Shown: positions 1 through 64,000 of the stretch, one piece after another
How the letters are laid out: each line of letters starts with the position of its first letter
Position numbering within the stretch: position 1 is the stretch's first letter
From: an uncultured bacterium
GTDB lineage: Bacteria > Zixibacteria > MSB-5A5 > UBA10806
Assembly (NCBI GenBank): GCA_965541585.1
Contig: CBEUCH010000001.1
Location: 320,001 to 384,000, forward strand
DNA: 64,000 nucleotides
Direction: 5' to 3'
Notes under the pieces: generated by a model
Database searches by the model: none
What the model saw: only the letters and a program-made list of their open reading frames with translations
What the model was told of the DNA's origin: nothing
Position numbers and translations under genes: made by a program

Positions 1-240
1 ATCTTCGGCATTTCGTATGGCGGTGGCGTTTTGATAGGAGAATCCCGCGCTGGACGAATAAAGGGAAATCAGAATTTTCTGGTGGCGCTTTATCTGGGGC
101 TCTGCCATGCGGTATTTGAAGATACGTTGATATTTGCATCTCTGGGGGCAAACGGATTGATTGTCTTATCGTCGCGGTTGCTTCTGGCGACAGCGGTTGT
201 TTTCGTAGTATCTTTTATCATAGGAGAACGAGGCGATTAG
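1..240 (+). CDS. 3' part of a membrane protein, nucleoside-recognition (Gate)/SpmB-like; truncated by the window edge
   Basis: Frame is open from position 1 (IFGISYGGGVLIGE...LCHAVFEDTLIF), a hydrophobic motif typical of Gate-domain proteins. Confidence 0.6.
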   Translation: MFGISYGGGVLIGESRAGRIKGNQNFLVALYLGLCHAVFEDTLIFASLGANGLIVLSSRLLLATAVVFVVSFIIGERGD

Positions 241-604
241 CAGGAAGAGCTTTGGAGATAGAGCCGAGAGGATAGCCGCAGATTATCTGATTTCCGAAAA
301 TTTCAATATCGAAGCGGTGAAGTGGCGTGAGAGTCGCTATGAACTTGATATAGTGGCCAGGAGAGCCGGCCTCCTGGTCTTCGTTGAGGTGAAAGCCTCC
401 AGCAGCGATACCTTCGGCCCCCCGGAACTTCGAGTGAATCGTACCAAGCAAAAAAGAATAGCCGCCGCCGCCCAGGAGTATCTCTCAGGGATTGAATATC
501 AACCGGATGAAATCCGATTCGACGTTATCGGTGTCGTCTGGCGGGAAGGGGAAAAGCCCGGGATAAGCCATGTCGAATCGGCATTTATTGTCGAGGATTA
601 TTAG
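236..604 (+). CDS. yraN: YraN family (UPF0102) PD-(D/E)XK nuclease-like protein
   Basis: ELDIVARR..LVFVEVK and RFDVIGV motifs. The conserved N-terminal G-x-x-A-E-x-x-A-x-x-Y-L (GDRAERIAADYL) lies upstream of the GTG at 317, so the start is placed at in-frame ATT 236 after AGGAG 222-226. Confidence 0.85.
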   Translation: MSRKSFGDRAERIAADYLISENFNIEAVKWRESRYELDIVARRAGLLVFVEVKASSSDTFGPPELRVNRTKQKRIAAAAQEYLSGIEYQPDEIRFDVIGVVWREGEKPGISHVESAFIVEDY

Positions 605-960
605 AAATTAAAAATAGTATCGGGAGTGTGTTTATTCTTCAGAGAATCGAGCCTGCCGACTATTCTTTCCCAGAGCAATAGCCGCCTTCCTGTGTCATCA
701 GAAATACTTTCGATATGCTGCAGCATCCAGCTGGAATCCGTGCCGTTCCGTGAAAAAATCCGCTCATATGCCAGTATCAGGGAATCGGGATCGCGCGTGA
801 ACATCTCCCTGGCTACCGCCAGTTGCGTGTAGGTTGAAACGAATTTGTCGTCATCGTTAGAGGTGGGATCTGCGCTCCGATATCGCTGAAATTGCATAAC
901 CGCGATGGCGGTTATTGCAGCGAATAGAACAATAATGACAAGAAGGCGTTTAGCCGCCAT
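601..960 (-). CDS. Small N-terminally anchored hypothetical protein (DUF4296-like helical domain)
   Basis: 119 aa with one N-terminal hydrophobic segment; overlaps the PPIase stop codon. Confidence 0.6.
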   Translation of the reverse strand: MAAKRLLVIIVLFAAITAIAVMQFQRYRSADPTSNDDDKFVSTYTQLAVAREMFTRDPDSLILAYERIFSRNGTDSSWMLQHIESISDDTGRRLLLWERIVGRLDSLKNKHTPDTIFNF

Positions 961-2809
961 AATAGAAGGACCGATAGTCTTCTATTTCTGCATTTTGCTT
1001 AGCCGAGTTTATCCATCTCGACCAGATTTCTCGACGTTCTTTATCCTGTGTGTTTTGCAGGAGAGAATCCTGCTGGGCGGCCAATAGCGTTGTATCGGCC
1101 GCTTGCCGGTCGACATATTTTAAGATATAGGACCCGGCACGAGATTCAACGGCCCTTGAAATCGGATTGTCCTCCGATAAGCTGAAGGCGGCCCCGATGA
1201 ATTCCGGATCGGAACCGATTTTGGGGACAAATTCATAGCGAGCGAAGTAGTCGGTTTCCTCGATTTGCTTTCCATCAGATGCGGCCATATCTTCGAATGA
1301 TTTCCCGTCCTCGATGTTTTGGCGAAGTCCGGCAGCGTGTTTTTGTGCCTCCTCGATTTGCTTTTGTGATAGCAGAGTTCGCTCGACCCGGTCTCTCACC
1401 TCCTCGAAAGGACTATAGCCCAGGGGGATCCTTTCATCGAGCTGGCAGACTATAAGAGAGTTTCTGGCAAGGATTACATCTGATATGTCACCGGCTTTAG
1501 CATCAAAGGCAAAATCGCTGATCTCCGGCACCGATCCGAGCTTTGGGATAAATCCACTCTTCGAAAAGGGTCCAGTCTTAATTATATCCATCTCGAAATC
1601 CTCGGCTGACTCTTCGAAACCATAGACAACGGCGTCCTGGACGAAACCGTTGGCCTTTTCCTCGATCGCAGCCAGGGTCGAAGGCGATGCAAAGACTTTC
1701 AGGAGGATATGGCTGGCTTTATATTCCATAGCCGGTTCATCTGCGGCGTCGTCCGGCTCCACCTCCCTTTTCCCGGTCAATTTCAAGATATGCAATCCAA
1801 ATTGGGTCTTCACCGGTTCGGAGATGTCGCTGATATTTTCCAGTTTCGACGCAGCTTCCCAGAATGGCTGGACCATTTTCCCTTCGCCGAACCATCCCAG
1901 ATCGCCCCCTTTGCTCCCTGAGCCGGTATCTTCCGAGAACTCTTTGGCCATCTCGGCGAAATTGGCCCCGGCCATCAGCTCGTTGTAAAGGGAATCCATA
2001 CGTTGCCGTACTATAGCTAAATCTTCGTCGCCCGGAGATTTGACGAACTGGATGTAGGAGACGGCGACCTGCTCGGGACTTCTGTAATTTTCCTTATCGG
2101 CTTCGTATTTAGAGAGGATCTCAGATTCCGGTATATCTGCAATTGAATCCTCGAAATCACTTCTCGGAATGAGGATATATTTTACCTTAACCTTTTCATT
2201 CTTCTCGATGAATGAATCTCTGACTTCGGCCTCCGTTACACGCACCATCGACGTTATAAATTCCTGTAATCTATTGATCAATAGCTGTTGCCTGATCTGA
2301 TCTTCGAAGCCGCTGATAAACCTTAATAGATCCGGTTGATTGGATGACGCCATCTGTTGAAGCCATACCTGATATTTCTGGATATCGAAATAGCCATCGG
2401 TCTGGAATTCCGGCAACTGTAATAGATCCTGCGGGGGACTTATCCGCATATACTCGGCCACCTCGGCGGTAGTAATCTCTATACCGTGACGCCTGGCTTG
2501 GATTTCCAGGGTGGTTATGGTTATCAAATTATTCCAGATCTCGTCTCTGATCTTCTCCATCTGCTCTTCGGTCGTTTCTTCATCTTCCTGGAGCAAGGCC
2601 CGCAGACGAGGCCGATAGACATTCTCGAAGACCATCAATGGTATGTCTATGCCATCGACCGTACCTATCACTCCGGGCGGCGCAGCCTTCCCACCCCGTG
2701 TGGGGTCCGCGAAGATCGATGTCAAGCCTTGGAGTATCATAAAGCCGGCAAAGGCTATAAGGACGAAAAAGAATACTATTTTCGCGGAATTCCGCATTGT
2801 CTGCATCAT
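950..2809 (-). CDS. PpiD/SurA-type periplasmic chaperone, parvulin peptidyl-prolyl isomerase
   Basis: N-terminal TM anchor, SurA N-domain, parvulin motif FAEMAKEFSEDTGSGSKGGDLGWF...PVKTQFGLHI. Confidence 0.9.
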   Translation of the reverse strand: MMQTMRNSAKIVFFFVLIAFAGFMILQGLTSIFADPTRGGKAAPPGVIGTVDGIDIPLMVFENVYRPRLRALLQEDEETTEEQMEKIRDEIWNNLITITTLEIQARRHGIEITTAEVAEYMRISPPQDLLQLPEFQTDGYFDIQKYQVWLQQMASSNQPDLLRFISGFEDQIRQQLLINRLQEFITSMVRVTEAEVRDSFIEKNEKVKVKYILIPRSDFEDSIADIPESEILSKYEADKENYRSPEQVAVSYIQFVKSPGDEDLAIVRQRMDSLYNELMAGANFAEMAKEFSEDTGSGSKGGDLGWFGEGKMVQPFWEAASKLENISDISEPVKTQFGLHILKLTGKREVEPDDAADEPAMEYKASHILLKVFASPSTLAAIEEKANGFVQDAVVYGFEESAEDFEMDIIKTGPFSKSGFIPKLGSVPEISDFAFDAKAGDISDVILARNSLIVCQLDERIPLGYSPFEEVRDRVERTLLSQKQIEEAQKHAAGLRQNIEDGKSFEDMAASDGKQIEETDYFARYEFVPKIGSDPEFIGAAFSLSEDNPISRAVESRAGSYILKYVDRQAADTTLLAAQQDSLLQNTQDKERREIWSRWINSAKQNAEIEDYRSFYYGG

Positions 2810-2973
2810 AATATCAACTCTCCACTCTCATTCCATCCTGTAATTATTTCGGCAAGATCTCTCAAAACCCCATAATATAAGGCTATTATACTTCATCGCA
2901 AGCAGAAAAGGGAACTGTGATCGGCATCAGAGTGATATCCTATGACTGGATTAACCATAGGGGAATATACATG

Positions 2974-4701
2974 TTAGCTATTTCCGTTGTCGGCGAGATC
3001 AATTAGAGCATTCTGGAGCCTGATATGCTTCTGGAGAAGCCTTATATAGTTCTTCTCTCGTCCGGCAGCCTTAGATCTAATTATCCTCGACAGGAGTCGT
3101 TTTTCGGATCCGCTCCAGGTTGACAGGCCGGGGATTGACGCCAGAATGAGGCTCCAGCGTCTGAATTGAAGCCGTTCGGAAGCCGTCCACGATTTTAAAT
3201 TGTCCACGCCAAGAACGTTTTTTGCGAATTTCATTGAATCCCGCTCTGCTTCTCGGCCGTCTCCTGAATAATTTTCTGCTATCATGCGAGTCAGGGAAAA
3301 AGCGATCCTCGAAACCTGAAGCTCCTCGTAGGGCTCTTCGATCATCGGCCTCAGATCAATCACCATATCGCTCAGGGCCAGTTTCTTTAATGTCTTGATA
3401 TCCGTGCGATAAGCTCTATCCTTGCGTATTCTCGACCACTCATTCTGTGCCAGTTCATTTATCCCGGGGTCGATTGATCGAAATCCGAGCTTGAAATAGA
3501 ACCAGAACGAACCTGATTGAAGCCCCTCCTCATTTTCGTGGCCGACCTGCCACTGGCGCATAAGAAATGCTCTCGCACCGAAGTGGTGATAAAAGACCCT
3601 TAAAAAATGTTCGAAGATCAACGATGCTTCCCCCGAACGGAAAGTATCGAAAACATTTATCGCAATCTCGCATCGCTCAAAGAGTAAAACTGCGATCCCG
3701 TAGCCTATGGGAACGCCATTTTTGATCAACAGAGCACTGTAGTTGGTCTCCAGCGGCATCCGGTCATCGGCACGCATTCCCAGTATGAAAATCTCCAGCC
3801 CCCGCCCCGGTGATGTTAAGTATACCTCCGCAGGGTTGGCGTAAAGGACAGGATAGAGTTCTCTGTGACGGGGCAACTGGGCTCGAATGAGAGTATCTAT
3901 GATCTCCGAACCGGCCTTCGCCGACAAAAGCGAAATTTCCGGCGCCGTCTTTTTGACAGATTTTCTGAGATCGATCTTCTGCTTTTTCAATGGCACTCTC
4001 TGGAAATATATTTTCCGGGGAGGATTCTTGGCCAGGGTCCGAGCTGCCCTGGTCATTCCGAGATGCCATATGAGCGTCAATTCAGAATTATCATACAGAT
4101 ACTGTTTTATCTCGAACGGGGCCTGGATCCGGTTGAGCTTCTCCAGAAGCCAGCTTAAGGAGGTCTGGCTGTTGCCGACTGCTCTTGTAATCCAGTCCTC
4201 GGTGGTAAGATCTTCATCATCGACACCATCGTTCTCCATATACAATGCAAACATACTCAACATTCCCGAGATCGGGTCGGACTCCTTCTCCGCATAATCG
4301 TCCCAGTCTATATCCACCGACGGGCCATAATTGTCCACCAGCCAGCGGGTCATATGGATATTGTAAGGATAGTGAATCCTGGTATCCACTATGCCGGTAT
4401 CATCGATCCTGTCATCATCGGGCCCGTTGACCTCCCTGAAGTATTCGACTCTCCCTGCAAAATCGGCCAGCTCATTGTCAATCAGCTTTAGAAGAAGGGA
4501 ATTATCCGGATAAGCCTGTAGAAAACACAATGTTTCGTGGTATTTGATAAGAAGTCGAGGATTCCTGATCCTGCTTTCTCTGAGTTTTTCGATGACGGCG
4601 ATTTTTCTCTTCGCGTCTGACGGCGAAAATAGAGCCTTAAGCCCTGCAAGCGATTCAATCAGTTGATTGGTTCTGGCGGTGGGTGTTAATCTTCTGGTCA
4701 T
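2974..4701 (-). CDS. Hypothetical cytoplasmic protein, possible GNAT-like C-terminal fold
   Basis: 575 aa ORF; the segment SGSFWFYFKLGFR resembles GNAT motif B. Confidence 0.7.
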   Translation of the reverse strand: MTRRLTPTARTNQLIESLAGLKALFSPSDAKRKIAVIEKLRESRIRNPRLLIKYHETLCFLQAYPDNSLLLKLIDNELADFAGRVEYFREVNGPDDDRIDDTGIVDTRIHYPYNIHMTRWLVDNYGPSVDIDWDDYAEKESDPISGMLSMFALYMENDGVDDEDLTTEDWITRAVGNSQTSLSWLLEKLNRIQAPFEIKQYLYDNSELTLIWHLGMTRAARTLAKNPPRKIYFQRVPLKKQKIDLRKSVKKTAPEISLLSAKAGSEIIDTLIRAQLPRHRELYPVLYANPAEVYLTSPGRGLEIFILGMRADDRMPLETNYSALLIKNGVPIGYGIAVLLFERCEIAINVFDTFRSGEASLIFEHFLRVFYHHFGARAFLMRQWQVGHENEEGLQSGSFWFYFKLGFRSIDPGINELAQNEWSRIRKDRAYRTDIKTLKKLALSDMVIDLRPMIEEPYEELQVSRIAFSLTRMIAENYSGDGREAERDSMKFAKNVLGVDNLKSWTASERLQFRRWSLILASIPGLSTWSGSEKRLLSRIIRSKAAGREKNYIRLLQKHIRLQNALIDLADNGNS

Positions 4702-4934
4702 TACTGCTTCCCTGTATTGGCGCTATATGATATTATAAGATTGATGGTTGAATTTTCACAGCAGTTTATTGGGGAGCGTAGGGCAATGCCGGGCATATAA
4801 CCTCTAACCTGCTACGAGAAAACGTCTTAATCCTTCGCATATCCGCTTATAACCGAAAACGATTCGCTATAGCGTCGAAAAAGAGAAATAATTTCGTCTA
4901 AAAAACGAAACCTTCTTATGCAACATCCGTAATA

Positions 4935-4960
4935 TAACGCATGTTAGATAACAAATGTTT
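4935..4960. promoter_or_regulatory. Tandem imperfect palindromes, candidate TetR operators
   Basis: TAACGCATGTTA (4935-4946) and TAACAAATGTTT (4949-4960) immediately upstream of the TetR gene. Confidence 0.5.
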
Positions 4961-4974
4961 GATTTGGAGATGAT

Positions 4975-5541
4975 ATGCCGCCAAAAACCGTTTTTACAAG
5001 AAATGATGTAATAGAGGCCGCATTCGAGATTGTGCAAAGGCAAGGGATGCACGAGCTTACAGCTCGCAAAGTGGCCTTGGAGTTAGAATCGTCCACAGCC
5101 CCCGTCTATAGCAATTTCGATTCGATGAAACTTCTCGAACGCGAGGTGATCAGGAAAGCCAAGGATTTGCTTTTAGGCTATACCAAAAGACCGTATACCA
5201 AAAGAGTGTTTCTGAATATGGGTACCGGATACGCCATATTTGCACGGGAACATTGCAAGCTTTTCAGCGCCATATTTTTAGAGAGGGGCGACTTCAAAGA
5301 TATTGTCGATGAGTTTTTAGAGTCATTAAGGAAAGAGTTGGTAAATGACAAGAGATTTACCACTATGTCTTCCGAACGCAGGGACGCTCTTCTTTTGAAG
5401 ATGTGGATATTCACTCACGGTCTCGCCACACTGATATGCGTGGGACTTTCTGAGGACAATAGCGACGAGTACATAATCAAAACTCTTTTGGCCGTAGGCG
5501 GCGCCGTTATCGGGGCGGCCCTGGCTCAACCCGAAAATTAA
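4975..5541 (+). CDS. TetR/AcrR family transcriptional regulator
   Basis: N-terminal HTH (AAFEIVQRQGMHELTARKVALELESSTAPVYSNF) and WHG-type C-terminus (WIFTHG). Confidence 0.92.
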   Translation: MPPKTVFTRNDVIEAAFEIVQRQGMHELTARKVALELESSTAPVYSNFDSMKLLEREVIRKAKDLLLGYTKRPYTKRVFLNMGTGYAIFAREHCKLFSAIFLERGDFKDIVDEFLESLRKELVNDKRFTTMSSERRDALLLKMWIFTHGLATLICVGLSEDNSDEYIIKTLLAVGGAVIGAALAQPEN

Positions 5542-5569
5542 TTATCTAAATTTTTACAGGAGAAGTAAG

Positions 5570-7876
5570 ATGAAACCCAAAACTACTCTTTTCATTCTCA
5601 TGTTGATCTGCTCGAGCTTCGCGGTCAACACAGCTGTCAGGGGGCAGGACGTTCCCCAGGGGACTATAAAAGGACGCGTCATAGATAGTGAAACAAAAGC
5701 TCCCCTTCCCGGAGTGTCAGTTCTTATCGCGGCTCCTGCTATGGGCGCAAACGCTGATGTCGATGGTAATTTCACAATCAACAATGTGCAGGTCGGCAAT
5801 TACACGTTAAAGTTCAGTTGTATCGGCTATGATCCCTTTTCGAAAACCGATATAATTGTCAAACCGAAAAGGATAACATTTGTAAATGCCGAGCTCAACG
5901 TATCGCCTCTTCAGATGAACGATGTGGTAGTCACGAACGGGTATTTCTCACGGAAAGAGGATCAGCCGACAAGCTCCATCAATTTCTCCTCCGAGGAGAT
6001 ACGCAGAGCCCCCGGTTCGGCGGGCGATGTAAGCCGCATCATAATGGGGCTTCCCAGTATCGCGAAAGTCAACGATCAGGTAAACAGCCTTATAGTCCGC
6101 GGCGGAAGTCCCATGGAGAACGCTTTTTATATCGATAATATCGAAATACCGAACATCAACCATTACCCGACCCAGGGATCATCGGGCGGTCCGATAGGGC
6201 TTTTGAATGTCGATTTCATTCAGGATGTCGAATTCTCGTCGGGCGGTTTCTCCAGCGCCTACGGTGATAGATTATCATCCGTGATGGAGCTATCGTTCAG
6301 AGAAGGCAACCGGGATGAGTTGGACGGACAGCTGGATATGGCCTTCGCGGGATTCGGATTTACGGGCGAGGGCCCCATCGCAAACGGCCAGGGTTCATGG
6401 CTCTTTTCCGCCAGGAGGAGCTTTCTTGATCTGCTGGTGGACGCTATCGGCACAGGTGTCGCTCCGGAATACAGCGATTACCAGGGAAAGCTCGTTTACG
6501 ATCCGACGCCTAACGATAAACTTACCTTATTGGGTGTGATGGGAATCGATTACATCGGTTTCGGTAAAGATCAGGCGATAGAGGACGGTAATATCACTTA
6601 CGGCAAAACCGATGTCATAGAGGGGGTGTCGGGAGTAAACTGGCGTCATCTCTGGAACGCAAAAGGGTATTCCAATACGTCGGTTTCATACATTGCGACC
6701 AAAAGCATAGCGGATTACTACGAAGCCAGAACCGATTTAAATATAATGGATAACAATTCCCTCGAGTCCGCCGCTCAGCTTCGCAATGTGAACTTTTATC
6801 GCTTTAACCCATCTCATCAACTTGAGTTCGGTGTTGAGGGGAAAATAGTCGGGGCCGATTACGATAATTTCCTTTCCGAATATACCGACGCTCTGGGTAA
6901 TACCACTCCGGAAAGCAGGATAGACGACCGGATCTCGTCACAGAAAGTCGGGGTCTTCGCCAATTACACGTGGAAACCGTTCGATAGGCTTTCTTTGACC
7001 CCCGGTGCGAGATTTGATTATTTCGCCTATAACGAAAACAGCCATGTCTCCCCGAGGTTTTCCCTCTCTTACAAAATCAGCCAGAAAACGTCGATAAACG
7101 GAGCAGCCGGAATATATTATCAAAACCTGCCTCTGATCATTCTCTCTCAGCGGGAAGAGAATAAAAACCTAAAAGATCCTGTCGCCTATCATTACATATT
7201 GGGAATCAACCATCTTCTAACCGAGAACACGAGGCTGACTCTGGAGGTTTACGATAAAGAGTATGACAATTTCCCGCTTGATCCAACAACACCGACATTA
7301 TTTGTCCTGGATGAGTTATCCTACCGTTACGGATTCTTTTTCGATCATGCGACTCTTGTCGATGACGGCAAAGCCTACTCGCGCGGAGTTGAATTGACAA
7401 TCCAGAAAAAGCTGGCCGCTGATTTTTACGGTCTGGTAAGCGGTTCTTATTTCAGATCCCGTTATCAGGATCTCAATGGTGTTTGGAAAGACAGGGTATT
7501 CGATAACCGCTACACATTCAGCGCCGAAGGTGGCTATAAGCCGAACAACAAATGGGAGTTCAGTTTGCGCTGGATCTACGCCGGCGGCGCTCCATACACA
7601 CCGTTTGATATAGCGGCCTCGGAGGCCATAAACAGGGGAGTCTTTGACGGAAGCAAGATAAACGAGGTCCGTTATTCCGATTACCATTCGCTGAATATTC
7701 GATTTGACAGGAGATTCAATTTCAAAGGATCCAACTTGATATTTTACTTCAGCGTCTGGAACGCCTATAATCAGAAAAACGTGGCCTCTTATTACTGGAA
7801 TGAGATTGAAAACAAAAAGGATACCACAAACCAATGGGGCTTTTTGCCGGTTTTCGGCTTAGAATATGAATTCTGA
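5570..7876 (+). CDS. TonB-dependent outer-membrane receptor with carboxypeptidase-regulatory-like N-domain
   Basis: Signal peptide, GTIKGRVIDSETKAPLPGVSV, plug motif VRGGSP.EN, terminal YEF. Confidence 0.92.
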   Translation: MKPKTTLFILMLICSSFAVNTAVRGQDVPQGTIKGRVIDSETKAPLPGVSVLIAAPAMGANADVDGNFTINNVQVGNYTLKFSCIGYDPFSKTDIIVKPKRITFVNAELNVSPLQMNDVVVTNGYFSRKEDQPTSSINFSSEEIRRAPGSAGDVSRIIMGLPSIAKVNDQVNSLIVRGGSPMENAFYIDNIEIPNINHYPTQGSSGGPIGLLNVDFIQDVEFSSGGFSSAYGDRLSSVMELSFREGNRDELDGQLDMAFAGFGFTGEGPIANGQGSWLFSARRSFLDLLVDAIGTGVAPEYSDYQGKLVYDPTPNDKLTLLGVMGIDYIGFGKDQAIEDGNITYGKTDVIEGVSGVNWRHLWNAKGYSNTSVSYIATKSIADYYEARTDLNIMDNNSLESAAQLRNVNFYRFNPSHQLEFGVEGKIVGADYDNFLSEYTDALGNTTPESRIDDRISSQKVGVFANYTWKPFDRLSLTPGARFDYFAYNENSHVSPRFSLSYKISQKTSINGAAGIYYQNLPLIILSQREENKNLKDPVAYHYILGINHLLTENTRLTLEVYDKEYDNFPLDPTTPTLFVLDELSYRYGFFFDHATLVDDGKAYSRGVELTIQKKLAADFYGLVSGSYFRSRYQDLNGVWKDRVFDNRYTFSAEGGYKPNNKWEFSLRWIYAGGAPYTPFDIAASEAINRGVFDGSKINEVRYSDYHSLNIRFDRRFNFKGSNLIFYFSVWNAYNQKNVASYYWNEIENKKDTTNQWGFLPVFGLEYEF

Positions 7877-7938
7877 TTGACATTTAGCACGGAGATGTTC
7901 CAGGAAGATTTAAGGTGATTTAAGGGAATGGTTGAACC

Positions 7939-8775
7939 ATGGAAACTCACCAGATCTGGACTACTATCAGGTCGATTATTGTCATAGTCGTCAGCCTGTA
8001 TGTTGTTCTCATAATCGTCGTTTGGTTTTTTCAATCGCGTCTCATCTATTTTCCTCAAAGTGCGATAGCCATGACGCCTGATCAGATAAAGCTTCCGTAC
8101 GAAGTGATAAGTTTTGAGGCATCGGATGGAGTAAAGCTCTCGGGCTGGTTCATTCCGGCTGAGAACAGCAGAGGCGTGATTCTGTTCTGTCACGGGAATG
8201 CAGGCAATATATCCCATCGCCTGGAATCAATCCTCATTTTCAATCGTCTGTCTCTTGACGTGTTCATTTTCGACTATAGGGGCTACGGTCAGAGCGAGGG
8301 TAAACCAACCGAGCAGGGAACATATCTCGACGCGGAGGCGGCTTGGGATTACCTGGTCGAGAATCGAGAGGCTGATCCGACTAAGATAATCATCTTCGGC
8401 AGATCGTTGGGTGGGGCCGTGGCTTCGTGGCTGGCGAAGGCTCAAATACCCGGCGCGTTGATTGTGGAGTCCGCATTTACCTCCATTCCGGATATCGGAG
8501 CCGAAGTGTATCCATTCCTTCCAGTCAGGCTGCTGTCGCGCATCAACTACTCTACTATCGACCACATTCACGATGTGACATGCCCGGTCCTGATAGTGCA
8601 CAGCCGCGACGATGAATTAATATCTTTCAATCACGGGCTGAAAATCTTCGAAGCGGCAAACGAGCCGAAAGATCTGCTTGAAATATCAGGCTCTCATAAT
8701 GACGGATTCTTGGTCTCAGCAGGAAAATATGAAATCGGTCTCAACCTTTTTATTTCCGCTAATATCGGCAGGTAA
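7939..8775 (+). CDS. Alpha/beta hydrolase (ABHD13/Bem46-like)
   Basis: HGNAGN, DYRGYG, nucleophile GRSLG, HSRDD, HND. Confidence 0.92.
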   Translation: METHQIWTTIRSIIVIVVSLYVVLIIVVWFFQSRLIYFPQSAIAMTPDQIKLPYEVISFEASDGVKLSGWFIPAENSRGVILFCHGNAGNISHRLESILIFNRLSLDVFIFDYRGYGQSEGKPTEQGTYLDAEAAWDYLVENREADPTKIIIFGRSLGGAVASWLAKAQIPGALIVESAFTSIPDIGAEVYPFLPVRLLSRINYSTIDHIHDVTCPVLIVHSRDDELISFNHGLKIFEAANEPKDLLEISGSHNDGFLVSAGKYEIGLNLFISANIGR

Positions 8776-8962
8776 GATATCTTAAACCCATGCCGTCTGA
8801 CATTATCCCTGGAATCCGGCTTTTTGGCATAGCATTGATAGGCATAAAATGCTAAATTACTTGTTGTTTTGATGGGTGAATCCGGTGCTGTTTCGCCCGA
8901 TATTGGGTAGCAACGGTTACGAAATGATAGAACTGTAAACAACATTTAGAGAGACTTTCCCG

Positions 8963-10648
8963 ATGACTGAAGCCAAATCTCCACGACCTTCCAATTTTAT
9001 CAAAGATATAATTGATGAGGATCTGAAGAATAATAAGAACGACGGTCGGGTTCATACCCGGTTTCCGCCGGAGCCGAACGGTTATTTGCATATCGGACAT
9101 GCCAAAGCGATCTGTCTTGATTTCGGCCTCGCCGCCGAATACGGAGGCTTGTGCAATCTCCGTTTCGATGATACCAATCCGACCAAGGAGGAGGCTGAGT
9201 ACGTTCAATCTATCGAGCAGGATATCCGATGGCTCGGATTTCACTGGGGAGATCGCTTGTATTACGCCTCGGATTATTACGACCAACTTTACGAGTATGC
9301 GGTTGAGCTAGTCAAAAAGGGCAAGGCCTACGTTGACGATCTCAGCCCCGATGAAATTAGAGAGTATCGGGGAACATTGACGAAGCCGGGCAGGGAGAGT
9401 CCCTATCGAAACCGATCGGTCGAGGAAAACCTGACGCTGTTCGAGGGGATGCGGGCCGGAGATTTCCCCGACGGTTCCAGGGTGCTGCGGGCCAAGATCG
9501 ATATGGCATCGGGCAATCTGAATATGAGAGACCCGGTTATATACCGCATACTGAAGGCGACTCACCATCGGACCGGAGACAAATGGTGCATCTATCCGAT
9601 GTATGATTGGGCTCACGGACAGTCGGACTCCATCGAGGGGATCACGCATTCTGTTTGCACCCTGGAATTCGAGGATCACCGGCCACTTTACGACTGGTTT
9701 GTAGAGCAGCTCGGAATCTTCGCCCCGCAGCAAATCGAATTCGCGCGCCTTAATCTGACATATACCGTGATGAGCAAACGGAAACTTCTGCAGTTGGTGG
9801 ATGAGGGTCAAGTCAATGGCTGGGACGATCCCCGGCTGCCCACCCTCTGCGGCCTTAGAAGGCGCGGCTATACGCCTGAGTCGATTCGCAATTTCTTAGA
9901 TCGGATTGGAGTGGCCAAACGGGCTAGTAATGTCGATGTCGCCTTGCTGGAGCATACGCTCCGGGAGGAGCTCAATAAGAGTGCCCAGCGCGTTATGGCG
10001 GTTCTGCGTCCTCTGAAAGTGGTTATTGATAACTACCCTGAAGACCAGGTGGAGGAGCTGGATTGCGTGAATAATCCCGAAGATTCGTCCATGGGGACCC
10101 GCAAGGTGCCATTTTCCAGGGTGCTGTATATAGAGCGCGAGGATTTCCGTGAGGACCCACACAAGAAATTCTATCGTTTAGCCCCGGGCCGCGAGGTGCG
10201 TCTGCGGTATGCTTACTTTATCAAGTGTGTCGATGCCATAAAAGATGATAGCGGCGATGTGGTCGAGTTGCGCTGTACATATGATCCCGATACCCGCGGT
10301 GGTGATGCTCCCGACGGCCGCAAGGTCAAGGCTACGCTGCACTGGGTCTCCGCCGATCATTCGCTACCGGCCGAGGTGCGGCTCTATGATCATCTATTCA
10401 CCAGGGAAGATCCCGGCGATGTCGAGGAGGGGAAAGACTGGAAAGATAATGTTAATCCCGATTCACTGGAGATCTTGAGGGGATGCCGTCTGGAGCCTTT
10501 TTTACAGAGCGCCAAACCCGGCGATCGTTTCCAGTTTGAACGGCAGGGCTATTTCTGCGTTGACCCCGATACAACACCCGGCAATCTCGCCTTCAACCGC
10601 ACCGTGGGCTTGCGGGATACCTGGGCGAAGATAGAAAAGAAGCTGTAA
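8963..10648 (+). CDS. glnS: Glutaminyl-tRNA synthetase
   Basis: [15 protein letters not shown] (HIGH), MSKR motif, FQFERQGYF. Confidence 0.97.
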
Positions 10649-10690
10649 AGCGATTTAGAGACTTTCAGGATCTTAATATCAGTTCTTTTG

Positions 10691-10717
10691 CTGGTAACGA
10701 AGCGCCGCTTCGTTACC
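10691..10717 (+). repeat. REP family A copy 1 (upstream of RAYT)
   Basis: CT-GGTAACGAAGC-GCC-GCTTCGTTACC, perfect 11-bp stem. Confidence 0.85.
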
Positions 10718-10729
10718 TAGTATGAAGTC

Positions 10730-11260
10730 ATGAGATCAAGATATAAAATCCATCGCCGGGACGGAATTCATTTTGTAACATCCTCTACTGTCAACTGGTT
10801 ACCGATATTCACCAGCGAAAAATACTTCAATATCCTAATTGAAGCCCTTTCTTATCGTCTAAAAAGAAAGAAACTAATGCTATTTTCCTATGTTTTGATG
10901 GAGGACCACTTCCACGCAATATTATGCTCGCAGAATCTCACAAAATTTATGAAGGAATTCAAAAGTTACACGGCACGGCGAATAATCGATCAGTTGAGGA
11001 TTGACAATAATAGAGAAATGTTAGTTCAGTTAAGCGATAATAAGAAACATTACAAGTCAAGCTCCAGATATCAAGTTTGGCAGGAGGGATTTCATCCTCA
11101 ATTGATTCAGGGGATGGATATGTTCCGCCTAAAGGCAGATTATATCCATATGAATCCTGTTCGACGCAGTTATGTTAAAAAACCGGAAGGCTGGGAGTAT
11201 TCCAGCGCTTCTAATTACATTTCAGGAACAGGATTGCTTGAGATCGATTCTATTATTTGA
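10730..11260 (+). mobile_element. REP-associated tyrosine transposase (RAYT, Y1 HUH family)
   Basis: HFVT, HUH motif MEDHFHAI, FKSYTAR, WQEGFHP, catalytic YIHMNPV, WEYSSA; flanked by inverted REP palindromes. Confidence 0.9.
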
Positions 11261-11267
11261 ATCCACT

Positions 11268-11300
11268 CTCTGGTTGCCAGGCGGCGCTTGGCAACCAGAG
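11268..11300 (-). repeat. REP family A copy 2 (downstream of RAYT, inverted)
   Basis: Minus strand reads CTCTGGTTGCCAAGC-GCC-GCCTGGCAACCAGAG. Confidence 0.85.
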
Positions 11301-11357
11301 AACAAGCACTTACCAGCACGCTCATCCGCCTCGAGCTTAAGAGACTATTCAGATTCT

Positions 11358-13031
11358 CTATAATTCAAATAGGGGCGGATGCTTCTTATGAAAATCCGTG
11401 GCATCCTGATACTTTTTGGCAACCGCTAAAAGCGTCGCTTCATCATACAACCTGCCGATAAACGTGATGCTCGTCGGCTCGCCATCCTCGTTGAAACCGT
11501 TGGGCAGGACAACGCAGGGATGACCGCTTAAGTTGGTTAAGAGCAGGTTGTCTCCCTCGAACGATGGCGAAATGTAAATATCGATCTCGGCCATCAATTC
11601 AGCCATCTGTTGAATCAGGAGAGTCCGCACCCGATTTGCCTGGATATACTCGACCGCCGGAATAAATCGCGAGGCCCGGAATGAATTCGGCCAGGCGTTT
11701 TTGATCTGCCGCACAAGGAGGTCGTCCCGATTGGAGCGGGTCAATTCATCGAACGCCGCCGCCGCTTCTGCCCCGAGGATAATCTGCATGGCATCAACCG
11801 GCAGGTCAGGAAGCTCTATCTCGATCAACTCGACGCCCAATTCGCGGAGTTTCTCAAGCGTAGCAGTGTTTTGCTCCTGATAGGTGGTATCCTTCTCGAA
11901 ATCCCTCTTTAGGTATCCAAAACGCAGCTTTCCGAGATCGATATCGGGCGTATAATTGAAAGCCGGATCGATAACCGATAGATCCAATTTGTCCGGGCCG
12001 CGGATGGCGTCGAAAACCAGGGCGCAGTCTTCCACGGTTCGGCAGATCGGCCCCAGTTTATCCATGGACCAGCTCAGGGCCATGGCCCCGGTGCGGCTGA
12101 CCCGGCCGTGCGTGGGACGAAGACCGGTTACGCCGCAGCGCGTGGACGGTGAAACGATGGAACCCCAGGTTTCCGATCCGATAGCGAACGGTACCAGACC
12201 AGCAGAGACCGCCGATGCCGACCCGGCCGATGAACCACTCGAACCCTGCCCGAGGTTCCATGGATTGCGGGTCGTATCAGCATACCAGACGTCACCCCAG
12301 GCGAGCGCACCCAGGGAAAGCTTGGCTACCAGCACGGTGCCAGCCTCCTGGAGCTTTTTGACGACCGTGGCGTCGAGATCGATCACCTGTTCTTTATATG
12401 GCATGGCACCCCAGGTGGTCTTATATCCCTTGACTGCCAGCAGGTCCTTGGCGCCATAGGGGATGCCATGCAACGGCCCTCGATATTTGCCGGCAGCAAT
12501 CTCGGAATCGGCACGCGCCGCCTGCTCGAGCGCTAGATCTTCGGTGAGAGTGATAACACAGTGCAATTGCGGATCGAACCTTTTCAGTCGATCCAGAGCC
12601 AGCCTCGTTAGCTGCGTCGATGTCACCTGACGCGTCCGGATTAGTTCCGCCAACTCACGGACGGAGTAGAATGCCAGTTCCTCGAGATCATCCGGGACTG
12701 TGATTTCCGTTACGGGACTCATCTCCAGGGGCCGCTGAGCTGTTTCAAATGTTATCCCGACCGGTATCGGGTTGAAAATCAATGACGGCGAGACGGAATT
12801 CTCCAGGCTCACCGCGCGCATGGCGTCATAAAATTCCAGGTTTGCAGAAAGCTCATCCAGCATCGAATCACGCTCTGCATCGGTGAACTCGAGGCCGAAT
12901 ATATCTTCCGCTCCGGCCACCATCTCCTTTGTGACTTTGACGCTGTCCTGTTCCGCCAGGACGGCTCCAGCTAGTAAATGCGCAGTCAGGCAGAAGAAAA
13001 TCACCCTTTTGACGAACTTTAATTGCAGCAT
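11358..13031 (-). CDS. Exported amidase-signature family amidase
   Basis: Signal peptide; GPLHGIPYGAKD, GSSGSSAGS, GSETWGSI (Ser-cisSer-Lys triad). Confidence 0.92.
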   Translation of the reverse strand: MLQLKFVKRVIFFCLTAHLLAGAVLAEQDSVKVTKEMVAGAEDIFGLEFTDAERDSMLDELSANLEFYDAMRAVSLENSVSPSLIFNPIPVGITFETAQRPLEMSPVTEITVPDDLEELAFYSVRELAELIRTRQVTSTQLTRLALDRLKRFDPQLHCVITLTEDLALEQAARADSEIAAGKYRGPLHGIPYGAKDLLAVKGYKTTWGAMPYKEQVIDLDATVVKKLQEAGTVLVAKLSLGALAWGDVWYADTTRNPWNLGQGSSGSSAGSASAVSAGLVPFAIGSETWGSIVSPSTRCGVTGLRPTHGRVSRTGAMALSWSMDKLGPICRTVEDCALVFDAIRGPDKLDLSVIDPAFNYTPDIDLGKLRFGYLKRDFEKDTTYQEQNTATLEKLRELGVELIEIELPDLPVDAMQIILGAEAAAAFDELTRSNRDDLLVRQIKNAWPNSFRASRFIPAVEYIQANRVRTLLIQQMAELMAEIDIYISPSFEGDNLLLTNLSGHPCVVLPNGFNEDGEPTSITFIGRLYDEATLLAVAKKYQDATDFHKKHPPLFEL

Positions 13032-13494
13032 CGCATTCTCCTCTTCTGTTTGAAATAAGTGTATCAGCCCTCCGTATACTCGGTTTTTATTATATGATCA
13101 TATCTCAAGATAGAGTAGTGAAATTAGCGTGCTGGAAAGGATCCGAATTATATCACGTCAAAACCTGTGACTCCGAAACCAGTTTCTTAAGGACAGTAGA
13201 GGCTGCGCATTATATTTCTAGAATTACTTATTTTCGGCCGTTTCGCTATTTCCATATACGCCAAATCAGGGAATTTTCCCGTATTGCGGCAGGCATGGAA
13301 TAAATGTTTTGTACAGCTGAATTAAGTCTATAAAGAGGTTGACAGGACCGGGAATGTTTGCATATTCTTTTATATAATAGGAAATAAGGCTGGCGCCGGG
13401 ACGAATGCGTTTCGGCGAAGATAAACATCTTATGTGAATATGATTTTAGAGAGGTTGTCGCCATAGCGAAAGTGCTGGCGGGAGAAGGAGTTTA

Positions 13495-14073
13495 ATGCTT
13501 ATGGATTCAATTTTGATAAGCTACGTTTTGCCCATATTGGGCATCGTGATCCTCTTGTTTTGTTTTGGTTCATTCGTTTTCTCTTATGGTGAAAGATTTA
13601 AGGGCAAAATCCAGAAGCTGAAAGCTTTCGGGTTAGACCTGGAGGTCTCGGTCATCACCTTATTCGTAATCATCGGAGTAATTTTTTCGCTGACAGGCGT
13701 ATATATTCAGATAAAGAATTACGAGGCGCAATTGGCGAATACTAAGGAGCAACTGGATTACGCAAACAAGAAGTTGGAGGAGGAACGAAGGCAGAACGTA
13801 ACGGCATATATTGCGCTGGAGAACGTCGACGTCGACAGTTTGCCGAAATTGGAGAACGTGGAATGCAAATACTACTTCATGAATGATAGCGATGAGCATG
13901 TGGCGGATGTAATGCTGACAAGATCAGGGGATCGATTCAGGATTAGCCTTAAGGACGTTCCTTCCGCAAAAATGATTGAATTGCTGGAGTTCAGGGATCG
14001 GATAACAAACAGGAAATGGGGAAAAGAGTTTTTTCAGCCTGCAGTTCCGACATACGTTTTGAAGGAGAATTGA
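13495..14073 (+). CDS. Hypothetical membrane protein (2 TM plus coiled coil)
   Basis: Strong RBS AAGGAG; two hydrophobic helices, then a heptad-like stretch; 4 bp before the pYEATS gene. Confidence 0.75.
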   Translation: MLMDSILISYVLPILGIVILLFCFGSFVFSYGERFKGKIQKLKAFGLDLEVSVITLFVIIGVIFSLTGVYIQIKNYEAQLANTKEQLDYANKKLEEERRQNVTAYIALENVDVDSLPKLENVECKYYFMNDSDEHVADVMLTRSGDRFRISLKDVPSAKMIELLEFRDRITNRKWGKEFFQPAVPTYVLKEN

Positions 14074-14077
14074 GTTT

Positions 14078-14803
14078 ATGGCTGCCAAGAAACTCTCAGG
14101 ACTACGTTCGTTATGGTTCGGCGCTTTATTGTCGATTATGCTCTCATCCGGTTCGTTTTCCACTGAATGGAATATAAGGCTTGAAAATTCATCGGAGCTT
14201 GTCGGCGGCGGGCGTTACGACTGGACGGTATATGTTGTTGCGGAAGAACCTGTTTTGAATGAGATAGACCATGTAGTATATATTCTTCACCCTTCATTTC
14301 CCGAGCCAAAACGCATAATAGAAACGCCTGAAAATAATTTTTCTCTCTCCGCTAACGGCTGGGGGGAATTCCTGATCACGGCGAGAGTAACCTTCAAGAA
14401 CGGTGAAGTAGTCCCGGTTGAGCACTGGCTGAGGCTTGAAGCCAACAGGATACCGGATGAAGAACCAGAACCGCCGCCCGCTCCTCCGGAGGAAGAGCGC
14501 GGGCTCGCGGTGGAGAATACCGCGAATATTCTCAAGGGAGAGCGGTGGGAGTGGACTATATATATCGTTGCCTCCGATGAGGTTCTGGAACAAATCGAAT
14601 GCGTCTATTACATTCTCGATCCATCATATCGGCAACCCAGGCGGGAAGTCTGCGATGATAGAGGTAATGACCCCGGCCAGGGTTTTTTCCTGACGGATAC
14701 TGCACGGGAACCATTTGAAGTCAGCGTGAGAATAAGATTCAAAGACGGCCAAACCAAGTCTCTGGTGCATTGGTTGAGAACTCCGCACCTGCCCGAAGAG
14801 TAA
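14078..14803 (+). CDS. Exported protein with two tandem prokaryotic YEATS (pYEATS) domains
   Basis: YDWTVYV...VVYILHPSFPEPKR...GWGEF (YEATS signature), repeated as WEWTIYI...VYYILDPSYRQPRR after a Pro/Glu linker; N-terminal signal-like segment. Confidence 0.82.
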   Translation: MAAKKLSGLRSLWFGALLSIMLSSGSFSTEWNIRLENSSELVGGGRYDWTVYVVAEEPVLNEIDHVVYILHPSFPEPKRIIETPENNFSLSANGWGEFLITARVTFKNGEVVPVEHWLRLEANRIPDEEPEPPPAPPEEERGLAVENTANILKGERWEWTIYIVASDEVLEQIECVYYILDPSYRQPRREVCDDRGNDPGQGFFLTDTAREPFEVSVRIRFKDGQTKSLVHWLRTPHLPEE

Positions 14804-14881
14804 GAGTTGGTAGCGGTGCAATCAGCGCAAGATGAAAAATATATACGTACCGGGTTAGGCGCGGTAGTCCGACTAAAAGCA

Positions 14882-15436
14882 TTATCCTTTTTTTCGCCCA
14901 TATTCCTCTTTCAGGATCCCGTAAGCATATACATCATACCAGCGCCTGTTTATGAAGCTGGCCTTTCGCCAGACGCCCTCCCGGACGAAACCTATCCTGT
15001 CCAACAATCTAACTGATCCAACGTTTTTTTGATGCACCACCGCATACACGCGAGCCAGTCGGAGCTTTCTGAACGCGAATTTCAGAACAAGTCGTAAAGC
15101 TTCGCCGGCGTATCCCCGATTCTGGAAAGCTTTCCCCACCCAGTAGCCGACCTCGGCGTTTCTATCCTGCCTGTTGATGTTGCGCAGACCGATCATACCC
15201 ACAATCTGGTTGCTTTCCACATCCTCTATGCCGAAATTGTAAGCCGTATCTTCACGGGCAAGACGAGGTGTCAGGGCGATCCACTTGCGCGCCTCCTGCA
15301 GGGTGTATGGAAAAGGCAGCCGGGGAAGGAAACGCGCTATATCACGGTTGTTGGCGTGACGTTGAATCGAATCTGCGTCTGAGCGCCTCAGCTTGCGCAG
15401 GGTGATCAGCTTACCCTGTAATGTAGGAATCGGCAT
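14882..15436 (-). CDS. GNAT N-acetyltransferase, RimJ/RimL family
   Basis: AEVGYWVGKAFQNRGYA, NVGSVRLLDRIGFVREG. Confidence 0.9.
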   Translation of the reverse strand: MPIPTLQGKLITLRKLRRSDADSIQRHANNRDIARFLPRLPFPYTLQEARKWIALTPRLAREDTAYNFGIEDVESNQIVGMIGLRNINRQDRNAEVGYWVGKAFQNRGYAGEALRLVLKFAFRKLRLARVYAVVHQKNVGSVRLLDRIGFVREGVWRKASFINRRWYDVYAYGILKEEYGRKKG

Positions 15437-15459
15437 GCGATATTATAGGCCATTCATAA

Positions 15460-15491
15460 TAATGGTCAAGACCACAAGGATCTTAACCCGC
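15460..15491 (-). repeat. Palindromic repeat family B copy 1 (degenerate)
   Basis: TAATGGTCAAGACCACAAGGATCTTAACCCGC, similar to the copies at 16706 and 17983. Confidence 0.6.
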
Positions 15492-15496
15492 AACTA

Positions 15497-15859
15497 CTAC
15501 TCGTTCTTGTCTTTCCCCGGGTAGCCGCCGAAACTGGTTCCGCGAAAATCTTCCCGCACCGGATGGAAGGCATCAACTACGCGGCAATCGGTCACGGCGC
15601 GTCCGGAGTGCACCACGTTGGGAGGAAGCACCATCACCTTGCCGGGCGTCAGGCTGTATGAGCGGCCATCGACCGTCAACTCCAATTCCCCATCGACGAC
15701 GTTAACAACCTGTTCATTGATATGTGAATGCTCCGGAAGCAGGGCTCCGGCGGACAGCCTCACATGAGCCACGGTCATGGATTGAGCCGTGACGGCGCGC
15801 ATCAGGATTCCTTCGGCGATTTCCAACTCGGGCAGTTCATTTAGGTTTACAAGTCCCAT
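15497..15859 (-). CDS. Cupin domain protein
   Basis: PEHSHINEQ...G and PPNVVH cupin metal motifs. Confidence 0.9.
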   Translation of the reverse strand: MGLVNLNELPELEIAEGILMRAVTAQSMTVAHVRLSAGALLPEHSHINEQVVNVVDGELELTVDGRSYSLTPGKVMVLPPNVVHSGRAVTDCRVVDAFHPVREDFRGTSFGGYPGKDKNE

Positions 15860-16057
15860 AATACCCTCTCCTGATTATCGAAATATCGTATTCACATTTT
15901 CTATACGAGGTTCAGCAGGTTAGGTTTCTTGTACTATTCCCTCATGGTGGCCATACGAATTGCCTCTTAAGAATTTGACTTAATTACGATGACTTATCTA
16001 TATTCCCCAAATGCGAGACGGATTATCATCCAGATTTCTTCGGAAGCTTTTAAGATC

Positions 16058-16681
16058 ATGACACAGATCATACTGGGAAGCATTTTGCTGAGCGTCGTAC
16101 ACGCGTCAATCCCGAACCACTGGTTGCCATTAGTTGCCATGGCAAATACCGAGAGATGGAGCAGGCTCGAAGCCTTAACGGCAACGGGAATCGCGGGGTT
16201 GGCTCATACGCTCAGCACGATTATCATAGGAATCGTCGTAGGTTTAATCGGGTATGAGCTTTCAGGCAGGTATTCAATGCTTATTTCAATCATAGCGCCA
16301 TCGCTTTTAGTTCTATTGGGGATCGTTTATCTGATTCTTGGCGCCGGACATACCCATCATAATCTTTCCTCACGATTTCAAAAACCCGCTACCAGGCGAA
16401 AATTCCCGATCATATTTACCCTTGCCCTGGCGATGTTTTTCTCGCCCTGTATCGAAATAGAGGCGTATTATTTCTCCGCCGGTGCATTGGGGTGGATGGG
16501 GATAGGAGCGGTATCTGCCATATATCTACTGGTAACCATCTCAGGAATGCTGCTGCTTGTGGATTTCGGCCTTAGAGGCGTAAAGAAATTTAAATCTCAT
16601 TTTCTTGAACGCCACGAGAAAAAGATAACCGGCATAGTCTTGATTGTCCTGGGGATTGCCTCTTATTTCGTAGAGTTATGA
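16058..16681 (+). CDS. Membrane protein, putative Ni/Co transporter-like
   Basis: About 6 TM, HASIPNHW motif, His-rich loop GHTHHN, SPCIE; start placed at ATG 16058 (the track extends to 15989). Confidence 0.7.
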   Translation: MTQIILGSILLSVVHASIPNHWLPLVAMANTERWSRLEALTATGIAGLAHTLSTIIIGIVVGLIGYELSGRYSMLISIIAPSLLVLLGIVYLILGAGHTHHNLSSRFQKPATRRKFPIIFTLALAMFFSPCIEIEAYYFSAGALGWMGIGAVSAIYLLVTISGMLLLVDFGLRGVKKFKSHFLERHEKKITGIVLIVLGIASYFVEL

Positions 16682-16705
16682 TTCTGCGTGGATTGAGTTT
16701 TCAGA

Positions 16706-16738
16706 GTAATAGTCAAGACCGCAGGGGTCTTGACCTGC
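16706..16738 (-). repeat. Palindromic repeat family B copy 2
   Basis: GTAATA-GTCAAGACC-GCAGG-GGTCTTGAC-CTGC; lies between convergent genes. Confidence 0.8.
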
Positions 16739-16742
16739 GATT

Positions 16743-17861
16743 TTACCTTTCCAAAATATATGGTAAGAAATTGCAGTAAAGAGAATAGGAGAATTCCTCG
16801 CTTTTTCTATTATAATGCTCATCGCTTTCCAGAACACGCGAATAATCGAACCTGAGCCATTCCGGGCCGAGACCGATTCCTACGGACGTATATCGTTGTT
16901 CTCCTATATCATCCTTAAACCGTCCGGCACGCAGATTAATTATATACAGAAACGTGGCCTCAGCTCCGAAAACCCATCTTATTTCGCGGAATTCCGTCTT
17001 AAATCTGTCGTGCGTGTTCACCAACAATTTCAAAGCATCGATCGTAAAACGTAAGCCCAGGTAATCGGCGTCGAGAATTTGATATCCCGCGGCCAGACGC
17101 AAATTCCTGGGAAGAGGGCCGTCCATCGATGGATTATCGAAATAGACATCCGGTCCAATATTAGATAGCGATAGACCAAGAGTTATACCTCTATCCCTTT
17201 CCGCCCGGAAGTACTTTCGGAGGGTTGGATAGTAAACCTCGTCAATTTGAAAGGTGGCCTGGGGGAAATGGCCCTTTGACAGGAAGCCGAAATCAAAGGC
17301 GAATGTCGCTGCCTCTGCATAGGAGGCACCCTCAATCATGGACGGGATTGTGATGTGGACATATTTCAAGCCTGCTCCTATGAAAGTCGATGAACTCGTA
17401 GCAATAGCGCCTGAAAAGCCTATGGAATAATCGCAGAGATTCACGGTCTCTATTAAATTGCCCATTTCGTCGAGGCTCGTGTATTCTCCATAACTCAAAC
17501 GGTTATAGTTAAACCCGTAATATCCCCATTTACCGAAATCGCGCGAGAGATATACGCTTTTTAGCGAATAATCGTCCGTTAAGGTGGGCCATATCCCAGT
17601 ATAATTGAATTCGCCTGATATTATACCGCTTCCTACGAGATTGGCCGGATTGTAATAGGCCGATACGGCGCCCGCCGAGTATACGCTTCCGCCGCCAGCC
17701 ATGCTTCGGCCTCTGGCGTCGGGAATTTCCAGCAGGAAATTGGCCTGGGTCCGAGTTATCTGGGCCGGACAAACCGCAGCATGAAAAGTTATACAGGTAA
17801 TTAGTATAATCGCGGCAAACAAGACTCTCCCGATAACCTGTTTGGTCCGCGTATTGTTCAT
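16743..17861 (-). CDS. PorV/PorQ family outer-membrane beta-barrel (type IX secretion associated)
   Basis: FLLEIPDARGRSMAG, AYYNPANL, LSNIGP, PLPRNLRL, PorV-like motifs. Confidence 0.8.
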   Translation of the reverse strand: MNNTRTKQVIGRVLFAAIILITCITFHAAVCPAQITRTQANFLLEIPDARGRSMAGGGSVYSAGAVSAYYNPANLVGSGIISGEFNYTGIWPTLTDDYSLKSVYLSRDFGKWGYYGFNYNRLSYGEYTSLDEMGNLIETVNLCDYSIGFSGAIATSSSTFIGAGLKYVHITIPSMIEGASYAEAATFAFDFGFLSKGHFPQATFQIDEVYYPTLRKYFRAERDRGITLGLSLSNIGPDVYFDNPSMDGPLPRNLRLAAGYQILDADYLGLRFTIDALKLLVNTHDRFKTEFREIRWVFGAEATFLYIINLRAGRFKDDIGEQRYTSVGIGLGPEWLRFDYSRVLESDEHYNRKSEEFSYSLYCNFLPYILER

Positions 17862-17982
17862 AATAGAACCCCTCTTATAAGTCTAATGCGACTTACTCCC
17901 GTAGAATTATACGTTATTTTGATAGTACGGTTCAAGGGGTATATTTTCTTATCCCTCAGGATGGGGCCTCGACGTCGTGAGG

Positions 17983-18015
17983 GTAATAGTCAAGACTAAA
18001 GGGGTCTTGACCTGC
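17983..18015 (-). repeat. Palindromic repeat family B copy 3
   Basis: GTAATA-GTCAAGAC-TAAAGGG-GTCTTGAC-CTGC, same orientation as copy 2. Confidence 0.8.
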
Positions 18016-18153
18016 CTTTTTTGGAAGTTCTATTTCCCGTCAGGTCAGGCTACGCCTACGACTTGACGGAACAGGAATAAAATGGTCTCCTGATACTGAT
18101 CCATTTAATAGATTTTATAAGATCTAAAGATCCCAAACATCCTGAAGAATCAT

Positions 18154-18224
18154 CTGGGGTACAGGGACTCGAACCCCGATCCTACGGTCCAGAGCCGCAT
18201 GTCCTACCGTTGGACGATACCCCA
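18154..18224 (-). tRNA. tRNA-Gln (anticodon CTG), CCA not encoded
   Basis: TGGGGTA acceptor stem, anticodon loop CT-CTG-GA, GTTCGAG T-loop; downstream of gltX. Confidence 0.95.
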
Positions 18225-18331
18225 TAAAAATGAATGTCTTTTGATAGGCTGCACAGCTAAAGGGGGGAAGATATCTGTAACATGCCTCCAAAAGACAATC
18301 ACCTAATATATACGTAATTTGCCTCAAAAAG

Positions 18332-19786
18332 TCAACTATTTTTGTTAATATTTTCATGGATAAATCGTATGGCTCTTTCCAGTCTATTCACACATTCATC
18401 GTTTCCCAGAAGCTCCATCATATCGAAAAGGGGCGGCCCGGTGGTCATCCCCGATAATGCCAGCCTGCTGGGGTGAATCAGAAGAGCCGGTTTGATTTCC
18501 AGCTTCTCCGCGAGTCCCCTCAGCTTCTCCTCGAGGATATTAGCGGAAAAATCATCGACCTGACGGAGAATATCGACCCAATTCTCCAATCGTGCGGCGA
18601 CATCCTGGTCCGCGAAATGCTTTTTGACACCTTTGGGTTCGTAGTCGAACCGATCTATGAAGAAGAATCGGCCCCGTTCGACGAAATCGGTCAGGAGATG
18701 GCATCGTTCCTTTAAGATAGATACGAATTTCATCATCCAGTCCCAGCGGGTGTTGATCCAGAGATGGGTGGTCAGGCCGGCCTCGATCATAAACGGCCTG
18801 ATAAGATCGACCAGCCTGCTGTCATCGCAGGCCCTGATATACTCGCCGTTCATCCATCGCAGTTTCTCAATATCGAAGATGGCATTAGGTGCGTTTATAC
18901 GGTCGAGGGAGAACGACTCGATCATCTCGTCGAGCGACATCACCTCGCGGTCATCGCCCGGCGACCAGCCTAATAGGGCGATGAAATTGACCACCGCTTC
19001 TTTCAAGTATCCCTGTTTTTCGTAATCGGTAACGGCGGCAGCGCCCTCCCGTTTGGACATTTTCGAGCGATCCTTGGCGAGAATAAGGGGAACATGTGCG
19101 AATTTCGGCGGCACGATTTCCAGAGCCCGGTAGATGAGGATCTGCTTGAAGGTGTTGGAAACGTGGTCATTGCCGCGGATCACATGGGAGATCCGCATCT
19201 CGTGATCGTCCACGACCACCGCCATATTGTAGACGGCTCGCCCGTCGGATCTGGCAATGATGAAATCATCGAGCTCTTTATGCTCCTTGGTGATTTCCCC
19301 CAGCGCCAGGTCGTGAAAAGCAGTGCTACCGTCCGGCAGAAGCAGCCTGACGGCGTACGGCTCTCCCGATTTTAAGAGCTTACTTTTTTCCTCCTCCGGG
19401 AGATTCAGACAATGCCGGTCATAGCGGGGAGTGAGTTTTTTTTGACGCGCCTCCTCCTGCTTTCGCTTCAGAATTTCCGGTTTGCACCAGCATCGGAAAG
19501 CATTACCCGAATCAAGCAACCGGTCAACATACGTCCGGTAAGTATCGAGCCTCTGCGACTGGTAAACCGGCTCCTCGTCCCAGTCCAGACCGAGCCATTT
19601 TAAAGAATCGAAAATAATATCGATCATTTCCTTCGAGGATCGTTCGATATCGGTATCCTCTATTCGCAGCAGGAACTTGCCGCCATGATGCCGTGCAAAC
19701 AGCCAGTTGAAGAGTGCCGACCGCGCCGTGCCGATATGAATAAACCCTGTCGGCGACGGGGCTATTCTGACTCTGATCTCACTCAT
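18332..19786 (-). CDS. gltX: Glutamyl-tRNA synthetase
   Basis: RIAPSPTGFIHIG, LRIEDTD, KMSKR. Confidence 0.97.
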   Translation of the reverse strand: MSEIRVRIAPSPTGFIHIGTARSALFNWLFARHHGGKFLLRIEDTDIERSSKEMIDIIFDSLKWLGLDWDEEPVYQSQRLDTYRTYVDRLLDSGNAFRCWCKPEILKRKQEEARQKKLTPRYDRHCLNLPEEEKSKLLKSGEPYAVRLLLPDGSTAFHDLALGEITKEHKELDDFIIARSDGRAVYNMAVVVDDHEMRISHVIRGNDHVSNTFKQILIYRALEIVPPKFAHVPLILAKDRSKMSKREGAAAVTDYEKQGYLKEAVVNFIALLGWSPGDDREVMSLDEMIESFSLDRINAPNAIFDIEKLRWMNGEYIRACDDSRLVDLIRPFMIEAGLTTHLWINTRWDWMMKFVSILKERCHLLTDFVERGRFFFIDRFDYEPKGVKKHFADQDVAARLENWVDILRQVDDFSANILEEKLRGLAEKLEIKPALLIHPSRLALSGMTTGPPLFDMMELLGNDECVNRLERAIRFIHENINKNS

Positions 19787-19883
19787 TGCTATCCTCTAAG
19801 GTATCTGATAATGCAAAACCGCCTCTCGCTCTCGAAATTACCTTCGATTCTGACCGTTGTCAATTCCATATGTTTGTACTGAT

Positions 19884-19912
19884 TTGACAAAATTGTCGAT
19901 GTTTGATATAAT
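19884..19912 (+). promoter_or_regulatory. Sigma70 promoter of the ferritin-like gene
   Basis: TTGACA-N17-TATAAT consensus; palindrome GACAAAATTGTC overlaps the -35 box. Confidence 0.8.
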
Positions 19913-19958
19913 TTTAAAGTAAACTCTTTAGTGAAATGATCCAGGAGGAGGTGATGAT

Positions 19959-20387
19959 ATGGCGATAACCATGGAAAAGATGCTGGAGCTACTCAATAAA
20001 GATCTCGAATGGGAATATGCGGCGGCGATTCAATATGTTCAGCACGCCGCTGTCATGACAGGCGCCCAGTATGAATCGATAATAAAGGAGCTTGCTATTC
20101 ATTCCAATGAGGAGATGGCGCATGCGCTGTCTCTTTCGGAGCAGATAGATTTCTACGGCGGCGTCCCGACCGTGAAAGTGGAAAAGATCAAAGTTGCCAA
20201 GGATACTTTATCGATGTTAAAAGACGATCTTGCCGGCGAGGAGGACGCCGTACGTCGCTATAAAGAGCGGATCTCCCAGGCCGAGGAAATGAAGGAATAC
20301 GGCCTCCGTCGGATTTTAGAGGATATACTCATAACCGAGGAAGAACATAAACGCGATCTATTAACAGTAGTTGACGAGAGCAGCTAA
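19959..20387 (+). CDS. Ferritin-like/bacterioferritin-type diiron protein
   Basis: E..AAIQY, EEMAHA, EEDA..Y, EEEH ferroxidase ligands. Confidence 0.88.
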   Translation: MAITMEKMLELLNKDLEWEYAAAIQYVQHAAVMTGAQYESIIKELAIHSNEEMAHALSLSEQIDFYGGVPTVKVEKIKVAKDTLSMLKDDLAGEEDAVRRYKERISQAEEMKEYGLRRILEDILITEEEHKRDLLTVVDESS

Positions 20388-20619
20388 GCCGCCAACGCCT
20401 AACGGCTTTCATGTCTTTAAGTTAGGCGGAACTACGAGGATCTGCTCTTTATTGAATATGACTTGGAGGAGGATTTGCATTTTCGGGCACAATTTCGGGG
20501 GAAATCTCGTATACTAAAATGTATTGACGAGATTCAATTACTTAAGGTCCGGAATGTCATACCTGTTCTGATTGTGACAGGCTGTTCCGGGGTGTTGCCC
20601 CCTCTCAAGGAGGATAAAC

Positions 20620-21138
20620 ATGCTAAAAGCGCTTGCTAACGAGTTGAGAAACCTGGCGGATACCGCCGGCGATCAGTTTGAAGAGGCTATCCGAATACGG
20701 CTGGATGGTAAGACGACCGAGGAACAGGTAAGCAAATTAAAAGAATTCATTTTTCTTTTACCGCCGATCTTAAAGCAGTTAAGCGGATACTGGAATGAAA
20801 AATCGACACCGACGAAGGCCAAAGAGATAAGCGGGCTGATCATCAGCTATATCCTGCAGCCGGACGATCTCCTTCCGGAGAAAAACCTGGGGCTATTCGG
20901 ATATCTCGACGATGCATATGTGGTGGTTTCCGCTTTTTTGAGAATTCAGGACCTTTACCTGCGGGATTGGCAGGACAAAACGGATGAGGAGCGGGAACTT
21001 GCCCGGAGAGCCCGGGATCTCATGGTAGCCCCCAGGATCGTGATACCTGATGAAGTCGCCAAGATCGACAAAATGCTCGATTCGTTCATGAGCGGTGAAA
21101 CCGGCAGCTTTCAGGAGTTTCTGCAGGGCTCCAAATAG
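20620..21138 (+). CDS. DUF1232 (YkvA-like) protein
   Basis: YILQPDDLLPE..GLFGYLDD motif. Confidence 0.8.
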   Translation: MLKALANELRNLADTAGDQFEEAIRIRLDGKTTEEQVSKLKEFIFLLPPILKQLSGYWNEKSTPTKAKEISGLIISYILQPDDLLPEKNLGLFGYLDDAYVVVSAFLRIQDLYLRDWQDKTDEERELARRARDLMVAPRIVIPDEVAKIDKMLDSFMSGETGSFQEFLQGSK

Positions 21139-21275
21139 GTGCGGCCGTAGCGATATATCCAGCAGAATCCTGTAAAAAGGCAATCAAAATAGATCTATAT
21201 CTGGTTTTTTGGGTTTGGATATGAATCCGCCATATATTACAATGTCGAAGGAACATTTGAGTGAAAGGGGATCTT

Positions 21276-21605
21276 ATGTGGAAATGTAATGTTTGCGGTT
21301 ATATTCATGAGGGTGATGGACCTCCGGATAAATGTCCCAAGTGCGGCGCACCTAGGGAGAAGATCGAAAAACTGGATGACGCCGCCGCTGAATTGGTCAT
21401 ACGCTCGCGGCAAACCAATGCGCTTCATTTAGAGCTTTTACCGCTGCTTGAGGATATGGTCGATATTGCAGAGGAAGGCATCGAGGATAACCTCGATCCC
21501 GGATGCGTGAAGATATTTACCCGGGCAAAGGAAACGGGCGAGGTTCTGATCGGTTCAGTCAACGCCGAACTGGCAGGCCATATGAAAAAGGGTAAGTGGG
21601 GTTAA
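21276..21605 (+). CDS. Rubredoxin-like domain protein
   Basis: WKCNVCGYIHEG...CPKCGAP, followed by a conserved C-terminal part (DNLDPGC, GHMKKGKWG). Confidence 0.88.
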   Translation: MWKCNVCGYIHEGDGPPDKCPKCGAPREKIEKLDDAAAELVIRSRQTNALHLELLPLLEDMVDIAEEGIEDNLDPGCVKIFTRAKETGEVLIGSVNAELAGHMKKGKWG

Positions 21606-21711
21606 TAACTGGCCTGAATTAAGCGGAAGAAACCGGATATCCGAACCAGTGCCTTATCCTGGAATTATATAGCTTATGAATAAGTAACCGGCGGGTTTTA
21701 TAAAACAGAGT

Positions 21712-22350
21712 CTATTTCCCGCCCTTTACATCAAGTTTCGCTGTATAGCCGGTAGTGCCGGAATAGCTGAATTCTTTGTCCTCGCTATCGTGTTGAAGCG
21801 TAACGGATTTATACTGCGTATGGTCATTCAGACGAGGGAAAGGGAGACCTTCCGCAGGAAGATTTTGGATCTTGATAGGCTCCCCATTTGTCCCCTTTAG
21901 CACTTCTATTTCGACAGTGGAGCCGGGCACGGAAAACTTGATATTATTTGCAGTCCGCTCAACCGATATAGGAGCTTTCACGCTTGATAGGATTTCCATC
22001 CCGCCGAGTCCATAGGCTTCTTCGAATAATTGTCCTATGGCTTTGACCTGTTCGTCGGTGGCCTCTTCGCCTGCCGTATACTTCACCCATTTTCCAAAGC
22101 TGCCGGTGTAAACGAAAGATAGGCCGTTAAGATCGACATCCCCGAAGTGGCTTTCGCTGATTTCGACTAGCCCTACAAAATCGCAATGGTCAAGGGTTGG
22201 CGGGGAGCCAAAAAGGCATGGGCAGGTTGGATTACAACTGCAGCTTTCAGCTATATCCGCCTTGAGCACCCATTCCTCGGCGCCAGTTGATACTGCCATC
22301 GCTGCCAGAAGAGCCAGTGCCAATCCCCATGTTAGGAATTGCTTTTGCAT
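21712..22350 (-). CDS. DUF1326 family Cys-motif protein, exported, paralog 2
   Basis: ESCSCNPTCPC...PT..HC; signal peptide. Confidence 0.8.
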   Translation of the reverse strand: MQKQFLTWGLALALLAAMAVSTGAEEWVLKADIAESCSCNPTCPCLFGSPPTLDHCDFVGLVEISESHFGDVDLNGLSFVYTGSFGKWVKYTAGEEATDEQVKAIGQLFEEAYGLGGMEILSSVKAPISVERTANNIKFSVPGSTVEIEVLKGTNGEPIKIQNLPAEGLPFPRLNDHTQYKSVTLQHDSEDKEFSYSGTTGYTAKLDVKGGK

Positions 22351-22395
22351 GATGAACCTCCTTTAGTTTTGACGTGTCTGTACACCGCGTTGAAT

Positions 22396-23022
22396 CTATT
22401 TCGCGCTGGAAGCTTCGATTCTTGTGGTTGAGCCGTTTTTGCTGGAGTAGCTGAACTCTTTGTCACTGCTCTTATGGCTGTTTGTGATCGTCTTGTATTG
22501 CGTGAAATCACTTTCTTCAGGAACAGGAAGGTTTTGAATCTTTATTGGCTTCCCATCGAGTCCTTCCACCATTTCGATTTCCACGGTAGAGGCAGGAACA
22601 GAGAAGCTAACCTTGTTTGCCGCCCGCTCAGTTGACACCGGAACCTTCTCGTTTGATAAGACTTTCATACCGGCGAGAAACGAAATGGAATTCATCAGCA
22701 GCTGTTCTGCGGCTTTTGCCTGTTCATCTGTAGCGCTTTCACTTACATAGAACTTCACCCAATCTCCCACGCGGACGGTCATGACCACGGGTATCCCGTC
22801 AAGACGAACGTCCCCATAATGACCTTCCTCTATTTCGGTTAACACATTGGCCTCGCAATAACCAAGCGTAGGTGGAGAACCGAAACGGCAGGGGCAAGGG
22901 ACATCGCAACTACAGGCGGAAGCTTGATCCGCTTTAATCGCCCAATCCTGGGCGCCAGCTGAACATGCCATGCCTGTCAGAAGAGCCAGTGTCAATCCCC
23001 ATGTTAGGAATTGCTTTTGCAT
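22396..23022 (-). CDS. DUF1326 family Cys-motif protein, exported, paralog 1
   Basis: ACSCDVPCPC...PT.GYC, GHYGDVRLDG; signal peptide. Confidence 0.8.
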   Translation of the reverse strand: MQKQFLTWGLTLALLTGMACSAGAQDWAIKADQASACSCDVPCPCRFGSPPTLGYCEANVLTEIEEGHYGDVRLDGIPVVMTVRVGDWVKFYVSESATDEQAKAAEQLLMNSISFLAGMKVLSNEKVPVSTERAANKVSFSVPASTVEIEMVEGLDGKPIKIQNLPVPEESDFTQYKTITNSHKSSDKEFSYSSKNGSTTRIEASSAK

Positions 23023-23167
23023 GATGAACCTCCTTTAGTTTTGGATGCCTATATCTCAGAGCGCCACAATATTAGCTGAATTACAGTCCGGTGTCAATAA
23101 TAAATATTGTTAGGAAACTCGGAAGCAGTTCAGCGCCGGGGGAACCTGAAATCGCCATGATTTCAAT

Positions 23168-23238
23168 CTGGTAACCAAGCGCTGCTTGGTTACTTTTACG
23201 GTCTGATATGGGTTGCCAAGCAGGCGCTTGGCAACCAG
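23168..23238. repeat. REP family A inverted doublet (REPIN-like; copies 3 and 4)
   Basis: CTGGTAACCAAGCGCTGCTTGGTTAC (23168-23193, +) and GGTTGCCAAGCAGGCGCTTGGCAACCAG (23211-23238, -), 17 bp apart. Confidence 0.85.
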
Positions 23239-23416
23239 CGGCAAAAATCCCCATGATTGACGAAGCATCAGGCCGCCGTTTGTTGATAAACTCAAGCGGC
23301 ATTTACCCAGAATGCGCTTTTTTGCATGAAATGGAGTTGCGATTTTGGCGTCAAAGTTTTAGTTTAGCGCCGATGGAAATGGATCTTATTTTACAAGACG
23401 ATAAGGAGACAGTGTG

Positions 23417-24547
23417 ATGGCAGACAAGAAGGCAGACCTGGCCGGCCCCGGTATCGGCGACTATAACGAACTGAAGAAAATTCTCCCACAGGATTACAAA
23501 TCTCTATTGACACCGAAAGAGACCATGCAGGCCCTCTTTGCCGTGAAAGGCTATATCGAGGAGAACCTGTGCAAGGAACTCAATTTGATGATGGTTCAGG
23601 TTCCTTTGATCGTGGATGTTAAGAGCGGCGTCAACGACGACCTGGATCGTGACGGGTCACGAACCCCGATACAATTCCACATTTCAAACGACTACGACAA
23701 GAATCCGATCGATGCCCAGGTGGTGCAGGCGGCCACCAAGTGGAAGCGTGTGGCTTTGCAGCAGTTCGGCATGAAGGTCGGCGAGGGTTTGTGCACCGAT
23801 ATGAAGGCTATCCGCAAGGATTATTTCTTAGATCACGATCACAGCGCCTACGTGGATCAATGGGACTGGGAGCGCGTGATAAGCGAGGATCATCGTAAGC
23901 TGGATTACCTGACGGGTGTGGTGAAGAAGATCTGGAAGGTCCTCAAGGGCGCCGAGACCTTTGCCCAGGAGCTTTTCCCCCAGTTGAAGACGGATAAATA
24001 CCCCGATCTGCCGCAGGAGCTTACTTTCCTGCATGCCGAGGAGATCCTCGAGAGATACCCCGATCTGCCGCGCAAGCAGCGCGAAACTGCGATATTACAG
24101 GAATACCCCGCTGTCTTTATCTACGGGATCGGCTGGGTGCTCAAGGACGGCTATCCTCACGAGATGAGGGCGGCTGACTATGATGACTGGGTAACGGAGA
24201 CGACATCGGCGGACGGCAAGCCGATGCATGGTTTAAACGGCGATATTCTCGTCTGGAATCATGTGACGAAACGTCGCCACGAGCTGACCTCCATGGGCGT
24301 CCGGGTAAACAAGAAGACCCTGGTACAGCAGCTTGAAATAACCGGCCAGACCGATTTTCTAAAATTGCCCTATCACCAGGCGATAATGAACGATGAGATT
24401 CCGCTTTCCATCGGCGGGGGAATCGGGCAGTCGCGCACCTATATGGCGCTCCTCAAGAAAGCACATCTTGGAGAGGTCAGCGTAACCGTCTGGCCGAAGA
24501 TACTCAAGGATATGTGTGCTGAGAAACATATACACGTTTTGGAATAG
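23417..24547 (+). CDS. asnA: Aspartate--ammonia ligase (asparagine synthetase A)
   Basis: VNDDL, KWKR, HSAYVDQWDWE, RAADYDDW, SIGGGIGQSR. Confidence 0.95.
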   Translation: MADKKADLAGPGIGDYNELKKILPQDYKSLLTPKETMQALFAVKGYIEENLCKELNLMMVQVPLIVDVKSGVNDDLDRDGSRTPIQFHISNDYDKNPIDAQVVQAATKWKRVALQQFGMKVGEGLCTDMKAIRKDYFLDHDHSAYVDQWDWERVISEDHRKLDYLTGVVKKIWKVLKGAETFAQELFPQLKTDKYPDLPQELTFLHAEEILERYPDLPRKQRETAILQEYPAVFIYGIGWVLKDGYPHEMRAADYDDWVTETTSADGKPMHGLNGDILVWNHVTKRRHELTSMGVRVNKKTLVQQLEITGQTDFLKLPYHQAIMNDEIPLSIGGGIGQSRTYMALLKKAHLGEVSVTVWPKILKDMCAEKHIHVLE

Positions 24548-24563
24548 AGGGAATACGCTAATT

Positions 24564-24590
24564 GGTTACCAAGCGGCGCTTGGTAACCAG
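24564..24590 (-). repeat. REP family A copy 5
   Basis: Minus strand reads CTGGTTACCAAGC-GCC-GCTTGGTAACC. Confidence 0.85.
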
Positions 24591-24613
24591 GCCTGAAGAA
24601 TCGTTAGTCGAAT

Positions 24614-24645
24614 GCCGCCCGGTGGCCTCATCGGACGGCTTTTTT
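24614..24645 (+). terminator. Probable intrinsic terminator after asnA
   Basis: GCCGCCCGGTG...CATCGGACGGC stem followed by TTTTTT. Confidence 0.55.
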
Positions 24646-24739
24646 GTTGGCGCACCGAGAGGTACGCCAACCACCGAAAAACAGGCCTCTACCGCGTCAG
24701 GATGTTATTACCATTTCCATCCTGACGCATGACAAGACT

Positions 24740-25396
24740 CTAATTATCTTGCGCCCCTTGCTCTATCCAATCGCGGATCAACTGAATTGTGGCTTGGGGA
24801 AGTGGTGAGCGTTCGAATGGCATCTGCGGCGTAATCCTGCCTTCGAGTCTTTTTATTATGATACTATTCTGGGGATCTCCGGTTATCACTACCGCCCCGG
24901 AGTTTCCACCCTGCATGAGGGTCGAGTAGCTATTCAATCGTAAGCCGTTGGAGCTTCCCCCGATATGGCATTGTGGCCCGCCACAGTTGTTGTTGAAAAT
25001 AGGCTGGATCTCTGCTGAGTATGATATCAGGGATATCGCCGGTACGATCGAAACCGATACTATCAGCGTAGTTGTGAGAAAATCATCAGAGGCCACCACA
25101 GTGAACGAGGTATCGGGGGTCTCGGCCGTTGGCGTTCCCGAGATTACGTTTCCGGATGTGTCCATCCAGCCGGGCACATTTTCAAAGCCGATAGACGGCG
25201 TGGTGCCGTCGGGATCGCTGGCCGTCGCGGTGTAACTGAATAGCTCGTCAAAAACCGCCTCCACCGATGATGACGACGTTATCTGTGGAGGTCTGTTTTC
25301 CGGATCGGTGCCTTTGTCTGAACATGAAAGGAAAATAATTGCGGTGCCCGCCAGGATAAGGGCTAATCTCAAAAATGTCAGTTTTCTTGCAGTCAT
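24740..25396 (-). CDS. Lipoprotein with Ig/cadherin-like domain and Planctomycete-type cytochrome c domain
   Basis: Lipobox FLSC; NRPPQITS/DPDG Ig-like repeat; IQPIFNNNCGGPQCH, MP axial Met, IRDWIEQGA. Confidence 0.82.
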   Translation of the reverse strand: MTARKLTFLRLALILAGTAIIFLSCSDKGTDPENRPPQITSSSSVEAVFDELFSYTATASDPDGTTPSIGFENVPGWMDTSGNVISGTPTAETPDTSFTVVASDDFLTTTLIVSVSIVPAISLISYSAEIQPIFNNNCGGPQCHIGGSSNGLRLNSYSTLMQGGNSGAVVITGDPQNSIIIKRLEGRITPQMPFERSPLPQATIQLIRDWIEQGAQDN

Positions 25397-25404
25397 TGCG
25401 CCTC

Positions 25405-26487
25405 CTAAAAGAAGAAGTGAAACTGGGTATTAAACAAGATATACTGTTCGTCACCCGGATATGATTCGTCGTAAAACTTTATGTTAGGCTCGAATTCCAG
25501 AAAGCCGAACGGGAAATAATCAAGCCCGATACCGTATCGTGATACCGTTCCCGATTCGATATCGATATCGGGATCGAAATAATCATAGAACAGTTCAAAC
25601 CAGATTCCCTGCCTGATCATATAAGCGAGTTTTTGAGTCGAGGCAAAGGATGTTATTCCCGGTTGGCCTGAAATTTCATTATCCAGCCAGCCTAACTCGC
25701 CTAACAATATGAGCTTACCGCCGTTAACATAGTAGAACGGTCCGGTCATAGTGCGCTCGCTATTTGAATGGTCGTTGAAATAATACGAGCCGCCCAGGGC
25801 AACACCCAGTTTGCCGATATGCTTGCGTATCTCAAGCCTCGATGATATGGCCTTCCCCTTGTCGTTATCGAATGTGCCTCCGGTCCCGTTGAAAAATCCG
25901 ACATTGGCGGAAATGCCATGGGGATAAATACCGAACTCTACACCTGTATCGGTGGAGTTCGGCGGCCAGAGCATTTTCTCGCGGACAAAGGACGTGTGAT
26001 CGGCGAACCGCCAGCCATACGACGGCTGAAATTTCCCGACCCGGAAATATCCCTGCGCCGGAAGAACATAACCCATCCCGAATATCTCGAAACCTTCGTA
26101 AAGCCCCTTCTTCAAAGTAACCGAGAAACGTTTATCGAGTTGAGCGTTGAGATATAGATTTCCCTCCATCTGGAAGAAGGTGGACTGATCGCCAAGCTCA
26201 TCGTAGATATACTGAGTTCTCATATCCATCCCTAATGATATGGTCTCAGATACCTGTGGCTCGAACTTAGAAAGATCGGACAGGGGCGTTTTGTGCACTG
26301 CCATCTCCGTGAACGCAAAATACTGGGAGCCGAAACCGTTTCTCATGCCGCCGCCGGTAGGACTGATATGGCAGAGATTGCATTTCTGCTCCACGTCGGC
26401 GGAGAATCTCGGCAGGCCAAAAGTGAGAGGGGGTATCGTCAAACCTCCTAAAAGAACAAGAATCCCGATTACTAGTCCAATCTTCAT
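25405..26487 (-). CDS. Outer-membrane porin-like beta-barrel with N-terminal CxxCH heme motif
   Basis: Signal peptide, PRFS...CNLCHISPTGGG.RN.FG, alternating beta-strands, terminal FHFFF. Confidence 0.78.
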   Translation of the reverse strand: MKIGLVIGILVLLGGLTIPPLTFGLPRFSADVEQKCNLCHISPTGGGMRNGFGSQYFAFTEMAVHKTPLSDLSKFEPQVSETISLGMDMRTQYIYDELGDQSTFFQMEGNLYLNAQLDKRFSVTLKKGLYEGFEIFGMGYVLPAQGYFRVGKFQPSYGWRFADHTSFVREKMLWPPNSTDTGVEFGIYPHGISANVGFFNGTGGTFDNDKGKAISSRLEIRKHIGKLGVALGGSYYFNDHSNSERTMTGPFYYVNGGKLILLGELGWLDNEISGQPGITSFASTQKLAYMIRQGIWFELFYDYFDPDIDIESGTVSRYGIGLDYFPFGFLEFEPNIKFYDESYPGDEQYILFNTQFHFFF

Positions 26488-26597
26488 ACGCCTCCAATCA
26501 TAGCTTTCTAAATTAACGCTGGTTATCCATAATAGGTTCCGGCCAAAAGAAGAGGCCGCCCGGAGAGCGGCCCCATAAGAAAGCTATTTTCCCTGTT

Positions 26598-28298
26598 TTA
26601 CTTCAGAAGTGTCATCTTTCTCACGGCTGCGGTGCCGAACTCGTCGAAATTGACGGAGTAGAAATAGGTTCCGCTGGCAACCGTCTCGCCGGAAGCATCG
26701 GTGCCGTCCCAGGTGATGGAGCGGGTTTCCTGGCTTAGCGGGAAGCTTCTCACCATGCGGCCGGCAACGTCGTAAATGGCCAGTCTGCCGGAGTGAATCT
26801 CACCATCGATGGAGATCACCGTATTGGCGTTAAACGGATTGGGGTAATTCTGTGCCAGGGCGAAATCGAACGGCAGATCCGGATTTTCATGATAGACACC
26901 GATGGGGTAGAGCATGAATGCGTCAACCGCCAGATAAAGGACATTGTTTTCGGTCCATGCTCCCTGCGGAACCCATTCTGCGCCGGCATCGTCGTCATCC
27001 ACGTACATAATACGGAGAGTGTCATCGACCACCTCTGCCATAGAGGACCAGACGTCGCTGTCGCAGTTAGGAGGCTCACAACCGGGGGTCGGCGAATTGG
27101 TCAGGTTGACCTTATTATTCCAGTCGGCGCCACCGTCGACCGACGCGGCGGCAAAGAGCTCGCCGTTGGAGAAACCCGCTGCAGACACGTCATCGGGGTA
27201 AAGTTCTGACCAGAGAGCATAAATATTATTGTTAGCCGGGTCGACCCCGAGGCTCATCTTGCAGATGCACAGCGCATAATTTATGGGGAAGCAATCCTCG
27301 TCATTGGTCGCTATCACGGAATGGCCCGCAGGCTCGCTCCAGTGCATGACGTCACCAAAGCTCTCTATGACATCTTCATTAACATATAAACCCTGGTAAG
27401 TGATATGCAGGACATCATCGTAGTCATAGATGGCATCGACGTCAGCCCAGGCGCTGTAGGTATCTCCTTCTACGTAATTTGTTATATTTGTGGGATTTCC
27501 CCAGTCCCAATTCTCGCCATCAGTCGTTTCGACAACGAAAACGTTATAATAGCCTGTGTCATCGTCAGGACGGGTATAGACGACCGCCGATTTTGTGGAA
27601 ACAGGGGAAGAACAGATGGTTCCGCTTAAGATGGAGGTATCGAAAGTCTGAGCCGATCTAGCCCAGTTTTCGCCGTCGTCATCTGAATAGGTGTACCAGT
27701 AATCATCCGAATTCCAGTCAGAGAGTAGCATATGGATTCTGCCGTTGATATCGCGGGCGATATAGGGCCAGATGTATTCACCGGGTGTGGCAATGTGGAA
27801 TTCCTCGAAGATTCCCCAACCGGCGAACAGATCTCTGGCCAGGACGGGGTTTGCACCCGCGGGATTGTCGAACCAGTGGTAACCAAGCAGGGCGCGGTCA
27901 TCGGGCAGCAGATCCATAGTTACGAAGCCGGAGCCGTCGCCTTCGCTTACCGGGGTTTCACCCAGCCAGCCTTCAGGATTGCGAGCATTGTAGTAGACAT
28001 AGCGCGGACGGTCGGTTGGGGCCATTCCTTTCGTCCAGGCAATGTGGACGCGGCCTTCACTATCGACCGAGATCCTGTTTCCTGTCGACCCGTTAGTCTG
28101 GTAGGCATAATAGGAAGTCCCCACGACCTCGCCCGGGGAGTTTGAGACCAGCCTGGGACCTACAGGTGTCCCGACTTCATCATTTTGAATGTTCCGCCCG
28201 TCGAAAGCGATGGGATTCTGTGGCGGCTGGAGCTTGTCCGCCAGCGAAATGCTAAAAAGCAGGGATGCGAGAAGCAGAACCAATAGCATAGTTCTCAT
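26598..28298 (-). CDS. Secreted BNR/Asp-box beta-propeller-like protein with T9SS/FlgD-Ig C-terminal domain, paralog 2
   Basis: Signal peptide; Asp-boxes YSDDDGENW, SVDGGADW; LAQNYPNPFN...IYDVAGR...WDG...SGTYFY...KMTLLK. Confidence 0.85.
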   Translation of the reverse strand: MRTMLLVLLLASLLFSISLADKLQPPQNPIAFDGRNIQNDEVGTPVGPRLVSNSPGEVVGTSYYAYQTNGSTGNRISVDSEGRVHIAWTKGMAPTDRPRYVYYNARNPEGWLGETPVSEGDGSGFVTMDLLPDDRALLGYHWFDNPAGANPVLARDLFAGWGIFEEFHIATPGEYIWPYIARDINGRIHMLLSDWNSDDYWYTYSDDDGENWARSAQTFDTSILSGTICSSPVSTKSAVVYTRPDDDTGYYNVFVVETTDGENWDWGNPTNITNYVEGDTYSAWADVDAIYDYDDVLHITYQGLYVNEDVIESFGDVMHWSEPAGHSVIATNDEDCFPINYALCICKMSLGVDPANNNIYALWSELYPDDVSAAGFSNGELFAAASVDGGADWNNKVNLTNSPTPGCEPPNCDSDVWSSMAEVVDDTLRIMYVDDDDAGAEWVPQGAWTENNVLYLAVDAFMLYPIGVYHENPDLPFDFALAQNYPNPFNANTVISIDGEIHSGRLAIYDVAGRMVRSFPLSQETRSITWDGTDASGETVASGTYFYSVNFDEFGTAAVRKMTLLK

Positions 28299-28699
28299 AA
28301 TGGCCTCCTTGCGAAAAAGTTATTGGCTGTCTCTTGATGATATCCACGCAGCCTGATATCATGTTTTCTTCATTACCCAATTTGAAGATAATAAAAAATC
28401 CGACTTTCCCAAGATATAAATTATTGTTTCTAAGTTCATGCAGGCTGGTGAGAGAACTTGTGAAGTGACAAAAATGTCAAACATTCTTAACATATTCAAT
28501 TTCAATCGGAGCTCATTTGTTTCCATCCACCCGGATACGAGGGAACCTGCCATCTCAGGCTCGGGGGGGAGCTTTCTTATTACTTTTTCAAGGAACTCAT
28601 GCGCTATCATACCCCTCCGGTTTAGATACAAGTTTATTCCTACGATTGTTTCAATGGGAAATTAGTATGGGCGCCAACGGCTGGCCTCCAGCAAAAGAA

Positions 28700-28726
28700 T
28701 AGGGGCGAATTACAATTCGCCCCTAC
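28700..28726 (-). repeat. GTAG-type REP palindrome / terminator
   Basis: Minus strand reads GTAGGGGCGAATTGTAATTCGCCCCTA, just downstream of paralog 1. Confidence 0.7.
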
Positions 28727-28754
28727 AAGTATCGAAAAACAGTGTTTCCGAAGT

Positions 28755-30455
28755 TTACTTCAACAGTGTCATTTTTCTCACGGCTGCGGTGCCGAACTCG
28801 TCGAAATTGACTGAGTAGAAATAGGTTCCGCTGGCAACCGTCTCGCCGGAGGTATCGGTGGCGTCCCAGGTGATGGAGCGGGTTTCCTCGCTCAAGGGGA
28901 AGCTTCTCACCATGCGGCCGGCAACGTCGTATATGGCCAGCCTGCCGGAGTGAATCTCACCATCGATGGAAATCACCGTGTTGGCGTTAAACGGGTTGGG
29001 GTAATTCTGTGCCAGAGCGAAATCGAACGGCAGATCCGGATTCTCATGAATGACACCGACTCGTATAACCTCGTACTCGTCAATGCCCAGATAGAGAACA
29101 CGGTTTTCGGTCCAGCCGCCTTCGCTATTCCACTCGGCGCCGGCATCGTCGTCATCCACATACATGATACGGAGAGTGTCATCGACTACCTCCCCCAGAG
29201 AGGACCAAACGTCGCTGTCGCAGTCGGGAGGGTTACAACCGGGGCTTGGTGAATTGGTCAGGTTAACCTTCGGGCCCCAGGTGGCTCCGCCGTCAACCGA
29301 TCCGGCGGCATGAAGCTCACCGTTAGAATATCCTGCCGCGGATACATCATCCGGGTAAAGCTCGGACCAGAGAGCCAGGACATTGTTGTTGACCGGATCG
29401 ATTCCCAGACTCATCTTACAGATGCACAGCGCATAATTTATAGGCATGCAATCCTCGTCATTGGTCGCAATGATGGAATGGCCTGTAGGCTCGCTCCAGT
29501 GCATGACGTCACCAAAGCTCTCTATGACATTATCTCTGACATATAAACCCTGGTAGGAGACATGCAGGACATCATCGTAGTCATAGACTGCATCAACGTC
29601 GGCCCAGGCGCTGTAGGTATCTCCTTCTACGTAATTTGTGATATTTGTGGGATTTCCCCAGTCCCAGTTCTCGCCATCGATCGATTCGACGACGAAGACG
29701 TTGTAGTAGCCTGTGTCATCGTCAGGACGCGTATAGACGGCCGCCACTTTTGCAGAAATAGGGGAAGCACAGATGATGCCGCTTAAGATAGAGGTACTGA
29801 AAGCCTCCGCCGATCTAGCCCAGTTTTCGCCGTCGTCATCAGAATAGGTGTACCAGTAACTTTCCGATGCAAAGTCTCTTAACAGCAAATGGATTCTGCC
29901 GTCGTTGGCGCGGGCGACATAGGGCCAGATGAACTCACCGGGTACTGCAATGTGGAATTCCTCGAAGATTCCCCAACCGGCGAACAGATCTCTGGCCTGG
30001 ATGGGGTTTGAACCTGCGGGATTGTCAGCCCAGTGGTAAGAGGGCAAGGCGCGGCCATCGGGCAGTAAATCCATAGTTACAAAGCCGGTGCCGTTGTCTT
30101 CACTTACCGGCGTTTCGCCCAGCCAGCCTTCAGAACTGCGAGCATTGTAATAGACATAGCGGGGGCGGCCACCTTCGGCAGTTCCTTTCGTCCAGGAAAT
30201 GTGGACGCGGCCTTCACTGTCGACAGAGATCCTGTTTCCTGTCGACCCGTTGGTCTGATAGGCATAAAAGGAAGTCCCCACGACCTCGCCCGGGGAGTTC
30301 GAGACCAGCCTGGGGCCCACAGGTGTCCCGACCTCATCATTTTGAATGTTACGCCCGTCGAAGGCAATGGGATTCTGTGGCGGCTGAAGCTTGTCCGCCA
30401 TCGCCAAGCGGAAAAGCAGGGGCGTGAGCAGGAGAACCAATACAACAGTTCTCAT
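28755..30455 (-). CDS. Secreted BNR/Asp-box protein with T9SS/FlgD-Ig C-terminal domain, paralog 1
   Basis: Same length (566 aa) and highly similar to 26598..28298. Confidence 0.85.
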   Translation of the reverse strand: MRTVVLVLLLTPLLFRLAMADKLQPPQNPIAFDGRNIQNDEVGTPVGPRLVSNSPGEVVGTSFYAYQTNGSTGNRISVDSEGRVHISWTKGTAEGGRPRYVYYNARSSEGWLGETPVSEDNGTGFVTMDLLPDGRALPSYHWADNPAGSNPIQARDLFAGWGIFEEFHIAVPGEFIWPYVARANDGRIHLLLRDFASESYWYTYSDDDGENWARSAEAFSTSILSGIICASPISAKVAAVYTRPDDDTGYYNVFVVESIDGENWDWGNPTNITNYVEGDTYSAWADVDAVYDYDDVLHVSYQGLYVRDNVIESFGDVMHWSEPTGHSIIATNDEDCMPINYALCICKMSLGIDPVNNNVLALWSELYPDDVSAAGYSNGELHAAGSVDGGATWGPKVNLTNSPSPGCNPPDCDSDVWSSLGEVVDDTLRIMYVDDDDAGAEWNSEGGWTENRVLYLGIDEYEVIRVGVIHENPDLPFDFALAQNYPNPFNANTVISIDGEIHSGRLAIYDVAGRMVRSFPLSEETRSITWDATDTSGETVASGTYFYSVNFDEFGTAAVRKMTLLK

Positions 30456-30704
30456 GGATTCCTCCTTTCAGAGGGGTTTTAATTTAGTTACAACGAACTA
30501 ATAATCAACCAGATACATTCTTTCCCGTGCATCTTCTTTCAAAATAATAAATAATTTTCATTTTGCCACCATAAAATGGCGAAATGGCAATTTTTTTTTA
30601 CTTTTTTTCAGCCCTGAATGTGCCCTCAATTTTAGCTTGACTCGGGCGTATTTCCTTCTAATATATAATGTGTCAAAGAGTTAGGGAGAGAAAAGGGGAG
30701 AATT

Positions 30705-31430
30705 CTGTCGAAAATAAGTGGGAAATTCGCCAAGACATACGATAAATTCGTGAAGCGCGGGCTTTTGCTTCCGGAAGGCCTCCCCGAACTGGTTGATTCG
30801 ACCGCCGCCAGGGAGATCCTCGAGATCGGATCGGGGACAGGGTCTGTCGCTATCGGACTTAGCCTGGCCGGCTATAATGTCACGGGAATAGATATCTCCC
30901 CGGATATGCTGAGGGTGGCGCAGTCCAAGGCCCAAGAATATGGCGCCGATACGAGATTCCTGGACGGTGATATTGTAAAGGTCAGGCTGGATCGACAATT
31001 CGACCTTTTGATCTGTCTGGGTAATACGCTCGCCTTAATTGTGGGATCAGGCGAATCAAGAATGCTATTCAATAACTGTATCAGGCATCTCCGGCCCGGC
31101 GGCAAAGCAATATTCCAGGTGCTGAACTATGATCGAATTCTCAAGGAAAGGCCGACCACCTTTGCAGTCGATTGTCAGGGCGATCTTATGAGGATAAAGC
31201 AATACCGTTATGGTTCAAAGCTTCTGGATTTTGTAGTCACGCTAATTGATAATTCGAAAATTCCCCCGGTCGTAACGACTTCAGAAAGAAAACTCAGGCC
31301 CTGGACCAAAAGGGAGATTTCCGCCGGCCTGATGAACGCCGGATTCAAGAAAGTAAGTGCTTATAAGGACTATAACCGGGGGAGGTTTAGTCTGCATTCA
31401 AAAGACCTGGTAATTGTTGCGAAATCCTGA
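30705..31430 (+). CDS. Class I SAM-dependent methyltransferase
   Basis: ILEIGSGTG, GIDISPDML, FDLLICLGNT. Frame is open upstream of GTG 30750 (SKISGKFAKTYDKF), so the start is tentatively CTG 30705 after GGGGAG. Confidence 0.85.
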   Translation: MSKISGKFAKTYDKFVKRGLLLPEGLPELVDSTAAREILEIGSGTGSVAIGLSLAGYNVTGIDISPDMLRVAQSKAQEYGADTRFLDGDIVKVRLDRQFDLLICLGNTLALIVGSGESRMLFNNCIRHLRPGGKAIFQVLNYDRILKERPTTFAVDCQGDLMRIKQYRYGSKLLDFVVTLIDNSKIPPVVTTSERKLRPWTKREISAGLMNAGFKKVSAYKDYNRGRFSLHSKDLVIVAKS

Positions 31431-31444
31431 AAGAAGGAGGGAAG

Positions 31445-32728
31445 GTGAAAGGGAAATCGTCAATGATATTCTCGGCTGCGGTTATCGCGGGTTTGCTTAT
31501 CGCATGGGGAGATATGGCATCTGCGGAAAAATGCGTCGAATGTCACAAGAGAAAGAATCCGTCTCTTGTCAAGCACTGGCAGGATTCGAGGCACGCCGAA
31601 AATGAAATAGGATGTATTGATTGCCATGTCGCGGAAAAGGGGGAACCCGATGCGTTCGAGCATTATGGTTCTATGATCGCCGTTATTGTGTCGCCGAAGG
31701 ATTGCGGCAGTTGTCATGAGACCGAGGAGAGAGAAAACAGCACCTCGCGGCATGCGCACGGGGCGGAGTTTATCGGCTCCCTCGATAATTTCCTGGGCGA
31801 GATTGTGGAGGGGGCGGCGGCGGCCACCTCGGGATGCAGGCAGTGCCATGGTTCCGAAGTCAGAGTTCTGGAAAACGGCAAGTTAGATCCGGCCACCTGG
31901 CCAAATACCGGAATCGGCAGGATTAACCCTGATGGTTCGAGGGGTTCATGCTCGGCGTGTCACCTGCGGCATTCGTTCTCCGCGGCCCAGGCCCGGCGTC
32001 CTGAAAATTGCGGTCGCTGCCACATGGGGCCGGATCACCCCCAGATTGAGATTTTCAACGAATCCAAGCATGGCATTAAATTTTATTCCTCAGAGGATGA
32101 GATGAACCTCGATTCCGATCAATGGGTCCTGGGGGTTGATTACAGCGCGGCGCCGACCTGTGCCACCTGTCATATGTCGGCCACCCGGAAACAGCCCGTT
32201 AACCATAACGTGGGTGGACGGATTTCATGGACACTTCGCCCGATAATCTCGACCAAGCTGGAGAACTGGGAATCGAAACGGGCAAATATGAAAGATGTCT
32301 GCAACAGCTGCCACGGCCCGGAATGGGTTAATAACTTTTTCATGCAATTCGATGATGCGGTTGAATTATACAACGTGAAATTTGCCTCTCCTGCAAAGTC
32401 CATTATGGAAGATCTGAGGGTTGCCGGCAAGATCACAAAATCGCCCTTCGACGATAAGATTGAATGGACTTTTTTTGAGCTCTGGCATCATGAAGGACGT
32501 CGAGCCAGGCACGGAGCCGCAATGATGGGACCGGACTTCACCCAGTGGCACGGATTCTATGAGGTAGCCAAGCATTTCTATTTCGAGTTTATCCCTGAGG
32601 CCGAGAAACTTCTCCCCGGTGTTTCTCAAAAGTACCTTGAAAATGAGATGCATCAATGGCTCAAGGGATTGTCGCCGGACCAGATAAAACAGCAAATCGA
32701 GTTTTACAGGAAACGTTACGGAGAATGA
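31445..32728 (+). CDS. Octaheme cytochrome c, hydroxylamine oxidoreductase-like (epsilon-Hao type)
   Basis: Signal peptide; 8 CxxCH motifs (CVECH, CIDCH, CGSCH, CRQCH, CSACH, CGRCH, CATCH, CNSCH); GPDHPQ, WHHEGRRARHGAAMMGPDF. Confidence 0.88.
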   Translation: MKGKSSMIFSAAVIAGLLIAWGDMASAEKCVECHKRKNPSLVKHWQDSRHAENEIGCIDCHVAEKGEPDAFEHYGSMIAVIVSPKDCGSCHETEERENSTSRHAHGAEFIGSLDNFLGEIVEGAAAATSGCRQCHGSEVRVLENGKLDPATWPNTGIGRINPDGSRGSCSACHLRHSFSAAQARRPENCGRCHMGPDHPQIEIFNESKHGIKFYSSEDEMNLDSDQWVLGVDYSAAPTCATCHMSATRKQPVNHNVGGRISWTLRPIISTKLENWESKRANMKDVCNSCHGPEWVNNFFMQFDDAVELYNVKFASPAKSIMEDLRVAGKITKSPFDDKIEWTFFELWHHEGRRARHGAAMMGPDFTQWHGFYEVAKHFYFEFIPEAEKLLPGVSQKYLENEMHQWLKGLSPDQIKQQIEFYRKRYGE

Positions 32729-32792
32729 CGTCAGTCATTTTCAGATTTTTATTATTGACTGCCGGGGCAGATGACTTATCTTAAGACCGTGT

Positions 32793-32867
32793 GGCGCTAT
32801 CGTCTAGGGGTCAGGACAGGTGGTTCTCAGCCATCAGACCGGGGTTCGATTCCCCGTAGCGCTACCA
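32793..32867 (+). tRNA. tRNA-Glu (anticodon CTC), CCA encoded
   Basis: GGCGCTA/TAGCGCT acceptor stem, loop TT-CTC-AG, GGTTCGATTCC, 3' ACCA. Confidence 0.96.
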
Positions 32868-32893
32868 GACTTATGACCCCGATAAATAAGTAC

Positions 32894-32922
32894 TTGACAG
32901 GGGATTCTCAATATCGTAAACT
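32894..32922 (+). promoter_or_regulatory. Sigma70-like promoter downstream of tRNA-Glu
   Basis: TTGACA-N17-TAAACT. Confidence 0.55.
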
Positions 32923-33440
32923 CCCTTCAGGATCAAAGATATTGCGCTTGTGCCTTATTTGCGATATTTTGCGGCAATGTACTAGTGATGTAATATGCTG
33001 CACTCCATTAGTGCGGAGGCTGATTTAGTTTGGTAATAGTGGCCCATCAAAGGTTGGGCTCATGACGGGCTGGATTCTCAAGTGAGTTCAGCGATAATGA
33101 GAAGGAAACAGAATTCAAGATTGGAATAATAAAGTTGCTCATACTAAATATATAATGAGCTTCCGGCGAATATTTCCGGGATGATTTTGGAAACTACCCA
33201 AAAAATCTGCTAACGTGAAACATAATGGACGCCGATATCGTTATATAGAGCGCGCTATGTTGTGGCTGGCAAAATACTGAAGGAGGTTACGGGAAAAGAC
33301 AATCATTTTTTAAGACAATTATTGCAACGGATTCTCTAGTTTGAAGGTGTCTCCATTATGACAGATAGAATCGCTATCTTGCGTCGACCTTTAAAGGAAG
33401 CATAATCAAACGGGGAAAAAATTAGTTCAAAGAGGTTAAG

Positions 33441-33746
33441 ATGCAAGTAAGCAAACTTTATGTTGGAAATCTCAGTTATTCAGTGACTAATGATCAGCTG
33501 GAAGAACTGTTTTCCAATCACGGAGAAGTCAAGGAAGTTAGAATAATCGAAGGCAAGGGCTTCGGATTTGTAGAGATGTCCGATGTCGCGGATGCTGAAA
33601 AGGCCAAAGAAGCCCTTGACGGCTCCGATTTTGAAGGCCGCACCATAAAAGTCGATGAGGCGCGCCCACCCAGGGAGAGAGGCGATCGCCCGCCGAGAGG
33701 CGGCCAGCGCGGAGGCTATCAAAGGGGAGGATATAGCCGCTATTAG
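33441..33746 (+). CDS. RRM RNA-binding protein with Gly/Arg-rich tail
   Basis: RNP2 LYVGNL, RNP1 KGFGFVEM, RGG tail. Confidence 0.95.
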   Translation: MQVSKLYVGNLSYSVTNDQLEELFSNHGEVKEVRIIEGKGFGFVEMSDVADAEKAKEALDGSDFEGRTIKVDEARPPRERGDRPPRGGQRGGYQRGGYSRY

Positions 33747-33820
33747 CATAGCGAGGGAGTAATTCAGATACGGTAATGTATCTGAAGTATTGTTCAGCCA
33801 GACACCTCATATAGCAGATA

Positions 33821-33855
33821 AGAGGGAAAGCTATTTCAGAGCTTTCCCTCTTTTT
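33821..33855 (+). terminator. Intrinsic terminator after the RRM gene
   Basis: AGAGGGAAAGCT...AGCTTTCCCTCT followed by TTTT. Confidence 0.85.
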
Positions 33856-34068
33856 GTTTGGTTTCAGAGCTTCCCCGACTATTTAAGGTCTGAATTATGA
33901 TCTGATTTTGCGGCCTTCCGGAAAGGCAAATTATAGGAGTCCCCATTCGTCCTTGAAATTATGCAGAAGGAAAAACGGCATTTATCCCCCATGAGAAAAA
34001 TCTGTGATCATTTTTGTAAGCTGGACAGGTGAGATGCGGCAGTCGACCTGATTCGAGGGGTCTCGGCC

Positions 34069-36429
34069 TCAAACGCACTGTTCTGTCCGATGGATTATCT
34101 CGTTTTGCAGAGCTACGCCCAGATTTACGAAGTAATCGCTGTAACCAGCCACGCGGACTATCAGGTCGCGATGTCTCTCCGGTTCGCGCTGGGCCTCGCG
34201 CAAGATCTCCGCGCTTACGACGTTAAACTGAATATGATGGCCGTCCATGCGAAAATATGAGCGAATGAGGTGAACCAGCTTATCAATCCCGACCTCGCTT
34301 TCAAGCAACTGGGGTGTAAACTTCTGGTTTAGCAGCGTCCCGCCGGTTCTCAGATGGTCTATCCTGGCCGCAGACTTTAGAACAGCGGTTGGCCCGCGGC
34401 GATCAGCGCCCTGGACAGGTGAGATCCCCTCGGAAAGAGGCAGGCCTCGCTTACGCCCATCGGGAGTGGCACCGACTACGCTGCCGAAATAGACGTGGCT
34501 GGTGGTCGGGAGCAGATTAATGCGAAAATGCCCCCCTTTGGTGTTCGGACGACCATCGACAGATAGGAAAAAGCTCTCGAACACCTGCCGCAGGATATCA
34601 TCGGCGTAGTCATCATCATTACCATACTTAGGAGTTCCTTCAAGGAGCTTATGACGTAGTTCCCCGGCGTCCTCGAAATCTGTATTCATTGCATTCACCA
34701 ACTCCGGAAGAGGCAGGGTTTGTTTATCGAATACATGATATTTGATGGCCGTGAGAGAATCGGTAATGGTGCCGATTCCAACTCCCTGGATGTAGGACGT
34801 ATTGTACCTGGCCCCTTCACCATTGTAATCCCTGCCGTTCTGAATACAGTCATCGATCAGGATAGACATAAAGGGAGCCGGAAGATACTTGGCCCAGAGC
34901 CGTTCAATGATCCTGTTGCCTCTGATCTTAATGTCGATGAAGTGCTTTAATTGTCTTTCATAAGCGGCGTAGAGTTCTTCAAAAGTCGCAAACGAAGGTG
35001 GATCGCCGCTTTCATCCCCAATCCGTTTGCCGGTTCGGGGGTCCACACCGTTATGAAGCGCGATTTCCAAGACCTTGACGAGATTGAAGTAGCCGGTCAG
35101 GATATAGCTCTCCTTGCCAAATGCGCCGGTCTCCACACAGCCGCTGGCGCCACCGTTTCTGGCGTCCTCGATGGACTTTCCCTGCCTCACCAGTTCCTGT
35201 ACGATGGCTTCCGTGTTGAAGAGCGAGGGCTGACCGAACCCGGTCTTTATTATCTTAAGAGCACGTTTTAAGAGTCTGTTCGGGCTTTTCTTGCTGACCT
35301 GTAACATTGAACCCGGCTGCACAATGCGCATTTCCTCGATGACGTCCAGGATCAGATAAGTCAGATCGTTGCTGGCATCCTCGCCGGATTGAGTAACACC
35401 GCCGAGATTGATGAGGCAAAAGTCGGTGTAGGTGGCGCTTTCCTGAGCTGTCACGCCTACTTTCGGCGGCGCCGGCTGGTTGTTGAACTTAATCCAGAAT
35501 GCCTGCAAGAGTTCACGGGCTTGTTCCTCAGTGAGATTGCCTGTTTCCAGGCCGCGTTTGTAAAATGGCCAGAGATGTTGATCCAGTCTCCCGGGATTGA
35601 AGGAATCCCAGGTGTTTAGCTCTGTTATGACACCAATATGAACGAACCAGTAGTATTGCAGCGCCTCCCAGAACGTCTCCGGGGCGTATTCCGGCACGCG
35701 TGCGCAGATTTGCGCCATTCTCTCCAGTTCCTGCCTACGTTTGAGATCCGATTCCTTGTCGGCCATCGATCTCAGCCTTTCTGCATATCGCCCGGCAAAA
35801 TCAATCAGGGCTTCAGCGGCGATAGCCATGGCCCGGAGCTCCTCTCTCTTATCGAAGGCCTCCGAATCGGTGTAGTAATCGAGAACGACAATACGTTGAT
35901 CGATGGAGCGCCTGAAATCCACCATCCCCTGATTGTATATTTTATTATCCAGGACGGTATGACCGGGAGCCCGCTGCTCCAGAAACTCGGTGAATATGCC
36001 CGCCTCGTAGGCAGCCTTCCAGTCATCGTCCACTTCGTTGAAAATCCTGTCTCGAATGGATCGGCCGCTCCAGAACGGTATGATAATGTCGCTCTGTATC
36101 CGGCGTTCGGCATCTCCCACTTTGAAGGGGACCTTCTCCCGCGAGTCCAGAATGTCGAAATCCTCGAGCGAATGAGTGCAGATCTCCGGGTAGGTAGGCG
36201 TAGCCTTCGGCGCCGGACCTCGCTCGCCGACGATAAGTTCCCCGTCATTAATGCATAGTTCCTTGTTCTGGAGAATATATTTAAGCGCCATAGCCCGGGC
36301 TACCGGTACCGACACCCGCTCGGCAACGCCCTTTTTGTAGAACTCCGTTAGCAGGGTGGCTCGCTCAAGCGAAATGGCGGGAACGGCGTTTAGGCTCTGT
36401 TCCCGCAATTTGTGTATCCTGTCATTCAC
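34069..36429 (-). CDS. hypD: Glycyl radical enzyme, trans-4-hydroxy-L-proline dehydratase-like
   Basis: EQRAPGHTV, NTWDSF, NNQPAPPKVG..ESATYTDF, SGCVE, LPTT, RVAGY; motif set as recalled for C. difficile HypD. Confidence 0.85.
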   Translation of the reverse strand: MNDRIHKLREQSLNAVPAISLERATLLTEFYKKGVAERVSVPVARAMALKYILQNKELCINDGELIVGERGPAPKATPTYPEICTHSLEDFDILDSREKVPFKVGDAERRIQSDIIIPFWSGRSIRDRIFNEVDDDWKAAYEAGIFTEFLEQRAPGHTVLDNKIYNQGMVDFRRSIDQRIVVLDYYTDSEAFDKREELRAMAIAAEALIDFAGRYAERLRSMADKESDLKRRQELERMAQICARVPEYAPETFWEALQYYWFVHIGVITELNTWDSFNPGRLDQHLWPFYKRGLETGNLTEEQARELLQAFWIKFNNQPAPPKVGVTAQESATYTDFCLINLGGVTQSGEDASNDLTYLILDVIEEMRIVQPGSMLQVSKKSPNRLLKRALKIIKTGFGQPSLFNTEAIVQELVRQGKSIEDARNGGASGCVETGAFGKESYILTGYFNLVKVLEIALHNGVDPRTGKRIGDESGDPPSFATFEELYAAYERQLKHFIDIKIRGNRIIERLWAKYLPAPFMSILIDDCIQNGRDYNGEGARYNTSYIQGVGIGTITDSLTAIKYHVFDKQTLPLPELVNAMNTDFEDAGELRHKLLEGTPKYGNDDDYADDILRQVFESFFLSVDGRPNTKGGHFRINLLPTTSHVYFGSVVGATPDGRKRGLPLSEGISPVQGADRRGPTAVLKSAARIDHLRTGGTLLNQKFTPQLLESEVGIDKLVHLIRSYFRMDGHHIQFNVVSAEILREAQREPERHRDLIVRVAGYSDYFVNLGVALQNEIIHRTEQCV

Positions 36430-36435
36430 AACCGT

Positions 36436-37263
36436 TCAGCCTCCAATAGATACCTGGTAACCGTGCGACTCCAGCATTTTTCCGGCCTGACGAACCTCCT
36501 CTGTTGGCATAGTCTGCCAGCGGCGACGAGGATGCCCCATCTCAAAACGCTCCATTTTATCCTCCCCCAGCTTATTATAGGGGAGAAGGCTTATACGATG
36601 AACATTTGGAAGGTTTGAAAGAAATAATGCAATAGCCTCAAGGTTGTCCCTGGTGTCGGTGATGTCGGGAATCAGCGGGACACGCACAATTACTTTGTCA
36701 GCTCGTTCGGTCAGACGGGCCAGGTTGGAGAGTATTCGCCGGTTCGATACCCCAACATATCTCTTGTGATCTGTTTTATCAATAAGCTTGAGATCATACA
36801 AAAACAGATCGACAAGATCATATATCTGCTCGAAATCCTCCCAATCAGCATACCCCGATGTATCCACAGCGGTATGGATGCCCAGATGATGACAGCCATC
36901 CAACAAGGCTTTTAGGAATTCCACCTGCATCAACGGTTCCCCGCCGGAGATGGTCACGCCACCGCCCGACTGATCGTAGAAAATCCGGTCTTTGACGATC
37001 TCTCCGACCAATTCCTCGACCGTCACGGTGCAGCCGATTGTCGTGTTCTTCGTCCGAGAATCAGCATGAGCTCCGCGCCAGAAGCGAACCTGCTTTGATT
37101 CCGGTTCGGGATTACGGCTCTCGGGATTGTGGCACCACCAGCAGTCAAGCGGACAGCCTTTGAAGAAAACGGTTGTACGGATACCGGGGCCGTCATGGAT
37201 GGCGAATTTCTTGATGTCGAAAATGATTCCTGTCTTTGCCATGCGGCTCTCCATAATAACCAA
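36436..37263 (-). CDS. Glycyl-radical enzyme activating protein (radical SAM)
   Basis: HDGPGIRTTVFFKGCPLDCWWCHNPES, GGVTISGGEP. Confidence 0.93.
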   Translation of the reverse strand: MVIMESRMAKTGIIFDIKKFAIHDGPGIRTTVFFKGCPLDCWWCHNPESRNPEPESKQVRFWRGAHADSRTKNTTIGCTVTVEELVGEIVKDRIFYDQSGGGVTISGGEPLMQVEFLKALLDGCHHLGIHTAVDTSGYADWEDFEQIYDLVDLFLYDLKLIDKTDHKRYVGVSNRRILSNLARLTERADKVIVRVPLIPDITDTRDNLEAIALFLSNLPNVHRISLLPYNKLGEDKMERFEMGHPRRRWQTMPTEEVRQAGKMLESHGYQVSIGG

Positions 37264-37726
37264 CTGGATGCGACCCGCCTGTTAAAGGCGCTAATCTGAA
37301 TATACGCTTTTAGCCGGGAAGAATCAACTTGTCAGTCGGGGCGGCCGGTGATTCTTAGCCCGGTAAGATTGGATGGTCTATGCATCCTTGCCGGGGAGAT
37401 CGCAGGAGCAAGCCTCCAATGATGATAAAAACCATGACTCCGCAAAATACCGCAATAAGAACTGAGCCGGATCGCAGACGTATACCTTTTAAGGCCATAG
37501 CTGTAATAAGAGTCGCCGCCAATGGCATCATCTCACAGGCAGGCGAGACGCCACAAAGCATGCTGTGCCATAGGACATTTATGGGCGCATGACATACGCA
37601 GTGTGGAAGGAAGCGACAACGCACACTTCCATAAGACGACTTTCGCGTCATTCTACAACAGGTTTTCAATAGAAGTAAGAGGTTTTTGGGATATGCTTAA
37701 AAAATCAATGCGGGGAAATCGAATTT

Positions 37727-38209
37727 TTATACAAACGATTTCAATATCTCCCTCTGCAACCCGACCAATTCCGAATTCGCCTCGCTGATTTCATCGATCT
37801 TCTGCTGGAGCTTCTTGAGGAGATTTTGCCTTTCCATGCCGTTACGAAGGATAATCAGGAGATCATCGTTATCCCACGGTTTTTCGAGGTATTGAAACAG
37901 GCCCACTTCGTTGATGGCCTTGATTGCGTTTTCCTTATCGGCGTAACCGGTGAGAATTATGCGTGGGACGTCCGGTCGTATCTCCCTGACTTTAGCCAGG
38001 AAGCTGATACCGTCCATTTCCGGCATAAGATAGTCGGAAATTACGATATCAATATCGTTTTTCTTTATGAATTCAAGCGCCGCTTCGGCGGATGTGAAAG
38101 TTTCGATTTTGAGACTCGTCTCGAGATTCAGAAATGACCTTAAGCTGGTCAGAACCATTTCCTCGTCATCGACCAGCACAATTGTTGAATTCGATTGAAC
38201 GACTGACAC
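37727..38209 (-). CDS. Response regulator (receiver plus coiled coil, no DNA-binding domain)
   Basis: LVDDE, ISDYLMPEMDG, LTGYAD, KPW. Confidence 0.92.
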   Translation of the reverse strand: MSVVQSNSTIVLVDDEEMVLTSLRSFLNLETSLKIETFTSAEAALEFIKKNDIDIVISDYLMPEMDGISFLAKVREIRPDVPRIILTGYADKENAIKAINEVGLFQYLEKPWDNDDLLIILRNGMERQNLLKKLQQKIDEISEANSELVGLQREILKSFV

Positions 38210-38370
38210 TTTTCTCTCCTGTTTTAAATCTACTATCCCTCAGGCAAGTTGCAATGCCTGGAAAATAACCGGGACTGCAGACGCCTGGCTTTTTCTACGG
38301 CGACAATGATCATGCTCTCCGGGCATGGTTCCCGTCGTTTCCGAACGCCCGGATTGTATACGGAACCACT

Positions 38371-38820
38371 CTAAGAACTGTTTCGATCTACCGGTCTTGA
38401 TCCCACTCTCTCCAGAAGACTTCTCAAGCGTTTGACCAGCGTTTTCATAACTCCTTGCGTGATTCGGACGTTATCTCCCAGCAGGTCAATGAAATCTTCT
38501 TTCTGGATTCGCAGTAGCTGACTATCCTCCATAGCCGTTGCCGTAACGACCCTCGGGTCATCATCGAATAATGCCCACGTTCCAAAAATGTCTTTGTGGG
38601 TGCCGATCATAACATCGGAACCGTCTCGAATCAGCCTGATCCTGCCATCAATGATCATATACATACAATCCGATATGTCTCCTTCCTTAAAGATTACATT
38701 GCCCTTTTCAAATTCTATTTCCTCGGTAATGGCGGCGATTTGAGCCAGGTCTTCGGTCGATGTGAATCCGAATATATCAACATCCTGCAGAAACAACACT
38801 TTTTCTATCGTGGTCAGCAT
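38371..38820 (-). CDS. Stand-alone cyclic nucleotide-binding domain protein
   Basis: EKVLFLQDVDIF, IFKEGD...MYMIIDG, FGTWALFDDDPRVVTA. Confidence 0.88.
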   Translation of the reverse strand: MLTTIEKVLFLQDVDIFGFTSTEDLAQIAAITEEIEFEKGNVIFKEGDISDCMYMIIDGRIRLIRDGSDVMIGTHKDIFGTWALFDDDPRVVTATAMEDSQLLRIQKEDFIDLLGDNVRITQGVMKTLVKRLRSLLERVGSRPVDRNSS

Positions 38821-38893
38821 TGAATCAGACTATTCCGAAATTCGGTCTCGGGATTGCTATCTATCCAATTTCCTGGTTTTGAAGTCATTTTCA

Positions 38894-41749
38894 TTAATCT
38901 GCCAGATTGAGCTTAATTGCAGCATATCTGGCAGTCTCGGCGATAACCCGGTCTGCGGCATTGCCCAGTTCACGGAGGGTCCCGGCGAAACGCCTGTTTT
39001 CCTGCTCAGCGATAAGATACAATGTGCATACGATAAGCCAGCGGACATTGCTCTTCAGAAGCATATAGAGCCCTTCGTCAGTTGATTTTAGGCTGAAGCC
39101 CCAGAGGCGCTCGGTATGTTTGAGCAATGACCGGATCAAAACAGTTTCCACAATCGGGATTATATATTTTTTTAGGTCGGAATCAAGAATATTATCGAGA
39201 AATTCTACGGCGTCGGCCCTGAGGCCGGGCTTTTCGCTGGTTATCCCCAGATACGCATTATAGATATCCCGGGAATAGTAGTTAAGGCTCAAGAGACGAA
39301 ACATCCTCTCCATGCTCCGTGCGAGGCTTTCATGCAGCGCTCTGGTGATGAGGCGTCTGGCCTGTTTGCCGCTGCGCTCGCCGCCAATCCGCGTCGGAAT
39401 CAGGCGATGGGCACGGCGGTCGAATCTGTAGAGAACGGCATTCAGTTTGTAGTAATTTTCGGCCTCCGCCAGAATACTCCTTTCGATAAGCTGAGAATCC
39501 AGCTTCAACATCGGGTAGTGTTCCCTTAGCTTGTTCAGACCCCTTATGGTTTCATAGCGAAGAGTCAAATCCTTGTGCGTTAAATTCTCATACAAGGTAT
39601 TGACCGCCCTTTTTGAGCCAATAAGGGCCAGGACCTTCGGTATCCTGGTTCTTACCCGCATGTTTTCGTCCGGATCATTGTAGCGTTCCATCAAAGGATC
39701 GATGACTTTATCGCCGTATTCAGCCAGGGATTCGCGAACATCTATGGCCACTGCACGAGTACCGAGGTGGGATATCAGAATCGGAATGAACTCTTCTGAT
39801 CGAGTTTCGCCGGCGCTTATCACGGCCGCCTTCAGGATTTCCGTGGACTCATCGCCCAGCAATCTTATCAGAGTAGCATTCAACTTCGGAATTTTGACCA
39901 TCCCCATAATTTTTGCAATATTTAACTTCAAAAGCCTGCTCTGTTTGTCGGAAGGTCCTGACCATTCGATTCGGTCGACCAGTTCTTTAATCAATCTTTC
40001 CAGTTCGATTATGTTGCCAAACGGTTTGCCTTCTTTTACCGCCAGGGCGGCGCAGATCAGGGCTGATGTCTTGACTTCGATGCTGGATTGAGACAGAAAT
40101 TCCCGAAAAGTTGACTCGGGGTCATCTGAATGCATGCAGATATAGCTTATCGCCTCTATCCTGACATCCTGGCTACCATCCGCAATGAGCGATCTGGCCT
40201 CTGTGGTGAAATCCTCGGTTTCATAATGAGAGATCATCCCGAGAACCCGGGCCTTGATTTCTGCTGACGGGTGTTGGAGCAGTCTTTTCAGATGCGGCAG
40301 CAATAAGTCATTTCTTGTGTCTTCGAAAAGATTTAAGACATACAGGATCTGCCTTTCGTTAACGCTGTCCAGCACCCTCAACAGACTCTTTACTGTTGAG
40401 GAGTCGGTCCCGCTCAACGACAGTTCATCGATGTCTATCGTTCGTTTCTCAATGGCACGGCGAAATGAATTGACGTATTCCTTTTTCATTTTCATTATAA
40501 TGAATATCCAGAAGCAGATCAGTGCAATAATGAAAAGACTCACGTACCTAATTGGAAGATTTATGCCGGTTATCAGGGCAATTAATAACAGGCCTCCCAA
40601 ACCCATGGCCAGACTATCTATGAAAACATCGACGATACTCTTTGCCTGATTTTTCACCAGCGCCGGGACCGGAATTGAAAGCAATTCCATGCCTGCTTTA
40701 TTCACTGATTGCTTGAGGCTACCCTCGGTGACTTTGATAAATACTGCCGACCAGAGAGCCGGGCTGAAAAGACTACCCAGGGCTCCTAAGAAAACGCCGG
40801 CCGGCAAAAAGAAGAGGGCCCGGGCAGTGCCCATCGATTTGAGAATTCTGCCGGTCAAAAGTAATTGGATGATAAGAGCCAATATGCTCAGATTCGAGAG
40901 CCAGAAACCGAAAAAGGCGGTGAGTTGATCCTGATCGGGAATCTCGCTTGAGGCTAATGCGCTGAATTGGAAATCAACCAGGCTGGCCACGATTACACCG
41001 ACGCCCACCATTGCGGCGGTCAAAGCAAGATGCCTCGATCTGGTAAATAGCCTTATGGGATTGCCAGTTTCAAACGATTGCTTCATTCGCCTTTGAGCCT
41101 GAATCCTCTCCCGAAAACTATGTTTTCCGCCACTTTGCCAGATAACTGACATTAATATGAGACTGGATATCATAAAACCGATGGCGAAAAATAAGAGATT
41201 CGAAGTCTCGAGAAGAGGGGCTAAATAGCTGGTAAGATACCCACCGAAGATACCGCCCGAGATCGCTCCGGCGCCTATCAGGCCAAATAGCCTTTTTGCT
41301 TCACGGGCGTTAAATACATAATTTGCCAGAAGCCAGAATTGGGTTGTGGATATGACTCCGAAGATCGAAACCCATATATAGAACAGATAAAGAAACCAGG
41401 CTGCCGTCATATTGAGATATAAGAAATACCAGATGACCAGGAGATTAAAGACAACGATTAGCAGGGTGGCCGAAATCAGGTAATTGAGGCGAACTTTTCT
41501 GGAAAGTCGCCAGTATAGCGATACTACAATTCCTGATGCGATAGATACCATGATGAAAGCATATGGAAGCTGTTTTACGCCAAGATAAGTAAGAAAAAGG
41601 GAATTGCGAACCGGCTTTAAAATCATCAACGACGCGATAACAAAGAAAATATAGGCAAACATCAGGGAGACCCTGAAACCCTCGCCCTCTCGAATGCCAA
41701 ACAATTTTTCGAAAAGTGTCTTCATAATGACTGGATTGGCAAGATACAA
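38894..41749 (-). CDS. NTT/Npt (ATP/ADP translocase family) MFS transporter fused to HEAT repeats
   Basis: LKPVRNSLFL, FNAREAKRLFGLIGAGAISGGIFG, QAKSIVDVF, about 12 TM, then about 500 aa of HEAT-like helical repeats; start may be ATG 41725. Confidence 0.88.
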   Translation of the reverse strand: MYLANPVIMKTLFEKLFGIREGEGFRVSLMFAYIFFVIASLMILKPVRNSLFLTYLGVKQLPYAFIMVSIASGIVVSLYWRLSRKVRLNYLISATLLIVVFNLLVIWYFLYLNMTAAWFLYLFYIWVSIFGVISTTQFWLLANYVFNAREAKRLFGLIGAGAISGGIFGGYLTSYLAPLLETSNLLFFAIGFMISSLILMSVIWQSGGKHSFRERIQAQRRMKQSFETGNPIRLFTRSRHLALTAAMVGVGVIVASLVDFQFSALASSEIPDQDQLTAFFGFWLSNLSILALIIQLLLTGRILKSMGTARALFFLPAGVFLGALGSLFSPALWSAVFIKVTEGSLKQSVNKAGMELLSIPVPALVKNQAKSIVDVFIDSLAMGLGGLLLIALITGINLPIRYVSLFIIALICFWIFIIMKMKKEYVNSFRRAIEKRTIDIDELSLSGTDSSTVKSLLRVLDSVNERQILYVLNLFEDTRNDLLLPHLKRLLQHPSAEIKARVLGMISHYETEDFTTEARSLIADGSQDVRIEAISYICMHSDDPESTFREFLSQSSIEVKTSALICAALAVKEGKPFGNIIELERLIKELVDRIEWSGPSDKQSRLLKLNIAKIMGMVKIPKLNATLIRLLGDESTEILKAAVISAGETRSEEFIPILISHLGTRAVAIDVRESLAEYGDKVIDPLMERYNDPDENMRVRTRIPKVLALIGSKRAVNTLYENLTHKDLTLRYETIRGLNKLREHYPMLKLDSQLIERSILAEAENYYKLNAVLYRFDRRAHRLIPTRIGGERSGKQARRLITRALHESLARSMERMFRLLSLNYYSRDIYNAYLGITSEKPGLRADAVEFLDNILDSDLKKYIIPIVETVLIRSLLKHTERLWGFSLKSTDEGLYMLLKSNVRWLIVCTLYLIAEQENRRFAGTLRELGNAADRVIAETARYAAIKLNLAD

Positions 41750-41814
41750 GAATGAGCGCTAATAATAAAGATGGAAATCGCCGGATAAAACGTTCGGATC
41801 GGAATGCCAGTCCT

Positions 41815-43143
41815 TTATTCTATTGGCCTTTCGGTCGTTTTTGTCCGGAATTGATTTCCTGCGTAACGAACCGCAATAATCCAGATTAGCACGACAGCGG
41901 CTGTTCCCAGTGACAGCCAGCGGATACTGGAGAATTCGGTAAAAATCGACGTGATCGCCAGGCTCACCCCGACGGCGATAACCTTGGCAAACCTCTGCAC
42001 AAACATATCTATGAAGGCCTTGGCCTTATACTTCTCGTCGCGGCTGGTGGGAACATAAAGCGTTTCCTTGGCCGATTGATTTATGGAGTAGGAGAAGCCG
42101 TTGTCTGCAGTGTTCAAGAAGCTACCCATCCATAGAATGGGCATCGCCATAAAACCGGCAGAGCCGACCAGGATTGCTACCGGCAGAATCATTAAGGCCG
42201 TTTTTACCCCAAATCTGGTCATTATGAAGCTTGTGAGGAAAAGCTGCACCAGCAGCGAGACCCAATTTGTAATCGAGAAAACGGTTGAGAATTGTTTCCC
42301 AATGGCAGGGCCGTCCAGATAATGTTCGATGGTGGCGGTGAACTGAAAATCCATCATAGTGGAGACGATCTCATATAAGCCCACGATGGCGACTATGGAG
42401 AGCAAATACCGGGAGTTAAAAACCAACCTGGCGCCCTCGATAGCGGGATTGCCTGCCTGTTTCTTAGCATCATCTTTCGGTTTTGGGTGCTCCGGAGGAG
42501 GGTTCTTTTTTACAAGGCTGCCCGCAATAGCGGCAATGGCAGTTATCAACAAGGCGAAACCAACACAAATCCATAACCAGTATGCCAGGGAAACCTGCTC
42601 GATCCAGATCCTGACAAAAGTGCTGCCGAATACGCCGCCGGTTACACCTCCCAGGCCTACCAGTCCGTAAAGACGCCTGGCTGATTCAGGGGTGACGCTG
42701 TCATTCAAGAACGCAAAAAACGTACCCACCATCAGGGTGCTGAAAAGATCGCCAAATAGATAGAACGACCATACAGTTATGTCGCCGGGGTTATTCGCTG
42801 CCAATAATATATAGGCGAAATATCCGAAAATGAAGAATCCTGAAAAAATAAATGTTAGTTGCTGCCTGCGGAACCTGCGGGCCAGGTAAGTGAATACTGC
42901 CACTGCAAAGAAGGCGACGACCATGTTGAGCACCTTTGCCAGGAGCTCAGCCTGCGAACCTCTCAGGTGCCACGATAACAGGTCGAAACCGGTTTGATCG
43001 TAGAATTGGATGAAGAGAGATTTTTTAATCGGCTTGAGAATCCAGAAGCTGGTAATTACCAGGAAGAAATAAGAGAACATCAGAAGTGATAAAGGCAGTT
43101 CCTCTCGCCTGATGTTCATTATTGCTCTCAGCGGATTTGCCAT
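41815..43143 (-). CDS. NTT/Npt (ATP/ADP translocase family) transporter, stand-alone
   Basis: LKPIKKSLF, ARRLYGLVGLGG, YSINQSAKETLYVP...KYKAKAFIDMFVQR. Confidence 0.88.
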   Translation of the reverse strand: MANPLRAIMNIRREELPLSLLMFSYFFLVITSFWILKPIKKSLFIQFYDQTGFDLLSWHLRGSQAELLAKVLNMVVAFFAVAVFTYLARRFRRQQLTFIFSGFFIFGYFAYILLAANNPGDITVWSFYLFGDLFSTLMVGTFFAFLNDSVTPESARRLYGLVGLGGVTGGVFGSTFVRIWIEQVSLAYWLWICVGFALLITAIAAIAGSLVKKNPPPEHPKPKDDAKKQAGNPAIEGARLVFNSRYLLSIVAIVGLYEIVSTMMDFQFTATIEHYLDGPAIGKQFSTVFSITNWVSLLVQLFLTSFIMTRFGVKTALMILPVAILVGSAGFMAMPILWMGSFLNTADNGFSYSINQSAKETLYVPTSRDEKYKAKAFIDMFVQRFAKVIAVGVSLAITSIFTEFSSIRWLSLGTAAVVLIWIIAVRYAGNQFRTKTTERPIE

Positions 43144-43249
43144 TATTGGCCTCGCAAACTGCTGAATTCTGTCTGAATTTGTTTAAAAAGACAGGGCATA
43201 TCGATAATCCGAAAAGAAATTATAGCATATTCCGTCAGGGCTTTCACAA

Positions 43250-44509
43250 TTATCTGTCGATAATCCGGAATTCATCGATCAACGGATCAGCCAATATTGA
43301 ATCGCCGGTTGCCTCGAATATCTTTACTGAAAGAACATCTTCATAGATATTTACCAGACTGTAATGATATTCTTGCAGCTGCTTTAGCTGTCTGACGTTT
43401 AAACCCTTAGCCTCGAAATCCTGTGCATATGAATTCAGGGCTTCGGAATCCGCTATCGGCATCAATGGAGCACCGCCTCCGCCGCCGACAATGAAATGAA
43501 TTTCTTGGCCTGGTGTTGCGGCGGAGCTATCGGCATACAGGACGTTGTGCTGGTAGAAATGATCGTGCCCTGAAAAAACCAGACGGACGCCATATTCTTC
43601 GAAGAGGTCTATTAATTTTCCGCGCTTGTTCAGCAGGTCTCTGCCATTGGATTTCTGATGCCAATCGTTATGATGTCTTCCAAAAGAGATGGGCGGCTGG
43701 TGTATGGCGACTATCTTAAAGGGCACGTTGCGGGATGAAAGTTGCTTTTCCAACCACGATGGTTTGTCATCATCGGGATCGGAGACGAACCATTTTTTGA
43801 AAAGCTCATCCTGCAGGTCATCATCGATATGACCCTTCTGGTCGAGGATGAAGTTGGCATCGACTACGAATAGCGCCCCGTCGGGGAAATCGATCACATA
43901 AAATCGAGGATATTGGAATATTGCCTGATAGTTTTTTAAGCCGAAGGTTGTGTCGTTAGCCCTTTCATGATTGCCGATTGCCGGGACGAAAGGGATCTCG
44001 TTCAGCAGGGGATGCTCAACCTTATTCATGTTCAAAAAACGGACCCAGTGCTCAGGTCGCCTGCCATCGTGAGCACAGATATCTCCGGTATTTAGAATAA
44101 AATCGACCTTGTTGCTCGTAGCGGCATGGTAAATAGCATCACGTACCATACGTTGCTCGTTAGCGGCATAATCAGGTTTGTGCCTGAACCAGTTAATCCC
44201 GCCAATGACGCCATTACCAAGCCAGTAGAGCTCGTAGAAAGGGAAGATTAGCATTTTCCAGGTTGCCCAATTATCTTTCCGGATAAATCTTTCGTAAGCG
44301 CGCCAGCCGGCCTGGTTGTCACTGTATACGAGAAACGTGGGATTTTCCCGGAGGGGCTCGTCGGCCAACAGTTTCGGTACCCGATAAAAGCTCTCGGGAT
44401 ATTTTTCAGAGATAAGTCCCACACGGGCGCAGTTGAAACTCAACATAAAAGACAGCAACACTATAAAGATAGTGATTCGAGAAGGAATATTGTGCTTTTG
44501 GCTTATCAC
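43250..44509 (-). CDS. Exported (probable lipoprotein) calcineurin-like metallophosphoesterase
   Basis: SDNQ, TGD, GNHE, H(QPP), GHDHFY; signal peptide ending LSFNC. Confidence 0.88.
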   Translation of the reverse strand: MISQKHNIPSRITIFIVLLSFMLSFNCARVGLISEKYPESFYRVPKLLADEPLRENPTFLVYSDNQAGWRAYERFIRKDNWATWKMLIFPFYELYWLGNGVIGGINWFRHKPDYAANEQRMVRDAIYHAATSNKVDFILNTGDICAHDGRRPEHWVRFLNMNKVEHPLLNEIPFVPAIGNHERANDTTFGLKNYQAIFQYPRFYVIDFPDGALFVVDANFILDQKGHIDDDLQDELFKKWFVSDPDDDKPSWLEKQLSSRNVPFKIVAIHQPPISFGRHHNDWHQKSNGRDLLNKRGKLIDLFEEYGVRLVFSGHDHFYQHNVLYADSSAATPGQEIHFIVGGGGGAPLMPIADSEALNSYAQDFEAKGLNVRQLKQLQEYHYSLVNIYEDVLSVKIFEATGDSILADPLIDEFRIIDR

Positions 44510-44519
44510 CTATTGAAGC

Positions 44520-46238
44520 TCATTCCTGGCGTCTCAGGCCTATTAGAGTGTATTCGCCCGAGATTATATCATACTGAAGGTAGACCTTTACCCATCTGCT
44601 CCATTTTCCGTTCCCGTTCCGCTCGACCCTCAGGGCGAATTCCAGCTGATAGTTCTCGTCAGTGGGAAGGTCACCAGGTATCTCAATAGACGTTGAATTT
44701 CCAAGATCTTTATCTTTTCTGAATATTTCTCCATTGATTCTCAGATCATAACGGTACCTGGCCAGGTTTTTTGATTCGAGATTTCTATCAACGGCGAGAT
44801 CGACGAAACTGAGCTTCTGCGCGCCTTCCGGATCTTTATCCAGCTCGAAATAGTCAAGCGGATTAACTTTAGAAAACCAGTGGCGTCCGATAATATCCCT
44901 GCGTTGCTTCAAAGTCTCCAGCAGATAAGCCTCTGCCTCGGGATCGCTGTATTTCCCCTGCCTGGCGACGGTTTCAAGTTGCTCATCGGTAAACGACGTG
45001 ACAAGCTTTGCGCCCCAGTAACCGTCGAGATCAGTCATCAGGTCGAATGCTGGATTCGGTATATTGCTCTTGAACTTGCCTGGTTCGAAGAAATCCGATT
45101 TATAGCGACCGATTGAAGTGAATTGAAAATCGGTGTCTTTTTCCCATCCTTCCACGTTTAAGCCCAGGCTGAGAGTATTTTCCATAATATCCCTGGGATC
45201 GAACTGGTTCACGAATCCTGCCTCCGGTGAAAATGGACTATGAGCGGCGCTTCCCAGAGTCGAACCGAAATCGATGAGAAAATGCCTGACATAGCTTTTG
45301 CCATTCTCAGTTACGTAGGAATCGAGGGAGTTCCCGTCTTTGGTATCGGTGTGCTTGAGCCAGGCGCTCATCACCTTCAAGCCGCGCAATTCCCTGCGAT
45401 GCTGGTGTGGTATGAGATCATTCGGATCATCTTCTCTGAAGCCCTGGTATCTGAACGGCCCGATTGGTGTACCGGGGACGTATTTGCTGGCCAGGGCACG
45501 TATGCGGCCGTCCGGAAGAATTTCGATCTTTTTCAAAATCCTTTCCAGATCCTCCCCGGTCATAAAAGCCTTATGGCCCTTCTCATCTATGAATTTAACA
45601 TCCCCTTCCAGTCTCAGAATATCCGGATGAAAATAGACAAGGTAGTTTTCAGGCGTGTTATATCCGGCGGCATAGAACAGCTTGGTCGAGATGACCTCGG
45701 CGCCGGTCGCGAGTTCGGAATATCCTTTCGGGTCGAATTTTATCAAATACATTTCGCCCTTGGTATCCCTTATGGTGAACCCGGGTGTTACTCCCTCCAG
45801 CTTGGCCCGTATGATTGTCCAGACACCGTTGACTTCGGGGCCGCTTCCTTCGTTGGGCCCTCCGGCAATATCCTCCAGGTTTAGACGTTTTATTGCATTT
45901 CTATTCGTGAACCAGCTGGAATTGTCAACCTCATCAAACGAATTAAGGTTTAAAGCCTGTTTCGGCCGTCCCGCCAGATGTCTTAGCTGACGGGAGAAAT
46001 CCAGAGATTCTCTTACCTGCTGGAACGCAACCTTGTCTATAACATCGTATATAAGAGGGATTTTTCTCGATTCGGGCTGGCGAGGAACGTGTTTGGTGTC
46101 ATCGGGTATCGCGGGCGAGGGAACAAATAGATTCCGGCCGGAGCAGCCGGAGAAAATACCGAAAGCAACCAGCACCAAAATCGATGCAGTGATAGGAGAC
46201 GAGAATATGTGGTGAGATTTTAAATCCGTCTTAGCCAT
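44520..46238 (-). CDS. Lipoprotein with atypical kinase-like fold (HipA/PI3-PI4K/CotH-like)
   Basis: Lipobox FSGC; EGVTPG loop, YLIKFD (catalytic Lys), AEVIS (alphaC Glu), HTDTKDGN catalytic loop, IDFG. Confidence 0.75.
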   Translation of the reverse strand: MAKTDLKSHHIFSSPITASILVLVAFGIFSGCSGRNLFVPSPAIPDDTKHVPRQPESRKIPLIYDVIDKVAFQQVRESLDFSRQLRHLAGRPKQALNLNSFDEVDNSSWFTNRNAIKRLNLEDIAGGPNEGSGPEVNGVWTIIRAKLEGVTPGFTIRDTKGEMYLIKFDPKGYSELATGAEVISTKLFYAAGYNTPENYLVYFHPDILRLEGDVKFIDEKGHKAFMTGEDLERILKKIEILPDGRIRALASKYVPGTPIGPFRYQGFREDDPNDLIPHQHRRELRGLKVMSAWLKHTDTKDGNSLDSYVTENGKSYVRHFLIDFGSTLGSAAHSPFSPEAGFVNQFDPRDIMENTLSLGLNVEGWEKDTDFQFTSIGRYKSDFFEPGKFKSNIPNPAFDLMTDLDGYWGAKLVTSFTDEQLETVARQGKYSDPEAEAYLLETLKQRRDIIGRHWFSKVNPLDYFELDKDPEGAQKLSFVDLAVDRNLESKNLARYRYDLRINGEIFRKDKDLGNSTSIEIPGDLPTDENYQLEFALRVERNGNGKWSRWVKVYLQYDIISGEYTLIGLRRQE

Positions 46239-46256
46239 CGATTCAGTCTATCATTC

Positions 46257-47537
46257 TTAGTTAAGGTCAAGGTGGATACGGACAAGGTCGCGACTCTTGC
46301 CGGCCTGTAATGTTACCAGGTTGCCGTCCCGCTTCCAGATACGAATTCCGCCCCCGAACGTAACTTCGAAGTCATCGCCGGAAATATGGTCGAATATGTC
46401 GGGCGCGACCTGACCGGCATCAACAAACACAAAAGCGTCCAGATTCCGGGGCATTATGGGGTAACGATACTCTACGGAGCCGATCATGCTGTCGCGATCC
46501 CGGAATCGTCCCCGTTTTAATCCTCGAATCGTTTCCGTTCTTCCGATTTCACTCATGTGATAAAACGGGATTTCTTTGCCGGATATCGGCTCTGATTTCC
46601 GGGCGGCAAAACGCACCACGAGATACCGGCCATAGAATAGATGGATGTAACGAGCGATGTCCGCTGTGGCTGCAAAAAAGCCGTACCGGTCGCCCCCGGT
46701 CTGGCGAAAGGCTTCTCCGGAGAACTCAATTTCCCAACCACCGGTGGGTTTCCCGGGGTGATTTCTGGAATCGTAATGAATCGAAAGCCCTGCGCCATAT
46801 AGCTCGACGCCGGTCTCCAATCCCGGCAATGAGCTGCCGAATTGGACGGTTGTGGATGGAGTACTTGAGTCCTTTCCCTTCAAAATGCTGTTTCGTTCAT
46901 AGAAAATAGAAATATCCGCTGCCGCTTTTCCCCCAAATCTCCTTCCGAGGGAAAGTCCCGCCCTCACCTGCTCAAATGCAAAATTGGTTTCGTCATCTTT
47001 GCCGGTACTCATTCCGATTCCATAGAATGCCTCATCAGGCATAAGGGTATATTGAGTTGTCAGACCGGCCTCCAGGGCTCCGTCCGCAATATCAATTCTT
47101 CTCAAGCGAAACCTGTATCGTTGTCGCCATCTCAATCCTGCAGTTGCCGCCAGATCGAGTCTTGACTGATCGGAGATAAGACCCTTTTGATAATATTTCA
47201 ACCCGCCACCGGAACGGGATGCGTATTTTGGTACGAGCCCCCTGCTGCCGTCATCGGCGACCATGAAATCTGCCAATTCCACAACAAACGGGACCTCAAA
47301 ACTGATTCCGGTGACGAGATCTACACCTTTGAGTACAATATGGAAAGGCAAATAGAGCAATTTCCCCGGCGCCGAGACGATTCTTTCCCAGGTCGAATGA
47401 CCTGGAAATCTATCAGGGTGGTTTTCTGTCGCATTTGTATCGGGCGGCGATTGTGGATCGACCCGTTCCGAGAGCGCCTGTTCGGAAACTATAGGAGCAA
47501 ACGCAAGCAGAAGAGAAATGGAGATTATTTTTTTCAC
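46257..47537 (-). CDS. Omp85/BamA-TamA family outer-membrane barrel without POTRA domains
   Basis: YDSRNH, TIRGLKRGRFRDR (Omp85 RGY/F-like lid loop), EYRYP, FVDAGQV, GGGIR; likely start GTG 47537 (MKKIISISLLLAF). Confidence 0.85.
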   Translation of the reverse strand: MKKIISISLLLAFAPIVSEQALSERVDPQSPPDTNATENHPDRFPGHSTWERIVSAPGKLLYLPFHIVLKGVDLVTGISFEVPFVVELADFMVADDGSRGLVPKYASRSGGGLKYYQKGLISDQSRLDLAATAGLRWRQRYRFRLRRIDIADGALEAGLTTQYTLMPDEAFYGIGMSTGKDDETNFAFEQVRAGLSLGRRFGGKAAADISIFYERNSILKGKDSSTPSTTVQFGSSLPGLETGVELYGAGLSIHYDSRNHPGKPTGGWEIEFSGEAFRQTGGDRYGFFAATADIARYIHLFYGRYLVVRFAARKSEPISGKEIPFYHMSEIGRTETIRGLKRGRFRDRDSMIGSVEYRYPIMPRNLDAFVFVDAGQVAPDIFDHISGDDFEVTFGGGIRIWKRDGNLVTLQAGKSRDLVRIHLDLN

Positions 47538-47623
47538 TTTCTTAAGATCCTGTTTTCCTGAATTCTTCCAAAATGTAAATAAGCACGATGGCAACGCGAT
47601 CTGATTACGCTACCGTGCTCGCT

Positions 47624-47716
47624 TTATTGAATTGTAAAACCAATATAGTCGAGTCCTGGTTCCTTCAGACATCTCAGATGCCCGAACTTCTCGCGGCTGT
47701 GCTGAATAGAGTCCAT
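47624..47716 (-). CDS. Putative 30-aa leader peptide (MDSIQHSREKFGHLRCLKEPGLDYIGFTIQ)
   Basis: AGGAG 7 nt before ATG 47716, directly after the promoter and followed by a hairpin at 47582-47619. Confidence 0.45.
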   Translation of the reverse strand: MDSIQHSREKFGHLRCLKEPGLDYIGFTIQ

Positions 47717-47744
47717 AAGCTGTCTCCTGCCTTTCAGGCGACAA

Positions 47745-47773
47745 ATTATATCTAAGTCGCTTCCAAAGGTCAA
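47745..47773 (-). promoter_or_regulatory. Sigma70 promoter of the Omp85-kinase-NTT operon
   Basis: TTGACC-N17-TATAAT on the minus strand. Confidence 0.75.
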
Positions 47774-47853
47774 TTTGGATTTCTGGCTTTATCTAAATGC
47801 AGATCAAACTATAATTCAGTTGATTATGAACACGGTTTCATTCCGGCAAGAGG

Positions 47854-48885
47854 CTAAAACTCGAAATGAATCGCGACGCCAATAGCATCTCCTTTTATCA
47901 TAGGAACAGTAACCAGGTTTGTCTTTCTATTTTCATGTAGCTTTATGACTGCGCTGGAAACAGCTATGCCGTAGATGGCGGCGATATAGACGTCGGATGG
48001 CCAGTGCGAATCCGATGTCACCCTCTGGAAAGCCACGGTTGTAGCGAGACCATAAAGAGTGAGCGTTGCCGGCCGGAATCTCAAGTGATGGGACAAAACA
48101 GTGGCCACCTGGAATATCGATGAGGCATGACCGGATGGAAACGACGTGCCCTTGTTGAACTCGAAGTTTCGCGGCCCCCTGCCATCGTGAGGGCGAGTCC
48201 GACCGACAACGATATTGGCCAGGTTTTTGACTCCACCCGCAATGAAATGAGATTCGAGGATTTGAGCCGATATTTCCATCAGAGGTCTGATTCTGAAAAC
48301 GTATCCGATTGCGAGGCCGCCAAAATAATACTTGTTGGTGTTACCCATCATGCCAATCGGTTCGAAAGTCTGGCCGATTCTTCTAAACGGCTTGTATAGT
48401 CTATCGTCCTGGTTGCGCTTTAGCCCGTCATAAATTTCCTGATCGTAGGCATAGAGTATTCCCGCTGTAGCCGTAAATGCTGTCAGCCAGTATGCGTCAC
48501 GCCGGCTTATCCTGGCGGGCGAGGAATAGATATGCCAGCTATCGGATAGATATATCTTTCCCATGTTGCCGAGATCCCGAAGCAAATGGCGTTTATTCTC
48601 GATTATCTGTTGCTCTTCCGCGCCGTTATCGTCAGAATATTGGCTGCTCATAAAGAGTAATTCCAGAGATCTCGTATATATGAACGGCGTCTCGGGGTAT
48701 ACACTGCTATATAGACGCGTAGGGAAAATCATTGAGTTTCTCCTGGCTTTCGATTCCTCAGCGATTGATTGCGAAATGCAAGATGTTGGCATTACAAGCA
48801 AGATTAATAAGACGCAGAACTTCTTATAATTCATATGATCACTGTATTTATCAATGAATATTGGCGTTAAACGATTACTTGTCAT
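47854..48885 (-). CDS. PAP2 family phosphatase, exported/membrane
   Basis: K.....GRTRP, SFPSGH, QRVTSDSHWPSDV; start may be ATG 48834. Confidence 0.9.
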   Translation of the reverse strand: MTSNRLTPIFIDKYSDHMNYKKFCVLLILLVMPTSCISQSIAEESKARRNSMIFPTRLYSSVYPETPFIYTRSLELLFMSSQYSDDNGAEEQQIIENKRHLLRDLGNMGKIYLSDSWHIYSSPARISRRDAYWLTAFTATAGILYAYDQEIYDGLKRNQDDRLYKPFRRIGQTFEPIGMMGNTNKYYFGGLAIGYVFRIRPLMEISAQILESHFIAGGVKNLANIVVGRTRPHDGRGPRNFEFNKGTSFPSGHASSIFQVATVLSHHLRFRPATLTLYGLATTVAFQRVTSDSHWPSDVYIAAIYGIAVSSAVIKLHENRKTNLVTVPMIKGDAIGVAIHFEF

Positions 48886-51800
48886 CTTCTACGGAATTTT
48901 CGCCCAGATCCATCGGCAAAATAATCGTAAATGTGGTTCCCCTTCCGACCTCGCTTTCCACCTTGATTTCGCCTCTGTGATCCTGGATTATCTGATAGCA
49001 AATGGAAAGCCCCAGCCCCGTGCCCACGCCGACGCCTTTGGTGGTGAAACCCGGATCGAAAACCCGCTTTAAATGTTCTGCAGATATGCCCGTACCATTG
49101 TCCTGAATTTCGATGAATACACTCTTGCCTTCTCTGTGGGTGGCTATTTTAATCTCGCCTTTATCCTTTATTGCCTGACTGGCGTTTACCAGCAGGTTTA
49201 GAAACACTTGATTGAGCGGTCCGGGATAGCAGGGAATAGGCGGGATATCGCCATAGTTCTTGATCACCACGGCCTTATGTTTTAATTCGTGGTGAATGAT
49301 GGTGAGAGTGTCTTCAAGCCCCTCGTGGATATCGGTTTTCTTCAGTTCGGCTTCGTCCAGTCGGGCAAAGCTTCTCAAGCGACGGACTATATTGGTTACT
49401 CTATCGGTGCCGGATTCGATGACCTTGTTGGCATCATCGATGATTCTGAGAATAGACTGCAGCTCCTGGTTTTGCTCGTACTGTTCCGATAAATTCGATC
49501 TGAGGATACCTTTGAGTTTTCGAGTAGAGCGGACGAGTGTATCGTGCATGCTGTTGACCGCACCAATTGGGGTATTGATTTCGTGTGCGATACCGGCTAC
49601 CAGCAGGCCCAGTGATGCCATTTTTTCGGATTGAATAAGCTGAATCTGGGTCTCTTTTAGGTGCTTATTGGCTTGAGCGAGATCTTCCAGGACCTTCATT
49701 TTTTCGGTGATATCATGGGCAACGCCGATGTAGGAAACCACATTTCCGTTCTCGTCTTTAAGCGGTGATGCACTTGACGTATGCCACCTCCAGCTTCCAT
49801 CCTTGTGCTTTACGCGGTATTCTATACCGCTCATGGTTTCACCAGCCATAACCTTCTCGAAGTAATCCATACAGGCCTGCAAGTCGTCCGGATGGACGAA
49901 CAGTGCAAAGGACGATCCCTGAACCTCTGAAACATCGTGCCCCAGTATGGAGGTCCAGTTGGGTGGGACATAAGAAAACACTCCCTCGGGTGTGAGAGAA
50001 TAGATGATATCGTTAGCTTTTTCCACCAGATTTCTGAACCGCTCCTCGCTGGCCTGAAGCGCTTCTTCAGCCCTTTTGCGTTTAGAGATGTCGCGTCCCA
50101 TTCCCGCAAAACAGATCAATTCTCCGGAATCGTCATAAATAGGAAAGAGGGACAGATCGATATCGATATTATCGCCCTTCTTATTGTGAATTTTTATCTC
50201 GCCTCGAAATGAATCCTTTTTGGCTATCGCCTCATCAACGGCCGCGAGACTTTCATCGCAAATGAACTCGGCGAGGGATTTGCCATATAATTCGTCATCG
50301 GAAAATCCGCTATATTGCCTGTGTGCGGGATTTCGCTCTATTATTTTGCCATCGGGATCTATAAGGGTGATGCCATCGCTTGTGTGCATGAAAATCTCTT
50401 TGTAGAGTTTGAGCTTTTCTTCAGCCTCCCTTTGCTCTGTGACATCTATGCCACTTGCGATTATATATTCTACATCGCCATCGTCATTTGTAAGGGCGGT
50501 ATTGGACCAGGCGATGAGCCTTCTGGAACCGTCTTTGGTCAGCCAATAATTTTCATGGGTATTTGGGAAATGGCCGGCCTTGAGACTCTTAAATATATTC
50601 CTTACCTGCTCCAACTCTTCGGCGATTAAGAATAAATCCCAGACATGTTTGCCCCTTACCTCGTCGAATCTATAGCCCGTTGTATCCTGGCAAGCCTGAT
50701 TGAACTGAACGATGCATCCATCCGAATCGAGAACCACCACCAGAGCGCCTGCCGTATCCAGTACGGCGCTGACGAAATTGCGCTCCCAGCGGAGCGCTTC
50801 TTCCATCTGTTTTCTTTGATGAATATCATGGATGCCCCCGATGATAGATGGTTCTCCGCCCATTTCAGCTATTACCAGCGAGAATATGGCCCAGAATACA
50901 GTACCATCCAGCTTCTTCAATCGGACCTCAAAGTTTTTAAGATAGCCATCCCTTTGCAGTCTCTCGATCACGGTCTTTCTATCATCAGGATCATAATAGA
51001 AATCCGGTGACTTCCTGCCGATCAAATCTTTCGCGGTGGTCCCGATCAGCTGTCCCAGATGCTCGTTTGCGTACATTATCTCCCCATCGCCGAGCCGGGT
51101 AATGATCAATGGTACGGGTGAAGCTTCAATTATGGTATGTATCTGTTCTTCTGCCTTTTTCAGCCCCGTTACATCGGAGAATATCCATAACCGCCCCAGT
51201 TCCTGGTTGTTTTTATCCAGCACCGGCATGGAAAAAAGCGATATGATTCTGGATTTCGGTTTGGTCAGCAGGAACGATCTTTCTAATATCTTTTTAATCT
51301 CCATGTCATCATCGGATGAATCAGGATTTTCAGTCAACCTCTTACATAATCTTTCAAACCTATCCTGGTCTTTAACCAATCCTTTGATGCGATTAAGGAA
51401 GTCATTGATGTTGGTGTTAAATATCTTCTCTGTTTCGATGCCGAAATAATCCCTGGTGTAGCGGTTTCCGGCAGTAATTTTGCCCTCATTGTTAGCCATG
51501 AGTATAACGTTGGGGGATGAATCGAGGATGGCCTGCAATTCGTCTCTGCCTTTTGAAAGATCTTCGAGAAGCCTGCCCATCTGTAGATTTTTTTCTTCGA
51601 GTTGTTCCTGGATTGCCAGAAGATCGATATTGGCGCGGGCCAGTTCTATTGTGTTGCTTTCCAACTGCCTGGTTCTATCCGTAAGTTTTACGTTGGCTTC
51701 CTTTAAGGACTTCGTCCTCTCGATCACTTTTCTATCGAGCGATTGATATACCCTGATGTTATCCAGCGCCATTCCCACCATGTTGGCAAAAGTTTCAAAG

Positions 51801-53077
51801 CGGGTTTTATCCTGGGCGTCCATTTCACGCCTGTGATGCTGCATATTTCCTATGATAAGGCCGATCGGTTTATTTTCTGCCCTGATGGGACTTATGATGA
51901 CCGACTTGGTGCGGATGATTTTCTTCCCGCCCCGCGGCCATAAAGGATCGGTATTAAGATCTGGAATAAAGATCGTTTCGTTTTTTTCGATGCTTTTCCT
52001 GAAGTGCGGGGGAGGATTGGTAGAAAAAGATTTCGAATTCTGGAGAAAGTTGGCAAGAATCCGCGGGGGATCCTTCTCAAAACAGTAGGAGCGAAGGGTA
52101 AATGTTCCGTTCTCGAACAGGACGAGGAAAGCCCGGTCGAAATCCAGTGTATGCGTGAGAAATTCCGGAACCTCATTGAGAAGTTCCTCCTCGTCGAATA
52201 TCCCTGAGAGCCGGCCGGATAACTCGCTTAACGCCTCGAGCTGACGATTGGAGTACTCAAGCCGTGAGGTGCGCTCCTCGACCATCTTTTCCAGCCCGAG
52301 CGAATATTCCTTCAGTCTGGCTTCGAGTCTCTTACGCTCGGTGACGTCGCGCGCGATACCGTCATTTCTGATGACCTGTCCGTCTTCAAAGACCAGGCGG
52401 CGTCTTATCTCGAAATCCTTCACTTCGCCTGACTTTGAAATCATCCGGAATTCAAGCGCTCTTATCTTATCATCCTTGTTGTTGATCGATTTTTTCAATT
52501 TTAGTATTACCGAATCCATGTCCCCAGGGTGGATGAAATCAAATACGGACTTGCCGAGGACTTCGCTCTCTTTGTACTCCAATATTTGCTCTGCAGCCGG
52601 GCTAACGCTCAAAAATACGCCGCCTGGATCGAGAGAATAGACAATATCCGGAACATTGTCCGAAATCATTTTCAGCATCGACTCCGATTGCCGGAGCCGT
52701 CTTTGCATCAGGGTGTTATCATAGGCCTGACGGATGGAGGTGTCTATCTCTCCAATATCTACCGGCTTCAATACAAAATTGAACGCCCCCTGGCTGATTG
52801 TCTTAACAGCTTTTGGAATCGTTCCATGGGCTGTTAGGATAATCACCGGTAATTCCGGGGCGATCTTTTTCGCACGTTTTAAAACGGTCAGTCCGCCCAT
52901 CACCGGCATGTTGAGATCGCAGAGGATTACATCGAACGCGCCCGTTTCCAGAAACTTAAGGCCGCTCTGACCCGATGCTGCAGGCCTGACTGAAAATCCT
53001 CTCGAGCGGAGCTGCTTGCTTAACTCCCGCCGCTGTTTTCCATCATCCTCTATGTACAATACTCTTATTCTATCCAT
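48875..53077 (-). CDS. Cytoplasmic hybrid sensor histidine kinase: REC-PAS-GAF-(PAS)x5-HisKA-HATPase
   Basis: N-terminal receiver (IEDD, CDLNMP), repeated PAS/PAC, AGIAHEINTP, NQVFLNLLVNA, DNGTG, FTTKGVGVGTGLGL. Confidence 0.93.
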   Translation of the reverse strand: MDRIRVLYIEDDGKQRRELSKQLRSRGFSVRPAASGQSGLKFLETGAFDVILCDLNMPVMGGLTVLKRAKKIAPELPVIILTAHGTIPKAVKTISQGAFNFVLKPVDIGEIDTSIRQAYDNTLMQRRLRQSESMLKMISDNVPDIVYSLDPGGVFLSVSPAAEQILEYKESEVLGKSVFDFIHPGDMDSVILKLKKSINNKDDKIRALEFRMISKSGEVKDFEIRRRLVFEDGQVIRNDGIARDVTERKRLEARLKEYSLGLEKMVEERTSRLEYSNRQLEALSELSGRLSGIFDEEELLNEVPEFLTHTLDFDRAFLVLFENGTFTLRSYCFEKDPPRILANFLQNSKSFSTNPPPHFRKSIEKNETIFIPDLNTDPLWPRGGKKIIRTKSVIISPIRAENKPIGLIIGNMQHHRREMDAQDKTRFETFANMVGMALDNIRVYQSLDRKVIERTKSLKEANVKLTDRTRQLESNTIELARANIDLLAIQEQLEEKNLQMGRLLEDLSKGRDELQAILDSSPNVILMANNEGKITAGNRYTRDYFGIETEKIFNTNINDFLNRIKGLVKDQDRFERLCKRLTENPDSSDDDMEIKKILERSFLLTKPKSRIISLFSMPVLDKNNQELGRLWIFSDVTGLKKAEEQIHTIIEASPVPLIITRLGDGEIMYANEHLGQLIGTTAKDLIGRKSPDFYYDPDDRKTVIERLQRDGYLKNFEVRLKKLDGTVFWAIFSLVIAEMGGEPSIIGGIHDIHQRKQMEEALRWERNFVSAVLDTAGALVVVLDSDGCIVQFNQACQDTTGYRFDEVRGKHVWDLFLIAEELEQVRNIFKSLKAGHFPNTHENYWLTKDGSRRLIAWSNTALTNDDGDVEYIIASGIDVTEQREAEEKLKLYKEIFMHTSDGITLIDPDGKIIERNPAHRQYSGFSDDELYGKSLAEFICDESLAAVDEAIAKKDSFRGEIKIHNKKGDNIDIDLSLFPIYDDSGELICFAGMGRDISKRKRAEEALQASEERFRNLVEKANDIIYSLTPEGVFSYVPPNWTSILGHDVSEVQGSSFALFVHPDDLQACMDYFEKVMAGETMSGIEYRVKHKDGSWRWHTSSASPLKDENGNVVSYIGVAHDITEKMKVLEDLAQANKHLKETQIQLIQSEKMASLGLLVAGIAHEINTPIGAVNSMHDTLVRSTRKLKGILRSNLSEQYEQNQELQSILRIIDDANKVIESGTDRVTNIVRRLRSFARLDEAELKKTDIHEGLEDTLTIIHHELKHKAVVIKNYGDIPPIPCYPGPLNQVFLNLLVNASQAIKDKGEIKIATHREGKSVFIEIQDNGTGISAEHLKRVFDPGFTTKGVGVGTGLGLSICYQIIQDHRGEIKVESEVGRGTTFTIILPMDLGENSVEDDK

Positions 53078-53369
53078 ACGCCTATCCCGCCAAACTCCTT
53101 ACTTAAGAGTTCCTGCTGATTTTCGCAGGGGAAAATACCACATTTGAATTGCGAAATCAACCGGGCGCATATTGATTGTCCTTTTGCCTTGAGAGCGTTG
53201 CAGAATATCCAGGGACCTGAATTGAGATATATGGCTTCGGTTGGCTGTCAGGAAAAGAAATAGGCGTGAGGCGACGGTTAGCAATTATATAGCATAAGAG
53301 CGATATTATTTGGGTAGATACTAAATCCGATGCGGAGCCGCTCCCTCCAACCTGTTGGAAGAAAACGTA

Positions 53370-53882
53370 TTACGCCCCGCCACCGGGTGTGCGAAGGTTC
53401 AGCGTTTCTATGATCCAACAGGCTATCTCGGATCCTCTATCCGGATCAAAGTTGGTTATTTCGGGCAACACCTTTTGTGCCGATACCGTGGCAACCAGCA
53501 ATCGGTTTCCCTTATGGAGCGGTTTGGCTCCGGCGGCCACACATTCAATTATCTGGATATCCTTATTTGCAATTCCCTCCCAGAACACGATGTCTTTATC
53601 ACGAAACAGCGACTCCTCCAGTCGTTTCCGTGTATCCGGATCAGGCATTGATGAATGACAGACCCACTTATTCGGCGATATTATGATCGCCGTTTCACTT
53701 CCGGCTTTTCTGTATCTCCAGGAATCGGTTTCAGGTCGATCGAACTCATGGTCATGGGAGGTATGCTTAACAGTGGCGCTCCTGTATCCGAGGCGAGCAA
53801 ACTTCGCCGTTAAAAGCACAATGAGCTTGGTCTTACCGCTATTTTTCTGACCTGCGATACAAATGTGAGCCGGCATACTCAA
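53370..53882 (-). CDS. mobB: Molybdopterin-guanine dinucleotide biosynthesis protein B
   Basis: GQKNSGKT P-loop, VKHTSHDHEFDRPETDSWR. Confidence 0.88.
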   Translation of the reverse strand: MSMPAHICIAGQKNSGKTKLIVLLTAKFARLGYRSATVKHTSHDHEFDRPETDSWRYRKAGSETAIIISPNKWVCHSSMPDPDTRKRLEESLFRDKDIVFWEGIANKDIQIIECVAAGAKPLHKGNRLLVATVSAQKVLPEITNFDPDRGSEIACWIIETLNLRTPGGGA

Positions 53883-53945
53883 CCTCTTATATCTCCTCTC
53901 AATTCTTGCCAGTTGCCGTTGTCAATGCGGAATGAATTCCCTGAC

Positions 53946-54953
53946 TCAGCCGCCTATTCTCCGCATCGAGGGCTTGAAACGACCAATCGATATGTCGCCC
54001 GGTATTCGCCTGAACTCGGGGCTGGCAATTGCCGCGCGGATGTAATCTTTCACATCCCCGTCGTCTCCGCCGTTATGCAGTATATCCTTGATATTCAGGT
54101 GTTTTCCTTTGAACAGGCAACCTATCAACTCTCCGGAAGAGGTTAGCCGCAAGCGATTACACAGGTTACAGAATCCCCTGCTCACCGCCGAGATAAAGCT
54201 TATGCGCCCGGGATAATCCTGAAAGCGGAAGGTTTTGGCCGGACCGGAGCTCTTAATGGAACTGCAATCCTCATCGAGTTCCAATTCTATTTTACCGCGA
54301 ATCTCCTCCTCGCCGACAAAAAGATCCGGTCCCCATCCGGATTCGTTCGTTGGCATGAATTCAATAAAACGAATATCGATCTTATGATTCAGAGCCCACC
54401 GAGCCATCGAGGAGATTTCTTCATTGTTTACCCCTCGCATTACAACGGTATTTATTTTAATGAGCGGAAAGGCACCGCATTTTTCAGCCTCGATTATCCC
54501 GGAGTAAACTTTCTCGAAACCATCAACGCCTGTAATCATCCGAAAGGTGTTCTTTTTTAAGGAATCCAGGCTTACGTTGAGTCGGCTCAGACCAGCATCA
54601 ACGAGCGCGGGCAGAAAATGGTTCAGGCGAAGACCATTCGTGGTCAGCCCGATTAGCGAAATGTTGCCCGAACCGGACGTTTCACTGATGATATTAACTA
54701 TACCTTCCCTGAGTAACGGCTCCCCCCCGGTGAACCTCACCTTACTGATGCCCAATGCTGCAAATGAGTCTATAAGCCGCATCATTTCACGATTGCTCAG
54801 CTGTCCCCGGTCCGTCTCAGCCTTGTTGGAGGAACCATAGCAATAGCCGCATCGGAGGTTGCACCGCTCCGTCAGAGAAACCCGAAGGTACGTAATCGGG
54901 CGGCCCATGAAATCGATCAATCCTGTTTTGTTGTTCAGTGAATCCATCTCCAT
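53946..54953 (-). CDS. moaA: GTP 3',8-cyclase
   Basis: YLRVSLTERCNLRCGYC, FCNLCNRLRLT...CL, C-terminal MRRIGG; start placed at ATG 54953. Confidence 0.93.
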   Translation of the reverse strand: MEMDSLNNKTGLIDFMGRPITYLRVSLTERCNLRCGYCYGSSNKAETDRGQLSNREMMRLIDSFAALGISKVRFTGGEPLLREGIVNIISETSGSGNISLIGLTTNGLRLNHFLPALVDAGLSRLNVSLDSLKKNTFRMITGVDGFEKVYSGIIEAEKCGAFPLIKINTVVMRGVNNEEISSMARWALNHKIDIRFIEFMPTNESGWGPDLFVGEEEIRGKIELELDEDCSSIKSSGPAKTFRFQDYPGRISFISAVSRGFCNLCNRLRLTSSGELIGCLFKGKHLNIKDILHNGGDDGDVKDYIRAAIASPEFRRIPGDISIGRFKPSMRRIGG

Positions 54954-54965
54954 AAATGTCCCGTT

Positions 54966-54996
54966 AAGAAAAACCCCCACCGATCAGGCAGGGGTT
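54966..54996 (-). terminator. Intrinsic terminator (riboswitch expression platform) before moaA
   Basis: Minus strand reads AACCCCTGCC-TGATC-GGTGGGGGTT-TTTCTT. Confidence 0.7.
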
Positions 54997-55017
54997 AATC
55001 CGATGATTCCGGAGTGA

Positions 55018-55107
55018 CCTCCTTTGCCAGAATCGGGCAGGTCGGGGAATCGCTTCCCCGGCCGTAGAGTCCCCACCATCCAACATGGGATTTGCGGGGT
55101 TCGGAGG
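55018..55107 (-). ncRNA. Moco (molybdenum/tungsten cofactor) riboswitch-like RNA motif
   Basis: Minus strand CCTCCGAA...CTACGG-CC-GGGGAA-GCGA-TTCCCC-GACCTGCCCG...TGGCAAAGGAGG resembles the Moco motif frame (CUCCGA...CCUCCCG...UGGAAAGGAG); sits upstream of moaA. Confidence 0.72.
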
Positions 55108-55119
55108 ATAGGGGTTTAA

Positions 55120-55797
55120 TTAATCAGCTTCCGCCATCACCTCTTTCTCGTATTCAATAAACTGTTTCGTTAACAGTAACACCGAGGCATAGAACGTTTG
55201 CGGCTTCATCTGTCCAACTCGCTCGAAAAATTTTTCAACCCAGGATGCCACGTAGGTTTTGAAAAACTGTCTCTGAATCCTATCCGCCTCCTGACAGGCA
55301 TCGAGATTTTCGCTTTTGGAAGTCTCGCGTCTGGCAAGAATCAATCTTTCCATGAACTCAAACAAAACGGAAATGTGATCCGGGATTATGCCCGGCCTGG
55401 TTAATTTCAGGCCATAATGCTCCATGAACCGCTTGACCTCGCCGGTTGTGCTCCCCCATAACTCGCCCGACCTGTCATCGTCCTCTCTATGCACAGAGGC
55501 ATATAGCGGGACGTGAGACCCCGGGCCGATAAAAAGGCGAGCAAATTCCGTTGACAGCGATTCGTAATCCAGCGAAGGAATGCTCTTTGCTTCCTTAAAA
55601 CTACCATTTACATCAGCGAGCATTCTGAAAAATCCTATGCGATGCAGTTCGTCGGCGAATTCGGGCGTAAGCTCATGGTCATATAGCCTCGCCAGAACAC
55701 CGTAAAGAGCACCCCTGACGTTGTCGGGGTACTCCTTACCGGTTGTTGATGCGTCGTCCTCAGGACGAAGAGACGAGAAAGTTGATGATTCCATCAT
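55120..55797 (-). CDS. TorD/DmsD family redox enzyme maturation chaperone
   Basis: EFARLFIGPG..VPLYASV, PDHISVLFEFM. Confidence 0.9.
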   Translation of the reverse strand: MMESSTFSSLRPEDDASTTGKEYPDNVRGALYGVLARLYDHELTPEFADELHRIGFFRMLADVNGSFKEAKSIPSLDYESLSTEFARLFIGPGSHVPLYASVHREDDDRSGELWGSTTGEVKRFMEHYGLKLTRPGIIPDHISVLFEFMERLILARRETSKSENLDACQEADRIQRQFFKTYVASWVEKFFERVGQMKPQTFYASVLLLTKQFIEYEKEVMAEAD

Positions 55798-58328
55798 GCC
55801 TTGCTAACGGTAACCACGGTGTCCATCCACCGCTGGCCTCCTCCGATAGGATCGCCGGAATTGGGTATTATCCAGTTCGGGTGAACGCCCTTGTCTTTCC
55901 ACCAGATGCGATTGGTCTCGGAATCGAGAGCATCGCTTGTTTTATCAGCCATGGGATTGGAAACCCCGTTGGCGGTGGCGAAACGACCCCACTGCCAATG
56001 GCCGCAATGGTAACTTATAGCGATAACACCCGGGATAATTCCCTCTATGACATGGGCTTTGGTCGTTATCTCACCGATGGAAGACCGGACCTTAATACTG
56101 TCGCCGTCCTTGATGTTGAATTTACCGGCTGTCGCGGGATTTATAAGGGCAGGGTTCTCATGGTAGATCTCGCTTAGATATTTACAGCCCTGGGTTCGGG
56201 AATGGGTCTGGACATTGACCTTGTAGGTAGTCAGAATCAAATCGTTTTCACCAAGCTTCTGATGCTCGGGAATCGGTATATAGGCTGGTATTGCCGAGAA
56301 TCCCGCGCCTTTGATAAAATGCGATTTCAATTCTAACAGACCGCTTTTGGCAACCTTATCGGGTTTGAAACCGACATAATAGTCGCCGTCCACTTCCTGG
56401 CAGACATAGGCTTTGTAATCTTTCCAGGAACCGCCATCCGCACCATAGTTTCCGTTCCCTGTTTTCTTGGGATCGTAAACGGTACCGGATTTATTCTTTT
56501 TCCATTTGCCGGATGCCAGATTTGCCTCGACCTCGGCCTTGTCCTTCTTCTTTGTGTGTTTTTGGTATTGGGGTTTAGCGGCTTTGTCGTACCAGGCACC
56601 GTGATCTTTCATGTACGCGAATCCCCCGGCCTCTTTCACGCCGGGCGTGTGCTCGCAAGCGTCACGGACAAATTCCTCGGCGCTGCCTAATGACATGGCC
56701 TTTGCCACGTCTCCGCCCAGACGTTTGCCGATATCGCAGGCCACGTCGATGAAATTTCTGGCCTCTCCCAGGGGTTCGACCACGGGCTGCCGGATATAGA
56801 ATTCGGGGATCATATCGTAGGAAACCATATCATCCCAATCCCAGCGCTCGAGATAAGTCGCATCCGGGAGAATCAGGTCTGCAAGATCGGCGGTTTCCGA
56901 GTAGGCCACGTCGATCACTACCACGTACGGGATTATCGATTCGTCCTTTAAAACGTCGATGTTCTTCTGACAATCTCCATTTACGTAAACCGGGTTATAA
57001 CAGAACACCATATAGATCTCAGGGCGTTCTGCTCCTGGAATATCAGCTATGCAACCCAGAACCTGGTGGCAGCTATGGTGGGTGGCGTAAGCATATGCTC
57101 CCTCGGGGGCGAATACGTGCTTCAGCTTCTTCGTTTTCGCTTTCGGCGGCTTGTAGGAATTTTTCCATTTCGCTCCGACAGCCGGACAGGTTCCGCCCGG
57201 AACGTCTATATGTCCGCAAATGGCATCGAGCATCTTGCATGCACGTTCGGTTTCCACGCCGTTATAGTGAGTAACCGCTCCGCGATATGACACCAGAGTC
57301 CCCGGTTTCGCGGCGGCGAATTCACGCGCAATTCTCTCAATATCGGCCGCGGGCACACCGGATATCTTTTCCGCCCATGCAGGGGTCATATCCTTCAGGT
57401 GGCCTTTCAACTCTTTCACCGAAACATTGGTCCATTTCGAAATGAATTCGTTGTCATAGAGGTCGTTCGACATAACGACATTGCACATGGCCAGTATGAC
57501 TGCTGAGTCCGTACCGGGCTTAATCGGATACCACTCGTCAGATTTCGATGCGGTGTTGGAAAACCTCACATCGAATGTTACTATCTTGGCTCCGCGTTCT
57601 ACTTTGGCGGCAATGGCCCTCTGCGACAGTGGGATATGGGATGTATGAGTCTCGAAAAAGTTGCAGCCGAAATTGAGTATATAGTTGGTGCGGGCCACGT
57701 CGTTGACATCATAATGATGACCCCACACCAGCTCCTGGGCGGTCCACTTGGCGCTCTCGCAGATAGCAGTATGACCGTCAACCGTTCCCGTTCCATATGC
57801 CGGCAGGAAGAATTTCTTCAAAATCGTCGATGAAGAACCCTTCATACGGCCGTAATGAAACATGAACTTTTCCGGTTTCCCTTTATCGCGGAGATCCTTC
57901 AGCTTGCCGGTCAATTCACCCAGGGCATCATCCCAGGAAACCCTCTTCCATTTGCCCTCGCCCCGTTTACCGACGCGTTTCATGGGGAACATGATACGAT
58001 CGGGATTATACACCTGGCCGACCCCTCCCTGACCACGAGAGCAGAGCTTTCCATTGGTTCTGGGGAGTTCGGGATTCCCTTCTATATGAGTTAGCCTGCC
58101 ATCTTCGACATAGCCAATAATCCCATCCCGCGACACACACTGCCAGCAGGCTGAGGCCACTCTCTTGCGCTCTTTGCCGGTGGCCGGGGAAAAGTCTTTT
58201 CCGCCCTCCAGGAGCACGGTGCCGTGAAGATTAGAACCATAGGCTTCTGTTCCCAATAATCCTGCTGAGGAAGCAGCAACTCCAGCCAGGCCGATATTTC
58301 TCAAAAATTCTCTTCTATTCTTATTCAT
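55794..58328 (-). CDS. Tat-exported DMSO-reductase-family molybdopterin oxidoreductase catalytic subunit (Psr/Phs/Arr/Arx-like lineage)
   Basis: NRREFL Tat signal; CWQCVSRD...KLCSRG; GHTAICE (Cys Mo ligand position); ADLILPDATYLE; HSRT. Confidence 0.88.
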   Translation of the reverse strand: MNKNRREFLRNIGLAGVAASSAGLLGTEAYGSNLHGTVLLEGGKDFSPATGKERKRVASACWQCVSRDGIIGYVEDGRLTHIEGNPELPRTNGKLCSRGQGGVGQVYNPDRIMFPMKRVGKRGEGKWKRVSWDDALGELTGKLKDLRDKGKPEKFMFHYGRMKGSSSTILKKFFLPAYGTGTVDGHTAICESAKWTAQELVWGHHYDVNDVARTNYILNFGCNFFETHTSHIPLSQRAIAAKVERGAKIVTFDVRFSNTASKSDEWYPIKPGTDSAVILAMCNVVMSNDLYDNEFISKWTNVSVKELKGHLKDMTPAWAEKISGVPAADIERIAREFAAAKPGTLVSYRGAVTHYNGVETERACKMLDAICGHIDVPGGTCPAVGAKWKNSYKPPKAKTKKLKHVFAPEGAYAYATHHSCHQVLGCIADIPGAERPEIYMVFCYNPVYVNGDCQKNIDVLKDESIIPYVVVIDVAYSETADLADLILPDATYLERWDWDDMVSYDMIPEFYIRQPVVEPLGEARNFIDVACDIGKRLGGDVAKAMSLGSAEEFVRDACEHTPGVKEAGGFAYMKDHGAWYDKAAKPQYQKHTKKKDKAEVEANLASGKWKKNKSGTVYDPKKTGNGNYGADGGSWKDYKAYVCQEVDGDYYVGFKPDKVAKSGLLELKSHFIKGAGFSAIPAYIPIPEHQKLGENDLILTTYKVNVQTHSRTQGCKYLSEIYHENPALINPATAGKFNIKDGDSIKVRSSIGEITTKAHVIEGIIPGVIAISYHCGHWQWGRFATANGVSNPMADKTSDALDSETNRIWWKDKGVHPNWIIPNSGDPIGGGQRWMDTVVTVSKA

Positions 58329-59140
58329 CTGGTATCCCTCCCGTCAGTATAGGCTTTGGGATTGAGGGAGACATACCGGCATTGCGGATCGGTGCCTTTC
58401 TCTGGAAGCAATATTCTCACCTTCTTGGACGCCATTATTTTGGATATCTCGCTTTCGGGATCGTTCAGATCTCCGACGATCCTTGCGTTCCCCTGGCATG
58501 TATTAACGCATGCCGGGACCAATCCCGCCTCCAGTCTGTGGACGCACAGAGTACATTTATCAGCGGGATGCTCAGCAACAGCGTCTGAAGAGGTGGTTTT
58601 CTTCATGGGATTGAGAAAGCGGACGTTATAGGGACAAAGATCGACACAGGCACCGCATCCGACGCAACGATCCTCGTCGACGAGGACAACGCCGTCCGGA
58701 CGCTGAAAGGTAGCCTTTTTCATGTATTTCTCTTCCGTATTATCGGGCCAGGTAAATTTGGCCTCGATCTCCTCGACCGGGCAATCACGTATGCAAATCG
58801 GCTTGCTGCAGTGATTGCAAAGCCATGGAAGGAAAGAACGCTTAACATTGGGATAAGAACCCTCGTCCAATTCCTTTACGCTTGAACGAAACACTCCCAG
58901 CGGCACACCGAATTCCGTTTTACAGGCCACGGAACAGGCTTTGCATCCAATGCACTTATCGAGGTCGATAAGAAAGCCCCATCGATGATTTTTGTCGCCG
59001 GCAATTGCCCGGGTCACGCCTTTCGACCCCAGCGGCGCCGCGGCTATGATTGCTATTACCCCCGCTGTTTTCCCGGCATCCTTTATGAATTTTCGCCGGC
59101 TATGACCTTCCCGTCCCCGCTCACAGATCTCTTCAGCCAT
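58325..59140 (-). CDS. Four-cluster Fe-S subunit (DmsB/TtrB/NrfC-like) with its own Tat signal
   Basis: SRRKFIK; CIGCKACSVAC, CNHC...C...CP, CVGCGACVDLCP, CTLC...PACVNTC; GGAG before ATG 59140. Confidence 0.9.
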   Translation of the reverse strand: MAEEICERGREGHSRRKFIKDAGKTAGVIAIIAAAPLGSKGVTRAIAGDKNHRWGFLIDLDKCIGCKACSVACKTEFGVPLGVFRSSVKELDEGSYPNVKRSFLPWLCNHCSKPICIRDCPVEEIEAKFTWPDNTEEKYMKKATFQRPDGVVLVDEDRCVGCGACVDLCPYNVRFLNPMKKTTSSDAVAEHPADKCTLCVHRLEAGLVPACVNTCQGNARIVGDLNDPESEISKIMASKKVRILLPEKGTDPQCRYVSLNPKAYTDGRDTR

Positions 59141-59248
59141 AATACACTCCAAAGCTAAATCTTCGTATCCAACTCACCAATTACAACTTTTTAGGATTCA
59201 AACCTCCAGGAATAATTTTTTTTGCTCAATCATACTTAGTATTCCTCA

Positions 59249-60391
59249 TCAAATTTCAAGTTTCGCCGCCACCATAATTCGCAGGTTTCGGAATGTATCG
59301 GGCAAACCGCGATCATACGCAGTCTGAGCGAACTGCACCTCGAGGCTATATATCAACGATGGCGTTGGCTTCCAAAACATATTTCCACCCAATGTAAGAT
59401 TCTGCCTGTAGGTCAAAGGTACATTATCCGGAAGATTTTCGGGATCATCGATGCCCGAGAACAACCCGACATCAACGTCGGTCGAGAGCGGGAAGACTAA
59501 ACTTGCAAATCCACCCCAGGCTCGCACAGGTTGCGGTTTTGAATCCGGATCCAGATACGCAACCTGTCTCACGGCAGAGCCATAACCACCGGCAGATGAG
59601 CCCCAGAGGGCTCCGATCAGGCGGACATCTGACAAGCGATAATCAACGTCGCCGCGTATTATCCAGGAAGTAACGTCCTCATACTCATTGCCTAAAGGAG
59701 GATCATCAAATTGCCATACTCCCCCTGCCCCCGACAGCGAAACAAAACCTCTGTCCAGAGTTCTTTTACAGCGCCATTGAATCCACGGCAAGGTCGGCGA
59801 GGAAACAGAATACCCCACGCCTATAAGCAAGGGAGAAGGGGGCTGCTGGTTCAGCGACAGGGCAAATTCATGGCTATCCCAACTGCGACTGATTCGTACT
59901 TGCGGAAGCCGGTCATGAACGTTTCCCTGCATCCACAACCAATCGTCATTGTTAACGGCAGGGCCATTATCCCCGATAAGAAGCCAGGTTTGACCGGCCA
60001 GAACAGTCCAATCGCCTCTCTGGTGAGATATGTACGCATGACGGAACCGGGGGCGATGGTTATTATGAAAGTCGAACTCTATGCGGCCCTTGGTGATGTC
60101 TCCATCGTTATGCTTTGACATTCCGAGACCAATACGCGTCGCGTCCCAGGACATTTCAGTAATTCTGTTATCCGATTCACCGGACACATAGCCCAGATGT
60201 GTGGATTGCCTCAACTCATTGTCATCAAACGTCCATTGATAATAGACAAACCCGTCAAGCGCCAGAGTCCAGCCATCACCTTCGGCAATTGATACAGCCA
60301 TACCCGGTGTGTGGTGCCCAATTAATAAAAAAGCAACGGCCAGAACGTAGAACATGCGGCACGACAAAAAAGAAATACTAAGGCCAATCAT
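59249..60391 (-). CDS. Outer-membrane porin (DcaP-like)
   Basis: TRIGL, GRIEFDF..RFRHAYI...LAGQTW, R.PQVR; beta-strand pattern. Confidence 0.72.
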   Translation of the reverse strand: MIGLSISFLSCRMFYVLAVAFLLIGHHTPGMAVSIAEGDGWTLALDGFVYYQWTFDDNELRQSTHLGYVSGESDNRITEMSWDATRIGLGMSKHNDGDITKGRIEFDFHNNHRPRFRHAYISHQRGDWTVLAGQTWLLIGDNGPAVNNDDWLWMQGNVHDRLPQVRISRSWDSHEFALSLNQQPPSPLLIGVGYSVSSPTLPWIQWRCKRTLDRGFVSLSGAGGVWQFDDPPLGNEYEDVTSWIIRGDVDYRLSDVRLIGALWGSSAGGYGSAVRQVAYLDPDSKPQPVRAWGGFASLVFPLSTDVDVGLFSGIDDPENLPDNVPLTYRQNLTLGGNMFWKPTPSLIYSLEVQFAQTAYDRGLPDTFRNLRIMVAAKLEI

Positions 60392-60467
60392 CTAGGTTAC
60401 CTGCCTTTGTGTGGATTGAATACTTTCACCAAATCAAACGGTCTACTGCTCGTTTGGGCTCCATCAT

Positions 60468-60599
60468 TCATATTGCGCTCAACAGCCAGAATAAGAAAGC
60501 GAATCCATTGAAGTTCCTGACGGCATCAAGATTCTCGTTCGCTGTTTTCCCGGCATCTCTTATGAATTTCCGCCGGCCGGTTTCAACGGTTTTACTCAT
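60468..60599 (-). pseudogene. 43-aa ORF carrying a Tat-motif fragment duplicated from the Fe-S subunit gene (probable deletion remnant)
   Basis: RBS GGAGG; MSKTVETGRRKFIRDAGKTANENLDAVRNFNGFAFLFWLLSAI; nt 60541-60577 match 59064-59100 at 34/37. Confidence 0.55.
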
Positions 60600-60666
60600 G
60601 AAATTTCCTCCATCATCCCTGAAGGCGGGATAAGATCAGTTTCCGAATTCAGCCTGTCAGGAAGAC

Positions 60667-61821
60667 TCATAGGTTGTACCATAGATGCAGATAGAACGTG
60701 TTGTTGGCGTCGATGTCGCTATCCTCGAAAGATAAAATCTGCACATTGGGTATTATGTGAACCTTTTTCGCAGGCATCCAATCCAATCCGATAATCAGCA
60801 AACCAGCATTCGTCTCCAGCTCGGGATCACCGGTCGGCCTTTCGGCATCGTTGAAGCCGGTCTGGTAAATGTCGTAGCGGGCCAATGCTTTGAGTTTCTT
60901 TTCCACAATGAATACATTGCCAAAACCGGATATGCATGAGGCAGTTATGTCCTCCAGGCTTCCCGGAATTGTCTTGGAATTGTAGTTAACGCCTGCCAGG
61001 AAAAGATCTTTCTTCTGATAGCTACAGAATAGGTCAAACTGTATGTTGTTGTAGCTTGTTGGACTGCCCTGATCATCAAGACCCTTCCACGGCTCGATCT
61101 CGGCATAGGCGGATACATGAACTGCCTTTTCAAGAAAATAGCCGCCCGCCCTCACCTGGAAGTTCTTGTACATATCGTTTTCGGCCTTCTTGTAACCGAC
61201 GCCGTTACGGACCATGAAATTCGCATAGTAGAAACCGTTTGGCTTCCACTTCAAGCCGACCCCCATATCAGCAGAGGAACCCATCTTTGTATTGGCCCCT
61301 GTATCAAAATTACTGTGCTGGTAGCCAAGTTCGGCGGCTCTTGAAGGGTCCGCGGCAGCCCAGGCATCGAGTCGCTGCCCATAGGCGCCTCTGACGCCTC
61401 CCCAGAAATCCCCGAAGGACTCCATGGGGGATTTGCGTATAGCCCTGTATCCCCAGGCCTTCTCCGGCACGTTCCAGTTATTGGTGCCCTGAAGGCCCAT
61501 TAAAGCGTGAAGATTCCACTGGCTGAGATTCCAGTCAAGATACGCATATTTAGTGAAGACTTCGAATTTTCCTCCTCCCGGCTGGTGAGAAATATCCGTA
61601 AGATAGCGGGCTATGAACTCCTCTGAAATCTGATACTTCGCCCCGAAATACATCCGTGAGAAATCAAATTCGTTTTCCTGGCCTGCGCCCGACGTGAAAT
61701 CATGCAGATAATAGAAATACCCTTTTCCCTCAGGAGTCAGGGTTCCCGGATCCTTGCCGGCAAAAGCTGAAGCCGACAATAAGAGCAGGATACAAATCCC
61801 GATCACACCAAATTGTTTCAT
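60667..61821 (-). CDS. Outer-membrane porin-like beta-barrel
   Basis: Signal peptide MKQFGVIGICILLLLSASAFA; FDFSRMYFG, KYAYLDW, SSADMG, ARYD, PNVQ; terminal WYNL. Confidence 0.75.
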   Translation of the reverse strand: MKQFGVIGICILLLLSASAFAGKDPGTLTPEGKGYFYYLHDFTSGAGQENEFDFSRMYFGAKYQISEEFIARYLTDISHQPGGGKFEVFTKYAYLDWNLSQWNLHALMGLQGTNNWNVPEKAWGYRAIRKSPMESFGDFWGGVRGAYGQRLDAWAAADPSRAAELGYQHSNFDTGANTKMGSSADMGVGLKWKPNGFYYANFMVRNGVGYKKAENDMYKNFQVRAGGYFLEKAVHVSAYAEIEPWKGLDDQGSPTSYNNIQFDLFCSYQKKDLFLAGVNYNSKTIPGSLEDITASCISGFGNVFIVEKKLKALARYDIYQTGFNDAERPTGDPELETNAGLLIIGLDWMPAKKVHIIPNVQILSFEDSDIDANNTFYLHLWYNL

Positions 61822-62197
61822 CTTTCTGTTCAATACACTTTCCTTTCCTTTGCTATCATCCTCGTTCTGTTTCAGACAACACAATTCTTAATACACTGAA
61901 CTCTTCTGCCTACCGCATATTTAGAGGAAAACCAAGTTCCATAAATATATAAAATCGATTTTGTGTGGTCTTTTCGTTCAACACCATTTTCCACTTTGCC
62001 ATCATCTTCTCACTACGCCAGACAACACAATACACAAAATACCGAGGCTAAATAACACGTGATGGGAGCAAAGTCAACCCCCGAAACTAAAAATAATCGT
62101 TATTTTTCTTTTTTCCGTCTACGAAACCACCCTTCCTCTAAAACATGGAGCCATATAAAAATGAAGACAGCATGCATGTCAAAAAATACGCAACCGA

Positions 62198-63874
62198 TCA
62201 GTCGTAGCTGACGAACCATTCGGGAGCGAGCCTCCTGGTGGCATTCACAATATCCCGGTCTTCCTCTTTTAAAGCCCCTCGACCGATCAATGTTTCGATA
62301 ATCCTGCCCAGGAGCACCATCCTGTCGCGTATAGGTATCAGAGCCGGATAATACTCATTATTGAACATCAGACGATAGCGTTTGCTGGATTTCTCATCTG
62401 CCAGGATTCCGCCGATAGCCTTATCCAGTTCCGACCCCACTAATCCGGCTAAGGCCTCTTTCGGGGAGAGCATCGCCTGGCGGGTATGCTCTAAGCTTTT
62501 ATAACACCGGAATTTAAACTGCCAGCAATCCATCAGACCCAGCGAATTAATAGTTAGTACGTTGACGGATATTATGTTATCGGAAACGTCTATTCCGACT
62601 CCGGTCATGAATGGCAAGAAATAGTTATCGGTGATGGCGCCAAAAGCGCTGATTCCCCCCTTGAAGGGATCTTCGAGGATGTCAGCGATTGTAAAATATG
62701 GTTTTTGCTCAAAACGGGCGTCCTGGATCAACATATATTCTTCTTCGGTGTAATGAAACCGATCACTCCACAATTGCTCAGCCGTAAGGTTTCCATTTGT
62801 AAGGGATGATTGGCTGGTAAGCATCCCCAATGCCTGGCCGCCTCGCCAGACAAGAGGCAGCACCCCCACAGCCCATTCCGCAGAGCCGCCGATCTCGCCA
62901 ATCATCGACAATAATCCTCGATTATCGGGAAATTCCAGATTCTCTAGACCCAGTAACAGGGCGGGAAATAAGTCGCCATCCTTATCGTATGGAGTTGTCA
63001 CTCCAGCCTTGTTTAATATGTCCATAGCAGGATAGTGTCTTTTGCGATCCAGGAAGTAGGAGCTCAATCGGCCTATATCGGGGAGTCCATAGGAACCGGC
63101 GATGATTTCGGCGGCGTCGGTTAACGTAGCCTCACGAGGATTGAATTCCTCGAAAAATGCGCCCCCCATCCAACGCTGGACATATATGTCCGGCATGTGT
63201 CTTTTCACTCCCGATTCCGTCAGGAATAATGCTGTCAGGCTGGAATGATCCCCATTTATTGATTTTGTTGTCCCGTCGATAACGTCATTACCCATGGAAA
63301 GCAGGGTAATATCTTTGCCCATCGGCAGGCCGTACCGGGCACGGTGTTTGTCCTTGCCGAACAGCGCCCCGACCGCTATGGTGGGATTTCCGCCTGCCTC
63401 TTTGCCGGGTTTAACCCTAACTCCTTCAGTAAGCGTCGATTCTATGAGAACCTCTTCGGGCATCGGAAGAGATTCTGTTGTATTCTGGAGAACCTCTGCC
63501 ATAATCTGAGCCGCTGTCCTGTCGTTTGCTCTTTTATGCTTGTTTTCCAGATCCTTCGTGACCCTATCTTTCGTGACCTTCTTCAGGCTGCCGCGACCAT
63601 TCAGGCCAACAGCCACCGCTGATAACGCCGCCGATAAGATCACCGATTCCCTTAACTGCCTGTTACGAAGCGCACCCAGATTGGACCTGCTATTGGGTCG
63701 GTTAGCCAGATTGCGGATATCGGCTCCTGCAAGAGAAATATCATATTGGGAAAGAACTGCATGGTGACGATGGTTGAATTCGATTATCTGATCGGAATCT
63801 AAAGCGGTAGTTCTCGCGGCTCCATTATATTTCAGACGTTGATCTGCTATATTGAAGCGCATTTCGCCGGTCAT
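62198..63874 (-). CDS. Divergent, extended GlpX-like (class II fructose-1,6-bisphosphatase fold) protein
   Basis: GRG...ANDRTA, TEG, DVIDGTT, MPDIY, LDRKRH, DGDL, GGSAE, AITD, GlpX-like motif order; 558 aa. Confidence 0.65.
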   Translation of the reverse strand: MTGEMRFNIADQRLKYNGAARTTALDSDQIIEFNHRHHAVLSQYDISLAGADIRNLANRPNSRSNLGALRNRQLRESVILSAALSAVAVGLNGRGSLKKVTKDRVTKDLENKHKRANDRTAAQIMAEVLQNTTESLPMPEEVLIESTLTEGVRVKPGKEAGGNPTIAVGALFGKDKHRARYGLPMGKDITLLSMGNDVIDGTTKSINGDHSSLTALFLTESGVKRHMPDIYVQRWMGGAFFEEFNPREATLTDAAEIIAGSYGLPDIGRLSSYFLDRKRHYPAMDILNKAGVTTPYDKDGDLFPALLLGLENLEFPDNRGLLSMIGEIGGSAEWAVGVLPLVWRGGQALGMLTSQSSLTNGNLTAEQLWSDRFHYTEEEYMLIQDARFEQKPYFTIADILEDPFKGGISAFGAITDNYFLPFMTGVGIDVSDNIISVNVLTINSLGLMDCWQFKFRCYKSLEHTRQAMLSPKEALAGLVGSELDKAIGGILADEKSSKRYRLMFNNEYYPALIPIRDRMVLLGRIIETLIGRGALKEEDRDIVNATRRLAPEWFVSYD

Positions 63875-64000
63875 AGAACCTCCATCTTGGGCACAATCTT
63901 CGCTCTCCCGAATTCTCAGGAAGCGTCATGGACAATTCAACCCAAGGTTAACAGATTCTTATCTCATTTTCAAGTTTATAATGACCATGGAAAGACTGTC

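Follow-up and report, generated by a model that had tools for sequence, protein, structure and literature searches.

Background

Kinases of the eukaryotic secretory pathway are fed by lumenal ATP carriers. The bacterial periplasm is generally treated as a compartment without a dedicated ATP supply. In its excerpted text, a 2020 review describes the route of ATP across the inner membrane as unknown and states that no ATP/ADP translocase homologue is known in Gram-negative bacteria (PMC7432876). NTT carriers usually work in the direction of import, most characterised members importing ATP; some NTTs that fall outside the canonical clade carry NAD or purines, and the NTTs of free-living bacteria have no assigned function (PMC5381601). 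The excerpted text of PMC4256464 adds that the substrate is not readable from an NTT sequence. Among Omp85 proteins, the 'noNterm' and 'Metallo' subfamilies were described by Heinz and Lithgow in 2014 (PMC4104836), the former as a POTRA-less barrel and the latter as PF00149 with a related barrel; both are likewise left without a function, PF00149 is termed a metalloprotease in passages of that paper, and the word kinase is absent from the paper as a whole. The module reported here links these three puzzles, namely periplasmic ATP supply, free-living NTTs, and the two Omp85 subfamilies.

Results and discussion

Organisation of the locus

The window is a 64,000-nucleotide stretch of contig CBEUCH010000001.1 from an uncultured bacterium. 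A sequence-only reading of it had proposed six co-oriented, closely spaced genes under one sigma70 promoter, and all six ORFs were found on the minus strand, with gaps of 18, 10, 106, 65 and 73 bp. The gene unit exceeds six: 161 bp separate the last of them from a downstream receiver gene, while the same strand carries, upstream, a PAP2 gene and then a PAS histidine kinase gene. The features, in order of transcription, are as follows.

48875..53077, minus strand, receiver-PAS-GAF-PAS histidine kinase (one of several cases of a histidine kinase next to the module)
47854..48885, minus strand, exported phosphatase of the PAP2 family, C-terminus resembling a beta-signal (accessory gene seen repeatedly)
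47745..47773, minus strand, sigma-70-like promoter candidate (11/12 consensus matches)
46257..47594, minus strand, Omp85 barrel, POTRA-less (noNterm), 445-aa ORF (PF01103)
44520..46238, minus strand, predicted exported kinase-fold lipoprotein, 572 aa (fold, residues, Cys32)
43250..44509, minus strand, exported metallophosphoesterase resembling purple acid phosphatases, probably a lipoprotein; contains a hydrophobic insert (PF00149, profile matches)
41815..43143, minus strand, single-domain NTT/TLC-family carrier (PF03219, aligned key residues)
38894..41749, minus strand, NTT-HEAT fusion, probable start ATG 41725 (TLC and HEAT_2)
38371..38820, minus strand, stand-alone cNMP-binding-domain protein (PF00027)
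37727..38209, minus strand, stand-alone receiver-domain protein ending in a helix (orthologue conserved at 46-79% identity)

The Pfam scan of the six proteins returned PF01103 (E 2e-16) for the barrel, PF00149 (8e-14) for the phosphoesterase, PF03219 (5e-22) for the single NTT, TLC with HEAT_2 for the fusion, and PF00027 for the cNMP-domain protein; the 572-aa protein matched no family. The seventh gene, encoding the conserved stand-alone receiver protein, can be assigned to the same set by its linkage. Of 23 sigma-70-like matches within 36500-50000, the site at 47773-47745 scores highest; its strict pattern was counted three times over the whole window, where shuffled sequence predicts 0.07. 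The proposed single promoter thus keeps a best-scoring candidate, but one for which conservation was not found in three aligned relatives.

The sole kinase copy and the sole two NTT genes of this genome all lie inside this cluster. Energy parasitism was set aside for the host because purM, pyrB and atpD are all present in the genome; by gene content the host does not look like an energy parasite.

The predicted kinase-fold lipoprotein

In a fold search, the structure model of the 572-aa protein (pLDDT 90.8) matched CtkA best (Z 13.8, rmsd 3.9, 223 aligned), followed by Fam20 (Z 12.7), PI4KII-alpha (Z 12.5) and CotH (Z 12.3); these matches span 223-261 residues at Z 12.3-13.8, with identities near 10-13%. 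The protein is predicted to have a Fam20/CotH/CtkA/PI4K2-type kinase fold, that of the atypical protein-kinase-like superfamily. The expected lysine, glutamate, catalytic aspartate, asparagine and metal-binding aspartate are present as K167, E175, D298, N303 and D323, and were retained in 74, 71, 77, 77 and 79 of the 81 homologues, respectively. An arginine cluster ahead of the catalytic loop includes the invariant R282 and R285, and the C-terminal domain is FN3-like. Cys32, with a hydrophobic stretch, was retained in 61/81 homologues, and a lipobox-like word occurs in 48/81. The kinase-like lipoprotein of the sequence-only reading has a predicted kinase fold, intact catalytic residues and a putative lipoprotein export signal.

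Sequence comparison gave little by itself. None of the named Pfam kinase families (Fam20C, CotH, HipA) scored above its cut-off; the best match was HipA_2 (E 0.091, 12.4 bits versus a cut-off of 27), also weak in 20/72 members, and a search against solved structures returned nothing below E 0.77. A search for longer or fused forms of the family found one 1151-aa protein, the C-terminal extension of which is unannotated with no recorded Pfam domain; it says little for or against fusion. Long open frames in Acidobacteriota resembling kinase-barrel fusions were rejected as overlaps in another frame; three of them have an unannotated extension of about 430 aa.

The Omp85 barrel and kinase docking

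The barrel scored 60.7 bits against PF01103 (cut-off 24) with no POTRA family among the matches listed, and no POTRA or TPS domain was found in the Pfam scan of the gene set. It agrees with the noNterm definition, an Omp85 barrel without POTRA, as far as domain matches indicate. Its score against the BamA model TIGR03303 was 40.4 bits, below the cut-off of 297, and its closest atlas clusters were Omp85 proteins of 401-454 aa. Translation probably starts at the GTG at 47537, where a signal-peptide-like stretch begins.

The barrel gene was directly upstream of the kinase gene in 63 of 69 GTDB loci, and in 20/20 and 19/19 of two other loci sets. Modelling of the kinase-barrel complex, as the sequence-only reading had suggested, predicted docking with a score of 0.62, the best of three controls reaching 0.00; in calibration, a score of 0.62 was reached by 116/157 solved pairs and 2/215 mismatched pairs. 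Contact agreement between runs was at least 91% and partner pLDDT at least 86. The predicted dock for the kinase consists of the N-terminal helices of the barrel and two of its periplasmic turns. These models support docking at the periplasmic face, which tells against the earlier idea of the barrel as a surface translocon.

Co-occurrence across genomes

Kinase, barrel and NTT were found together in many phyla, as the proposed system would have it. In four phylum samples, an NTT was present in 46/51, 24/29, 30/32 and 10/10 kinase genomes, against 0/150, 40/122, 9/82 and 28/91 other genomes; these are counts over related genomes, not independent samples, and Fisher tests that were computed are given no weight for this reason. 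The carriers accompany the kinase also where their genes lie apart from it on the chromosome. Among 122 kinase genomes there were 12 in which no NTT was matched. At the level of neighbourhood, the barrel-kinase pair and NTT recur, but all six genes stand together in only 8/80 loci. A Na/Pi cotransporter with PhoU, a class B acid phosphatase and an SdiA-regulated propeller were each seen beside single loci.

The phosphatase is more variable. Best profile matches of the metallophosphoesterase were purple acid phosphatases (E 6e-33), with no PPP among the 26 matches listed; its Cys27 lies in a non-canonical lipobox, yet is retained in 14 close orthologues. A purple-acid-type phosphoesterase was found in 21 of 119 kinase loci, PAP2 in 27 (and in 16/19 loci of the host's own phylum), and some phosphatase in 44. 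The gene counts indicate that PAP2 often replaces the phosphoesterase and that the phosphatase is optional, kinase and barrel being the fixed core. The exported PF00149 protein of the sequence-only reading was recovered; its supposed role as an eraser is weakened by the likeness to purple acid phosphatases and the low frequency.

A second kinase-barrel family

A fold search placed a kinase-fold domain between PF00149 and the barrel of Metallo-Omp85 proteins, which are accordingly modelled as phosphatase, kinase fold and barrel in one chain. In some genomes this fused and distant family lies between an NTT gene and an NTT-HEAT gene; PF00149 and barrel in one chain do not occur in the window, where the genes are separate. 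Aligned profile to profile, the two kinase families matched weakly (probability 20%, E 0.0011, 280 columns, with the catalytic loop out of register), and the case for their kinship is therefore built on fold searches done separately for each. Genomes with the fused family often had no NTT (15/26 in Gemmatimonadota, 11/16 in a third phylum sample), and an NTT was adjacent at 2/80 metagenome loci; this carrier is therefore not a constant requirement of kinase-fold domains on barrels. Polyphosphate kinase 1 (PPK1) stood beside the fused family in 14/80 metagenome loci, and gave no match in the 119 loci of the present kinase family or in this genome.

The NTT carriers

Both carriers scored above the curated PF03219 cut-off of 21 (79 and 42.2 bits), the second with HEAT_2, in agreement with the NTT and NTT-HEAT fusion first proposed. 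Carrier profiles matched plant NTT1 and Chlamydia NTT1 (PDB 9j3j, 9j3n) over the whole length (E 1e-26 and 2e-31). The cut-off of TIGR00769, for canonical NTP/NDP exchangers, was not reached: the single NTT scored 65.5 against 387.2 bits, and the NTT-HEAT protein had no listed match.

K70, D132, D265 and K387 of the single NTT align with K155, E245, E385 and K527 of plant NTT1, four charged positions of established importance there, and the kept lysine has been tied to triphosphate binding (PMC3306366). The K, D, D, K charges were found in 19/19 members of this subtype; a second subtype (10 of 29 single NTTs) has only one of the four at the aligned columns. The NTT-HEAT protein keeps one of four key positions, that equivalent to E385 (acidic in 23/23). 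Its E245 position is never acidic, and its K527 position is T in 12/23 and R in 6/23. It was the sole carrier found in each of five kinase genomes checked.

Regulatory genes

An NTT-HEAT gene followed by a cNMP gene, the arrangement of Major 2017, is present here and in 27/80 GTDB loci. A receiver gene was found in 31 of 41 loci with NTT-HEAT and cNMP domain and in 0/78 others, and histidine kinases in 29/41 and 12/78, respectively. Phosphate-binding cassettes of CRP-type cAMP/cGMP-binding domains use Glu and Arg. A cassette with both was not found in the cNMP-domain proteins, the pocket glutamate being replaced by T, V, A or M in 26/26 and the arginine kept in 23/26. The proposed second-messenger gate thus retains its NTT-HEAT/cNMP linkage, but with the glutamate absent its role is uncertain; by these counts, the two-component receiver and histidine kinases appear to be the steadier regulatory partners.

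Proposed mechanism

The gene set suggests, without proof, ATP-driven phosphorylation between the two membranes of some bacteria. The best reading, to which we give a probability of roughly 45%, is a kinase-phosphatase cycle in the periplasm, running at the outer membrane's inner face and fed by exchange of ATP for ADP and Pi. The kinase-fold lipoprotein would dock beneath its own Omp85 barrel, as modelled, and transfer the phosphate of ATP to a membrane-near acceptor, which may be a lipid, a sugar or small molecule passing the barrel, or an envelope protein. An exported phosphatase, of purple-acid type or PAP2, would take the phosphate off. From its conserved residues and co-occurrence, the NTT could export cytoplasmic ATP against ADP and phosphate, as described for plant NTT1, closing the cycle. 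To judge by gene linkage, regulation or readout of the flux would fall to NTT-HEAT together with the cNMP-type domain, the receiver and the histidine kinases close by.

Several observations speak against this cycle: NTT-HEAT appears to have lost three of four key positions yet is the sole carrier in five kinase genomes; the second single-NTT subtype looks degenerate, and both carriers fall far below the TIGR00769 cut-off; NTTs were lacking in 12/122 kinase genomes and often with the fused family; and import is the usual NTT direction. A wider version is less probable, in which NTT export of ATP in many free-living diderms feeds two ancient kinase families on or fused to Omp85 barrels, and the phosphorylation cycle completed by exported phosphatases powers or gates barrel traffic, with cytoplasmic readout by NTT-HEAT, cNMP-type domain and two-component relay.

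Alternative explanations

The locus might instead capture or sense outside nucleotides or phospho-metabolites, the barrel admitting them, the kinase using outside ATP or trapping by phosphorylation, the phosphatase trimming, the carriers importing, and NTT-HEAT serving the two-component genes as a receptor that resembles a transporter. This would suit the usual NTT direction (PMC5381601), the resemblance of the phosphatase to small-molecule acid phosphatases, the other phosphate-handling genes beside single loci, and an NTT-HEAT protein that is degenerate where carriers have key residues and whose gene is in tight linkage with those for the cNMP domain, the receiver and histidine kinases. Phosphatase scavenging, however, requires no kinase, whereas here kinase and barrel are fixed and a phosphatase is optional (44/119 loci), and the genome produces its own nucleotides and ATP (purM, pyrB, atpD); we consider it unlikely.

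Rather improbable is that the fold uses nucleotides for some other reaction, such as nucleotidylation, or that the carriers move another cofactor such as NAD or a non-adenine nucleotide. All normal kinase catalytic residues are kept and the single NTT subtype retains the triphosphate-linked lysine (PMC3306366), even though the kinase fold matches are of low identity, the excerpted PMC4256464 holds that NTT sequence does not reveal substrate, and NTTs outside the canonical clade carry NAD and purines (PMC5381601).

Reverse use, in which ADP and a phosphate donor from outside, polyphosphate for instance, yield periplasmic ATP on the kinase fold for import by the NTT, would draw on the PPK1 genes adjoining the fused family and on the invariant arginine cluster, which could bind a polyanion. 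It is improbable, as PPK1 gave no match in the 119 loci of this kinase family or in this genome, and co-located phosphatases would waste the donor. We also know of no enzyme of this fold that uses polyphosphate.

Least probable is export or display of the kinase on the cell surface by the barrel, in two-partner or type Vd style with the carriers as co-regulated passengers, since the fixed barrel-then-kinase order, the secreted best fold match CtkA and the correlated kinase and barrel identities (r 0.82, 81 pairs; shared descent explains this equally) are set against the missing POTRA and TPS domains, the lipoprotein cysteine, a folded kinase modelled on periplasmic turns, and carriers that go with the kinase even when unlinked.

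Comparison with known systems

A literature search, mostly of freely available papers and main texts, found no description of the module, and a prior mention is possible. A 2026 kinase-like survey (10.64898/2026.09.18.752743) does not mention Omp85 or BamA, and the word kinase is not present in PMC11358297.

Major, Embley and Williams 2017 (PMC5381601) likewise reported free-living bacteria in which a stand-alone cNMP-binding gene neighbours NTT-HEAT; their main text names no kinase, barrel, phosphatase or receiver partner, whereas here these form a conserved unit. Canonical NTTs (plant NTT1, Chlamydia NTT1) are matched over the whole length and their four key charges are kept in the single NTT, but the host does not look like a parasite, the single NTT has aspartates in place of two glutamates, and NTT-HEAT has lost three of four. 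Unlike the Metallo subfamily, the window encodes phosphoesterase, kinase and barrel as three separate genes. In TpsB/TpsA and the PlpD-type patatin-Omp85, too, an enzyme has its own barrel of the Omp85 superfamily, either as a neighbour or by fusion; the present unit differs in having no POTRA/TPS domain, a lipoprotein enzyme modelled as periplasmic, and inner-membrane carriers with a receiver. Fam20C/Fam20B and CotH share the atypical kinase fold and act outside the cytoplasm, whereas here the setting is the bacterial periplasm, with a lipoprotein modelled on an outer-membrane barrel, 9-11% identity to those kinases, no Pfam membership and MFS-type NTT carriers. If the ATP export circuit is true, it would account for the free-living NTTs and the Metallo-Omp85 proteins, and would be a bacterial counterpart of the secretory-pathway kinases.

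Gene content and genomic setting

ORF calling found six genes on the minus strand between 38371 and 47594, with intergenic gaps of 10-106 bp, which agrees with the six co-oriented, closely spaced genes of the sequence-only reading. Pfam assigned five of the six (Omp85, metallophosphoesterase, TLC, TLC + HEAT and cNMP-binding), and the Pfam scan gave no family for the 572-aa protein. The module, with the receiver as seventh gene, and one neighbour are as follows.

47854-48885, minus strand, PAP2 protein, upstream of the module
46257-47594, minus strand, noNterm (POTRA-less) Omp85 barrel
44520-46238, minus strand, predicted exported kinase-fold lipoprotein, 572 aa
43250-44509, minus strand, phosphoesterase
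41815-43143, minus strand, single NTT
38894-41749, minus strand, NTT-HEAT
38371-38820, minus strand, cNMP-domain protein
37727-38209, minus strand, stand-alone receiver

The sigma70 promoter claimed for the operon stands in part: the promoter-like site ahead of it was the top-scoring match in its region, and the strict pattern occurred 3 times in the window against 0.07 expected from shuffles, but no conservation of the site was found in three relatives. Two more near-perfect sigma-70-type matches were located in intergenic DNA at 15442-15469 (minus) and 19884-19912 (plus).

The kinase-like gene is single-copy in the host genome (3.5 Mb, 98% complete), which has two NTT genes; all three lie inside this operon. 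One class III cyclase gene is distant from it, and the closest named homologues were from Zixibacteria. Immediately downstream of the module, 34069-37263 encodes a PFL-like glycyl-radical enzyme and a radical-SAM activase, a pair not seen beside the module at other loci. Elsewhere in the window are two adjacent exported 566-aa proteins that both end in a FlgD-Ig-like domain (26598-28298 and 28755-30455; an apparent tandem duplication), a multi-haem cytochrome (31445-32728) and, at 53370-59152, a molybdopterin oxidoreductase beside what appear to be genes for cofactor synthesis and chaperones.

The kinase and its barrel

The 572-aa protein founds a large family, with 4245 matches among 8000 candidates and 2833 clusters at 50% identity. 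In the fold search its model (pLDDT 90.8) matched CtkA (Z 13.8, rmsd 3.9, 223 aligned), Fam20 (Z 12.7, rmsd 4.0, 254 aligned), PI4KII-alpha (Z 12.5, rmsd 4.7, 243 aligned) and CotH (Z 12.3, rmsd 4.2, 233 aligned), the ranks from Fam20 to CotH being ties; residues 457-560 resembled FN3 domains. The catalytic residues were kept in 71-79 of 81 homologues (K167 in 74, E175 in 71, D298 in 77, N303 in 77, D323 in 79), R282 and R285 in all 81, and Cys32 in 61. Fold and catalytic residues thus bear out the protein that had been called kinase-like, and the modelled fold does not tell protein, lipid and sugar substrates apart. Acidobacteriota kinases L098:8606-11908, L099:7695-10751, L100:7979-11851 and P0267 have C-terminal extensions of 430-600 aa, in which no Pfam match was found.

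Among the best 80 of 525 GTDB matches to the kinase, 11 loci were dropped from the barrel count for short flanks, and a barrel gene was directly upstream of the kinase in 63 of the remaining 69. The same arrangement was found at 20/20 Acidobacteriota and 19/19 own-phylum loci, both sets chosen for long contigs. The barrel-kinase pair is duplicated in tandem at loci L028, L063, L073 and L077, and third-phylum genomes carry up to four kinase copies.

A kinase-barrel complex model scored 0.62 (best control 0.00), a mark attained by 116/157 solved and 2/215 mismatched pairs, figures only rough for the alignments used here. At least 91% of contacts were common to runs, and partner pLDDT was at least 86. 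The model supports, short of demonstration, binding of the kinase to the barrel. On the barrel, the interface is formed by helices at the N-terminus and by two short turns (residues 298-301 and 354-367 in the 423-aa construct), which from BamA topology we take to be periplasmic.

NTT carriers

NTT genes were present in the fetched flank of 41/80 GTDB, 5/20 Acidobacteriota and 14/19 own-phylum kinase loci. Co-occurrence of the two families, which the sequence-only reading proposed as a check, was found at genome level in four phylum samples.

Table. Genomes with NTT, among kinase genomes and others; cut-offs are not uniform between samples, and every sample contains its own kinase-bearing centre
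Own phylum (single-protein query): 46/51 (1 of the 51 a weak fragment); 0/150 found
Acidobacteriota: 24/29; 40/122
Third phylum (centred on genome G361): 30/32; 9/82
Gemmatimonadota: 10/10; 28/91

The tallies take in three unpublished genomes, G258, G473 and G534, each as a single row. Within families of the own phylum, kinase and NTT are each patchily distributed, and their distributions match from family to family; NTT was found somewhere in 15/15 further kinase genomes checked. From the four samples and these genomes we conclude that the kinase nearly implies NTT, and that NTT does not imply the kinase.

According to passages of PMC3306366 and PMC4256464, plant NTT1 has four charged residues that are important. 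These positions were transferred via alignments to PDB 9j3j and 9j3n. The single NTT of the window has K70, D132, D265 and K387, invariant in 19/19 of its subtype; in a second single-NTT subtype (10/29) and in NTT-HEAT (23 rows) the third position alone is kept. NTT-HEAT is the lone carrier in five kinase genomes, of which four are single-contig. In one lineage (L032, L039, L119, L123) it is divided between two neighbouring genes (about 525 + 418 aa), and these clusters repeatedly contain REC-SpoIIE and 7TMR-DISM histidine kinases.

Phosphatases and regulators

The phosphoesterase profile matched purple acid phosphatases best. Phosphoesterase was found at 21/119 kinase loci, exported PAP2 at 27/119 and both at 4/119, counts slightly inflated as the three pooled sets share at least two loci; the window carries both. 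The full six-gene set occurs in just 8/80 GTDB loci. Therefore, the core of the module is barrel and kinase, followed by the carriers and then a replaceable phosphatase.

In the cNMP domain the pocket glutamate is absent in 26/26 and the arginine kept in 23/26. A receiver orthologue (46-79% identity) accompanies 31/41 loci having NTT-HEAT and the cNMP domain and 0/78 others; for histidine kinases the counts are 29/41 versus 12/78.

Most of the PAP2 neighbours (47854-48885 in the window, plus 26 related loci) carry a signal peptide and, at the C-terminus, an alternating hydrophobic strand whose last residue is often Phe. The strand resembles the beta-signal of outer-membrane proteins; the proteins are too short to form a whole barrel. 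One possibility is that they dock on the Omp85 barrel. At L006:18295-19401, L021, L043 and L283-L285 the receiver or cNMP gene is followed by a gene for an SdiA-regulated/phytase-like propeller; the same family adjoins fused Metallo-Omp85.

Proposed mechanism

Gene content, folds, conserved residues, linkage and co-occurrence were established by computation. Because plant NTT1, in passages of PMC3306366, moves phosphate with ADP against ATP, a periplasmic kinase and phosphatase would hand back exactly what the carrier retrieves, ADP and phosphate. We give a rough probability of 0.45 to such a periplasmic cycle, served by NTT exchange of ATP against ADP plus phosphate. We infer ATP as donor, the carrier direction and the substrate. 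Kinase and phosphoesterase both carry amphipathic helices, which together with the PAP2 partners hint that the substrate may be membrane-near, perhaps a lipid. The main weakness of ATP export is the set of genomes with NTT-HEAT alone, a carrier that keeps one of the four key charges.

That outside nucleotides are captured or sensed instead seems unlikely; purM, pyrB and atpD are all present in the host genome. A different chemistry or cargo is a decidedly improbable alternative. A reverse reaction, with ATP made from an outside donor, ranks just after it and is quite doubtful. Export of the kinase to the cell surface is the least probable reading, the complex model supporting a kinase positioned under the barrel. 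The periplasmic cycle remains our preferred proposal.

Comparison with Metallo-Omp85

A metagenome scan, with a conserved motif of the Metallo-Omp85 middle region as query, gave at least 120 matches, 80 with flanks (L135-L214). Among the matches listed, 38 proteins were of about 1200-1280 aa and 18 of 835-915 aa, and Pfam confirmed PF00149 or Omp85 in tested examples. Over residues 25-360 the model of an 845-aa member (L147:8356-10893; pLDDT 91.2) matched PI4KII-alpha (Z 14.7, rmsd 5.0, 266 aligned), CotH (Z 14.1, rmsd 4.1, 239 aligned) and CtkA (Z 12.6); its barrel matched TamA/BamA (Z 25). These matches indicate that in Metallo-Omp85 one chain unites phosphatase, kinase fold and barrel, which the window encodes as three genes. 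Profile comparison links the two kinase families weakly, and one NTT-HEAT clade is common to both. In the same model a beta-rich linker domain (residues 362-478), barely covered by the fold search, connects the kinase to the barrel, in the position of POTRA.

NTT was found in 11/11 Acidobacteriota, 11/26 Gemmatimonadota and 5/16 third-phylum genomes with the fused form, and the order NTT, fusion, NTT-HEAT in 3/5 Gemmatimonadota loci selected for adjacency. In the 80 metagenome loci the usual neighbours were instead an HD-PycTM protein (41), an SdiA-regulated propeller (35) and polyphosphate kinase 1 (14), and NTT was present in 2. Beside the fused form in 32/80 lies a 790-aa protein that has no annotation and matches GAF weakly; with the first three it makes up a conserved phosphate-related cluster that is apparently undescribed.

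Each part of the module has known relatives. In passages of PMC4104836, Heinz and Lithgow describe Metallo-Omp85 as PF00149 plus barrel and noNterm barrels as resembling it; a 2017 paper describes NTT-HEAT together with a cNMP gene (PMC5381601). No account of the whole module was found in the literature searched. New here are co-occurrence at the level of genomes, the contrast in key residues between the carriers, the receiver as a seventh gene of the module and a kinase fold within Metallo-Omp85. We conclude that the module is a real, undescribed system with a proposed mechanism, and that it differs from Metallo-Omp85 in having three genes in place of one chain for phosphatase, kinase fold and barrel.
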